64,000 bases of DNA from Eukaryota sp. TZLM1-RC (GCA_040285825.1 JAUPSS010000004.1:5857784-5921783); one strand, 5' to 3'. Counted from the first letter of the stretch, positions 1-64,000 are shown. Notes: a model not told the origin generated them from the sequence alone. Made by a program: numbers and translations.

Positions 1-3000
1 TAGGAAACCCAGTCAACAACTTTCCAACAGCTCAACAAAATCTTTTAATTCCTCTACAAATTCACCAATCCAGCTCTGATATCAATAGTATTTTTGATTT
101 TAATTCTTCGGTTAGTGAAAACCACATCAGGTCTCAGCGTTCTCCATTTCTAAGACTGGAGATATCAATAAATGATATCAAAATGATTGCGACTAAAGAT
201 TCACACTGCGTTTTGTTCAGTTATTACTGCAGATTTAGCTGAACAATGCCATATGTCAATCAATAGCAAGGATACTATTAAGTTCTTACCAGCTAATAAC
301 GTATCCACAAAATCGCTAGGGAGTACAACTGGTATTCTGTCGTTCAACGTAGGAAGCATTGCGCAACAAGTTCATTATAAACATACTCTTCCCATAATCC
401 CAGGTTCGAACAAATTTTCAATAGGGACAGACATGTTAAAAGCACTTGGGCTTCAGACGGATGATGGTCTTTTCATTAGATTAGACAAAGAACACCACAC
501 TTTGCTAAATGCAGAATCAGAATTCGACTCTAGGATCGCTCAACATTCGATTGGGAACTTAGATAACCAATCACAAAGTCCTTCTGATTTTTAGGAGCAA
601 TTAGCAAGATCTGGATGTGAGATAAATTTAGATGACAGTAATAATAAATTAAAATTAACGAGTCTACTAAAATTATTCAGCGATGTTTTTAGTGAAACTC
701 CTACTAGAAAAGGAATCGATTGTAATCCTCTAACAATCCCCTTTAGCGATGAGAATGCTATTGTACACAAGCCTGCTAGACGGTGAAATCCCAGCAAAAT
801 GGAAATAGCAAACAAAATATTTGATGAACTGATCGAAATGGGTTATGCAGTTGAATCTAATTGTAAATTCAGCTCTCCTATTGTCTTAGTTATATATCCA
901 GACGGCAAGAAACCCAGGTTAACTCGAGATTTTAGTGGTAAAGATGGAGTCAATGCCCACACGATTTCAGTAGAGCCTAATCTATCTAGGATTAGTGATA
1001 TTTTAGAATTTTTGAGTAGAGCAAATTACATCGCCACGCATGATTTACCAAAAGCTTTCTGGCAGATGAATGTAGCTGATAAGGATATTGAGAAAACATC
1101 AATCTCAATTCCTGGAAGGTCAATCATGTTTAAAAGAACTTGCTTCAGATTAAAGAACATCCCAGCAGTTTTTCAAAACGTAATGATGGAAATTTTCCAA
1201 ATAGACGGCGTTTTCATATACATTGACGATATCATAATAGTTGGAACGACATTCGAAGAATTTTATAAGACATTGCAAAGAGTCCTCCAATGCGCCAGAA
1301 ATAGACGTTTAAATATAGGCTTACGTAACTGTAAATTCGTAACATCAAAACACCCTATCGACATTTTAGGAAGTACCTTCCAGGACAAAACTAGATTTAT
1401 AAGTAAGAAAAAAAATCGAAGCCTTGATGAGAATCCCTAGACCAAAAACAGTGAAAGAAATTCGCTCATTGGTAGGATCCATCAATTATATTAGAGATTG
1501 GCTTCCAGGTATTTCTGAATTAATTGCTCCAATTAACGTGCTAATTAAAGGAAAACCCAGAATAATTAAATGGACTAGCAAGCATGACTATTACTTAAAA
1601 CAAATAAAAGACTTAATAGTAAACCACATGCCCCTTGAATTACCAGCTCCGGACAAGCGAGTATTGATAAGTACTGACGCTTCAGATGTAGAAGTAGGAG
1701 GTGTTATTTGGCAAGAAATTGAACCCTACTCCCCTGCAGGAACCTCGCTAAATAAAAGGAACGTAAAACCTTTGTCATTCTATAGTAGATTACTTACAGA
1801 AACACAAAGAAAATGGTCCTCTTTACAAAAAGAATTATATGCAATACTTTTGATCTTAACTGAAAGTTGTTTAGAAAGCTACTTGTTAACTAGACATTTA
1901 ACAATTTTCACAGATCATAAAAACAACGCATGCCCGGCCACAGTCCCAGAGAAAAATAGAATTGTAAAGAGATGGCTGCCGATACTATCTGAATTCGACT
2001 TTGACATAGTCCACGAACCTGGTAAAGACAACCATTGGGCAGATATGTTATCGAGGAATATTGATTTGGATCAAAACGAGGAAACTCCTTCTATTTGTAG
2101 CATAAAAATACCAGATACTTTACTTTCAAATTACGAGATACCTCCACTGGACGATGATTCTGATTCGGATCTTGAAGACATCCCATCAATCTCATCTCTA
2201 AGTAGACACCAAGACCTACCTATTTTTTCTTCTTGGTTCACTAAGATAAGATCTGAACAACAAATAGCCAAAAACAACAACGACTCGTTATTTGAAAATG
2301 CAATTCTAGATGAAAATACTCAAATTTGGAAAAATAACAAAAACAAAATTTTGATTCCAAAGAGCCTCAGAAAACAGGCACTACTATTAATACATGGTTT
2401 GGTTCAATCTGGTCACCTCAGCAAAAACGATAGTTTACACAAACTATCCAAAAGCGATTACTACTGACCCAATATGAGAAAGGACCTCATTAATCATGTC
2501 AAAAGATGCCCAACTTGTCAAAAAACGGCTCCAGTTAAAAGATCAAAAACATCTTCCACAGGATCTTTATGGGCAGATCGTCCTTTTGCCAGATTAAACG
2601 TCGATACAAGTGGACCCCTAAATTCTGACAACGAAGGAAATAAATATCTATTAGTATTTGTAGACTCTTTTACTGGATATACAATCTTAGTCCCTCTAAA
2701 AGAACTCAATGCCTTAGAAACCGCAGATGCCTTAATTTGGAATGTTTGCGCTATCTTTGGCATACCTATGTTAATTCATAGTGATAATGGACCTAAGTTC
2801 GCCAATGAGACTTTCAAAATAGTGTGTAACAGATTAGCGATTGAGATGAGTAACTCAATACCCCACTATTCAGAAAGTAATGGACTTGTAGAACGTCAAC
2901 ATAGAGACGTTCTTCAATGCTTAAGGAAACTATTAATAGATTTCAACGATTACGGAAATTTTCTACTAAAAGCAGAAAAACTGGTTTTACCCCATAAGAA

Positions 3001-3896
3001 CTCATGTTCGGTTCTTCGATTAACCCAAGAACAGACCCTGCTAATATATTTGGAAATTTATCCAAATTTGAAACTAATATCCCCTTATTAGATGACATCT
3101 AAATGAAAAACACTCGTCTACAAGAAAAAAAGGAGGAAGCAGAGCGTCACCAAACATTAAACACTCCGTCTTCAGTAGATAATACTAATTCGTGTTTTTT
3201 AGCATTTAATATTGGTGACTACGTCTTACGTAAAACCAAGCAAAATAATAAATTGCATGGATCTTGGAATGGACCATTTTTAGTTATTGACCTTCCTTCC
3301 AAATCCACTTTATTATTGAAGAATCTTACTACTGGCACAGAATTAAAAGCTGCCAAGAAAGATTGCAAAACCTATAACGTAGAAAATCTATAGGACATTG
3401 AGTTCCTCAAGGCAGTCGCTGCAGGCGATTCCGAAAAACACGTTATAGAGAAAATCCTCTCAGAATACCACTCTGATTCAGGTAGTTTCTGTACTGTTCA
3501 GTGGTTCGGCGGTGAGACAACGGAAGAGTCACTCCATTCAGTTAAACACTCAGAAGCTTATAAGTTATTTAGTATGGATAACAAGAAAATGGGAAAACGT
3601 ACCACTAGTCGACGACAAGGTACCTCCAATGAGTCTACACCTTCTAAGAAGCCTAGACGCAGTAGTAGAATTAGGAAGAGGAGCTAATTCTTAATTTATA
3701 TCGATTATTTATATTATATCGATTATATGTATTTGTTTATAGTTACTTCGTTATTTGTATATAGTTTTTATTTCATATTCATATAAGCTGATTTATTTTG
3801 AAAAAGGGAAGAAGCAGTGTTGGCGCCCTAAGGCTTACATAATATGAATAGAAAATGAATCAGACTTTTCTTTACTACAATAGTCTTTAGGCAACA
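1..3896 (+). mobile_element. Degenerate Ty3/gypsy LTR retrotransposon (PR-RT-RNaseH-IN-chromodomain); 5' part outside the window
   Basis: Domains in gypsy order across broken ORFs: protease-like 187-594; RT 799-1440 (HDLPKAFWQ, YIDD); RNase H 1424-2467 (STDASD, KELYAI, FTDHK, ADMLSR); integrase HHCC/DDE 2474-3091 (CPTC, VDSF, HSDNG, SNGLVER); GPF motif 3103-3393; chromodomain-like IEKIL..VQWFG.ETTEE ~3440-3580; then PPT and LTR. Multiple stops and frameshifts. Confidence 0.93.
3800..3896 (+). repeat. Polypurine tract (3800-3817) and short 3' LTR (3818-3896, TGTTG...CAACA)
   Basis: GAAAAAGGGAAGAAGCAG directly precedes TGTTG. A 5-bp inverted end CAACA lies 79 bp later. The second copy at 58901-58996 loses similarity at the same point. 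Confidence 0.8.
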
Positions 3897-4764
3897 TATT
3901 TTATATTCTTGAGAACAATCAATCTATAACAGTTATGTTTTCTGTACCAAATACGAGATGCATATCAAGGATACTATTAATTGGAACTAAAAACTTTATT
4001 AAGGAATTTGCCACTACCACTGAGAAGAAGGTGCAATGTTGCGGACACAATTACACTACTGAAAAGCCAACAAAGAAGCACAACAAGATGACCCACAATT
4101 TTGAAGGTTTGATAAAATTTAGGGACCCGGACAAAAAAGAATTGATGAAGACTGATGTAGGCAAGTATACAGGAGACATAAGATGCTATGACTGCTATCA
4201 ACAAATACAGATACATTGATTCGAGTACTTCCTTTCTATGAAGGCAGTATTATTTATTTACCATTTATTTAATTGTAGCCGTTTTGTCACTTTAAGATCA
4301 GCAGTTCATGTAGTCGATCACTAGTTGTTTATTATTACCTAATGTGAAAAGAGAGTGTGTATACAATGTAATGGGTTATCATCCATCTGTGGGGTTCGCA
4401 TGCATCATGAATCCTTGGTAACAGGGTGTGAAATAATGTATTTATGTTTTTTATTTTTAATGGTGTTTATCACAAGGAACAGGAATAATTCGAGAAAAGT
4501 AATTCTCTGTCAAGATCAACTGGTGATGACGTGGCGTAATGTGAACTGTAACTAATAAACTAAATACTAATAAAATCTATCTGAATTGATTCATCATTTT
4601 GGTAATGTGTTATGATTCAAAATGATCAAAATATCTGCACAAATTCATCAATGTTATACTAATAAATTTCCCTTTATTCTTAAGTTTTTATGTTTGACAT
4701 TGTTAAATTGTTCATTTATAAGCAGCATTTATGTACAAGCAGAGATTGTGTCGTTAATCTTATC

Positions 4765-5160
4765 CAGGGTATTGATGAGCCTCTATTGAAAGAAACACTG
4801 TCATTAAACAAGCATGTAGATAACAGAGGTGATATTTGGTTACAATTCCATTGATAACTCTGAAGTTGTTGTTGATCACTCCTTCTCGAGTGTTACAACT
4901 GATACTTATATTCAAAGAAGGAAGCTTAATCGTGCAGGTGCGAAAGAATAGCTGACAAAGACTTTGAGGAATCCAATGCCGATAAACGTAGACAACTTGA
5001 TCTTAGAGCTTTCCAAATTTCTATAAATAGAAGACTATCGGTAGAAACAGGAAACTGATTTGAATGATTTCCTAAAATTGGTTCAAGAAAAAACTATGAA
5101 GAAAATTGATGTCTTGGATTAATTCGGTTTTTCTTCGAATATGAAAAGCAATGACGAGAA
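4765..5160 (+). mobile_element. Highly degraded 3' fragment (RLE domain) of a CRE-like non-LTR retrotransposon, family A-like
   Basis: Recognisably similar to ~19670-20130 (EPLLKETLSLN, RGD, RRKLN, FSIN.RLSVE). Confidence 0.7.
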
Positions 5161-5637
5161 CACAAGAAGATATGGTAGGATATGGTAGAGCAAATCCTGT
5201 TTCAATGAACTTAGTCCTAATATTTTTGATTTTTTCTATTAGGTGTTTAAATTCATCACAACAAGAAAGTAATGTTCTTGATTTTTGTACCACTATTGGA
5301 AATTCATGCATTGGTTTGTTAATATTTTATTATTATGTTTTCTGTTGATATAACTTGTGTTTAATTCAAAATTTCATGATGGCTATTATTATTTGATTTT
5401 GAATAATTCAACTAACTTTGAGGTGCTATAGTGTAAAAAGGGTAAAAAACCAAAACTAGGTTGACGAAAATCAGATCAATGGAAAATCTTATGTTTGAAT
5501 CTATTAATCACATGAAAAAACATGAAAATGGTGTAATTGGAGTCCTGAATGCATCAAAGAAAACGTATTGTCAAGATTTTCGAAATTGCAAAATTTAGGT
5601 TAATCCAATTTAATTTTAATTCAATTTAATTTAATTT

Positions 5638-6984
5638 TTATGGAAAACGGCTTTGATCAATTTGTTCCAAATTGCGAAAGTTCTTGATAGACCTTCAATT
5701 TCTATATCTGGATGTATTTGGCATATTCATTTGAAATACAACAAATAAAGCCATTCAGTGGATCCTTTAAGTGTAATCAGCTCTTCAATACTGATAGCTT
5801 TTAATCACTCTGATGGATCATTCAACCTCAGATGTGGTCCTGTAGTATCATACACTGTGTTGAGCAGAAATAAAAAAAGTCTTTTTGAAAAGCAATCAAT
5901 TCACCCAAGCTTTCTGTACCACAAATTTCAGTGGTTGTTGCCATCAACGAGTTTGGCTATGTCTGTGGACATATGCAACCTGGTCATTTCAATCGTTTGC
6001 AATTCATTGGCTTTCTAAAAGATATTATACATAGAAAACGATAGAACTGAATAAAAAAATATATTTCTTGTCCTTGTTGAGTTGATCTGTGGTTTTTTAT
6101 GTGAAGTTTATTGGTTGTAAGAAAAATAATTGAAGTTTAACTAAGTATGAGAATTTTCTACGTTAGTGGCCATATCAAATTGGACAACTGCATCAGCATG
6201 TAAAACAGTAGGTATTGGAGCCGAAGATAACAACGATCTGATAAAATTCGCAATTTCAGCGTCCCTTTTAATGCGTAAAGGCTTAGCGAAACTTTCTACT
6301 ATTTCTTCATATTCTTTTGTGTTTTTCTGGATAAATTGCAAAATCTGTTCTTCTTCTTTTTGGACGTCGCTAAGTTCCAAATTACAATTTCTTAACAACT
6401 TGAATTTGAGAACAGAAGACGGAACAACTGATAAATCGTTGATTTATCAAACGAAAGTTCTTTGAAGCAGCCCCAGGCTTACCCATCAATACTAATGGTT
6501 TTTCATTCATTCCATAAAGTTTAATATTCCTTTCTTTTGCTTGGGCGATAAAGTGAGGAGTCAGAAGTAGCACCAAGTCGTCTAAAACAAGGTGTGAATA
6601 TGACTCAGCTTGTTGGATATACACATCGTGTTCCCCTTCATAAAAGAATTTATGAGTTCCCTTATACGGTGCATATAGTAAATACAATTTGAGAGCAACA
6701 CAACCATCATTATGAACAAAGGAAAAGTAAAGAGGTTGATGGCTTTGAGTACTATCAACTTCATTAAGGTGAGGGTTGACATACGGTGCTGTATGTAAAG
6801 GACTATTGACAGAAGAAAAATCAAGTTGTTGAGCACAAGACTGTCTCCAAGGGAAGTCAAAGTCTTCATCAGTGCGTGGCAATTTGATAGGGTTGCCAAA
6901 TTGTTGATCATCAGATTGTCTCCAAGGGAGGTCACAGTCTTCGTCTGTTCGTGATGAGTGTATAGTGGTGTCAATTGGTGGCAT
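5638..6984 (-). pseudogene. Disrupted gene of unknown family, paralogous to ~13000-14280
   Basis: ORFs 6382-6984 and 6141-6398 are joined by a frameshift. Downstream coding-like frame has stops. N-terminal internal repeat RTDED(C/F)D(L/F)PWRQS. Confidence 0.5.
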
Positions 6985-7029
6985 TAGGTTTGGGGGAATT
7001 GAATTTTGAATTCAGCTTAAGTATTCGTA

Positions 7030-8444
7030 TTTATTGAATTTGCACACTTGATTAAATTAAATCATAACTAATGGGACGACTATCATTAAACCAAGATATC
7101 CTCTACAAAATCTTGATTTACTTGCTGTCTAGCTAAAGCTTCTCTAATTCGATTGAAAAACCGCAGTAATCTATTAATAATGGCAAATTGAATCCGTGAA
7201 CGCCATAAAAAAATATCAAATCATTTCATTGTTTTTTCTTTCACCATTTTTTGGAAGTCATCCAAAAAAGTTTCTGCTTCAACTGATAATCTTCCATTTA
7301 TCGAAAATGGGAAAGCAATAAAAACCAGCTGTGTATTTCTATCGACATTTGCATCTTCAATTTCTTTATCATATTTTCTATGTTTTTCTTTTGCTTTAAA
7401 ATCCAGAGCAGCCACAGGATTAAGTTTTTTTCTGTGAACCAAAGTATCGTTTGCAACATTACATGAGACAAAGTCAACAATAGCTTCAGAATTATCAATC
7501 CAATCACAGTATACATCACCTCTATCATCAGAACCAAAAATTATTCAGAGAAAGTGTTTCCTTCAGCAGGGGCTCTTTGATACACGATATCCTTGCAGTT
7601 TGTGCCATATTGAAAACAGTGTCTCTAACAGCATCATGTAATGAAGAACGATAAGTTATCAATTTAGAGCAATTTAGAGCATGGCGCAAAGTGAGTTGAG
7701 GTGAATTCGAACAAATACATTTTTCTTTTGATAATAATTGGTTAATGGGAATGTTCAAATATAATCTCATTTTTGTTACAAATGCTTCATTAGTGGCACA
7801 CAATCCAAATCTTCGTGGTACAATGGTTACAAAAAGTGAAGAATCTGACGCCTTGTTTTCACAAACACCCTTTTCCAATAACAATGAGTGAAGATCTTGA
7901 TTTAAAACAGCCGAGCTGCAAATATTATTATAAAGATCTTTTCATACATTCCAGTCAATCTTTTCTGTAATGTTCGAAGAGTGTACTTCAAATTTAAAAC
8001 ATTTTTTTCTGGAATATTGCCATTGAATGATTGGGGAAAACATCGACCCCATTTTTCTACATCAATTCTTGAAATTTCTTCATTTAATGCAAAAACAGTG
8101 GAACTTTGCGTTGTCATCAATAAATCTTCCCAATCTGCAAATCTTTCGGAGAACTCAAAGATTGCATTTCTGCATCCGCCAACAAAAGCACACGAGGTAA
8201 GAATAGAAGCCTTCGTCCACCCTAAACCACCATAATGTGGACTAAGGTAAGCATGATCTGGAATTTGAAACATTTTACATCCCAGTAATTGAGACAGAAC
8301 TTTTGCACGTAACTCATTAAACTTTTGAGCCAAAGGTCTAGCGACGAGAGGATTTGTAGATCGAAATATATGATTAAAATTGGAACTAAAACACAGTCTT
8401 ATAATGGTAAATTTGATGTGTTTTTTTATATCTAAATTCATCAT
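7030..8444 (-). mobile_element. 5'-truncated CRE-like RLE non-LTR retrotransposon, family A
   Basis: Near-identical reverse complement of ~18807-20220. CCHC (CICS..HALNC), HDAVRD, EP and RGD..D RLE motifs; two frameshifts. Confidence 0.92.
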
Positions 8445-8522
8445 TCAGCTTAAGTGAAATTCATAGCACAATCTATTTTTGAAAACATCACCCCAACATT
8501 CTTTCAGTCAGACACCCCGCCA

Positions 8523-10073
8523 ATGGGAAAACTTTCCTCACTCCCTCCACCACCTTCTATAGTGCATGATATCAAAGGATCCCGCTCATTTGCTCTTGGA
8601 AAGATGCTCGGTGTCGGTGGGTTCGCTCGTGTCTATGAACTCACCGAAACCAAAACACGGCACAAGTACGCAGTCAAGGTCTTCGAAAAAGAAACGTTAA
8701 AAAAGGATCGTGCTCGTGAAAAACTATCTTCAGAAATACATATCCAACGTGGACTCCATCACCCCAACATCGTGTCGCTCTACAATGCATTTGAGTATGA
8801 TGACAAGGTCTATATTTTACTGGAACTTTGTCCTGGTACAACAGTACATCAATTGCTCCAACGCAGAAAGAAACTAAATGAGTATGAGGCCCGATACATT
8901 TTCAAGAAGATATTGAGTGGCGTCGTATTTCTTCACTCCCGCAATGTAATACATCGAGATCTAAAGCTCCACAACTTTTTCTTTACCACGACGTACGACA
9001 TCAAGATCGGGGACTTTGGCCTCTCAGCACAATTGGTAACAGAGTCTGAATCCCGGAAGACTATGTGTGGAACTCCAAACTATATGGCTCCAGAGATAAT
9101 TCGCCGCGCCGACGAAGGTCACTCCTTCCATGTAGACATATGGTCCCTTGGTATCATTCTCTTCACCATGTTATTTGGTAGACCACCTTTTGAGACTAAA
9201 GACCTCAAATCTACTTATCGTCGTATCACCAGCGTGGACTTTACTTTTCCCGATCTACCCAATGTGTCGGAGGAGGCTAAATCTCTTATTTCTCGCATAT
9301 TGCAAGCTGACCCTCAGTGCCGCCCGTCATTAACTGAAATAGAACTTGATCCGTGGATGCAGGGTTGGGCTCCTCTCTCCCTGTCAAGCGAAGTGTATAC
9401 GACTCCCATCACTCCAAACGACAAGAATCTCAACGAACTCGAACGTACACAATCCCCAGAACCTTCCAACCATCCTTCTGTTCCCTACGTTCTTTGCTGG
9501 ATGGATTATAGCGAGAAGTACGGTCTCGGGTACATCCTGTCTGACGGCACTGTTGGTGCTATGTTCAATGATGAGAGTAAAGCTTTTGTTACCCCAGAGT
9601 TGAAAGAACGAAATGAGTTTGCCTTTATTGACAGGAAATCTGCATCTCCTGATCAGCTTTATGATGCCACTCCTCAAATTCACTCCCTTCGGTATTGTCC
9701 TGATGATCTCAAGAAGAAAAGTAAGCTGATTATGTTGTTTGAAAAGAATCTTAGTGCCCATGTTAAAAGTCGAAACACTGTTTTTTCACATACTCGGCCA
9801 AATAGTTTTGACCAAGTGATTTATCTGAAAAGTTTTCATTGTTCTAATCGAGCAACTTCGTTTAGGCTCTCTAATAGGATACTTCAAGCTAATTTTGCAG
9901 ATCATTCTAAGATTATTGTAGATGTTGGTTGTCAAGTTTTGACCTTTTTGGATGAATCAAAACAGTGTTTAGGGTTTTCTCTAAAAAAGAAGTTGCCTTC
10001 AAACGTGGCTAAGCGACTTCGCTATTTGAAGTCCTTGTTACCAAATTTAGTATCAAGGCCTCCTTCTCAGTAA
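8523..10073 (+). CDS. PLK1: Polo-like kinase
   Basis: GVGGFARVY, HRDLKLHN, DFG, RKTMCGTPNYMAPE; polo-box WMDYSEKYGLGY and FRLSN..LQANF.DHSK. First ATG at 8523. Confidence 0.95.
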   Translation: MGKLSSLPPPPSIVHDIKGSRSFALGKMLGVGGFARVYELTETKTRHKYAVKVFEKETLKKDRAREKLSSEIHIQRGLHHPNIVSLYNAFEYDDKVYILLELCPGTTVHQLLQRRKKLNEYEARYIFKKILSGVVFLHSRNVIHRDLKLHNFFFTTTYDIKIGDFGLSAQLVTESESRKTMCGTPNYMAPEIIRRADEGHSFHVDIWSLGIILFTMLFGRPPFETKDLKSTYRRITSVDFTFPDLPNVSEEAKSLISRILQADPQCRPSLTEIELDPWMQGWAPLSLSSEVYTTPITPNDKNLNELERTQSPEPSNHPSVPYVLCWMDYSEKYGLGYILSDGTVGAMFNDESKAFVTPELKERNEFAFIDRKSASPDQLYDATPQIHSLRYCPDDLKKKSKLIMLFEKNLSAHVKSRNTVFSHTRPNSFDQVIYLKSFHCSNRATSFRLSNRILQANFADHSKIIVDVGCQVLTFLDESKQCLGFSLKKKLPSNVAKRLRYLKSLLPNLVSRPPSQ

Positions 10074-10951
10074 CGAAAATTTTGGAAGTTTTGGTTATTG
10101 AATTTTATTTATTTTTTGTACGTGTGTAATAAATTGTTTCAATTATTTTATGTTAAGAGTTTATGGTGAGTTTTAGACTTTTGTTCAGATACCATCAAGA
10201 AATTGTTTCCAAAAGTCAAGAAAAAATTCAATCGAATTACTTCCAACAAACTGAAGCTTCATAGAAAAATGATTTACCATGAACAGACCTTGCCAAACAA
10301 AAGCTGCCCAATATACATCTCCATCCATCCATTTTTCCTATAGTTGGGAATTCACAACAAATGCTATATTCCTAGGATGGGAAATCACTGAGATAGTAGT
10401 GTTGTTGTCAGTGGTGAAGTGATGATAAAGAGAATGGTATAAATTATCCAATTCCTTCGATTATTTTAACAGGAATAGTTGTCATAACATTGTCCTGCTG
10501 TTTAGTTCATTCAAGCCCCAACAACTGTGTGATTTATCATCTATGGTGTTGAACTTGTATTTTGAAGAGTTTATTACCATGATTCACTTTATTTTATTAT
10601 TATTTTTTGAATAACCAGTTCTTGATGTGATTTAGTGAGTATCAAGCAGTACACTAGTAAATTTTCCTTGATTGTTTATCTAGATATTGTGATAATCTGC
10701 TTCAGATTGCACTCCTTGAGTCAGAGGCAATCAATTTATATGGAATCACAGAAAATGGGGAGAAGAGTTTTCTAGATTCATCTACAATATTCTCAAACAT
10801 AATGTCAACGAAAAGAGTGCGCAACTGACAGAGAAGAAAAGGACAAGGAGAACAAAATTGTCTAAGAAGATAAGTGTCAATTATGATGATGCATCACGTG
10901 ATACAGATTTCCTTTTGGCCTCTTCGCTTTCCCTTTCCTCTCTTCCTTCCG

Positions 10952-12562
10952 ATGCGTCAAATAATGCCTGTTGCTGACATTTTGAAATCTCATAATCTTA
11001 CAAAATTCCTCCCGTATTCCCTACGTGGGGTTGAACGTGAAACTCTCCGTTGTCGTTCAACAGATTCGTCCCATTGTGAAATATCTTATGCACCTCATGC
11101 CCAATCACTTGGTTCTCCTCTTACCAACAAGTATTTCAAGCTTGATTTTAGTGAATCCTTGGAGGAACTAGTATCACCACCTCTCTCCTCTAATGAATGT
11201 GTCATGGAGTTCATGACCATATTGCACTCAATCCTCTCAAAGCATCACCCCGAAGACCTTTTGTGGCCTTTCTCCAGTCCTCCTGCCATTTCATCAAACC
11301 CCCCTCTTGCTAACTTTGGAACATCCCATCCAGCAAGGTTTCGTCACCTCTACAGAGAGTCATTGGAATGTAGATACCGGTCTACCAAATGCCAATTACT
11401 TGCCGGAATTCACTTTAATTTCTCTCTTTCTGAAGATCTTTTTAAATCATTGGGTGGAAACCCAACTGAAACTCGTAACAAAGTCTACATGAATTGTTAT
11501 AAAAATGTTCAACTTTATGCATGGATTATTATGCTCTTGACTGGCTCTTCACCTTATCTTCATCCCAGTTACTTTAATGACTATGAGACTAGTGCCACGT
11601 CATCACCGTCCAGCGCCACGTCAGCATCTCGTGATGTAACGTTTCCAAATGCGACATCTTTGAGGTGTAGCTATTTGGGATATCGTAACCCCAAGCATGA
11701 AGTTTTTGACCGTCCAATCAATTCAGTTTCCGATTACATTGATATGATTACGACTGCCACAACTATTGCTTATGAACCTTTTGGTCAGTGTGCTAAATAT
11801 TTGACCAATAAATTAATTCAAATTCCTGCTGAATTTTATGGAATTATTAGGCCTAAAACACTATTTAATTTAGGTAAATGTGAACCAGAAATTGAAGTGA
11901 ATTCTTGGAAAACTCCAATCTTGCTTGAACAGTCTGGTATTCAGTACCTTGAACTTAGATGCATTGATTGTCAGTTTGATTCTAGTACGGGATTGAGCTT
12001 GGAATTGTTGGATTTATTGGAAGTTTTCATGATATTTGGGTGTTTTTCGCCTGTTTCTGACTTGGATTCTGATATGATGAGAGTTTTAGAAACCTTTTTT
12101 GATGACATTTGCCTACGTGGCGGTGAGCTCTTGGACAAAAATTTGGAGATTCCCAATTTTTTGCAGGAATTAACCAATACTTCAAGAGTTAAAGAATGTG
12201 TTGAATTTTTATTGACAACTGAGTTATTACCAATCGCGCAAGTGTTGGACTTTGCTTACCAGTGTCAGCATTATGAAAATAGCATTAAATACTACATTAA
12301 TTCCTTTAGAAATAATAATTTGAAGTTTCAAAAATTTAGAGAAATTGTAGAAACTCAGTATAATGGTGACTTTACGCTATTTGGATGTCAATTAGCAAGG
12401 CAGTTCAAATCAGAATTGGACGTTGTTAAAATTAAAGAGGACTACCAAACCCATTTTGATATGGAAATTGAGAGGTCTGTCAAAGAATTTCAGTATTTGG
12501 AACAGCGTGATCCTAAGTGTTTTTCATTTGAGCAATATGTTAAAAAAATAGTTGAGGAATAA
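10952..12562 (+). CDS. gshA: Glutamate-cysteine ligase, gamma-proteobacterial GshA type
   Basis: RGVERETLR, LGSPLTN.Y.KLDFSES..ELVSP, LWPFSSP, YRE.L..RY, GIHFNFS, ATSLR.S.LGY, IQ...EFY..IRPK, GIQYLELR..D. Start ATG at 10952 or 10964. Confidence 0.9.
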   Translation: MRQIMPVADILKSHNLTKFLPYSLRGVERETLRCRSTDSSHCEISYAPHAQSLGSPLTNKYFKLDFSESLEELVSPPLSSNECVMEFMTILHSILSKHHPEDLLWPFSSPPAISSNPPLANFGTSHPARFRHLYRESLECRYRSTKCQLLAGIHFNFSLSEDLFKSLGGNPTETRNKVYMNCYKNVQLYAWIIMLLTGSSPYLHPSYFNDYETSATSSPSSATSASRDVTFPNATSLRCSYLGYRNPKHEVFDRPINSVSDYIDMITTATTIAYEPFGQCAKYLTNKLIQIPAEFYGIIRPKTLFNLGKCEPEIEVNSWKTPILLEQSGIQYLELRCIDCQFDSSTGLSLELLDLLEVFMIFGCFSPVSDLDSDMMRVLETFFDDICLRGGELLDKNLEIPNFLQELTNTSRVKECVEFLLTTELLPIAQVLDFAYQCQHYENSIKYYINSFRNNNLKFQKFREIVETQYNGDFTLFGCQLARQFKSELDVVKIKEDYQTHFDMEIERSVKEFQYLEQRDPKCFSFEQYVKKIVEE

Positions 12563-12999
12563 CTTAAATTCAGATAATTTTTATACTTTTTTCTTACGTT
12601 CTATTTATCCCTTATATTGTTGTGCAACAAATAAATTAAATTTAAATATTTGCAATCATTTAATCATTTAATCGATGAATTTCAATCTTGTATTTTTTAA
12701 AAGTTTCTTACAAAAATCGGTAAAAATATGATTTTTCGTTATAAAACATCAACAACTAAAGAAATATACAGAAATCACTTGCCGTTGAATCATAATTACA
12801 CAATTGAACTCAATGTGATCAAAGAATTATGGAACCGTCATTGTTTAATTTCTAGTAAAAATTTAATGCTATGAACTGCTCAAGAAACCAAACAAAAACA
12901 ATTAATGATGAATTTGAGTTGTCCAACTACAATACCAGCATTTTTACAATATTAGCCAATGGTGTGGAAAAGGAAGGAATAAACTAAACATTGGATGAT

Positions 13000-14280
13000 T
13001 TCTGGATGGTTTCAAAAGAATTGTTCATGTCATTTCTACATATGTGAGCTTTGGAAGTTAAAATAATCAACAGAAATAAACGTTTCATCAATAAAAACAA
13101 TTTTTTCAAAACTGAGCTTGTGATGGTTTTGTGTTGTGATCCTTCTACTCCATCAAACAACCATATACGAGATACTCTAGTAGTGTTAGAATTGGAAAAT
13201 ATTTGTAGCTTTATTACATGTGTAATCTTATCCTTCACAGACCATCAGCAGAAAGGTTGCGGTAAGAGCAATTGAAAGCTTAAAAAACTAATTCTGTATA
13301 CATGTTTTTCATTTTAGACTTTGCCAAGTTGCCTTTGGATTAATTTCAATCTGGATTGGATGATTTGGTTGGTGAAAAATGTATTCAGTGATTTCCTCAA
13401 AATGTTCAAAAAATTCCAAACTGTTTGAGACGACTTGATGCCATTTTTGAAGCCTCATCTGATCTCCCATGCAAAAATAGAAGTGCTAAACTTTATGGAA
13501 TAAATGAGAAACAACTGGTGCTGATTGGGGGGCTGTTTAAAAAAACTTTCCTGCTATTGATAATACAGCCTTTCCAAAATATATAAAGAACACTATCGCT
13601 CCGTATTTTCGTGTAAGTATACATTGGTTAAAATTTTCCTCTTATAGTGATTAAACGTTTCATACAGAAGAGCACACATCAACGCATCAAGATGAAGATA
13701 TTATGTTTACATGGTTTCTTTGTGGTATGTTTGGTTATCTGTATTATTTTTACTAGTTCAATTACAAATTATATATCTAAATAAAATAATTTTAAAAATT
13801 GAAACAGTTCGCCGCTGTGGAATTATTTAGACGCGGTGAATACTAGTAGTAAAATTGACGATTAGTCCATCCTGCGTGATCAAACAGTGAACTTTCCAAA
13901 TCAGATAGTATTTGAGTTGTAGATGCTTCTGGAAAACGGGAAGATTCAATTCTCACACGTCGTTGTGACAGTCCAAAAAAGGCTTCCACTGGATTCGATT
14001 CGGGTGAACATGGTCGTAATGCAGACCCACCTTACGAACTGCAATCTCATCTGGACATTTGGGAATGTCATAGCGGTCCATTACGAGTCTTTATCCAATA
14101 ATCTCCTTCAGGAAGTGTGGTACGGAAACCTTTCATAAATTAATGATGACCAGTTTTCCAATAGGAAACCAGACACATCGTTGGTGTCAGTGCTTACGAA
14201 CAAAAGAGATGTCTGGAGCCTTCTGAACAATGCAAACTAAGTTATAGAAGCCGTGGAACTGATTCCTGAAAGTAAGTGAA
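13000..14280 (+). pseudogene. Degenerate paralog of the 5638-6984 unknown gene
   Basis: Shares DDL..(F/L)L.PH.I..AK...KLYG.NEK.LVL.G (~13430-13530) and NN...(V/L)WY..L..I...FS.R (~14095-14165). Boundaries approximate. Confidence 0.45.
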
Positions 14281-14324
14281 AAGTCAACATCATATGGTTT
14301 GGAAATTGGGAATGTTGTTTTTAT

Positions 14325-15022
14325 ATTTATTGAACATGAACACTTAATTAAATTAATTCATTACTGATGGGACGAATATCATTGAACCAAGATTTCCTCT
14401 ACAAAATCTTGATCTGCCTGCTGTCTAGCTAAAGCTTCTTTTATTCGATGGAAAAACGGAGGTAATCTATCAATAATGGCGAATTGAATTCGAGAACGCC
14501 ATGAAAAATATCAAATCTTTTCATTGTTGTTTCTTGAACCATTTTTTGGAAGTCATTCAAATGAGTTTCTGCTTCATTTGATAATCTTCCATTTATCGAA
14601 AATGGGAAAGCAATAAAAACCATTTGTGTATTTCTATTAGCATTAGCCTCTTCATTATCTTTATCATATTTTCAACGTTTTTCTTTTGCTTTAAAATCAA
14701 GAGTACTCACAGGATTAAGTTTTCTTCTGTGAACAAAAGTATCATTTGCAACATTACATGGGACAAAATCAACAATAGCTTCAGAATTATCAATCCAATC
14801 ACAGTATACATCACCTCTATCATCAGAGCCAAAATTATTCAAAGAAAGTGTTTCCTTCAGCAGAGGCTCTTTGAAACACGATATTCTTGCAGTTTGTGCC
14901 ATATTGAAAACAGTGTCTCTAACAGCATCATGTAATGAAGAACGATAAGTTATCAATTTAGAACATTTCAGAGCATGGTGCACAGTGAGTTGGGATGAAT
15001 TCTAACAAATACATTTTTCTTT
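14325..15022 (-). mobile_element. 3' fragment of CRE-like non-LTR family A
   Basis: ORFs 14672-14983 and 14441-14623 match the family A C-terminus and 3' UTR. Confidence 0.9.
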
Positions 15023-15032
15023 TGAGTTCCTT

Positions 15033-15850
15033 TTCCTTGGGTTGGGCTAATGGTGCATCTGGCAAAAGTGAAAAAATATTATTGACAAAGACATATGTTT
15101 TATCTAGAGCTCTACAATGAGCACGAATAAAGTTTTTTGTCCAGGATTGACAAGTTTTAGGTAAACTTGTTTTCACGTTGGACGCCAATTTACGAGCCCG
15201 ACAAGTAAGGTAAGGAGAAAGTCCTGTTCTATTGATAAAATTACAATTCTGAGACTGCAGCCAAGCATTGAGAAAAAGATTGAATGAATTTCTATAAAGC
15301 ACCAAAGAATTTTCCCACAAAGGAACAAGAGACTTGTCTTGTGGGCATTCAGGAAGACATCCACTGTAAAAGATATGGAATAATTGGCGTTGGCCTTTAG
15401 ATGTGGAAGGAATGTAAAAATAGATTGGGGTGGATTTGCAAAGTTTTTAGAAAAAAATGATGACTTGACAAAAACCGAAAAAAAGAGTTTGATAATGTTA
15501 GGACTTTGGAAAAGAACCAGTGGTGATGACGGTCATAAAAAGACACCATACGTCCTGTTCCACTAAAGCTCTACATGCCAACGAAAAATTTAGAAGAAAG
15601 GATTGAAGCAATAAAGAAGCTTCATGACAAATCTCGGTGACCAAAGGAAGGTCAGTCCGAATTTGTTGCACCGCTCCAGGGGTCAGCAGCGAGTTAAGTG
15701 CACAAGACCGAGTGAACACACGTGACACAGAGTGGGTGTCTGTCATGTAGTGAGAATAAAGAGCTCATCTATCAAATTTTACACTTGTCACCCAATTTTC
15801 GACTTCTGGTTGCCTGTTCTGGGAGGTTTTAAACCCTCAACTTGGTTTTG
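15033..15850 (-). pseudogene. Truncated second copy of the Fanzor family A 5' region, with a ~90-bp insertion (~15411-15500)
   Basis: Reverse complement aligns with 52857-~53580 (MTDTHSVSRVFTRSCALNSLL...SWTKNFIRAHCRAL). Both ends abut non-LTR fragments. Confidence 0.9.
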
Positions 15851-16165
15851 AAATTATCAACAAATCAAAGCGGAGTTTCACCTTTCTTTGCAAAATCAAT
15901 TGCTGAATCCTTACAAAGACCAACAGTGACATCATCAACAACTTTTCACACCATCAAACCCAGGAGTAATTAAATCAGCACGGCGTTTCCTGAAAGTATT
16001 ATAATCTTCCTTTTCAGGTAACAATTTACGCACAAGAGGTTCAACAGAAGCTCCAATGTGGTGGCTTTTGCACATAGCGTATAGTTGGTTTCTAACAGCA
16101 TCGTGAACAACTGATCGATATGTAATATTAAATTTGCAACTAAATAAATGATTCAGATTGATAAG
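15851..16165 (-). mobile_element. RLE-domain fragment of CRE-like non-LTR family C
   Basis: Encodes YRSVVHDAVRNQLYAMCK and KRRADLITPGFDGV, as in 50605-51744. Confidence 0.75.
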
Positions 16166-16260
16166 CTTTTTTCTCCCTTTCCTGGTCCATCCTTCTCATA
16201 GTTCACTCTCTGTCACGGGGTCAAAGCTGGTCTATTCTTTGCCAAAACAATGTCGTTGAC

Positions 16261-17137
16261 TAATGATGACCCTGAAACTGATTAGACCGCCCAGGTAGAG
16301 ATTCTACCCATCAGATCAAGTTCATCCCCTCCACGCCGCCATTTTCCCCACCCTAAACGCTATGCTCAAAATTCATCCCAAAAAATTTGAAATTTATAAA
16401 AAATGATTTTTCACCTTTATGGAATGCCCTAATGTTCCTCCTGAAAAAGTACAAAAAAGAAGGCATACCTGTCCGAAATGTGGCATGGCTGGTCATAACA
16501 TTAGAAAATGCCCTGATGTTATTACGGAAAAATGAGACTGAAAACAACTATTTCAATTGTTAACAGTTTACAAACTCCCTCTGCAGTCTTCCTCCTTTGC
16601 CTAATGGTTCCGCTGATGATGTTAATTTGGATTTAAATTTTGATCAAACTCATGTACCAATAATTGTTGCTCCTAATCCTACAGATAATGTCTAATGATG
16701 ACCCTGAAACTGATTAGACCGCCCAGGTAGAGATTCTACCCATCAGATCAAGTTCATCCCCTCCACGCCGTCATTTTCCCCACCCTAAACGCTATGCTCA
16801 AAATTCATCCCAAAAAATTTGAAAGAAATTGAAAGAAATTTATAAAAATGATTTTTCACCTTTATGGAATGCCCTAATGTTCCTCCTGAAAAAGTACAAA
16901 AAAGAAGGCATACCTGTCCGAAATGTGGCATGGCTGGTCATAACATTAGAAAATGCCCTGATGTTATTACGGAAAAATGAGACTGAAAACAACTATTTCA
17001 ATTGTTAACAGTTTACAAACTCCCTCTGCAGTCTTCCCCCTTTGCCTAATGGTTCCGCTGATGATGTTAATTTGGATTTAAATTTTGATCAAACTCATGT
17101 ACCAATAATTGTTGCTCCTAATCCTACAGATAATGTC
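16261..17137 (+). repeat. Tandem duplication (432 bp + 445 bp) of the family B 5' region
   Basis: 16261-16692 and 16693-17137 are nearly identical. The second unit has extra GAAAGAAATT repeats. Confidence 0.95.
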
Positions 17138-18479
17138 TTCAACCATAAATGTCCTTTTTTGCAAAAAAATTTCTCTCTAATTCTTCCAATGATCGCCCTC
17201 CTTTGTTTTGTTTTGATTGTCAAACAAGTGATTTTCTTTGTGCACCTGTCAAAATTCCAGTTGAGGTGAGTCCTGTCAGTTCTGTTCCTGTGTCAATGGA
17301 AATGCGTTTTGTATTGATTGTGGAAATTCTTTGCCAGAAAGAATAAGAAGACATTTAATTACAAACCAAAACAAAGTAAAACTAGTTCATCGTTTCAAGC
17401 AAAAAAATTGTTCCTGAGAAGTAAATATGGAAGCGGTTTACAAATTATTTTTTCGGGTAAATTGGCTGGTAATAATTTTGACACTGTGGAAAAACTTAAA
17501 GTGCTTAATCCAACTGAAAATTTTTTCCCAAGTAAGCCTTCAATTTGTCACCATTAGCTCGAAAATTCTTTTCAGGCTCAAACAGTATTCAATGCTATTG
17601 CTAAATTGCCAAAAGAAAAGCTGTTGATCCTTCGGGCATTTTCCTTAGATTTGTTAAAAGTTGCTTGTAAAAATGCTCCAGACATTTCTGAGGATCTTGC
17701 TTTATTTTCAAAATTTAATGTGTTTGAATTATGTTCCTCCACCTGAATTGAGTGCAGCTCGTTTAGTTGCTTTAGTTGAACCAGGAAAAAGTAACAAACC
17801 CGATGGAGTTAGACCAATTGCTATCGGAGAGTCTTTAACCAGGTTGCTTTCTTCACTTTTTTCTAACCGAATTTCTACTAAGGCAAGGGACTATTTGAAA
17901 CCTTTCCAATTTGGTAATAAAACTGTTGAAGGTGCTTCTGTTGCTTCAATGACTTCAGATGTTGTCAATTTGGATTTTAAAAATGCTTTTAATTGAGTAA
18001 AGCGTAACTGTATTTATGATGTCCTTCTTCAAGAATTTCCAAAACTTTCAGCTTATTTGTATTTATTTTATGGAAAAAAGTCGGACTTAATTTTTGACAC
18101 CTTTACCCTTGAATTTTCTTCTGGTGTCAAACAAAATGATCCTCTTGGTCCATTGCTTTCTTGTCTAGCCATCCATAATACTATTGAAATGACCCAGAAA
18201 GAATTCCCTGAATTACGTATTGTTGCTTATATGGATGACATTTCTATTATCGGTTCTTATGAAAGCATTTGTAGGGTTTCTGAAGGCATTGCTGCATTTT
18301 AAGAAACATAAAAAACATAAAACATTGGAATATCCTTGAATCCAACTAAATGTTTCTTGATTGGAAGAACAAAACAATCTTTATTGATTCATGGTGCTCA
18401 AATTCCCTTTATTAATTATGAACAACAAGTTTTCAAGTTTCTCGGATGTTGGTTAGGTGATTTGAATGAAATTTATTAT

Positions 18480-20220
18480 ATTGCAAATTCAGGAGATGTT
18501 TCCTTCGCTAAAAAATGATTGCATATATGGATGATGTTGTGCTTAGTGGTGATTTAAATATTGTCAGAGAAGCAACTGGATTTTTTAAAGAATTATTTAC
18601 CAAAATTGGCCTTCAACTTAATTTACTTAAATGTGTTTTGTTATCGAATTCTCCAGTTTCCACAATAATTGATGATATTGAAATTCAAGCCAAATTATAT
18701 TCAATTGATGCTATTCGTCATTTGGGTTCATTTTTAGGAAATAATGATGAAATTACCAAAAAATTGTTTGAAAAGTTGAAATCAATTTCTGAAAAAATTG
18801 ACCGAATGATGAATTTAGATATACAAAAAAACATCAAATTTACCATTATAAGACTGTGTTTTAGTTCCAACTTCAATCATATATTTCGATCTACAAATCC
18901 TCGTGTCACTAGACCTTTGGCTCAAAAGTTTAATGAGTTACGTGCAAAAGTTCTGTCTCAATTACTGGGATGTAAAATGTTTCAAATTCCAGATCATGCT
19001 TACCGTAGTCCACATTATGGTGGTTTAGGGTGGACGAAGGCTTCTATTCTTACCTCGTGTGCTTTTGTTGGTGGATGCACAAATGCAATCTTTGAGTTTT
19101 CCGAAAGATTTGCAGATTGGGAAGATTTATTGATGACAACGCAAAGTTCCACTGTTTTTGCATTAAATGAAGAAATTTCAAGAATTGATGTAGAAAAATG
19201 GGGTCGATGTTTTCCCCAATCATTCAATGGCAATATTCCAGAAAAAAATGTTTTAAATTTGAAGTATACTCTTCGAACATTACAGAAAAGATTGACTGGA
19301 ATGTATGAAAAAGATCTTTATAATAATATTTGCAGCTCGGCTGTTTTAAATCAAGATCTTCACTCATTGTTATTGGAAAAGGGTGTTTGTGAAAACAAGG
19401 TGTCAGATTCTTCACTTTTTGTAACCATTGTACCACGAAGATTTGGATTGTGTGCTACTAATGAAGCATTTGTAACAAAAATGAGATTATATTTGAACAT
19501 CCCCATTAACCAATTATTATCAAAAGAAAAATGTATTTGTTCGAATTCACCTCAACTCACTTTGCGCCATGCTCTAAATTGCTCTAAATTGATAACTTAT
19601 CGTTCTTCATTACATGATGCTGTTAGAGACACTGTTTTCAATATGGCACAAACTGCAAAGATATCGTGTATCAAAGAGCCCCTGCTGAAAGAAACACTTT
19701 CTCTGAATAATTTTGGTTCTGATGATAGAGGTGATGTATACTGTGATTGGATTGATAATTCTGAAGCTATTGTTGACTTTGTCTCATGTAATGTTGCAAA
19801 CGATACTTTGGTTCACAGAAGAAAACTTAATCCTGTGGCTGCTCTGGATTTTAAAGCAAAAGAAAAACATAGAAAATATGATAAAGAAATTGAAGATGCA
19901 AATATCGATAGAAATACACAGCTGGTTTTTATTGCTTTCCCATTTTCGATAAATGGAAGATTATCAGTTGAAGCAGAAACTTTTTTGGATGACTTCCAAA
20001 AAATGGTGAAAGAAAAAACAATGAAAAGATTTGATATTTTTTTATGGCGTTCACGGATTCAATTTGCCATTATTAATAGATTACCGCGGTATTTCAATCG
20101 AATTAGAGAAGCTTTAGCTAGACAGCAAGCAAATCAAGATTTTGTAGAGGAAATCTTGGTTTAATGATAGTCGTCCCATTAGTTATGATTTAATTTAATC
20201 AAGTGTGCAAATTCAATAAA
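18480..20220 (+). mobile_element. 5'-truncated CRE-like non-LTR family A copy with intact 549-aa RT-C/RLE ORF (18515-20164)
   Basis: YMDD, GLQLN..KC, HLG, GGLG, CCHC, HDAVRD, EP, RGD..D. Ends at CAATAAAT. Confidence 0.93.
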
Positions 20221-21289
20221 TTAATTATAATTTGCCTAGTGATATCTGGATTCAGTGTTTGCTCAAAATGTTCAACAAATTCCCAACAGATCACTTCCAA
20301 ATTTACGTTTTTATCTGAAGAAACTTCAGTACCATTTGGTTAAACTAGATGAGAGCTTGGATTTTGAAGTAAGACTTGGCTTGGCCAAAACTGAAAATCC
20401 CGTTTTCGGAAATTGTTTAAAGGACATTCGTAATAGTTCTGCTGCTGCTTAAGTAACTTAAATTCCTTCTGTTTATGACCTTTTGTTAAAAAACAATGAA
20501 TGGCTTTTAAACGTGCGTTTTCGATGTTTTCTATGGCCAAGCAATTTGCCCAATCATGTAACATGTAAATGTAGTAAACTCCTTTTGTTTACTCATCTTT
20601 TGAACTGTAAACATTTCATTACATTTAGAAATAAAGTGCATAATAATGTTAGGGACCAAATTTATGTAATGTACAAATCATATCGAATAGATTCCTTTTT
20701 AGAACCGCTGTTATCAAAATTAATTCTTGATGATCCCAACATTGATAGTACGCGTTACAACAGAGCTTCTATGGGTCTGACATGAGGTTATTTGGTTGTT
20801 CTCGGCATGAATGGTAGTTTTACTATTTTAGACGCCATGTCTATTGACCCTTGTAATTCCTCTAACGAACATCTCATTAATTCGGATGTAAATAATCCTC
20901 TTCTTGCAGGCGAAAAATATAAAATTGCTAAATATGCGAAACCCATTTCCTCGGTTAATGAAAATTCGCATGCCAAATATAATTTATGTCCCTTTGTTTT
21001 TTCTTTGCTTGGATCTCTAGCTATGGCTGCTATGGGTTTTCTTGAGGATTTTGTTGTAGTTGTAAAGAAAAGAACTGGAAGAAATTTCAATCGTGTTTAC
21101 AGGCAAAACAGGATTGTATTTTCTATTTTTAAGGGAATGGAAAAACTAATTTCTGATTCAGTCTGTTCTTTTGGGAATTTTTTTGAATCTTTAGCACTTA
21201 ATTCTTTTGATGTAAGGGAGGCAGGTTTTGAGGATGTGGAGTTTGAGTTGTGTATTTTATGTATTCATGTTTCTTGTTAAATGAATATA

Positions 21290-21570
21290 TTATCTTCGGT
21301 AAAACAGATTGATAAGCTGATCACAACGACAAATCAAATCATTTGACACACTGCACGGCCAAGGAAGACACCTCATTCTTAAGGCAGTTGTCCATTGATG
21401 ATTATTTAACAATAGACCGTAAACATTTGGAATTTGGAAAATGAGACAACTGGAACTACTTTCCTCAAGATCAGTTAAAAAGTTAGCAAAAACGGGATTC
21501 TTTTCCTTAGCCAAGCTAAGCCGTAAAGTAAAATCCAAGTTTTCTAAAACTTTTAGCACAAGTGGTTCCA
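21290..21570 (-). mobile_element. Internal fragment of non-LTR family C
   Basis: Matches ~51060-51300 (LKVLENLD..RLSLAKEKNPVFANFL). Confidence 0.85.
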
Positions 21571-21711
21571 TTAATTTTAGTTTTCTTTCAAAACCTCCCC
21601 CAAAACCAATGCCAAATCAGTTCAGGAGCTTCTTAGCATAAAAACCATTCAATAATGTTCAAATAAACAACATAAAACATCAACTATTTATTTACAAATT
21701 AACTAACTTTA

Positions 21712-22095
21712 TTACAGATTGTCTAAATGAACAGAGATATCTTCAACAGTATTGAAAAGGGCTTCCAGCTCTCGTTCGTCTAGCTAAATGTTAACATTTT
21801 CCTTCAAGATGCCATTAGAAAGCTTCAAACCAAGTAAAACGCTAGGGACCGAAGTGTTTTTGTTTGATGAATGACTAACAATTTTGTTCAACTTCCAATC
21901 AGAGCTTTCAAGGAAAGTTTTCCTGGTATTATTACCGGATGAGCGAGGAGCATGAGGTGTGTATATGGACTGTACCGGTTGAGGCGTCGGTAATAGAGCA
22001 GCATAAGTTGCAGTTTGTGAAGGGCCAGTAGTGGGGCATGAACTGAGGGAGAAATAGAAAGAAGTTGAAAGATTACAGGCGAGTCCTAAAGCTCG
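21712..22095 (-). pseudogene. COMM-domain (COMMD family) gene with an in-frame TAG; 5' end unclear
   Basis: Manual translation FLESSDWKLNKIVSHSSNKNTSVPSVLLGLKLSNG..ENVNI*LDERELEALFNTVEDISVHLDNL* fits the COMM pattern (DW, P.V.L.L, C-terminal helix). TAG at 21784-21786. Confidence 0.6.
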
Positions 22096-22196
22096 AAAAA
22101 AGAAGTTAAGTGAGGGAAATAAGAACCTAGTTTATGAAGTGAGGGGAAAGTGTGGGAACAGTGTAAACCTATAGCAAAAAAATAAGTACAACGAAC

Positions 22197-22673
22197 CAAT
22201 GTTAGAATTCCGAACGTTCGCAACCCTTCCGAACGTTCGGCCGAACTAGTTTTTGTTCATTTACACGTGTCAACACTGTTTTGTATAAAAATGTTTTCCC
22301 AAATCCCTATTTCAACTACTACAATAGATTTCATTGTTTAAAAATCTGTATTCATACATAAATCCCCTTGGAGTATAGAGCTGGATATGCCTTATGTACT
22401 CAATTATCCACCATTTCTGTCAAGGATATAAACACTGTCCTAGGTTAATGACCTAAATTTAGATGTTGTAGAACTTTCTGAATAAAAGTTTACTTTGTTG
22501 GTTGATAGTGAGTATAATAGTATAAGGAAGGATGAGATAAACAGCGTTTTGATATTAATGAATCAAAACGAGATGCCGAACTAACCGAACGTATCAGTAG
22601 GTGCCGAACGTTCGGCCGAACGTACGCCGAGCTAGTTTAGTTCGGCCGAACTAGTTCAGTAATTCTAACATTG
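22197..22673. mobile_element. Non-autonomous hAT-type DNA transposon (MITE)
   Basis: 13-bp TIR CAATGTTAGAATT / AATTCTAACATTG; 8-bp TSD CAACGAAC (22189-22196 and 22674-22681); clustered subterminal CCGAAC/GTTCGG repeats. Confidence 0.92.
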
Positions 22674-22681
22674 CAACGAAC

Positions 22682-23380
22682 CCTTATCTCAGCCTGGGCG
22701 TGTTAAGCATGTCAAGTACCAGCTGGTTCCATTTGCTGTTTCTCTTTTTGGTAACATTGGAATATCTGGCATTAAATTTCTCGAAGAATTCAGATGTTTA
22801 ATAAAAGAAAGAGCAGGAAAACAATTGAACTTCAATTTTTTGCACAATAGAATTGTTTTCAGTATTCTTAAAGCAATTCGTGAAATGCTCACCAAAGCAA
22901 TGTAACAATTAGGAATAGAGTATGCAAATCGCGGTGCTGAAGAGATATGATGATGTTGATGCGTGTGTTGAGGATATTGAGTTCTAGGTTGTTGTTTAAT
23001 GGTTTGTCAGTGTTGAAAATAAGAATTTATAATCCAAAATTACTGAATTAATTAAACAGTAAATGTGTGGAACCTTTTTCTTCTGTCAATGAAAATTCTC
23101 ATGCCCGATATAATCTATGATCCTTTGGCGTTCGTTTCTCCGATCTTTAAGTAGGGTTACAATCACTTTCCTTGAGTATTTCAATGCAGTTGAGAAGGAA
23201 AGGACTGAAAGAATTTTCAATCGTGTTTATTGGCAAAATAGGATTGTACTAATTCACTTTCTTCATTTGGTAAATTCTCTGAATCTCTAGTAGTTTACCG
23301 TTTGGATGTGGCAGAGGCAGATTTTTAGGATTTCGAGCTTCAGTTGTCTATTTCTATTTCTGTTTGTTGCTTAATAAAAG
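22682..23380 (+). mobile_element. Stacked 3' tails of non-LTR families C (~22175-23020, split by the MITE) and B (~23050-23380)
   Basis: GRVKHVKYQLVPFAVSL..NRIVF..EDIEF*, followed by a degenerate match to 20930-21280. Confidence 0.75.
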
Positions 23381-23691
23381 AGAAATTTGTGAAATGTATT
23401 GTAGGAGTAAGTCAAAACGCAGATGTGCATTTGGATGGAAATTCAAAATAAGTTAATAAGTCGTTTCAACATTTGTATTGTGGTTGTTTAAGCAGGGAGT
23501 GTTCAGGCGTAATTTTAAAGTTTTTAAATCCAGTTTATTATATTGTTAAATTCCAAAATTATTATATTATAAAAAAATCTTCAAAAATCTGATCAAAAAC
23601 AAATGTACTGGCTTTCATCAATATTGACTCTTTAGCAAAAATAATGCTTTAAAACAAAAATTTATTTCTAAACAAAAAATTTACAATAGGT

Positions 23692-24898
23692 CTATGAAGG
23701 ACATTCCTGTACGTTTAGAAGTCTAGAACTTCCAACTCTGCTAGCTCCAGATCCAGTTTGGTATTTGATGGTTCCAGTGTATGTACTTCCACGGTTAAGA
23801 GAGTATGTTTCGAAAGAGGGGCCATCATGGTCACTGTGGGTACCAAGTTCACAGGTTCCAGAAGCAGCAGAAACAGTAACATTGTTGCGGGAACCACCAA
23901 CTTCAATCACGAGATTGGCGTTATCAGCAATATAAGCGTCAAGGGTTCCAGTTCCGGTTCTCATGTGGAGTGTGTAACTGCCGTGAGCAGTGGCCTCGAT
24001 TCTTTGGTTTCCGAGATTTGTTACAACTTCCAGAGATGAACCAGAATTAAACGTAGTTTCAAAATTGGCTGAGGATGTGATTTTGTTGCTTCCAGTAACT
24101 TCGAAATTTCCCCTGGCGGTTCCTGAATTTGTTCGGAATTCAACATTGTTTAAAACAACATGGTTGAGGAGCATAGGATGTTCGTATGTAGTGGCTTGGA
24201 TAGAGAAATCTAATTTACTTCCTGATGGAACATAGAAAGTATCTCCGGGAGCGACATACACTGTGACTTCTACAGTGAAACAATCGTTAACCCATGTGGC
24301 ACCATCTTCCATATGAAACTTCAGTGAACCACCAGTAGAACCAGGCTCATCGTGGGTGAGAGGACGATCACTGTCTCTGTTGTTCTTAAGATGAATAAGC
24401 ATTTCAGGATAGCCACTATCGACTCCTGCTTTTTCCTCTACTTTGAAAAAACCGCGATAACCCTTGATGTCGAAACCACCGGCAAAATCAGCATATGAGT
24501 ATTTGAACTCTTCAGAATATTCATCAGCTAACTGAGAGCACACATAGGAACCATATACAGCAACAGCAATAATGATAATGATGATAACAATACAACAGGT
24601 ACAGATACCTAAGATTAACTTCTACAAAAAACATACTGGCACAAATACCCTTCTTCTTTTTGGGCATGTTACGGAAACCCTGAAGAGTATAAACAGGGGC
24701 ATGTTGAGGGGGTTGAGGTTGGTAAGACTGTTGCATCTATGATGAGAATCTAATAGTGAACATACAGGAGGTTGCATCATGGGTTGTTGTTGCATAGGCT
24801 GACCCATCATGGGCTGACCCATGTAGGGTTGTTGTGGTTGTTGTTGATATTGTTGAGGCTACAATGAGGGTCATAATGATTCATACTTGTTGGTACAT
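23692..24898 (-). CDS. Type II membrane/surface protein: Q/P-rich N-terminus, Cys-rich TM segment, beta-rich extracellular domain; 3 introns
   Basis: Removing GTATG..AG introns 24859-24886, 24737-24765 and 24609-24636 gives one frame: MYQQPQQ...KKKKGICASICTCCIVIIIIIIAVAVYGSYVCSQL... Confidence 0.85.
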
Positions 24899-25199
24899 GT
24901 AGAGAGATAATATAATATAAATTCTTTGTTTGCAGTTTTTCCTTCAATAGTTTGGCACCAACAACATCCAACTAATACACCACGACTGTTGATAACTACA
25001 CCACTTTAATTGACCAAAATGATCTCACGGAATCTTTTGTGACATTCAAAGATTTTCAAGACACATGGCTTCTATATGTTTTACAGCTTCTTCATGATCA
25101 CCTCTTCTTCTGTTGTATACCTGCCTCTCTTCATGGTCAATACAATATGACCTAATGTGTTTCATTTTGATTATTTGACATGTTGGTCATTCTATACAA

Positions 25200-25460
25200 A
25201 TATTTATTGAACATGCACACTTAATTCAATTAATTCATAACTAATGGGACGAATATCATTGAACCAAGATTTTCTCTACAAAATCTTGATCTGCTTGCTG
25301 TCTAGCTAACATTTCTCTTATTCGATTGAAAAACGGAGGTAATCTACTAATAATGGCAAATTGAATCCGAGAACGCCATAAAAAAATGTCAAATCTTTTC
25401 ATTGTTTTTTATTGAACCATTGTTTGGAAGTCATTCAAAATAATTTCTACTTCATCTTTT
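25200..25460 (-). mobile_element. 3' tail of non-LTR family A
   Basis: Matches ~19970-20220. Confidence 0.85.
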
Positions 25461-25469
25461 TTTAGTATT

Positions 25470-27110
25470 TTTATTTATTCCAATAAAAAACAAACTATAC
25501 GACAAGTTTAAAATTCTATGTCTTCATAACCCCAATCAGCCAAGAAGAATTGACAGGAGGTTTTTCTTTCATAAACGCGTCCAAGAGATAACAAAGCTGA
25601 AGATAATAAGAGAACAACAACTTGGAAAATTGAAAATACAATTCTGTTTTGCCAAAAACTCTTGTCAAAAACTGTTCCAGTATGTTGCTTTACACTTTCA
25701 ACAAAATCATCCAGAAAAGACAAAGCAAGAGGTCCAAGCGTGCCATGAAGAGAAACTGAAAATGGACAGAGGACATAGTGAGTATACGATTCTGCATTCA
25801 AGGATAACAATTTTGCTTTGTATTTGTCAATTTTAGCTATTTCGGAAACAGTTAAGGGGTTCTTATTTTTTGATTGAGCCATTGGAATAAAAGAATCATT
25901 ACATACATTAGTGGATCTCATATCTGTAATAATGGTAGTACTTTCAAGACCTTCAAGAATTAAATCACCTCTATTTCGACTATAACGAATTCAAAGTATC
26001 TTCATGGTTGATCGCAGTCTGTACTTCAGATGAATTCATCGGAGCATCAATCCAAAACTTGCAAGTTTTTGGCTTTGGACAACAAAAATTTTCCACAGGA
26101 TGAAGATTTTTCAATTTTCTATTTGTGTCATCAGAAGGCTCCAATTAAAAGGAGAAAATAGCTTTTTTAGCTGAACCATAACGGCCTCTGAGACACATTT
26201 TTTTACCAATTGGGTTTTTTGTGCACGTGACGATGAAAGTCTCGTTTTACGTGGTTTCTTCAAAAAAGACTTTTTTTGCAAAAAATTTCCACAAATCAGT
26301 AATGGCCCAATTATTGTTATTCTTTAATTGAGAAGAAAATTTTCGCAGTTCCAAAGTCAAAGGAATGGAACTTGTGGGGCTGGTGTCAACAAAAACTTTC
26401 ACAAAGGGTTTCAAGGTATCCTTGGCAGTTCATGATTTGCAAAATCAAACTGGCCGACCGTTGACTGACTCAGTTAGATCTCTTGAACAAAAAATACAAG
26501 TGTTAGGAAGACGAACTGGAGCATCATGATCAACGTTAGACAAGGTTAAAGAATTAGAATTCAAATCTTCCGCAAATATGTTTGAATTTTGAGGCTCAGT
26601 ATTTATTAACGAAGATTCAAACACAAATTTTTCAGTATTAAGTTCCTCATTATCTTTTAATTTTTTCTTACAAATCAAAATATTATGTGACGAATCACCA
26701 CAATGACTACATTTATAAATTCTCTTCTTTCTTGATAGTTTATCAGGAGGTGCAGCAGAAGTAAAAGAAGAATTTTTCATTAAAGCTTTGCTTTTTTGGG
26801 ATCTTGAAATGGTGTTTTGACTTAAGGGAGAAGGATCTGTGGGCACCTCAGATAACTTGGAATGATTTCTGGAAAAAATGATTTTTTGGTGATGTTAATT
26901 TCAAATTTTTTTACCCGAAAATGAAGAAAGAGAAAGTGGTGTAGGAAGAGGGGATAAGTTAGGCGAATTCTGAACCATCACGGGACGGCTACGAAACTCT
27001 GCGTCATGATTCCACTCAGGTGAACTTAATGCGTGATGCATCTTTAAAGCCACAGGGACAAGTACAACAGCGAGCGACAAACAGAGGGGGTATGAAAGGT
27101 GGGAGGAAGA
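25470..27110 (-). mobile_element. Internally deleted CRE-like non-LTR element (5' leader, CCHC knuckle ORF, RLE tail)
   Basis: ORF 26445-26846 has CSHCGDSSHNILIC. ORF 25508-25921 has NPL..E.AKI.KY..CPFSVS..WQNRIVF..EDIEF. RT core is missing. Confidence 0.7.
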
Positions 27111-27111
27111 A

Positions 27112-28165
27112 AATAATCTTCCATTTATCGAAAATGGGAAAGCAATAAAAACTAGCTGTGTATTTCCATCAGCATTAACTTTTTCAATATCATTTTCATA
27201 TTTTCTATGATTTTCTTTTGCTTTAAAATCAAGAGCACTCACAGGATTAAGTTTTCTTCTGTGAACCAAAGTATCATTTGCAACATTACACGAGACAAAA
27301 TCAACAATAACTTCAGAATTATCAGTCCAATCACAGTAAACATCACCTCTATCATCAAAACCAAAATTATTCAAAAAAATTGTTTCCTTCAGCAGAGGCT
27401 CTTTGATACACGATATTCTTGCAGTTTGTGCCATATTGAAAACAGTGTCTCTAACAGAATCATGTAATGAAGAACGATAAGTTATCAATTTACAGCAATT
27501 CAGAGCATGGTGAAAAGTGAGTTGTGTTGTACTGTGGACAATAAGTCTAGTATAGACTTCACTAGTGATGGCCTTTATAAGGGCCAGTGAATTTTAAATC
27601 AATATTCTTTATCCCGCTTTATTGTTTCACATGACACAAACAGCATCAGTTGAGGTGAATTCGAACATTTTTCTTTTGATAATAATTGATTAATGGGGAT
27701 ATTCAAATATAATCTCATTTTTGTTACAAATGCTTCATTAGTGTCACACAATCCAAATCTTCGTGGTACAATGGTTACAAAAAGTGAAGAATCTGATGAC
27801 TTATTTTCACAAACACCCTTTTTCAATAACAATAAGTGAAGATCTTGATTTAAAACAGCCGACCTGCATACATTATTATAAAGTTCATTTTCATACAATC
27901 CAGTCAATCGTTTCTGTAATGTTCGAAGAGTGTATTTTAAATTTAACAAATTCTTTTCTGGAATATTGCCATTGAATGATTGGGGAAAGCTTTGACTCCA
28001 TTTTTCTACATCAATTTTTGAAATTTCTTCATTTACTGCAAAAACAGTGGAACTTTGCGTTGCCATCAATAAATCTTCCCAATCTGCAAATCTTTCGGAA
28101 AACTCAAAGATTGCATTTCTGCATCCACCAAAAAGCACACGAAGTAAGAATAGAAGCCTTCGTGG
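27112..28165 (-). mobile_element. Internal fragment of non-LTR family A carrying a solo-LTR insertion
   Basis: ORFs 27599-28231 and 26901-27488 match family A. Confidence 0.9.
27525..27648. mobile_element. 124-bp insertion, probable solo LTR (TG...CA, 4-bp TSD GTTG)
   Basis: Other family A copies read GTGAGTTGAGGTG. Here GTTG is duplicated around TGTTG...CATCA. AATAAA on the minus strand. Confidence 0.75.
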
Positions 28166-29359
28166 AAACAAACTGCAAATAAACAAAATTTTATCCAAAC
28201 AATTAATGAACTTCACACTAATGGTGGTCACTCTAAAACCATAAAATTCTTTCTCCCTTTTCCCACCTATTGTCTTTAGCTTTTGAGTTTAAAAATCATA
28301 TTGTTTTTAAAAGTAAACAATGCACTGGTTCTATCAAATGCAGTCCGTTTAAATTGTTTTGGATTTTTCCACCAGAAGCATGGACCGTTGCTGTATTGTA
28401 TTATTATTTTTGTATTTTTTTGCTGTATCTTCGCGTCGTTTTTGAGCCAATTGTTCAGCAGTCAATAGGGTCTTACATTTTATCCCTTAAACGAAATTTG
28501 AACATCATTTTTACAAAGATATTTGACCGGCTTTGTCCCCCCTTTAGAACATGTATAGTAATTGGGGTATTCGCCTCCAAATGTGATGGTTTAATGTCCA
28601 AAGATGTTCAAGGTCCATGCAGTCGTTTGGATACAGGGTGATACATAGAGATATACAACATATCTCCATCAATCTGTGAATATAGTTCATTTCAGTGAAC
28701 AATAATCGCCCCTGAACGATTTTTAACGATTTCCTCAAAAACTTTTTTCATGTTTAGACCCACGAAGAAAGTCTTTTTTTCAGCAGTTTCATTGAATTGA
28801 TGATCAACAAATTGGTGAAAAAAATGTATTTCTTGTATTTCAAAATTTCTTGTTGATAAATGCTGGTAACTCCAAGGTGAGGCAACTTTTCCAAGTTAAT
28901 AAATTCCATCCAATGTCTTCTTTCGTAATAGGAATACATCTTCGTACCACCACTTATTGTGCTTCTGTGTTTGACTATCACTTCATGTTCTGCAAAGGAA
29001 AGTGATGATCATGGTTACTTCTCTTAATCACGTACCCGATGATCCGAACACATTAATCTAAGCTAATAAATAGACATGTTTCTCGTGACGCGTAAATTGA
29101 ATTTACAGTATAAACTCAATCCCAAGATATCAACAATGCCCAACAGTGGTCCCAATTTGATGAAATGTTCCATTCATATACATAAAAATACAAAGACAAA
29201 AAATATATAAAAACTTTACATTAAATTTTAACAAACAAAACTACACACCCCAAGCCAGCCCAAGTCAGCCAAAAAAACTGACTGGATGATGTTCTCTCAA
29301 AAAAACTGTTAAGAGATAGACAAACTTCACACAACCTCAATAACCAATCCTATACTACC

Positions 29360-32300
29360 TTAGTAAAATGTAAACTGGCAAAGTGGACACCGTTGCGAGT
29401 CTGATGAATTAAACCATTTTTTCAAACAATACCCATGAAACCTATTTTTACAATTCTCACATTGCTTTTGGGGTATACTGCCATCTGTTTGAAGGAAAAC
29501 TGAAAAACAAACACTACACACTTCACACGAATCAAATGGTTCTAAACAATCTTTGAGGGCGAGGATAGTAGAGACAAAATATGATGAAGAGTGACTACTT
29601 GTCTCAAATGCGCAAATTTTGGAGTTAAGATCACTAATAGAACTGCTTTCACTTATACGAGCCATTACAGAGACCACGATCCGCCTTAAATCCGCCCTTT
29701 GAGCAAAATAATTCGGGGAAATTGAAAACACTGGTGGTTTTAATGGAAATTCTTTGGGATATGTTAAATAAAACTGGCCAGTACTATGATTTTCTTCTTC
29801 GCGAGTAATAGAAATTTCAATTATATAGGGATTGATCAGAGAGGATTTGAGTTGAATATTGGGGGAATCATAAAATTTGACAATTTTGAGCTGTTCAAGT
29901 GCGAAATATTCACTAGAAAATGTCAATTTCGAAAAATTTGGAGAAGAGATCACTTTAGAGATGTACTTGAAAAATTTGGAGTCTTTTGTTCCCACAAATT
30001 CCCGGAACTGCGTACAGAAATAATGAATAGAATAATAAAATAAAACAAGTGGTAAATTAATGAAATTTTCAACAACTTCTGATAATTGGTCAAAATCAAG
30101 GTCATAATCAACAAGATCTAGCTCAATAAGAGGAAAATACAAGACTGCTAGCTCAAAAATCGAGAATATACAAGACTTTATAGAGCCTTTAACTTGTTTT
30201 TTCCTATTAATTATTGTCTTTAAAATCAAATAACCCAAACAAAATAATCCCTTCTCTTGGCTAGAAAGGGTAAAATCAGTAGAAAATTCAATTTCCTTTT
30301 GGGCATTGTAAAATTGAAGAGCTTTTGGAGTGAAAATATTACTGATTTGGTTCAAAGAGACTGGAAAAGAGCTCAAATGAACCAAAAATTTAGGGAAATA
30401 ATTGGACAAAAGTTCAAAGGCAGTTGATGAAAGTCCAGAAAAGTCAAGAGAATTCTTGGTAAAAGAGCTTATAAATGAAAGGAAACCAGGTTCATAATCA
30501 AAGTTAAATATGATTGAATCACCAAAGTAAGACAAATCAGCAATTATTTGAGAAAATATTTTAAAAAATATGGAACTTAAGCATGAATCTGAATTAATAA
30601 CAAATTGGTACGAATATTTGAAAAGTGATCCCCTAATGATCCCTTCAAAAAGGGAAACTTCATCAATCAAATCACAATCATTATCGAAGAAATCAATCAA
30701 ATTCTCAATCAACTGCTTTGACAATTGAATCTGTATGTTGTGGATTGAAGAAATGTAAAGCAAAATATGAATTTCGGAAATTTTAAGGTTTTTTCTAGTC
30801 AAAATGGAAGAGATCAAATCAGTTGAAATTTCAAGACTGTGAAGTTTTTGATCAAAGAAATGCTCAATCATCAAACTTAAATTTTCTTTGTTAACCCCAT
30901 CGACAAGACTTTTAAAGACTGAAAACAAGACATTTGTTGAAGATTCTAAAAATTGAGGTGAAATTTTGAGAAAAACAGCGGTTGTGAGCCCTTGAAGTGT
31001 CAATAGAGTGTCTTGACGTAGGCAAATTTTGGAAATACAGCTCACTAAAAGATCACAATTGACAAGTGACAATGATTGAACCAAAAATTCACCCAATTCT
31101 GTGGAAAATTTTACCTTTTGATTGAAATTTTCCAAAAATAACAACACAATTGGGTTTGAAATCCAATCGAATAAAGACTTTGTTGATAAATATAGAGACT
31201 TATTTTCCTTAATAGAATTTAATATTAAACCACCAAAATTAACAACAATTATTTCCAACATTTCTTCATTAATAAGATTTGGGAATAGTAAAATAGTCAA
31301 AAGATTGAAATCATTCGTATTTAAATCTTTTGAATCTTTAATTTCGAGTGTGAAATGTGACAAAATGTTTAATAAAAGACAAAGATCGTTGGAATGAAGA
31401 TTTGAGCTAGAAATACAATGGTCAATAATGGTCAAAAAGTCGAGGGAATTTTGAACTGACAACTTGTCACCAGGTTTAAGGGGGTTATGTTTAGCATTGA
31501 TAAAGAGCTCAACAAAAATTTGGTGAAAATTTGATGGTATTGTTCTAGTTCCTTGAATCAAATTAACCAAAATTTCAATAGAATTCTTGTCAAAATGATT
31601 GCAATTTCTGATTGATTCAGGACATAGGTAGGAAATATCTATTTTGCAGAGTGTTAAAAATTTAGTATAGCTCATGCTTGACAAATTTTCCATCAGATAA
31701 CTGCAAATGGAAACTAAGAGTTCATTAATCAGATCATCTGATTGATTGATTTGATTGAAGAGTTGAATAACAACATCAACAAGTAAATCAATAGGGATCA
31801 TTGGTAAAAATTTGGTGGTATCACTGCCACGTGTTACCAACAAACCAGTGATATTCAATAGTGAACACTCAGAAATATTCAAAGAACAACAATGTTCCAA
31901 AAACAAATTCTTTACACGGTCAGAAAGAGTCAAAAAGAAGTTCAAAATTCTATCAAAGTCAAGGGAAGTCTCTTGACTGTTTAAGGAATTAATTAATTTT
32001 GTTATTAATTCGGGAACAAAAATTTCATCATCCAATACTGGAGCAATTGGAAGAAATAATTCCAAAAAATTGTCGCTATTGACTAAATATTTAACTAAGT
32101 GTGTCACAATTGAATTTTGGGAAGAAGAGCGCACAAAAGAGCTCACTGTAGCATTTGTAGAAAATTTGAATAAAAGATGGAAAAATTGTGCAAAAGTAGT
32201 GTAATCAATCAAGTTCAAATGATCAGTTGACAATTCAAAACACTCAATCAATGACGTGACGGATGATGTGTCACTCTGAGCTGATGACGACATCAAATGG

Positions 32301-33337
32301 TCAACAAAGGTGACCAAATTGCGAATAAACTCAATAATTAAGTCCACGTTTAATGGTTTGAATTTCAATAATTTAGTCAAAAATGAAGGTAATAATGGTA
32401 ATATTTCGGGGTCAACTGACTTTTGTTGAATTTTCTTGACTATTTTAGAATAAACAGAAGAAGAAACTTCATCAATTGGTGAAACTAATATGACCGCAAA
32501 AGCGTAAACACAGAGTGAATCAGACAGTAAATCAATCAATTTTGATAGAATAAGGGCTTTCCAATCAAGATAATCACCTTTTTGAACTAACGACCAAAAT
32601 TCTGGACTTCTCATGACTTCTAAACAAGAAATTCGAAGAAAATCAGGGTAACCACAAGAAATAAACTTGACCAAACTATTCTTGGCTTTCTTACCAGAAC
32701 TTAACAACAAAGAGACTAAATCATCATTAATTTCTGAACTATTTTCAATTAAAAACTTAAAAATACAAACTCCTGCATTCTGGGCTAAACACAAACTTTC
32801 AAAAGCTTCATCCTTCGTGTAGCCTTCTCTAACCAGCTCGTTGGGGTCGACTTGGAGAAAAGACAGAGCTGAAGAAGAAAGAAGTGTGGAGAACTGAGTG
32901 ACGAGCTTGGAATTACCTGATTTGAAGAGAGACTGCCATGAGGAGAGAGCGCGGGTGGAGGTATCAGAAGTGGGGTCATAATGTTGAGCAAGCCAGAAGG
33001 GAAGAATATGGGGGAGACAGGGGCGCAGGGAAGGCTTGGGGGTAGAGGAGAGGGATTGGAAGAAGCGAGCTGTGTAGAGTCGTACACGGGGGTTAGGGTC
33101 AAAGATGAGACGGGGGAAAACATTTAAGAGGGACTTACAGAGAGGAAGGATGTGGGAGGGATCTATCGAAGTTGAGAGTTCTTGTAAAGCTTTGGTTCGA
33201 GTTGTTTCAGACTTTTTCCGAAGTTTTTGAACAATGAAAGCTAGTTCTGGAGGTAGTTCATCAGTCAGTAGAGCTGCAGAATGAGAGTTAATAGACTTTG
33301 ACCCAGTTAAAAGAGAGGCAGCTTGGGAAACACGCAT
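29360..33337 (-). CDS. LTN1: Listerin E3 ubiquitin ligase (ribosome quality control)
   Basis: N-terminal KLRKKSETTRTKALQEL and D.N.RVR; long HEAT-like body; RWD-like YPKEFPLKPP; C-terminal RING CSVCF..CENCKNRFHGYCLKKWF..S...CPLC. First ATG at 33337. Confidence 0.93.
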   Translation of the reverse strand: MRVSQAASLLTGSKSINSHSAALLTDELPPELAFIVQKLRKKSETTRTKALQELSTSIDPSHILPLCKSLLNVFPRLIFDPNPRVRLYTARFFQSLSSTPKPSLRPCLPHILPFWLAQHYDPTSDTSTRALSSWQSLFKSGNSKLVTQFSTLLSSSALSFLQVDPNELVREGYTKDEAFESLCLAQNAGVCIFKFLIENSSEINDDLVSLLLSSGKKAKNSLVKFISCGYPDFLRISCLEVMRSPEFWSLVQKGDYLDWKALILSKLIDLLSDSLCVYAFAVILVSPIDEVSSSVYSKIVKKIQQKSVDPEILPLLPSFLTKLLKFKPLNVDLIIEFIRNLVTFVDHLMSSSAQSDTSSVTSLIECFELSTDHLNLIDYTTFAQFFHLLFKFSTNATVSSFVRSSSQNSIVTHLVKYLVNSDNFLELFLPIAPVLDDEIFVPELITKLINSLNSQETSLDFDRILNFFLTLSDRVKNLFLEHCCSLNISECSLLNITGLLVTRGSDTTKFLPMIPIDLLVDVVIQLFNQINQSDDLINELLVSICSYLMENLSSMSYTKFLTLCKIDISYLCPESIRNCNHFDKNSIEILVNLIQGTRTIPSNFHQIFVELFINAKHNPLKPGDKLSVQNSLDFLTIIDHCISSSNLHSNDLCLLLNILSHFTLEIKDSKDLNTNDFNLLTILLFPNLINEEMLEIIVVNFGGLILNSIKENKSLYLSTKSLFDWISNPIVLLFLENFNQKVKFSTELGEFLVQSLSLVNCDLLVSCISKICLRQDTLLTLQGLTTAVFLKISPQFLESSTNVLFSVFKSLVDGVNKENLSLMIEHFFDQKLHSLEISTDLISSILTRKNLKISEIHILLYISSIHNIQIQLSKQLIENLIDFFDNDCDLIDEVSLFEGIIRGSLFKYSYQFVINSDSCLSSIFFKIFSQIIADLSYFGDSIIFNFDYEPGFLSFISSFTKNSLDFSGLSSTAFELLSNYFPKFLVHLSSFPVSLNQISNIFTPKALQFYNAQKEIEFSTDFTLSSQEKGLFCLGYLILKTIINRKKQVKGSIKSCIFSIFELAVLYFPLIELDLVDYDLDFDQLSEVVENFINLPLVLFYYSIHYFCTQFREFVGTKDSKFFKYISKVISSPNFSKLTFSSEYFALEQLKIVKFYDSPNIQLKSSLINPYIIEISITREEENHSTGQFYLTYPKEFPLKPPVFSISPNYFAQRADLRRIVVSVMARISESSSISDLNSKICAFETSSHSSSYFVSTILALKDCLEPFDSCEVCSVCFSVFLQTDGSIPQKQCENCKNRFHGYCLKKWFNSSDSQRCPLCQFTFY

Positions 33338-34574
33338 TTGAGAGGAGTAGTGTGATTGAAATATTTGATTCAACCAAGCATTCTTTTGAACCAAGCGGCT
33401 CAGTTTACTTTTCTGTTGTTGACAATACTAAAATTGATGAATGGAAAGCATATTTACTGATCTTAAAAACCGAATGGCTAATTCATTATGCCATTTGTCC
33501 ATTTACATTTTCCTAACACAACTACCATAGACCAATGCTTTATCTTTCTTATATGATTTATTGAAAATGTGAGACAGCGCACAGGAAGAATTTTGGACAA
33601 GACGTTTTTGGGGGAACAGAATTTTATTTTCTATAATCAAAGGTGTCGTCCCCTTATTATCTTGTGCTTTGTTATTTCTTGGTCGTTTCTATGGAGAAAA
33701 GATTCCATTCAAAACCTTTTGGCTGATTTTGGGTAAATGATTTAGAATTTTGAGTTTTGTTTAGTTTCTCGGTGGATAAAATTGATTTTCGAAAAAATGA
33801 AACAAGAATTAATGAGATGTGTTACTGATAAATCAGCCTCGAAAATTCACTTTCCTCAATCACAAAACCAAGGAATTGAGTATTGAGTGATTGAATAAAG
33901 GACCATCACTTGAACCAAAAGTTAGATGCTGTATCAGAGTGGTTATTTCTTAAAACGGAAATGTATTGTGATTATCATACAAATTGTTCCAACTGAGTAT
34001 TCAGCTCAATGTGAGATAATAACAATCAATAATAGTGTTTATTAAATATTCAATCAAAACTAATTGAACAAATTGCGATATCTCGAAGTTTGTAATGGTT
34101 CTATTTTCTAGTTTTTTACCAATTAACTATTTGCGAAAATGACTACGCAAAAACAAATTCCAAACTTTTTTTGTGATTGTTCGATACAGTAATAAACTTT
34201 TCAACGTAAGTTTGTTCGACTATGACTCTTCCTGTTCCTTCAGGATTCTTGTTTCACAGTCCAAAAAGCAACCACTCCATGAGAAACAACCTAGACTTTT
34301 ATGATGTCATTTATGATTATTGATCTTATAGATCTATTTTGCATTTAGTTATAGTTTTATTGAATAAAGATTATTATAAATGAAGAAACAATAATTGGCA
34401 AGGATTGAACACCCCTTGTAGGAGCAAGGACAGTGGGCTGTTATGATGTCATGATAAAGGGTTTCAGTGTTATCTTCAATTGTGTATAAATATAGTCATC
34501 AAGAGTGGTTGTTGTTGGTTTATATGTTTGAAACCTAAAATCTTCACAAAAACTTTATTTAATTAGGTACTAAA

Positions 34575-35954
34575 CTAAGGTTCTAACCGAGTGGGATCTC
34601 TAGGAAACATTGAGGTCTTTCGAACATTATGTAGACCCAAGAACAACATGACTAATCGTTCCAAACCAATACCAGCACCGCCATGGGGAGGAGCGCCATA
34701 CTTAAAAGCGTCAATGTAATACTTTAAGGTACCTACATCGATTCCACATTGAGCAGCTCGTTCAGCAACAACAGCGGGGTCATGAATTCTCTGCGCTCCA
34801 CTAGTAATCTCTTCTCCGCGAAGGAAAACATCATAAGAGCGACTGTACTGAGGGTCGTCATCAGCAGGCATGGTGTAGAAAGGACGAGCAGCAGAAGGGA
34901 AACGGTCAAGAATGAAGAAATCAGTATCGTGCTTATCACGAACCAACTTGCCTAAAAGTTTTTCATTAACAGTAGAGAGATCATCAAAATCACCCACTTC
35001 AGCACCAGCTTCTCTTAGCATAGCAACGGCCTCAGGAAAGTCAAGGCGAACAGCGGGCCATTTAAGCTTGATTGGCTCGTAATCATGCTGGGTAGCCATT
35101 ACCTTGATTAAAGAATCGCACCTTTCCAAAAGACCTTCAAAGATGTGTCTGAAGAGACCTTCCAGCATGTCTAATACTTCATGATAGTGATCAAAAATCT
35201 CCATTTCGAGATCCAAACCCACAAACTCGCACAAGTGGCGATGTGTGAGCGAGTTTTCAGCTCTGAAAACAGGGCCAATTTCAAACACTCTTGAAAAACC
35301 TGAAGCAACTGCCATTTGCTTGTAGAGTTGAGGGGATTGTGCCAAGCACCCGTCTCTGTCAAAGTATTTGAACTTGAACACGGCAGATCCACCTTCTGAA
35401 CTACCTGCAATAAGTTTTGGGGACTGGATCTCCATGAAATCGTGCTCAAGAAGGTATTCTCGGAAGAGCTTACATGTTTCTGCTTTAATTCTCATAATAG
35501 CCTGGTTCGCAGGTGTTCTGAGATCCAAAGCACGAGCATTGAGTCTAGTGGGTTGAGCAACAGTAATGATGCTTTCATCTTCTGTCTCCTTGTGCATGGC
35601 ATCTTCCACAGTGAAGACTAAACGAGGATCGGGTTGAACAATGGTGGTGTAACTCTCGATTTGGATTTCGGCCTTCTTGAGATCAGCGGTCTGAATCTCC
35701 TTTTCCACTGGAGCTACTACACCGGTAACATCGATGATGGTTTCGCGGGGAAGCTTTTGAAGAGATTTAACAAGTGGCTTGGGAAGATTTTCAGACACGA
35801 AGGCACATGCCTGAACAAGATATACGGTGTCACGAAGAACAAGAAATGCAGCATTACCTTTACCTCTGACGTTATGTACACGAGCACGGAAGACTATACT
35901 CTTGTTAAGGTAATCCTCATATTTGTTAACAAGATCGGAAACAGAGACACGCAT
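34575..35954 (-). CDS. DARS1: Cytosolic aspartyl-tRNA synthetase
   Basis: OB-fold N-terminus, SEGG..VF, LAQSPQLYKQM, FRAENS.THRHL.EF, EITSGAQRIH, PPHGG.GIGLER, FPRDP.RL.P. First ATG at 35954. Confidence 0.97.
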   Translation of the reverse strand: MRVSVSDLVNKYEDYLNKSIVFRARVHNVRGKGNAAFLVLRDTVYLVQACAFVSENLPKPLVKSLQKLPRETIIDVTGVVAPVEKEIQTADLKKAEIQIESYTTIVQPDPRLVFTVEDAMHKETEDESIITVAQPTRLNARALDLRTPANQAIMRIKAETCKLFREYLLEHDFMEIQSPKLIAGSSEGGSAVFKFKYFDRDGCLAQSPQLYKQMAVASGFSRVFEIGPVFRAENSLTHRHLCEFVGLDLEMEIFDHYHEVLDMLEGLFRHIFEGLLERCDSLIKVMATQHDYEPIKLKWPAVRLDFPEAVAMLREAGAEVGDFDDLSTVNEKLLGKLVRDKHDTDFFILDRFPSAARPFYTMPADDDPQYSRSYDVFLRGEEITSGAQRIHDPAVVAERAAQCGIDVGTLKYYIDAFKYGAPPHGGAGIGLERLVMLFLGLHNVRKTSMFPRDPTRLEP

Positions 35955-36179
35955 TTGTGATTGGGAAAACTGTTTGATTTCAATTTTTTTGCGATTATAT
36001 TTTATTCCGGAAACAGACACATTTTAAAACTAGACAACAAACCTTAGCTAAACCTTTTACCTACACTAACCCCATCAATTGAATGACGGGACATTTTCAC
36101 TGTTGACTTGAATAGCAACTCGCTTGTTTTAAAATTCTGTTATTCAAAATGGAGTTAATATAACGAGGAAGAGCTTAGT

Positions 36180-37480
36180 CTTAGCCTACATCCAATTTTT
36201 GTTCAACTCAAGTTGCAATTTCCAGAAATTGAAATTGTGGCATATGAGGATGATGTTTCCTTAATAGGTTCTTCTCATCTAGTTCAAGAAGCAACAAATT
36301 TGTTTGGAATCTTAGCTTATCGCATTGGCCTTGAACTTAATCCATCGAAATGCCAAGTTCTTGGTAGAAAAAGTGATTTTATCTCTTTTGATGCAGTTGA
36401 ATTGCCATTTGTGAACTATGACAATGATTGTAATGAATTGTAAGGAACATTAATAGGTAATGAGGAAATCATCGCTGAGTCGTTGAAATATAAGGTTGAA
36501 AAAGCTTCTGTTGAACTTGAACAAATTCAAAGTTTACCTTTGAAGAAACATATTTTCTTGTTGATAGACTATGTTTTGGTTCACAAAATAACCACTTAAT
36601 TCGTTCCATTCCTCCAAATTTGACAACTCATTGTGTTCAACAGAATTTGACCAAAAGAACTCAGTTTTTAAGGTCAGTACTAAACATCAATAAAATTGAT
36701 GATATTCCCTTTCATGCTTTTGGATCGCATGATTACGGTGGTATTGGTCTAACTCGTTCATCTATTTTTAAATGCTGCGTTTTTAGGCGGAATGAAGAAC
36801 TTTTTATATGAACTTGACTTAAGGTTTTCTCCTCAATAGATTTATTTTGCTTATAACTCTTCTTCAGTTGCGACAAAATTTGTACGTACTTTTTTTAGAA
36901 AATTGTTCTAATCATCTCTGGAAATCTTTATTTTCCTCAAAAGTGGACTTTTCCTCAATTGAAATTAAAGATTTACCAAATTTTTTAAGAACTGTTCCGA
37001 AACTACAGAAGAAAATTATTAATTATTTAGAAGCTGAATCACTGAACAATCAAATTAACTTGGCTAACAACTCCGGCGATTCCTTTTTGAAATTATTTTT
37101 GTGTTCTTTGTGTAATTTATATTCTTTTCAAAACAGTTCATCTTGCTTGATAACTCAAGTTCCTCGCCGTTTTGGATTACTGCTTTCGGATATTCAATTT
37201 TTGACAGTTATGCGAATTAGACTTACTCTTCCTCCTCCTCAATGCTTATCATATATGAAATGTAAATGTGGTGCTTATGCTTCTTTTGTTCATGTTATTT
37301 CCTGCTGCAAATTCACTCAAAACAGATCAATTATCCACAATGCTGTTCGTGATTGTATTTACGTTTTGTCAAAATGTGCTCATCACCCAGTCCGTTTTGG
37401 AACTATCGTTTGATAAGCTCTCTTCAACCATCTCATTATACAAACCTCATAACACAAATTTTTTTAACCTGAACCCAACT
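36180..37480 (+). mobile_element. Decayed CRE-like non-LTR fragment (family D)
   Basis: IVAYEDD, GLELNPSKC, GGIGL, VPRRFGL, CKC..HVISC, RSIIHNAVRD. Confidence 0.8.
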
Positions 37481-37656
37481 TGAATCTCGAATCTGGGTTC
37501 AAAAACTGATCAGAAACCTGAACAATCAGATAATTTGTTCAATAAAGATGATGATACTAACAACGACCTAGAGTTAGACTTACAACAACCCTACAAACTT
37601 CGAAAGCAATTTTATGAATTTTCAATTTCCCGGCAAACGGCTTGATAGTAGTTAAC

Positions 37657-38429
37657 ATGTCTCAATCAGCTGATGATCTTACCAAAACTCTGGACAACTT
37701 ACGAGAGCAGAATCGTCGGATGGCGAAGCATCAAGAAGCATCATACAAATGGCATCTTCAGCATCACACAAACCTCAAGAATGTCATCACGGCTCTCAAT
37801 CGACTCGGAGAGTTGCTCAATGAAAAACTTGTTGGTGTTGATAATGGCTTAGTAGTACAAGAGGATAAGGACTTGTTGGCTGTGTATGTTTCTGTAATAA
37901 CGTGATAACTATAGTGCTCAAGAACCATTCTCTAACAACCAAATGCTGACATCTTTACCTCCAACTCACGAACCAATACATGTACCAGAAGCAACACCTA
38001 ACAACTATGAGGTACACAGAACACCATCTACAACCATGAATCTTCATCAACTTGTTCTCAAATACCAACACAATCTTCATAATGAAGAGTTTCAAAACCG
38101 GTTACGTAACGTAAATGAAGAAGAGTTTAATACTCTTCAAGGTATATCCACCATACACACTAATCATAGAACTTTCAACTGAGATAATCCTACCACTGAT
38201 TGCTTCATGGTTGGAATCACAAACTTCCAGAATGGCTGGAGTTATTTACCTTTATGAAAGCGCAATGAAATTTCCCCAATTGTTCACACGATTAACTCAT
38301 AGATCATTGGTCAAACAATTCAGAGATATTGTGACTAGAATTTGTTCAGAACCATACGATTATGGTCTGTCCAGAGAAGAACTTCAAATGTTGGTAACAT
38401 TCCTAACAGAATGTTATGAACATTCCTGA
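37657..38429 (+). CDS. Hypothetical protein, coiled-coil N-terminus; 2 introns
   Basis: Introns 37884-37914 (GTATGT..TAG) and 38142-38169 (GTATAT..ACTAATCATAG) join ORFs 37642, 37943 and 38115 in frame. Confidence 0.75.
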
Positions 38430-38514
38430 TCAATAGAACCTTGTATTTAATTGCATCATCATAATGGATTTATTTTAATAAATGCCAAACATTTAAATTG
38501 TTGATTGGAACAAT

Positions 38515-40065
38515 AATATTTATTAAGCTTGCACACTGAACAAAATAAACTCAGAACTAATGGGACTAAATTCATTGAACCAAGATTTCCTCTACGAAAT
38601 CTTGATTTGCTTGCTGTCTAGCTAAAGCATCTCTTATTCGATTGAAAAACCGAGGTAATCTATTAATAATGGCAAATTGAATTCGAGAGCGCCATAAAAA
38701 GATATCAAATCTTTTCATTTTTTCCTGAACCATTTTTTGGAAACCATTCAAAAAAAATCCTGCTTCAACTGAGAATCTTTCGTTTATCGAAAATGGAAGA
38801 GCAATAAAAACAAGAGATCTATTTCTATCAGCATTAGCTTTTTCGATATCTTTGTCATATTTTCTATGTTTTTCTTGGGCCTTCAATTGGAAAGCACCTA
38901 CAGGATTAAATTTTCTTCTTTGAACCAAAGTGTCATTTGCAACATCACATGAGACCAAGTCAACAACAGCTTCAGAGTTCTCAATCCAATCACAATATAT
39001 ATCACCTCTATCAGAACTAAAATTATTCAGAAAAAGTGTTTCCTTCAGCAGAAGCTAGTTGATACACGATATTGTTGCAGTTTGTGCCATATTGAGAACA
39101 GTGTCTCTAACAGCATCATGTAATAAAGAACGATAAGTTATCAATTTAGAACAATTCGGAGCATGGTGCAAAATAAGTTGAGGTGAATTCGAACAAATAC
39201 ATTTTTCTTTTGATAATAATTGATTAATGGGAATATTCAAATATAATCTGATTTTTATTACAAAGGCTTCATTCGTGGCACACAATCCAAATCTTCGTGG
39301 CACAAAGGTCACAAACAGTGAAGAATCTGATGACTGATTTTCACAAACGCCCTTTTCCAATAACAATGAGTGGAGATCTTGATATGAAACAGCCGAGTTG
39401 CATTTATTTTTATAAAGCTCATTTTCATACATTCCAGTCAATCGTTTCTGTAATGTTCGAAGAGTGTATTTTAAATTTTGATAATTCTGTTCTGGAATAT
39501 TGCCATTGAATGATTGGGGAAAGCATCGACCCCATTTATCTGCATCAATTTTTGAAAATTTCCTCATTGAATGCAAAAACAGTAGAACTTTGCGTTGTCA
39601 TTAATTAATCTTCCCAATCTGCAAATCTTTCAGAAAACTCAAATATTGCATTTCTGCATCCACCTATAAAAGCACAAGAAGTAAGAATTGAGGCATTTGT
39701 CCAGCCTAAACCGCCATAATATGGACTAAGATAAGAATGGTCTGGAATTTGGAATATTTTACATCCTATTAATTGGAACAACACTTTTGCATGTAATTCA
39801 TTGAACTTCTGGGCCAAAGGCCTAGAGATGAGGGGATTTGTAGATCGAATTATATGATTAAAGTTGGAATTGGAACAAAGTCTTATAATGGTAAATTTGA
39901 TATGTTTTTGTACATCATATTTCATCATTTGGTCAATTTTGTCGGAAATGGTTTTCTTTATTGATCTTGCCCACTTAACAAAATATACTCATAACTTATG
40001 GGACGAAATTCATTGAAACAAGATTTCCTCTACAAAATCTTGATCTGCTTGCTGTCTAACTAAAG
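38515..40065 (-). mobile_element. 5'-truncated non-LTR family A copy plus an extra short A tail (~39985-40065)
   Basis: ORFs 39605-39928, 39055-39576 and 38572-38958 match family A. Confidence 0.9.
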
Positions 40066-40819
40066 TTGTCGGAAATTGAATTCAACATATCAAACTTGTT
40101 TTTGATTGGTTAAAACTGAATTAAATCTTTGATTAAACTATGCAAGACTAACCAATTGAATTTGAATAGGTATCCACGGTGATGATGGCTTTTGGCAGAA
40201 ATACCAAAGAAGTAAAGAGAGAAAAAAGCGTTTATTAATAAAGAAACCCGTTCTTCAACGAGTGCCACGTCATCAAGTGAAATCCTGAAATAGCTATTAA
40301 CCTTATTTATCAGCAACAACAACAGTGATGATTCTGTAGTAACCAAGTCCTTTTGGCCCACTATACTATGCAAGATGCTTCATACCAAACAATCTGCAGA
40401 ATAAAGATGCGGCATTTTTGTGAAGTTTGTCTCCATCCAATGCAAGTGTGAGCACAAAAGACAACTCATACATATTGCTCATCCAGCAGAAAACAAGCAC
40501 CATCACCATATCATTAGCCAAACACCAACATGCACAACATGTATCATAAAGCACGCTGTCTTATAGTGATCCATTGAAGGGTAGATGACTCAAAAAAGAT
40601 TCAAAATATGAAACAATACCATACACTATTTCTCCGAACATATAGTAATTATTGATCGTCCAATTGCTGAAAAAGAATGATTGATAAGAAAGTTTATTGT
40701 TTTCTTCCGAGTTAGCTAAATGCAATGCGATTAAGCTGTCACAATTAAATAATCTTCATCCAGAGGAAGATTTCCATTGTCCCATACCAGATTCAGTTGA
40801 AAGAAAGAAAGTTAAAAAA

Positions 40820-41030
40820 GTATTACAAATTAGATCTCGTAAAAAATTGAATTCCACTTTCCTGTTAAATAGAATTGTTTTTTGCATTTTCAAGTTTATT
40901 CCAACAATGATTTCTAAGGCTCTTTTAGCTATTGGTGTAGAATATGAACGAAATGCTGTGAGTAGGTTTAATAATAGTGACGCTTGTTTGGAGGATATTG
41001 AATACTAGACAGTATTTTAGTTTAAAAATA
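40820..41030 (+). mobile_element. 3' tail of non-LTR family C
   Basis: LNRIVFCIFK..SKALLAIGVEYERNAVSRF..DACLEDIE, almost identical to 51790-51946. Confidence 0.85.
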
Positions 41031-41054
41031 GAGTTTTCAAAAAAATTTATTGTT

Positions 41055-41562
41055 TTACTTACAAAAGACTCGCTTTTCTAGCTGGTCTAATCGTTTTAGA
41101 GTATCACTTAGTTGCTCCTCTAGTCGATGATTTCGTCTATTGGTTGCATCCAGTTTTGATTCCAACATTTCGTTTCGTTTTCTGAGGTCGTCAAGTAAGT
41201 TGTGTAAATCCTGGCGATCTTTCGAAAGAACATGGTTTTGTCTTTCCAGATGAGAGATTCTAACTTCCAGCTCGGTAATGTCTTGGCAAGCTTGAGCCAG
41301 TTGCTTTCGGTCCTGCTCAACGACTGCCGGGTCTATCCTAGAGTTCTTAATACGTTGTAGTAGGGATTCAGCTTGTTCAACCTTTGTAGACATGAGTTGA
41401 AGTTGTTGTATATATTGTTCATGAATTTCTAATGATTCCTTTATCTCTTGCGGAGAGTACATTGATATGAAGGTATCTGGTGGTACACTGTTGAGAAAGT
41501 CCTGATTGAAGGGTATGATAATGGATTTAAAGTTATGAAGTTCAGATGTAGATTCGAACATT
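41055..41562 (-). CDS. Hypothetical coiled-coil protein
   Basis: Open frame with a heptad-rich C-terminus. First ATG ~41562; the track start is TTG and overlaps PCH2. Confidence 0.6.
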
Positions 41563-41616
41563 GGGAGGGAACTTTGTAAGGATTTGAAATGATTCACTAA
41601 ATCCGGCAAAAGACTT

Positions 41617-42884
41617 ATGCACTCCAACACTTCATCTGTCTTGGTGGAGGTGTCGTTGAGGCAGGATTCCAATGTAGAAGATTCGTCTGTTCGGAGTGCA
41701 GTTTCCTCATTCCTTTCCCGTCATTGTTACATAATTCGTCCTGGACCACTGTGTTTCACATCTGACAAATTTCTTTCTGAACATTGTGACTCTATAACAA
41801 TTTCTGATCCATCCCATACAATTAATCCATTTCACAAGGTTCTATTTTTTTGGCAAGTAACGTTCGATATCGCAGTTTTTCACCTCCACACAACTGGAGG
41901 GGAATCAGAACATCTGGAAGAAGAAGATGACAATGCAGAGACACCAGCTTTGACACAATGGCCTCTTCCATCCACACATTTTGCTGGATCATGGGAAGCC
42001 TTGTTGTATGAGGAAGATATAAAATCAAAACTGTTGCAGTACACAACAACTGCACTTCGCTTTTCAGATGCTAATGTAAATCCAAATTTTATCACTTGGA
42101 ATCGTGTAGTTTTGCTCCACGGACCTCCTGGATCTGGTATGTATTGTTGAATAATAGACTAACTGCAGGTAAAACATCATTATGCAAAGCGTTAGCTCAA
42201 AAGCTATCAATTGTGCTCCATTCAAGATTTTCCACCTCTCATCTTGTTGAAATCAATGCCCATTCCCTCTTCTCGAGATGGTTCTCCGAGTCTGGTAAAT
42301 TAGTTCTCCGAATGTTTGACACAATTGCTGATCTGCTCACCGATCCCAATACATTCATAACAGTGCTAATAGACGAAGTAGAATCTCTTTCTGCTTCACG
42401 TAAGGCTGCCATGAGTGGTAGTGAACCAAGTGATGCCATCAGGGTAGTCAATGCACTCCTTACTCAAATAGACAGAGTTGGCAAACTACCCAATGTGCTA
42501 ATTATGTGCACAACTAACATTACCGCAGCTGTTGATCTAGCCTTTGTGGATAGAGCTGATCTCAAGTTGTTTTTGGGCCTTCCTCCTCCAAGAATTGTAT
42601 ACACTTTGTTTAGCCAGAGCATAGATTCACTGATGAATTCTGGGCTGATAAAGAAGTGCAAACTAGCTTCTTGGGACGACAGACAGGAAAATGAAGTGGG
42701 GAAAGCACTGGAGGATGTTGCTAATGTTGCTCATGGTTTTTCTGGCAGGGCTTTGAGAAAATTACCATTTATAGCATTCGCCTTTTATTCAAGAACATCA
42801 AGTATGAATTTATTGGAGTTCTTAGATTCTTTAAAAAGAGCCATTATTATTGAAAAGAACAACAGAGAATTATTGGATGATTAA
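41617..42884 (+). CDS. PCH2: Pachytene checkpoint AAA+ ATPase PCH2/TRIP13; one 32-nt intron (42137-42168)
   Basis: WNRVVLLHGPPGS|GKTSLCKALAQKL restored by splicing; EINAHSLFSRWFSESGKLV, LIDEVESL, EPSDAIRVVNALLTQID, DLAFVDRAD, SGR.LRKLP. Confidence 0.95.
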
Positions 42885-43005
42885 TGACATTTATTTAAGA
42901 CTATTTTGTAAAAAGACTAGTATTTGGTCTAATTTGATTAAAATGGACTGGAAAAACTATTAAATTATCTAAAGTGAATAAATAAGAAACTAATTAATTA
43001 ACTAA

Positions 43006-44031
43006 TTAAATTCTCCTCTTCTTTTTCTTTGGGGTTTGTGTAGATTGTTTCTGAGAAGATTGCATCTTTCGAACATTTGACATTAGTAAAAGAGAACCTT
43101 CCTCTTGAGAAGAATCAGAATCGCCGTCAGAATCAATCACATCAAGATCACTTTCCTGATCGGTTGATTGACTATCATCATCATCATTTGATTGATCACT
43201 TTCTTCAACATTAGTGGGAACCTTGGAAAGACTTCCCAAAGGAGTATCCAAATGCTTACAAATCACATCAGCAAGCTCGTACAACATTTTCCTTGCTTGT
43301 GGTGTGGTGTCTGGTGAAGAAGAGGCATGAAAGAAGGCAATCTCGGAGAAGGACATTAGCAACACAACATTGGGGGAGGACTCTTCATCATCAGCAGGTA
43401 GGAGAGAAGTGATGATGTCAGAAAGAGCAAGCTTATGGCAATTCCGAAGGTATTTGTTCTTCGTCTTACACATGGCCACCACCACTGAGTAGAGGAAAGG
43501 AAGGCATGCATTAGGAGGGGGAGCTTGTCCGAAAACTTCAAAGACTTCTTCTGGAAGAACATCACAAATGTGTGATTGAAGGCCAAATGGGAGGATCTTC
43601 TCATCGGACATCATGGTGGTGAGTGATTCACCGAAGGATTCAGCATAATCTGAATTTGAGAGAGAGCACGTCATGGCTCTGCGTAACAAGAGACGTATTA
43701 GGTACAGGAACTTATCTAAACGCAAATTATCGATGTTGCCCCATTGACGGCCCAGTTCAGTCAATAGAAAGGTGAAGAAACGAACAGCTTGATCTTCATT
43801 GAGCATTTGTATACATGATGAAACCCTTTCTGATAAAGAAGCTTGTACTAGAGGCTTATCTGAGTGCCAAATACAGTAGAAAAGACCGTGAAGAACACGT
43901 TTAAAATACAAATCTTCCAGTGGCTCTGATTGAAGAAGGTTCTTAAGATCTTCAAAAGCCTGATCTCGTGTGGTTTTTTCTGTGTGTGCAAGTCGTCTAG
44001 TAAGTAAACGCACTTCTTTTTCCGAAACCAT
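43006..44031 (-). CDS. RRP1: rRNA-processing protein RRP1/Nop52
   Basis: LAHTEK.TRD.A, GLFYCIWHSDKPLVQ, W.NID.LRLDKFLYLIR, G...H..DV..EE; acidic/basic tail. Confidence 0.92.
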   Translation of the reverse strand: MVSEKEVRLLTRRLAHTEKTTRDQAFEDLKNLLQSEPLEDLYFKRVLHGLFYCIWHSDKPLVQASLSERVSSCIQMLNEDQAVRFFTFLLTELGRQWGNIDNLRLDKFLYLIRLLLRRAMTCSLSNSDYAESFGESLTTMMSDEKILPFGLQSHICDVLPEEVFEVFGQAPPPNACLPFLYSVVVAMCKTKNKYLRNCHKLALSDIITSLLPADDEESSPNVVLLMSFSEIAFFHASSSPDTTPQARKMLYELADVICKHLDTPLGSLSKVPTNVEESDQSNDDDDSQSTDQESDLDVIDSDGDSDSSQEEGSLLLMSNVRKMQSSQKQSTQTPKKKKRRI

Positions 44032-44679
44032 TATCAGTGATTGAGGCAATTATTGAAGTGTAGTTGTTCTTTTTTGATAAAAGATTTTCCAACCTCTGAA
44101 TCAAAGTCATTCTTGGTTTCACAAAGTTCTCAATTGATGACGGACCTCTCCAATGAAGTGTTGAATCACAATACACTGGTTTCTGTGATATCAGTCACAA
44201 ACCAAAATGTGATAACCTGATGTTGCAGTGATCAGAAAAATTAAATCCAATAACAACACAACACACATTATTTATAAATAAAACTGCTTGGAACTTCCTA
44301 AACAGGCGTCTTCAACATTGTATTTATTTATTGATCATTAACTTTCCAAAATTTAATACTTCAAATTAACGTTTCTTTGACGATTTGGTTAAATATTCTT
44401 AATCGTAATTGAAACATTCCATCAATGGGTAAAGGATGGGACAACGATCAGGTAATACTACCACTGCCAATAGATGGCATTTTAAGTTCATTACTCAATA
44501 CTACAAGTCTTAAGGACGTACTATTTCTAACTTGTAACTTCGATCTTATACAATAATTGTCTACAATTGCAAATTCTTTTTGCAAAAGATACAAATTATA
44601 AGACCCAAAAATGACAATATTTAATAGAAAAAAACAGTACAATTACAATGATGTATTTTATCAAACTTACGCACTTGAC

Positions 44680-46115
44680 AGAATAAAATCATTACTGATG
44701 AGACCAAAATCATTGAACCAGGATTTTCTATATACAATCTTGATCTGCTTGATGTTTCTGTTTGATTGTCGTTTTGAAAATAAATAATTTTTTTTAAAAA
44801 AAGCTTGATGTCTAGCTAAAGCTTCTCTGATTCGATTGAAAAACCGAAACAATGTATTAATAATGGCAAATTGAATTCGGGAGCGCCATAAAAAGATAGG
44901 AAATCTTTTCATTGTTTTTTCCTGAACCATCTTTTAAAAGTCGTTCAAAAAAGTTCCTGCTTCAACTGATAGTCTTCCGTATATCGAAAGTGGAAAAACA
45001 ATAAAAACAAGAGGTTTACTTCTATCAGCATTAGCTTCTTCAATATCTTTGTCATATTTTCTATGTTTTTCTTGGGCCTTAAGTTGGAAAGCACCTACAG
45101 AATTAAGTTTTCTTCTTTAAACCCAAGTGTCATTTGCAACATTACATGCGAAAAAGTCAACAACAGCTTCAGAGTTCTCAATTTGATCACAATATATATC
45201 ATCTTTATCATCAGAACCAAAATTATTCAATGGGAGTGTTTCCTTCAGCAGAGGCTCTTTGATACACGATATTCTTGCAGTTTGTGCCATATTGAAAACA
45301 GTGTCTCCAACAGCATCATGTAATGAAGAACGATAAGTTATCAACTTAGAACAATTCAGAGCATGGCGCAAAGTGAGTTGAGGTGAATTCGGACAAATAC
45401 ATTTTTCTTTTGATAATAATTGATTTATGGGGATATTCAAATATAATCTCATTTTTGTTACAAATGCTTCATTAGTGGCACACAATCCAAATCTTCGTGG
45501 CACAATGGTCACAAACAGTGAAAAATTTGATGACTGATTTTCACAAACACCATTTTCCAATATCAATGAGTGGAAATCTTGATTTAAAACAGCCGAACTG
45601 CATATATTTTTATAAAGATCATTTTCATACATTCTAGTCAGTCGTTTTTGTAATGTTCGAAGAGTGTATTTTAAATTTAAATAATTCGTTTCTGGAATAA
45701 TGCCATTGAATGATTGGGGAAAGCATCGGCTCCATTTTTCTACATCAAATTTTGAAAATTTCCTCATTTAATGCAAAAATGGTAGAACTTTGCGTTGTCA
45801 TCAATAAATCATCCCAATCTGCAAATCTTTCGGAAAACTCAAAGATTGCATTTCTGCATCCACCGATAACAGCACAAAAAGTAAGAATTGAGGCCTTTGT
45901 CCAACCTAAACCGCGATAATGTGGACTAAGAAAAGCATGATCAGGAATTTTGAACATTTTACATCCTAGTAATTGTGATAAAACTTTTGCACGTAATTCA
46001 TTGAACTTCTGGGCCAAAGGCCTAGAGATGAGTAGATGTAGATCGAAATATATGATTAAAATTGGAATTGAAACAAAGTCTTATAATGGTAAATTTGATG
46101 TGTTTTTGTGCATCC
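44680..46115 (-). mobile_element. 5'-truncated non-LTR family A copy with a displaced tail fragment
   Basis: ORFs 45745-46017, 45117-45767 and 44667-44930 match family A. Confidence 0.9.
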
Positions 46116-46163
46116 AATTTACAAATACAATTACTAAAAACTAGTTTGACCCGAAAAAAGCTA

Positions 46164-46631
46164 TTAGATCAATGCCAGCAAGTTCTTAACCTTACTCAAG
46201 TCAGAACCTACTGCAATGGTACTGATTAGCACCAGGGCTTCTGCTTTGCTCAAGCTGAACTTAACTGAATTTCGTTCAAGTTTTTCAACAATAGTCGTCT
46301 TGGCAAAAAAATCGGTTTCCAATAATGCAAAGATATCAGTGACAACACAATGGTAGCCAAAGTAGCGAAAAGATGCAGCCAGTTGTCCCACAACAATTGG
46401 AACCAAAGCTCTTAGCGAAAGAATGATTCGATGGAGTTCATTCTTAACAAGAGCAATCTCCGCTAACTGTGATGCTATTTTATCCACAAGCGAAAAGGAT
46501 GTATCGGTCTTATTGCTTTCAGTTTGATTGGTCACACTAACCAATGATGAATAGAAAGAGTTTACAACTGACAGAGATTTTGCACAAGAAAGGTACTCTT
46601 CACATAAGGAAGAAAACTGTCTCAAGGACAT
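46164..46631 (-). CDS. Hypothetical protein
   Basis: Open frame from ATG 46631 (MSLRQFSS...). The upstream track extension runs into the adjacent element end. Confidence 0.55.
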   Translation of the reverse strand: MSLRQFSSLCEEYLSCAKSLSVVNSFYSSLVSVTNQTESNKTDTSFSLVDKIASQLAEIALVKNELHRIILSLRALVPIVVGQLAASFRYFGYHCVVTDIFALLETDFFAKTTIVEKLERNSVKFSLSKAEALVLISTIAVGSDLSKVKNLLALI

Positions 46632-47178
46632 CAACCATATATGGGGGTATTGGATAAATATAAATTTGTTGCAATCTGCCAGATACTGTGAATTTCTATC
46701 AAAACGCACTTCTGGCTTTTGACCAATTCATGCAATCCTGATAGACGTTAAGCTTACTTTAGTTCTATCACTATATGATATCACGATCAAATGATAGTTA
46801 AAGCAGCAAAATCACAATACGCGTACAGGTACGCAATACATGGAAAAGCACTTATCTATGGGGTCTCCGGAACGCCTCAGGTCTTTCATTGTAGTAGTGC
46901 TCACTTATGGCAATCTCCAGTTGGTTTCTGGAAGCTGAGATGTCCCTCGACCAGAGTGTCTGACATTGAGGGCATACAAACTTATCATTGTTCACCCTCC
47001 CATCATCGTGACCATCATCGTTTCCTTTTCAAGAAAGAAAATAGTTGAGGCAGCTTGAGTATCACGTATTGAAGTGTTTAATTATCATTTTGCTGATGTT
47101 TTATCTTTTTATAGATATAAGAAGTTGTTAATAAATGAAATTTTATTGACCGTCTGATCTTTTCTTGACTGACATTCC

Positions 47179-47532
47179 TTGGCTAATGGAAGAGAAGCCA
47201 TAATTTGGTTTGGTAGTGAAGGTGATGGGCCATCAAGACAAGCTGTGAAAACCCCCAGGAAGCGCTTTTTGAAGGAGATTCAGAAACATTTTACATATGT
47301 GAAGCCTAATGGAGATAAATTCTACACATCTGCCAAAACGAATTGCTGTAAGGTATTCAATCAAAAGTTGTATGACGATGATGGGAGGGTGAACAATGAT
47401 AAGTTTGTATGCCCTAAATGTCAGACACTCTGGTCGAGGGACATCTCAGCTTCCAGAACCCAACTGGAGATTGCCATAAGTGAGCACTACTACAATGAAA
47501 GACCTGAGGCGTTCCGGAGACCCCGTAAATAA
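47179..47532 (+). pseudogene. C-terminal remnant of a Fanzor/TnpB-like RuvC nuclease (family B)
   Basis: IIWFG; DKFYTSAKTNCC (RuvC-II/Zn half); CPKCQTLWSRDISASR (Zn half and RuvC-III Asp); RPEAFRR tail typical of Fanzor1. RuvC-I and the N-terminus are absent. Confidence 0.8.
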
Positions 47533-47698
47533 GTGCTTTTCGATGAAATGCGTACCTGTACGCGTATTGTGATGTTGCTGCTTTAACTATCATTTGATCG
47601 TGATATCATATAGTGATAGAACTAAAGTAAGCTTAACGTCTATCAAGATTACATGGATTGGTCAAAAGGCAGAGGTGCGTTTTGATAGAAATTCACAA
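47533..47698 (+). ncRNA. Putative omega-RNA scaffold of Fanzor family B (mirror copy ~46686-46851 on the minus strand)
   Basis: Lies between the nuclease stop codon and the element end. Hairpins GCGTAC/GTACGC, CTATCA/TGATAG inside a longer stem, and a terminal TG(G/A)ATT..GTCAAAA/TTTTGAT..AATTCA stem. Confidence 0.6.
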
Positions 47699-47779
47699 TA
47701 CTAACATCATAACCAGGGATAACTCAAGTGATAAAGTACTTTAATTCCATATTTTGGACCACTTTAGCCATCCCTGATC

Positions 47780-48088
47780 ATGACCATTACACACACAGTA
47801 CCTCTTGTCTCTTCAGGATCAGAGCTGGAATATCTATGTATTGAATTACAGGGCTTTTTAGAGACTCATCTCTCTGAGTCTGAGCTTCAAGGTGTTTCAG
47901 TGGGCAACATCACATTTGAAACAGAAGATACCGCTTATCTCGTCATAGGAAACCACAGGTTATCTGGGAAACTTTCGCCTCTGCCAAAGCCAAGACTTGT
48001 GTTAGAAAAACAGGACGGTCAAGTCATGGTACGAGGTTTCATAAAGAAAGTGTTGAGGTTCAACACACGCCCTTCTTTGATAGTGTAG
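47780..48088 (+). CDS. CTF8: Chromosome transmission fidelity protein 8
   Basis: IELQG.LE, VG.I.F, L.IG.H.L.GK...L.KP.LVLEK, V.G.IKK.L.F.TRP. Confidence 0.85.
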   Translation: MTITHTVPLVSSGSELEYLCIELQGFLETHLSESELQGVSVGNITFETEDTAYLVIGNHRLSGKLSPLPKPRLVLEKQDGQVMVRGFIKKVLRFNTRPSLIV

Positions 48089-48769
48089 ATTGTTTGGTTT
48101 TGTCATTGTTCCCACCACTGTTTTCTTGTTTATTATTCTTATTACAGTATGATTGATTCTTGATGTGCAAGTCATTAGGGTTTTAATTAGTGTAAAAAAT
48201 AATTTAATTAATTTAATTTGAAGTTTACTGTGTTTTTTTGTGTTTAATTGCTTTTGAAATCTCAAATTTAATTTGATAACTGAAGACTTAAATTTTCTTT
48301 TCACTGGTGTAGAATTGATTTTGTCATCTGGTCTTTAGAGTTTTCAGGTCTTTGCCAACATTTGCTTCAAAATTTCGTAGTAGGATTTTACAAGTTTTTC
48401 TAATAATTCAATGAAACCCAGACACAATTTCGAATTCCAATAGCCATAATGAATAGATTTCTTTGGTTCTTTCATCGATTAATAGGAGCAATGGCGAGAA
48501 AACAAGCATACCAGGGTTTTGTGGGAAAAGTCCTGGTTCATTGAATTTAGTCCCATTAGTTGTGATTAGTTCATTAAGTGTTGTAGTTCAATAAAACGTT
48601 TATCGGATACAAGTTGAAATCAATAATTACCATGAGAAAACTCTAAAGCTATGACTTGTCTTGTGTTATTTTATCGTGTTGATTACAATTATTATTCCAA
48701 GATTAAGATAAAACTCAGTGCTTAATGGTGAAACAAAATAATTACACCTCTTTCACCAATTATCTGACT

Positions 48770-49867
48770 ATGCTCTTCTTCCTCTTTTCAACCTCTGATT
48801 GCAATCTCAGATGTACCTATTGTGGTAATCGTCCCATAGAAGACCTTATGCCTGCCAAACCCACTGTCTCCATAGATTCATTAACAAGATTTATTAAAAC
48901 TAGTCCAGATAACGAAAACACTATAGTTTTTTATGGTGGGGAACCTCTCCTCAATACTTCTTTTGTACGCTCTGTTATGGATACCATGACTACAAGGTTT
49001 GTCCTTCAAACTAATGGCACTCTCCTCCACAAGTTGGATACTCCCTATCTGTCTCGCTTAGATGCTATCCTTGTATCTATAGATGGAATCAAAGACGTAG
49101 TAGACCAGTGGAGGGGCAATTTCACCTATGACAAAGTTATGAAACAAGTGCTTTCTCTTCGATCTCGAGGTTTCACTGGTGATCTCATCGCCCGAATGAC
49201 CATTAGCAAGGATGCTGATATTTACCGTGATGTTATGCATCTGCTAGACCACAGTGCTGGTTTTGACCACATTCATTGGCAGATTGATTGTCAGTGGGAT
49301 TCACCAATGGAAGAGATTCGTCCGGATTTCAAGGAATGGGTTGAGGAGTACAATAAGGGCATTACTAGGCTAATGGAGGTTTGGATTGAGCGAATGAAGA
49401 AAGGTGTTGTTTGTGGAATTGTTCCATTTTTAGGAATCGTCAGGACTCTCTTGACTAACGTGGACTACTCTACAGTGGGTCTACAGTGCGGCATTGGTCA
49501 TTCTTCTTTTACCATTGGAACAAGGGGAAATGTTTTGGGTTGTCCCGTAAGTTGGGAAGATGATTGGAACATGATTGGTATGATTGACCAACTTGATTGC
49601 AATCAGTTACGTGAGAAGCTACATCTTTCTGAACCTTGTACCAGTTGCGCTGATCTACCTGTTTGTGGAGGACGCTGTCTGTACGCCAATAAGACGAAGT
49701 GGTGGGGGATGGAAGGATTTGATATGGTTTGTAGTACAGTACGGCATCTGATTAGTGAGTGTAAACGTGTGTTGCCGGTTATTAATGATTTGATTGAGCA
49801 GGGGGTAGTTTCAGAAGAAGTATTTCATTATGATGCTTGTAATAATTCAATGGAAGTTATTCCTTAA
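48770..49867 (+). CDS. Radical SAM/SPASM enzyme resembling the archaeal AF0577 (TIGR04084) family
   Basis: CNLRCTYC, FYGGEPLLN, QTNGTLL, SIDG, LIARMT, HWQID; SPASM CG.G...GCPV..C..C....CGGRCLYAN..C; C-terminal EVIP. Confidence 0.85.
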   Translation: MLFFLFSTSDCNLRCTYCGNRPIEDLMPAKPTVSIDSLTRFIKTSPDNENTIVFYGGEPLLNTSFVRSVMDTMTTRFVLQTNGTLLHKLDTPYLSRLDAILVSIDGIKDVVDQWRGNFTYDKVMKQVLSLRSRGFTGDLIARMTISKDADIYRDVMHLLDHSAGFDHIHWQIDCQWDSPMEEIRPDFKEWVEEYNKGITRLMEVWIERMKKGVVCGIVPFLGIVRTLLTNVDYSTVGLQCGIGHSSFTIGTRGNVLGCPVSWEDDWNMIGMIDQLDCNQLREKLHLSEPCTSCADLPVCGGRCLYANKTKWWGMEGFDMVCSTVRHLISECKRVLPVINDLIEQGVVSEEVFHYDACNNSMEVIP

Positions 49868-50019
49868 TTTAGTTTTCATTCTAATTAATTTAGTTTTAAA
49901 ATAGTTTTCATTCTCATGGTTTGAATTTCTTGATTTATACTCAAAGCTTTTTTTATTTTTTTAATAAATTAATATTTGTTTCAACATTTATAGTTACATT
50001 TGAATAAAATGTATGTCTT

Positions 50020-51970
50020 TCAAAAAACTACAAAAATTTTTCAATTTGGATTTATTCTGTATCACGTTCTTCCATTTTGCCTTTGCTGCGAAAGCATTTT
50101 CCTGAAGTTGAGTCTTTTTTCTATTCATTTTATGGAAAAAAATCAACATTGGTCTATGAAAACTTTGACCTGCTTTCGTCTTCAGGTGTTAAACAAGGTG
50201 ATCCACTTGGTCCTTTTTTAAGTTGTCTGGCAATTCATCCATTAATGTGCGAATTGAAAGAAAAATTCCCAGAAATAGATATTGTAGCATATATGGATGA
50301 CATTTCTGTAATTGCTCCTATTAAAACAAATAGCATCAAACAAATAGCATCTTTTATTCAACAGCGTTATGAAGATATTGGTCTCTCATTGAATATCTCC
50401 AAATGTTTGATTATTGGCCATGAACCAATTTATTTTTTCATTAATGATGTCAATGTCCCCTTTATCAATTATGATCAGTCTGGTTTTCGTTTTTTGGGTT
50501 GTTATCTCGGAAATATTGAAGAAGTCAAAAGCCAACTTTCGACTCTGTTGACTCAATTTGGAAATGAATTAGCATCAATAGAAAATTGAAATATTGAGAA
50601 ACATTTGAAATTATTTTTCCTAAAAATTTGTTATTCTGGAAGATTTACTCATATTTTGAGATCAACATCACCATCAATTTCTTTGGCGTTTTGTCGAATT
50701 TTTAATGAACAAAGAACCAATTTTTTAACAAAATTATTGGAAATTGATGCATCTCAGTTACGAAGCCACATTTTTTGTGGTACAAATTTTGGTGGTGTTG
50801 ATTTTCATAAATCAAGCTATCTTTGTAAAGTTGCCTTTATTGGAGGTGGTAAAAATCTTATTTATGAATTTGTGAATCGCTTTTCAGATAAAATTGATCT
50901 CATTGAAAACTGTGGCAGCTCTTATCTTATTTCTTTGCAACAGGAAATTGAAACTCTTTCACCAAATATTTGGTCTAAATATTTGCCCTCTGATATTGTG
51001 GAGCTTCCTCCAAGAAGCTTGCTTTCCTTACCACTGACTTTTGCAAAATTGCAGAAAAAAATCTTGAAAGTTTTAGAAAACTTGGATTATATTGTACGTC
51101 TTAGCTTGGCTAAAGAAAAAAATCCCGTTTTTGCAAACTTTTTGATTGATCTTGAAGACAGTTGCTCAAGTTGCCTAATCTTCCAAATTCCCAACAATTA
51201 TGGCCTTCTACTCAATGATCACCAATGGACCACTGCAATGAGAATGAGATGTTTTCTATGGCCTTGTTCTTTACCAAATGATTTAATTTGTCGCTGCAAG
51301 AGTGTTGTTACGCTTTCCCATATTTTAAACTGTAAGTATTTTATAACTTATCGCTCAATTGTTCATGACTCAGTTCGTGATCAATTATATGCCATGTGCA
51401 GAAGTTTCAATATAAAGGCATTTATTGAGCCATTAGTACGTAGGCTGTCTTCAGATCAAACTGATGATTCCTTTGGTAAAAGAAGGGCAGATTTAGTAGC
51501 TCCAGGGATCGATGGTGTTCTCAATGTTGTGGATTTTGTCTCAGTTGATGTCTGCAAAAATTCGGCTGCTGGTTTGGTGTATTCCGCTGATTCGCCGTTA
51601 TCTAACGCCGAAAAAAAGAAGATAAAAAAATATGAAGAACCTTTGGCACAGTTAGGTAGAGTGGAACATGTGAAATATCAGTTTGTGCCGTTTGCAATTT
51701 CTCTTTTAGGCAATATTGGACCTTTAGGGTTACACTTTTTTTGAAAATTTTAAGAAAGTGTTACTGAATAGGTCTGGTAAAACAATGAACTCCATTTTCT
51801 GGTTAAATAGAATTGTTGTTTGCATTTTCAAGTCTATTCCATCAATGATTTCAAAGGCACTTTTAGCTATTGGTGTAGAATATGAACGTAATGCTGTGAG
51901 TAGGTTTAGTAATAGTGACGCTTGTTTGGAGGATATTGAATTCTAGCTAGATTTTTTTTCTCAATAAAAA
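50020..51970 (+). mobile_element. 5'-truncated CRE-like non-LTR family C copy (RT + RLE)
   Basis: GVKQGDPLGP, YMDD, GLSLN.SKC, FLG; CRC..HILNC, HDSVRD, EP, RRAD..D. Confidence 0.92.
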
Positions 51971-51999
51971 TTCAAATGTAAATGAAAAAAAATTGGATT

Positions 52000-52175
52000 T
52001 GCAATTCATCAAAATCTCGAATTCAATTTGTCATTATTAATAGATTGCCTCTGTTTTTCAATCGAATTAGAGAATCCTTAGCAAGACAGCAAGCAGATCA
52101 AGATTTTGTAGAGGAAATGTTGGTTTAATGAATTTCGTCCCATTAGTTATGAGTCAAGTGTGCAAGATTAAAAAA
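52000..52175 (+). mobile_element. 3' tail of non-LTR family A
   Basis: SRIQF.IINRLP..FNRIRE.LARQQA.QDFVEE plus the A-type 3' UTR. Confidence 0.85.
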
Positions 52176-52308
52176 TATTATTTTGTTTTAAATCCATACT
52201 TTTGAATTCCAAAATTCAAAATACCTAAAGAAATATTTAAAGATTTCCAGCAATATTTACTGAAATTCCCGAATTCCACTGTATGGAATTTAAAGGTATG
52301 TCTAAATC

Positions 52309-52704
52309 TTAACGTTCTAGCTGCAGACTCTGAGATTGAGTAGTTTCATTTAATTTAGATACTTCACACTCAAGTTGCTGGTTTAGTGATTGAACACTGC
52401 TCATTTCTTGGTTAAGTTGTGATATGTGCGCATCATGAGAGTGTAGAGACGACAGAGCAAGGGAAAGAGAGGACTGTAGTTGAGATTCAATTGAGGTAAG
52501 TTCTGCATTGATATCATGGCGAAGGTCATTGAGATCAGAACGAAGCGAGAACGCATTTGAAACCTTCTGGAGTGTGTCTGGAGCGAAAAATACATCACTT
52601 ACTTGTGGAAGAGGAAGATTATGTGATTTGCAGTAGTTTTGATAAGTAGTGATTGTGTGTTTAAGCTGAATCACCTTGGTTTGTAAAGAATTGAGTTTAG
52701 ACAT
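52309..52704 (-). CDS. Hypothetical coiled-coil protein, possibly 3'-truncated
   Basis: 131-aa ATG ORF with heptad character. Confidence 0.5.
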   Translation of the reverse strand: MSKLNSLQTKVIQLKHTITTYQNYCKSHNLPLPQVSDVFFAPDTLQKVSNAFSLRSDLNDLRHDINAELTSIESQLQSSLSLALSSLHSHDAHISQLNQEMSSVQSLNQQLECEVSKLNETTQSQSLQLER

Positions 52705-52959
52705 CGCCTAATAACACAAAACGTCAAACAGTGGTAACCTGTTGAGATTGATGGAGGACGTGGATAAAATGAACTGAGATGCTGAACTACTCAGTTGGAG
52801 AATTCTTACAAAGTAAATGGAAAGTGTGGGAAAGTGTGGGAATAGTGAAAACCTCCCAAAACCAAGTTGAGGGTTAAAAACCTCCCAGAATAGGCAACCA
52901 GAAGTCGAAAATGGGTGACAAGTGTAAAATTTGATAGATGAGCTCTTTATTCTCACTAC

Positions 52960-54915
52960 ATGTCAGACACCCCCTCTGTATCACGTGTATTCACTCGGTC
53001 TTGTGCACTTAACTCGCTGCTGACCCCTGCAGCGGTGCAACAAATTCGGACTGACCTTCCTGTGGTCACCGAGATTTGTCATGAAGCGTCTTTATTACTT
53101 CAATCTTTTTCTTCTAAATTTTCCGTTGGCATCAAGAGCTTTAGTGGAACAGGATGTATGGTATCTGTTTATGACCGTCATCACCACTGGTTCTTTTCCA
53201 AAGCCTTCCACATCTAAAGGCCAACGCCAATTACTCCATATCTTTTACAATGGATTTCTTCCTGAATGCCCACAAGACAGGTCTCTTGTTTCTGTGTGGG
53301 AAAATTCTTTAGTGCCTTACAGAAATTCATTCAATCTTTTCCTCAATGATTGGCTGCAGTCCCAGAACTGTAATTTTATCAATAGAAAAGGGCTTTCTTC
53401 TTATCTTGCCTGTCGTGCTCGTCAATTGGCCTCCAACGTTAAGACATGTTTACCCAAAATTTGTCAATCCTGGACAAAAACTTTATTCGTGCTCATTGTA
53501 GAGCCCTGAATAAAACAAATGTCTTTGCAAATAATATTCTTTCACTTTTGCCAGATGAACTACTAGCCCAACCCGAGGAAGTAGTAGTTGATTCTGTTCT
53601 TGAATACCTCATCAATTTCAATTTGAATAATTCAAGAGAAAGATTTTTTTTATTGAATGCATGTAGGTTTATCTTGAATCTCTTTCAAAGATTTCCTACC
53701 ACTGCCTCCCTACTGTCCTCACATGATAAAATCACTTTTTCATCAAAGGAAATTAGTGAGCTTTTTCTCTTCAATCTTAAAATTTCACAATACTTACTCA
53801 CTTTCTTTTCTCATATGCATTGCTGGAAGAAATTTAGAATAATACTTTTAGCTTCTCATAAAGGTTCTAAATTTATTGAGGTACCTTCACAAATTTTCCA
53901 CTCTGTGAAAAAATTTCCAATTATTGAAGGATCATCTTCCAAAACAAAGTTTATCAAAAATACATGTCTGAAACGAGTATTCAAACAATGTCCTTACCAA
54001 AAATTCAATATCAACAGAAAAAGTTTGAAAAATAGATTTAACAAAATTTTATTGAAAACTAATGGTAATGAACTGCTTTTGACCTTTGAAGGTAAAAATA
54101 ATGACTCAGAAAACACAGATGAGCTGGATGAACCACCGAAAAAGAAAAGAAGATCAAAAAATGAAATGAAAAGTGACCCTAATGCCAACAAAACCAGAGA
54201 AACACAGTTGAAGGGTACTAAAAAAATGCCCCGTCGAAGACGTAGACATCCAGTGGAAATTTTACCTGAAAGCCCCCTTATTGGCGTTGATCTTGGCCAA
54301 TCAAGATTATGTGGTTACTTCTTAAATGATAATCAATGTGGAGTTATCCCTTGTCCAACTGGCAGAAGATACATGACAAAACCTTCACCCAGTAAACACT
54401 CTCCCAACCAATATTCCGTTCAAAATTTCAACCAATATTTGAACCATTGGAATTTGGTCAGGAGGAAAGTGTATTTGGAAAGTAATCGCCAGAAATGGAA
54501 AATAATTAAATTTGATAACCGCAGACGAAAAGAGAGACGGTTCAGAGAGAGTCTCAACAAATTTCAAAGTCTGGCTGGACATCCTGAAAAACTCTATCTT
54601 GCTGTGGGTTCTGCTAATTTCCCTTCTCATTGCCGAAAAGTCAATCGATATGGATCAGCAAGGGCTTTCAGAAAATGGTTGTGTTATCAAAAGGACGTGA
54701 AGCACTTGTCAACCAGTGAATTTAATACAAGCAAAATGTCAAGTTGTTGCATGGCCGAGAATATTCAAGCAGGCTCATGGCAGATGCGTATTTGTACTGA
54801 GTGTCAAATAGTATATGACAGAGATATTTCCGCTGCAAAAAATATTCAAATTAAGAAAAAAGCGGAATTGTGGCCGGAAAGATACATTTGCCCAGATGCT
54901 CTGCTGAGGAGATGA
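52960..54915 (+). CDS. Fanzor1-type RNA-guided endonuclease (family A), ~651 aa after correcting two homopolymer frameshifts; pseudogene or assembly error
   Basis: RuvC-I IGVDLG; Gly at the canonical TnpB Glu position (LAVGS) with relocated Glu in TSEFNTSKMSSCC; Zn finger CTEC; RuvC-III DRDISAAKNI; long N-terminal extension. The +1 (~53106-53110) and -1 (~53476-53480) shifts are resolved by the copy at 15033-15850. Confidence 0.9.
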
Positions 54916-55187
54916 ATAGGGAACGTGAGCATACAGAAACAAAAACTTTTGAGACCGATCTACAAATACCTTAGTAGCATTTGGTAGATCCACTTAGATA
55001 CATCAAGTCGCGAGGCTTTGTTCTGTGAATGCAGTAGGTGTATTTAAGTGAGGTAGCCCATTGATGAAGATCATGATTGTCTTTGTCAAATGATGCTACA
55101 TGTCTCTTACAGCCTGTGAGTAGACATTGAGAAAGTTGAAAACAGGAGTGAATTTCACAGGGGAATGCATGATAAGTGAAATTCACA
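54916..55187 (+). ncRNA. Putative omega-RNA scaffold and right end of Fanzor family A
   Basis: Five hairpins: 54957-54990, 54991-55050, 55053-55099, 55100-55127, 55148-55185, with sense-strand G-U pairs. Ends GAAATTCACAG|TA like family B. Confidence 0.72.
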
Positions 55188-55230
55188 GTAACGTTCTACA
55201 ACCATTTAACGTTTATTGAGCTTGTAGCTG

Positions 55231-55785
55231 ATGGCTCAGTTCGATCTCAGCATCCTTTCACAAGCGCAAACCTCAGACTTTAGTTCTCCGTGTATACAAT
55301 GTCTTTCTTGTGGACGTATTCTTTTGCTATCTTCTCTTAAAAACCACCGCAATCACTGTGCTTTATATCTTAAAATGCAGATGTCCAAACCTATAACCAA
55401 TATGATTGCTTCAACTCGAGAAAAGTCTGCCAATTCGTCCAAAAAACAGATTTACCCACCACGAACCGAAAAACGTAAGGCCAATACCCGCAGAACTTCA
55501 TCTAAATCGTCAACAAAAAGAAGACCCCCGAGAACCAAGCAAGAAGTCAAGCAAGAACCTCAACCGATGTTTACTGGGAAAGATCTCACTCTACAACCCT
55601 CTGCATCAACAGTTGAAGCATTGCAGCATTATACTGCTCTGTGTGAGGATGTACATTTGCCTTTAGGCGAACGACTACGAAAGGTTTTGTCAAATCCTCC
55701 AAAGGATGTTAAATTAAAGCCCATTAGGTTCCGTAGAACAAGAAGTGGAAGTCCAAAGAGGGAATATTCACTGGGAATTCATTAA
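55231..55785 (+). CDS. Hypothetical basic protein with an N-terminal Zn-finger-like motif
   Basis: CLSCGR..L..H..HC followed by a K/R-rich region. Confidence 0.65.
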   Translation: MAQFDLSILSQAQTSDFSSPCIQCLSCGRILLLSSLKNHRNHCALYLKMQMSKPITNMIASTREKSANSSKKQIYPPRTEKRKANTRRTSSKSSTKRRPPRTKQEVKQEPQPMFTGKDLTLQPSASTVEALQHYTALCEDVHLPLGERLRKVLSNPPKDVKLKPIRFRRTRSGSPKREYSLGIH

Positions 55786-55878
55786 GTTGTGGTCTTAATC
55801 ACAATAAGAAATCATTTAATAAAATATTAAAAAAAGATTGTTTATTTGTCAAAAAAAGTAATATACAAAAATTAAATA

Positions 55879-57180
55879 TTAAGCCTTCATCCGATTTCGA
55901 GCCACATAATCATGGGGAAAAACCTTTGGTCTTACGTGTCCCTTGTAGTTGCCATGAACAGCAGCTGCCACTCCATATCCATGGTGGTGGTGGTGATGGT
56001 AGTTGGGACGATGGACACCAAGCCTCCGTATCCTTTCAATACGTTCCATTCTTCCCGGCGAAGTATTGAGTGCAGGCAGAGGCTTACGAGGAGCAAACCT
56101 ACTATCCTTGCTTTTGGGGAGAGGAACTGTTGGAGTATTTGGCGGTGGGTTTTCCTTATCACCGTCAATACTACCCTTCTTGCGCTCAACAGATCCTACC
56201 TTAATATTTCCCTCTTCGACCTTCATAGAGAGATGAGGAAGGCGGAGAGGAGTTCTGCTGGGCTGGAATTGCGGTGCAGGGAGTTTGATCTTTTGAACAC
56301 GCAGATTTCTTGGAACTTTAATAGTCGGTACAACTGACTTTGGCGGAGATGTAGAACTTCCTACATCTTTTGGAACCAAGTGCATACGTAACTGTAATGT
56401 CGGAAGCTGCAGAAGATCATCAATTGTTGGTCTCTTGTTAGGATCCACATTCAGCATGGAGCCAACAATATCACGAATGTCCCTAGACCATCGTGGTGGC
56501 ACAGGCTCGTACTTTCCAGAAAGTACTCTATTAGAGAGGGAACGAATATCATTTGCAACAAAAGGATGTCGAAAAGTGAGAATCTCGTAGAGAAGGCACC
56601 CAAGAGACCACATGTCAGACTTTGCATTATAGGGGCGATTCCTCCAGATTTCAGGGCTCAGGTAGTAAGGAGTTCCGATAGAAGTCTTGGCAAGAGCATC
56701 ATCGGCTTTGAGAAGTTTGGCAACACCTAAATCGCCAATCTTCACCATGTTATCACCATCGAGAAAAATGTTGGCAGATTTTAGGTCTCTGTGTAAGATA
56801 TTCCTGTCATGGAGACACTTAAGTCCCAGACATATTTGGATAAAGAAAGACCATATCAAATCTTCTTGAAAGTACTGTCTCCTGGTTTTGTATTTCTTAA
56901 TAAGTCCGAGCAGATCTCCGCTCCTAGCATAGTCTGTCACAATGTTCAGCTTGTCATTCTCAATAAAAGCATGTTTGTAGGCGATGATGTTGGGGTGGGA
57001 CACACTGGCAAGTATTCGGACTTCATTGACTGTGTCCTCGCGTTCACGTTGACTCATAGACTGGATATCGACTTCTTTGATTGCATACTCCTTGCCATCG
57101 GCATGACGGAGAGCACGGTACACACAGCCAAAGCTGCCTTTACCAATGAATCTGACGATCTTAAAGTCTCGCAGACTCAT
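55879..57180 (-). CDS. NIMA-related (NEK) protein kinase
   Basis: GKGSFG, E...NEVRILAS..HPNII.Y, HRDLKSANIFL, KIGDLGVAK, IGTPYYLSPE, YN.KSD.WSLGC. First ATG at 57180. Confidence 0.95.
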   Translation of the reverse strand: MSLRDFKIVRFIGKGSFGCVYRALRHADGKEYAIKEVDIQSMSQREREDTVNEVRILASVSHPNIIAYKHAFIENDKLNIVTDYARSGDLLGLIKKYKTRRQYFQEDLIWSFFIQICLGLKCLHDRNILHRDLKSANIFLDGDNMVKIGDLGVAKLLKADDALAKTSIGTPYYLSPEIWRNRPYNAKSDMWSLGCLLYEILTFRHPFVANDIRSLSNRVLSGKYEPVPPRWSRDIRDIVGSMLNVDPNKRPTIDDLLQLPTLQLRMHLVPKDVGSSTSPPKSVVPTIKVPRNLRVQKIKLPAPQFQPSRTPLRLPHLSMKVEEGNIKVGSVERKKGSIDGDKENPPPNTPTVPLPKSKDSRFAPRKPLPALNTSPGRMERIERIRRLGVHRPNYHHHHHHGYGVAAAVHGNYKGHVRPKVFPHDYVARNRMKA

Positions 57181-57319
57181 AGTAACTGATAAGGGATGTA
57201 AGGATGTGGGGGGAGAACTCAAAGTGGGGGCAGTTCTATTTTGGTTAAATCAATTTTTCTTGGGAAATCATTGTTGTTCGATTGAACTTAATTTAATAAT
57301 ATATTTTTTATCAAAAACT

Positions 57320-58850
57320 TATAAATAATCAACTAAATTATTTATCTCCCCCAAAACAAAACAACTAGATGCTACTTTCTCATAGTTAAATCCAAGAGAA
57401 AACAAAGCATCAAAAACCGTCTTCAACATCCCCTTGAAAATGGAGTACACAATTCTATTTGCGCAGAACATTCTGTTCAAATTCTGTTAGTTTTTCCTTT
57501 TACAATTATTTCAATATCTTCCAAAAAACGTATAGCCGTTGGAGCAAGTGAACCAAGAAGAGAAGATACAAATAGATACAGATTGTATTTTGCATGCTGT
57601 TGCCTGGACAAATTGGACAAAGGTTCATTGTATTTTTTTCATGTAGAAATTTTCAGCATTTGAAAGAGGATTATGAATTTCAGAATTAACAAGCCTTTCC
57701 TTTGAGACATTACAAGAATCAACAGACATTACATCCAATAAAATGAAGCTTCTATATAATCCAGGTAATATAGCATCACCTCTATTATTCTCAAGAACAT
57801 CATCTGCAGTATCAAACATATTTGACAGATTTGTGCCAAAAAGGATTCAATTCTATGAGACTTACACATACAATATAATTAATCTCGTACAGCATCCTGA
57901 ACCTTGCTTCTAAAAGTGATAAAATGTTTACAATTTAACAAATGAGTAGTTGTAATTTCTCGAGAACATTTACAAATTAAATTATGAGGTAATTTATCAG
58001 GCCAGATAAAGGAACGAAATCTCATATTCAAAGTGCAAGCAAAATCAGACAAGGGAGTACCATAAACTTGAGGAATTGTTATTACTAAGACAGAAGTACT
58101 ACTACACATATCTTGTAAAAGATTTGCAAAAGCGGGATTCTTTTTCTTGACCAAGCCAAGTCTAACATGAAACTCCACGTTTTCTAAAATCTTTGACAGT
58201 TTTTGTTGAAGCTTTTTACAGCAAAACTAAAAATTAAAAAGAGATCGGTTTGGAATTTCTTGAATTGATTGGGGAAAACATTTGGTCCAAATTAGTGGTG
58301 GCAATTTATCAAGTTCGCAAGATAACTCATTCAGATATGGACTGCAACTGGGAACTAACAGATGAGATTCTTCAGGAAATCTACGAGAAAATTCATAAAT
58401 AAAATTCTTGCTCCAACCAAGAATGCTGATTGACACAAAATGGAAGATTTAGTACATCCAATACCACCCACATTTGCTGAAGAAAATAAGTGATTTTTCA
58501 ACATTTCTGGTTCTACATCCAATAAATCAGCAAAAAATTCTGTTCTCAATGAATTAAAGGAACGTCAAAAATCTAATGCTATGGAAGGAACACAAGATCT
58601 CAAAATGTGGGTTATTTTCCCGGTGTAGCAAATTTTAAGCATGAAAAATTTAGTATGTTTTTCTTAATCTAAAAAAAGAAATTGCATCAAGTTCAATTTT
58701 CATTTTCTCCAAAATAACTTGTAATTCATTCTGAATTTGAGGCACGTTTCCTAACCAACAAACAAGGAACTTAAAAGCATTACTACTATAATTAGTGAAA
58801 GGGATAACAGAATCGTTTATCACAAGATCTTGTGCAGATGAGCCAATCAC
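57320..58850 (-). mobile_element. Decayed 5'-truncated non-LTR element, family B-like
   Basis: Fragments FKFL.CWLG, GGIG, RLGL.KKKNP.FANLL, CKC..HLLNC..RSKV.DAVRD, NRGD..DVMSVD. Confidence 0.85.
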
Positions 58851-58854
58851 TAAT

Positions 58855-58996
58855 ATTGTTTATAGCTTTTGTTTCATATTCATATTAGCTGATTTATTTT
58901 GAAAAAGGGAAGAAGCAGTGTTGGCGCCCTAAGGCTTATATCATATGAATAGAAAATCAATCAGACTTTCTTTATTACAATAGTTTTATGGCAGCA
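58855..58996 (+). mobile_element. Orphan 3' UTR + PPT + LTR fragment of the gypsy element at 1-3896
   Basis: Close match to ~3755-3896; LTR at 58919-58996. Confidence 0.85.
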
Positions 58997-60419
58997 AAAG
59001 GGCCAAAAAACAGGCTTGGAACACTTAAAATGTTCTTGAGGATGCAACTCTTGAAATTTTTCAATCTGCCAGCGAAGAGGAAAAGAAGGACTTTTTTGTG
59101 GCACCGCAACGACCACAAAAGCACAAGCTTAGTATAGCTTTTGAATTGTTTGAATTTTTTGTTAATTCTTACACAATATTTCACTTGTTATTTATTAATT
59201 CAATAGTGAAAATACGCATTTTAATTGAAAAAGGACTTGCATTGACGAGACTGAAATCTGAATTGGTGGGATAACAATGTCAACAGCTTTACAAGTGGTT
59301 GAAAACAACGGTTTTTGTCCATTTCTAGAATCTGTACAGTTGTTTTGCACTACGAATAACAACGATTGATACTTTTAACAGGGGAAGAAGAGTTGACACT
59401 ACAGGCATTTAAACGAAGATCAGTGAAATCACTATTTTCTGCAGAATATGATTCAATTTCCATATTTTTATGACTTTTCAAACATTTGGGGTGTGGCCAA
59501 GAAAAGGAATCAATTTTTCTTTTGGTGTTCTCTAACTTTCAGCAACTGGTCGATCCTTTGAACAGGAGAACAAGAAACAACATACGAGCCATATTTTTGA
59601 ATTGGAATGGTTTCTTTTTTTCCAATTCCAGACGGTGAAAAAAGTTCAACTTAATTGAAATTATTGACTGAACGTGCAAAGAATGTGAGGATCTAAAATA
59701 AAAAAGTCTTTATTGACATATTGAATCATGTTCAAATTCCTTAGAAAACAAATACAAATTCCATTTCTGTTGACTCAACGGCATTACAACTCAGGACTCA
59801 AATGAATGAGGTGTTCGTCATACAGCTTCTTCATGTAACGATAATAAGGGACCAAGAAATTGTTATAGAAATCCCTCATGACCACATGACAAAGTTGAAC
59901 CTTGGGCTTTTGCTTCTTTTTTCGTTGTGGAAAGTTCCAAAAACGAATTTTACAGGCCATTATATTGAGAGGTGTTTCCTGTTCAGCTACAAACTCATAG
60001 TTTGCATGGGCGAAACAATTTCTGAAAAACTGAGGACATGCACGATCCCAGTTAAGAGACTTCACCTCTCCCCGAACGATTGAGTCAGCTAATCGTCTAA
60101 TAGACAGACCAATTTTGCTATTTTAGTGGCTTAGATCAACTGTGTGGTATAAATGCTTAAAGCGCTCATAGGTATCGATGAGCACTGCATGTGCAAAACT
60201 GACAAGTACAGCAGAAGCCTCCGGAATAGAAGGGGGATTCAGCTGCATGGTTTCCAAGATATTGGTTGCAACTTTGCTAGCCCCCAACAGTAAAGCTAAG
60301 GGTTGAGAGTATGAAGGGCATCACTGTGGACATTCATTGAATCATCCTGTTCATCAGCCATTGAATTAGTGGCAAATAAATTCAGAAACACAGAATTTTT
60401 TTGGAAATATCAAACTTAT

Positions 60420-60590
60420 AAAAAACCTATAATGCAACATCTAAGAAGTCCATCTCTCCCAAAACAAAACAATAAGATGCAGCTCTCTCATAGTGAGATC
60501 CAAGAGAAAGCAAAGCATCAGAAACCAACTTCAACATTTCCTTAAAAATAGAAAACACAATTCTATTTTGTTAGAACAATCTGTTGATTT
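60420..60590 (-). mobile_element. Short 3' tail of family B-like non-LTR element
   Basis: Similar to 57345-57480 (NRIVFSIFKG.LKLVSDALLSLG). Confidence 0.7.
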
Positions 60591-61031
60591 AGGGATATAT
60601 TAGGCTTGTATTTGTTATTTGGTGAGATGTAAATCATAAATAGACACTATTACATCAGATTTTGATGATTTTGCAGGGTTGATGAATCATTTAACCTTAA
60701 ACCATAAAATTGATGAAGATGATAAATACAACATAAACAAATTTAAAAGTTAGCTAATTTGGTTTTTACTTTACTTTTAGATTAAAATTTAAAAATAAAT
60801 AAACCCTTTTTAAAAAAAACTAATTTAGATGTCTTATGAATAGCATTGTCATGATATTACCATTATTGGGCGATTCCAACAAGCAAAAATATCTTGCTCA
60901 CAAATGATAAAAATATGGTTTTTATTAAAGAGTTTCGTCATTTATTAGTGAATTGTAAAGTTTCAAAGTTTTAATACCAAAAAACATTACCAAACCAACA
61001 AGCAAAATAATAATTTAATAATTTATAAAGA

Positions 61032-62021
61032 CTAAATATCCCAATTGAAAACAAAGGAACACACAAATAGGACAGGCACCATTAAGAAATGGGTCGCTAT
61101 TAATAAAATATTGATGGTCTTTGTTGCTTTTGAGAACCTTTTTGACACGGAAAAACAAGCAATTGCAAGTGGTAGTGATACTGAATAAATGGCATAATCA
61201 GCTATATGTTTTGCAGGCCTAAATATCAAGACTAAGATCCACATTATAAATGGAGAGAGCATCAGGCGAAGAAAGAACAACCAAGAAAGAAAAGCAAATG
61301 AACATTCAGAGTCACTCTTAACGTCATCTTGATTTAATTGGAGATAGAAACTCATTCCAATGACAACTAATAACCCTCCAATTACACAATTAGCTAAATA
61401 AGTTAAAGTAGTCGATAACACTTCTGGAAATGGGAAATCAAAAACCACCATAAAGAATTTGTAAATTGCTCCAACAAGAACTGACAAAATAATAGTGGAA
61501 GTAGCAAAGGTCTTGGCTAGTGACTTAATAACTGAGGAAGAATCTTCACGAGATTGCAGCAACAATACTGCAATTGGAAGTAAGATGATAGAGTCCAGGG
61601 CCCCCGAGATGACTAAATAGTCCAAGGATTGTTTACCGAAAAGGATCTCTGCAACAGGTAGCCCAATAATAATAGAGTTAAGCCAGACTAAGGAAGAAAA
61701 AGTGGAAAAGATAAACACATTGAGGGGAATGGAACTAAACGCAGGAAGTTTGCGAAGGAAGACAGGGATGACAGCAGAGAAAACGAGACTAATGGCACGA
61801 TGTGCAAGAGAGATATAAATGTAAGAAACATCTATGGTGGACGTGTCAAGGTCGATAATGAGAGTAAAGAGTAGTGCAGGCAAGCAGAAAGTAACTAGAA
61901 ATTGATTGATATCTGAGACAGAAGACTGTTTTAAAAGATCAAATTTGAGAGCACAATAACCAAGAATGATGACTAGCAAAGTAGGTATTGATGCCACAAA
62001 GACGCTGAGGTTCACTGACAT
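61032..62021 (-). CDS. AEC/PIN-like (auxin efflux carrier family) membrane transporter
   Basis: ~10 hydrophobic segments; ILGY, INQF...FCLPALLF, N...IGLP, LL..IGM, LRLMLSP, LP.AI. Confidence 0.8.
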   Translation of the reverse strand: MSVNLSVFVASIPTLLVIILGYCALKFDLLKQSSVSDINQFLVTFCLPALLFTLIIDLDTSTIDVSYIYISLAHRAISLVFSAVIPVFLRKLPAFSSIPLNVFIFSTFSSLVWLNSIIIGLPVAEILFGKQSLDYLVISGALDSIILLPIAVLLLQSREDSSSVIKSLAKTFATSTIILSVLVGAIYKFFMVVFDFPFPEVLSTTLTYLANCVIGGLLVVIGMSFYLQLNQDDVKSDSECSFAFLSWLFFLRLMLSPFIMWILVLIFRPAKHIADYAIYSVSLPLAIACFSVSKRFSKATKTINILLIATHFLMVPVLFVCSFVFNWDI

Positions 62022-63179
62022 CGGCTAGTGGTATGATGTAAACAAAGATGTAATTGTGTGGGAGGAGAAAAAGAGGATTCTCTAAGTATATAGACTATTA
62101 TCTATCAATCTGCTTCATTATGCTGGATAATCAATTTGGTTAATAAATAAATTACAGTGAAACTTGGGAAGGGTTCATTTATTGTCAAGATATTAAATAT
62201 CAGGCTATATTATCCGTTGGTGGTAATAACATTGGTAACACAATTGATAAAAGCATTAATAATCACTTAATGTTGTTGAAATGTTTGACATTGAATTTTC
62301 ATCACCAACGGTTTGTATTTCTGTTGAAGTGACCCATGTCAGTGCTCATCAGTTATACTAAATGTCTAGAAGTTTGTTGAATCAAGCACAAACTCGATGA
62401 GAATACCCTGAATTTTAAAAACATCGTTTGTAGACAATGACAAGCAACACCATTGCACAATGAGCAATTTTTTCGAAGTTTCTTCATTTATTACTTTTAC
62501 AAAAATGTGACAACAATTGAATTAATTCAGTTTTGTTCAAGACAGGCTTTTTTGAACAGTTTTCATACTTTTATTATGAAAACAAAATTTTAAAATTCGC
62601 AGCCATAAAAGAACGTTGAATACATTTGTCTACGATTATGAAGAGAGATATGGTTCGTTTATTCACCATATTCTTGAAATGAATGAAAGTTGATCTAAAC
62701 GCATTTTATTGGAAAAAGAAAAAGAAGGAGATGGTAAAAAGCAGAAAATTACTCCGGCCAAGACGAACATACATAGACTTGAGATTTGTTATTGGAACCT
62801 CCAATGAAACTCAGTTCTGGTTCAGAGGTGCGTGAGGTGCTTTAGAACGGTTACAATGCACTGTCGAATAAAAGCTCCGACAAAAGATTTGTTGAGATTT
62901 TGCCATGAATGGTGATGATCAGATACAAAAAATCAAAGGCTTCTCTGATTATTTGGAGATTGTATTGGTTTCATCTTTCTGAATGCTGAGCTGTAAAATA
63001 GGCACATGCAATTGCTGAAGCCAGAATGAGTGGTAATGAAGGACCTCAGTGTCTGTGTAGTAGACAGTTTTTGTAAACATTCCACACGAAAATTGATCGT
63101 GTATTTATGGGAATTTCCCATAATTGTAGCTGTTCTCTCTTTTTCGATTAACTACACAACACTTTGACTTAAATAACTA

Positions 63180-63701
63180 ATGGCCGAAGTCTTCCTTATT
63201 GGCAACATACAAGGCACATCTTCTCTTAAAGGCAATTACTGTTCATGTCAGTTTTCCTTACATTTGGGCAACAACTGGGAGCTCGTTGAAGGTGCAACAG
63301 AAGGTCGTACCCAAATGGCCAAACTACATGAAGGTTCTTCCATTTGGCAGCATCCCATTGACATTCATTTAGCTGCACACACTTTTGCAGACTGGCCAAA
63401 GCTGCTTTTCAGAGTGTATTGTCGTGATTTCTTTGAAACTGATGGTTTTGCTGGATATGGGCTTCTCCAAGTTCCTTCTCATGCTGGTCACCACAAATTA
63501 GATGTTCCTTTATGGCGCCCTGAAGGATCTTTCAAGCATAAGCTTGAAGGAACTCTCTTAGGAGGACATCCAGAGTTTGAAAAGACTAACTTTTTGTTTC
63601 AAGATTCTCTGCCCACCATTAATGTTGTTAGTGTTGGGTCCCTGCAATTAGAGCTGAATGTGGTTCATAGAGGGTTTGATCGCCATGGTGTGGTTTTGTG
63701 A
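63180..63701 (+). CDS. B9D2: B9 domain-containing ciliary transition-zone protein B9D2/MKSR2
   Basis: MAEVF.IG.I, W...EG..EG.TQ, WQHPIDIH, WPKL, GYG...P..G.H.L..P.WRPEGS, LGG.P, GF.RHGV. Confidence 0.9.
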   Translation: MAEVFLIGNIQGTSSLKGNYCSCQFSLHLGNNWELVEGATEGRTQMAKLHEGSSIWQHPIDIHLAAHTFADWPKLLFRVYCRDFFETDGFAGYGLLQVPSHAGHHKLDVPLWRPEGSFKHKLEGTLLGGHPEFEKTNFLFQDSLPTINVVSVGSLQLELNVVHRGFDRHGVVL

Positions 63702-64000
63702 TTTATTTATTGAAAATATTTCTTTTAATTATTTAATTCAAATAATAATTTGGATTTTTATCAATGGTTTGTTGTCCAACTTGTATATTATTATATTTTT
63801 GCATTAAATTCAACAATGGCCAATTGTCTATTTAGTTTGTTATTGAATTCACTTATTTTTCAAAGATTAATTACTCTTTTTCAGCACCCAAAGACAAAAT
63901 TTATTAAATAAAAATTCATGTTCTTATCAGACATTCAGAACTGTACTAGTTTAATATCTCAGCAACCAAGGCCATTTGGTCTTCACTTAACAAATGAAGC

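Follow-up and report, generated by a model that had tools for sequence, protein, structure and literature searches.

Inverted Fanzor1 right ends in a metamonad genome are probably the remnant of two head-to-head insertions

A 1,013-bp unit (46686-47698), near 5.90 Mb of contig JAUPSS010000004.1 in the genome of isolate TZLM1-RC, described as the metamonad Skoliomonas litria (PMC11603281), is most probably a one-off, non-functional remnant of two copies of a Fanzor1 transposon family, here called family B, that lie head to head between divergent host genes. Coordinates without a locus name are those of the window, the whole stretch of 64,000 nucleotides that was analysed. Fanzor1 proteins are RNA-guided nucleases, eukaryotic homologues of TnpB, such as SpuFz1 of Spizellomyces punctatus (PMC3627910, PMC10530073). 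The unit carries no transposase, its long inverted arms come from one and the same terminus, and what remains of it mimics long terminal inverted repeats.

The inverted repeat is 326 nt long, with arms at 46684-47009 and 47375-47700 that are 96% complementary (14 mismatches, no gaps) and separated by a gap of 365 nt. The terminal 38-mer of the arms has two sites in the window, one in each arm, against none expected by chance. The left arm (46686-47009, minus strand) is the inverted 3'-terminal 324 nt of a family-B Fanzor1 element and consists of the last ~52 codons of the gene (46852-47009) and an omegaRNA-like tail (46686-46851), both on the minus strand; the right arm (47375-47698, plus strand) is that part of a longer right copy which the left arm mirrors. 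Both arms keep the entire tail and the conserved terminus, each tail ending in GAAATTCACA(G/A) followed by TA. On the left this TA (46684-46685) may be flank or the element's last two bases and does not demonstrate a target-site duplication, and on the right (47699-47700) an independent public contig of 151 nt (47657-47806) spans the junction between element and flank with 0 differences. The flanks outside the unit read ...CTGCCAGA on the left and CTAACATC... on the right, and would be joined by TA in a hypothetical empty site; no such site was found in the short contigs of the three public DNA runs, from one sample, that cover the locus. The same short contigs revealed other family-B copies and exact homology breakpoints. 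In one such copy homology to the left arm stops exactly at 46684, and by this comparison the left arm's outer edge is a true terminus of the element.

The right copy contains the last 117 codons of a family-B Fanzor1 (47180-47532, plus strand), from RuvC-II to RuvC-III and the zinc ribbon, with ...FVCPKCQTLWSRDISASRTQLEIAISEHYYNERPEAFRRPRK as its last residues, and the left arm encodes the same final ~52 residues on the opposite strand. Both arm ORFs end in the TnpB/Fanzor-type motif CPxCQTLWSRDISASR[N/T]QLEIAISEHYYNERPEAFRRP, the arms differing at the Asn that follows RuvC-III, and the arm fragment has the combination of C-terminal zinc ribbon and RuvC-III (CxxC...RDxxAxxN) that characterises TnpB and Fanzor proteins. 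The Pfam family PF07282 (Cas12f1-like TNB) matches the 117-aa right ORF with E=9.9e-6 and 26.1 bits, just below the gathering score of 26.3, and the left-arm peptide with E=0.0017; the relatives P0009 and P0011 and window family A lie above the gathering score. The sequence-only reading had made its identification of the peptide depend on a TnpB/Fanzor HMM match, and PF07282 is found in both arms. Given the inverted repeat, the Fanzor frame, the PF07282 match and the folded tail described below, its description of ~324-bp outward-facing inverted arms, each with a Fanzor C-terminus and an omegaRNA-like right end, is correct. The inverted repeat is real, and it is made of the tail ends of a Fanzor transposon.

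The frame is also visibly decayed. On the right it extends 65 codons past the arm into what had been taken for spacer (47180-47374), and there the RuvC-II Glu has become Lys through a G>A change at 47317 that is private to the right copy. The part encoding RuvC-I has been deleted from the unit, the left arm begins after RuvC-II, and there is no Met codon in frame in the ORF of either arm, so that nowhere in the unit does one intact ORF hold a complete RuvC D/E/D triad. The earlier statement that the unit lacks a working nuclease stands. Judged from this decay only, the unit as a whole would be non-functional.

Identification of the parent as a Fanzor1 draws on a large set of relatives. More than 40 annotated Fanzor1 protein clusters were seen in the S. 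litria genome (GCA_040285825.1), some with many near-identical copies (P0026 with 18 members, P0038 with 28), and S. litria and two sister isolates together encode dozens of related proteins, the longest of 775 aa. Beyond these three isolates almost nothing turned up among the 1.84 billion representative proteins searched: there were 15 matches in total, and all those for which a source was shown came from the three. When 12 full-length relatives were aligned, the RuvC-II Glu, the RuvC-III Arg-Asp and the four zinc-ribbon cysteines were invariant, and the family alignment conserves the D/E/D and CCCC columns, as Fanzor1 proteins do. The family profile, searched against the PDB, matches the RuvC-III motif of the TnpB-like nuclease LaTranC (E=0.008), and a PDB sequence search with P0033 alone returned nothing meaningful. 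We also used an AlphaFold model of P0026, a protein with ~70% identity to family B in the C-terminal ~100 residues that the two have in common. The model is of moderate confidence (pLDDT 67.9), and in a Foldseek search of the PDB its best seven matches were SpuFz, PpFz and GtFz (E 1.3e-8 to 1.2e-4), Fanzor1 structures that it matches ahead of Cas12j, Cas12f and TnpB; the modelled relative thus has an overall fold like that of solved Fanzor1 nucleases. The conserved alignment, the RuvC-III profile match and the Fanzor1-like model justify the name Fanzor for the arms. Like known Fanzor1 elements, the family has a single ORF in an element of ~2.3-2.6 kb, a structured non-coding tail that runs from the ORF to the right end, and many degraded copies. 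It differs from them in its host, a metamonad, and from Fanzor1 SPu-1 in that its end-to-end copies have neither 33-bp terminal inverted repeats nor TA duplications; the present locus differs further, being two terminal fragments and no gene. We conclude that the parent of family B is a new metamonad member of Fanzor1. In the collection of papers searched, no publication treats Fanzor together with metamonads.

Family B has at least 11 annotated members with 89-92% protein identity (P0002, P0033-35, P0044-48 and fragments). We read six other loci of the family, four of which (L005, L006, L010 and L011) hold end-to-end copies of ~2.3 kb or more and so supply the full-length copy elsewhere in the genome for which the sequence-only reading had called. 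L007 is 5'-truncated, and L001 is 5'-truncated and has in addition a 237-bp internal deletion at a GTCA microhomology. L005, the sole end-to-end copy whose frame was checked, is a pseudogene: it carries frameshifts, and its RuvC-I Asp is gone (ATNH in place of AIDPNH). A candidate propagating mini-element was also considered, suggested by four 118-aa proteins (P0003, P0004, P0005 and P0023) with the same Met start as the remnant ORF, and rejected: at L008 there is a frameshifted full-length copy of another family. Three further observations concern the ends and 5' parts of these elements. In L010 a ~950-bp insertion (1287-2232) splits the 5' non-coding region of the family-B copy, L005 2656-2751 and 2747-3000 mapping on either side of it. 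At ~1180-1215 of the same locus the left part of family B starts directly after the right-end motif of another element (...TTGGAATTCACAG, then GATGG...), a junction that hints at elements stacking behind each other's right ends, or at a right-end motif that resembles the target or TAM. Within the window, a solo 40-nt piece at 23411-23450 (GTCAAAACGCAGATGTGCATTTGGATGGAAATTCAAAATA) is 85% identical to the family-B terminus, has no Fanzor ORF nearby, and is probably the relic of a right end.

Comparison with these copies shows that the rest of the spacer is element-derived too, and the unit is therefore not just two arms and neutral filler. Directly after the left arm comes an internal piece of the family-B 5' non-coding region (47021-47176, plus strand, corresponding to L005 2836/2840-2990), namely the ~155 bp that immediately precede the start codon; from 47021/26 to 47176 it is 82.6-85.3% identical to the 5' region of the four end-to-end copies. 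The claim that the element has no left end has to be given up in that form. What the unit does lack is the true left terminus, at least 100-360 bp farther out: homology among the full copies runs at least 100 bp farther (~360 bp in L005 and L011), this outer left part of family B was found nowhere in the 64-kb window, and the inverted left arm occupies its place. The 5' homology and a breakpoint at 47180 show the right half to be more than a bare right end: it is a copy clipped at its 5' side and deleted internally. Exactly at 47180, L001 and public contigs of other copies (97% identical) cease to match the window, and upstream of this point they read on in frame (...MGFIEKIKL-MANGRE). The junction itself (47177-47180, plus strand) marks the loss of ~1.56 kb, the Fanzor gene being gone from its start codon as far as codon ~490. 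A short ATGGC match that the start codon shares with an internal Met codon would suit a microhomology deletion.

The second junction (47010-47025) lies where the left arm meets the 5' piece. Here CCATCATCGT at 47000-47009 is repeated at 47012-47021 after GA, and this 10-nt templated direct repeat (47000-47021) is best read as an end-joining scar. With the 5' piece, the duplicated CCATCATCGT means that the unit includes left-side element sequence and two repair junctions, one with a templated insertion and the other compatible with microhomology, as end joining leaves at novel junctions. Inverted repeats and palindromes are known to suffer deletions of their centres, and templated insertions of the polymerase-theta type occur at end-joining junctions. 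The unit resembles the first in its asymmetric loss around a head-to-head centre and the second in the templated direct repeat; from the scar only, end joining would be the pathway that sealed it.

The tail of the right copy (47533-47698, plus strand) is 166 nt of omegaRNA-like non-coding sequence, predicted to fold into a long-range stem in which GTGCTTTTC pairs with the terminal GAAATTCAC and encloses hairpins. It folds moderately better than shuffled controls (z=-2.06); covariation among 5 copies gave no support for the predicted structure, and a search of Rfam gave no match. Between the arms, 10 of 166 sites have changed in the tail versus 4 of 158 in the coding part, and two private changes of the right arm disrupt predicted base pairs of the tail. 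These comparisons give no sign that either arm is under selection.

Fanzor guide RNAs overlap the right end, or right inverted repeat, of the element and read into the flank (PMC10530073), and either arm could therefore in principle yield an RNA with a flank guide. On this basis the sequence-only reading had proposed a TA-bounded element of the TIR MITE kind that could make two omegaRNAs guided by its two flanks, a trans-acting Fanzor then cutting the empty allele from both sides. Such an element would be functional and non-autonomous, mobilised as a unit and protected by that Fanzor. The complete tails and conserved termini of both arms agree with this, the right half retains ~155 bp from before the former start codon as a candidate promoter, and the genome does hold many-copy Fanzor families related to this one (the P0026 and P0038 clusters). 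The left arm, however, lacks a promoter upstream, conservation is lower in the tail than in the coding part and predicted tail pairs have been lost, the unit has repair scars and an internal 5' fragment inside it, and the cognate nuclease copies inspected are all pseudogenes or fragments, with no intact one found. We give this reading a very low probability. A flank guide would be within the potential of every Fanzor right end, and the pairing of two here suggests no more than an accident of position.

The distribution of the structure weighs against it as well. MITEs and foldback-type derivatives of DNA transposons can have two arms that derive from one end, and the unit is like them in its small size, its long inverted arms from one terminus and its lack of a transposase. 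It is unlike them in that amplification is not in evidence, no target-site duplication is demonstrated, repair scars lie inside the unit and parental 5' sequence forms an asymmetric spacer, and in having a parent family without terminal inverted repeats. No inverted second arm is present at any of the six other family-B loci, and the inner junctions of the unit occur in no public contig; within these loci and contigs no second copy of it was found. In the four end-to-end copies the left and right parts are unlike each other, no inverted self-match was found at BLAST sensitivity, and no TA precedes the left part; nothing thus suggests a transposase that recognises inverted termini of family B. 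In window family A, searches for terminal inverted repeats gave only short, chance-level matches. As for the TA on both sides of the unit, TA follows 5 of 8 family-B right ends and also the end of family A (55189), and is missing at the remaining three (AA at L006, TT at L007, a mutated terminus at L010). Occurring as it does at single right ends, TA is probably a property of the right end or its preferred target, not a duplication made by the whole unit. Nor is a designed or selected architecture supported: the 10-nt duplication is templated, the arms are as diverged as other copies, and tail pairs are broken. Our comparisons bring no evidence that the whole unit has moved or that either tail serves as guide RNA.

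What the right ends do share is their position. The annotated minus-strand gene P0043, for which no homologues were found within the length range searched, has its ATG (46631) 55 bp downstream of the left-arm terminus (46686), and the right-arm terminus (47698) lies 82 bp upstream of a Ctf8-like plus-strand ORF that begins at 47780. In 9 of the 10 Fanzor right ends read, from several families, the end lies 10-82 bp upstream of a host start codon on the same strand, the exception being L002. The pairs of right end and start codon are 5074 and 5084 in L005, ~4208 and 4232 in L007, 4601 and 4648 in L001, ~3493 and 3514 in L008, ~4563 and 4615 in L010, 4020 and 4101 in L011, and 55189 and 55231 for window family A, in addition to the two arms (46686 and 46631 on the minus strand; 47698 and 47780). 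This placement suggests either that insertion is targeted to the 5' ends of genes or that right ends are co-opted as promoter or 5' UTR. Targeting, as far as about 10 loci can tell, would bring insertions to the front of start codons, and if insertions are drawn to such sites or tolerated there, two divergent genes that share a short promoter would collect head-to-head elements, in the geometry that this locus shows.

The surroundings of the unit hold several other features. The Ctf8-like ORF (47780-48088) has a Pfam match of E=3.5e-4 and 21.4 bits, against a gathering score of 22, and is missing from the gene calls of the public annotation. Beyond it, among eukaryotic genes, is an intronless ORF of the radical SAM/SPASM type (48725-49867; 365 aa and PF04055 in the NCBI annotation) that is possibly derived from a prokaryote. 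A repeat of ~550 bp, 84-86% identical to L005 1424-1976, is present in at least nine copies on both strands of the window (4770-5110, 7018-7574, 14325-14868, 19677-20225, 25202-25453, 27113-27400, 38518-39057, 44803-45256 and 51987-52176), and is likely the 3' part of retrotransposons, of which reverse transcriptase fragments are seen at 50077-50589 and in L001.

We infer the number and order of the events that produced the unit as follows. Two ordinary insertions would have come first, each oriented with the adjacent gene and with its right end tens of base pairs upstream of the host start codon; the second copy may have hopped locally from the first. One deletion over the head-to-head centre would then have taken at least ~2 kb of the left copy and, from the right copy, its outer left part, and end joining would have closed the gap, leaving the templated duplication. 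The ~1.56-kb loss inside the right copy would be a separate deletion of microhomology type. Against this, two insertions of the same family in one short intergenic region are improbable unless they were targeted or local.

We aligned both arms with five complete family-B right ends to examine their relationship. The copies form a star-like family in which any two differ at 12-24 sites; the arms, which differ at 15 in this alignment, fall within this range and are thus not recent copies of each other. Private changes number 9 in the right arm and 2 in the left, and at sites that differ between the arms the copies in public contigs mostly agree with the left arm, which looks the younger of the two. 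The state at column 164 is common to both arms only, that at column 258 to both arms and L011 only, and one site is common to the right arm and L010. By these states the arms may marginally be each other's closest relatives. The shared states at columns 164 and 258 would fit a local hop, and also duplication in a single event.

In such a single-event origin, one internally deleted family-B copy would have stood upstream of the Ctf8-like gene, and aberrant transposition or break repair would have made from it an inverted fragment of 324 nt, by a template switch, by a strand switch in one-ended or rolling-circle-like copying, or by a local hop from the same copy; its product would be just as dead and non-mobile. 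With private changes removed the arms are marginally nearest relatives, and a templated duplication at the junction is typical of polymerase-driven repair. From Chlamydomonas, 5'-truncated Fanzor1 copies have been described that are ascribed to one-ended transposition (PMC3627910), and another inverted duplication that bears a Fanzor is present in the S. litria genome, at L004. We nevertheless judge this origin unlikely. The left arm stops at the canonical terminus, in the canonical position before a host ATG, as a normal insertion would and a fold-back would not, and its exact terminus argues for insertion over random segmental duplication. One of the shared sites ties the right arm to L010 instead, and the private changes, which should be equal in number, stand at 9 versus 2 (small counts, p about 0.07). 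The L004 structure (JAUPSS010000004.1, 2.686-2.708 Mb) is a ~5-kb inverted segmental duplication of ~100% identity (~2787-7936 and 9393-14547) with a spacer of 1,456 bp, which carries a whole P0006-type Fanzor and a WD40 gene and has a third, partial inverted copy (1-1357 versus 4069-5421); either it arose very recently or conversion maintains it. We rejected it as a model for the precursor of the unit. Its arms extend past the Fanzor end into host genes, which marks it as a segmental duplication and as different in kind.

The arm differences also bear on whether the unit could be an artefact of assembly, long reads having folded back into a chimera. No independent contig covers the inner junctions (47009/47010 and 47176-47180), which would agree with an artefact. 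Fold-backs yield identical arms, however, and the 14 differences here match states found in other genomic copies; the spacer is asymmetric and consists of element sequence, the right junction recurs without a difference in an independent contig, and the locus lies deep within a 6.9-Mb contig. Together, the shared-state differences, the asymmetric spacer and the confirmed right junction make an artefact very unlikely.

For the remnants of family B, the closest described parallel comes from Chlamydomonas, in 5'-truncated, 3'-complete Fanzor1 copies (CRe-1, CRe-2 and CRe-3, non-autonomous Helitron2) that are ascribed to one-ended transposition (PMC3627910). The family-B remnants resemble these copies in that right ends are intact and 5' parts gone, in both arms as in L001 and L007, and in having no terminal inverted repeats and a subterminal hairpin before the 3' terminus. 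Unlike the Chlamydomonas copies, the Skoliomonas families showed no target duplications of variable length and no termini of the Helitron type (5'-TC, CTRR-3').

The locus itself is an ordinary decay product. An element with two outward guides would have been a new route of self-protection for an RNA-guided transposon, and the evidence points to products of decay instead. We think it highly improbable, too, that head-to-head right ends are a recurrent, selected arrangement in Skoliomonas and the unit a working two-sided module; if they were, the right end would be retained for transcription or for a guide into the 5' end of the host gene, and the unit would provide two outward omegaRNAs or a bidirectional promoter, not debris. 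The more interesting lead is the placement of right ends just before host start codons, a pattern that accounts for head-to-head pairs in divergent promoters. Behind it stands a large, diverse and apparently unreported population of Fanzor1 elements in a metamonad, with relatives in two sister isolates.
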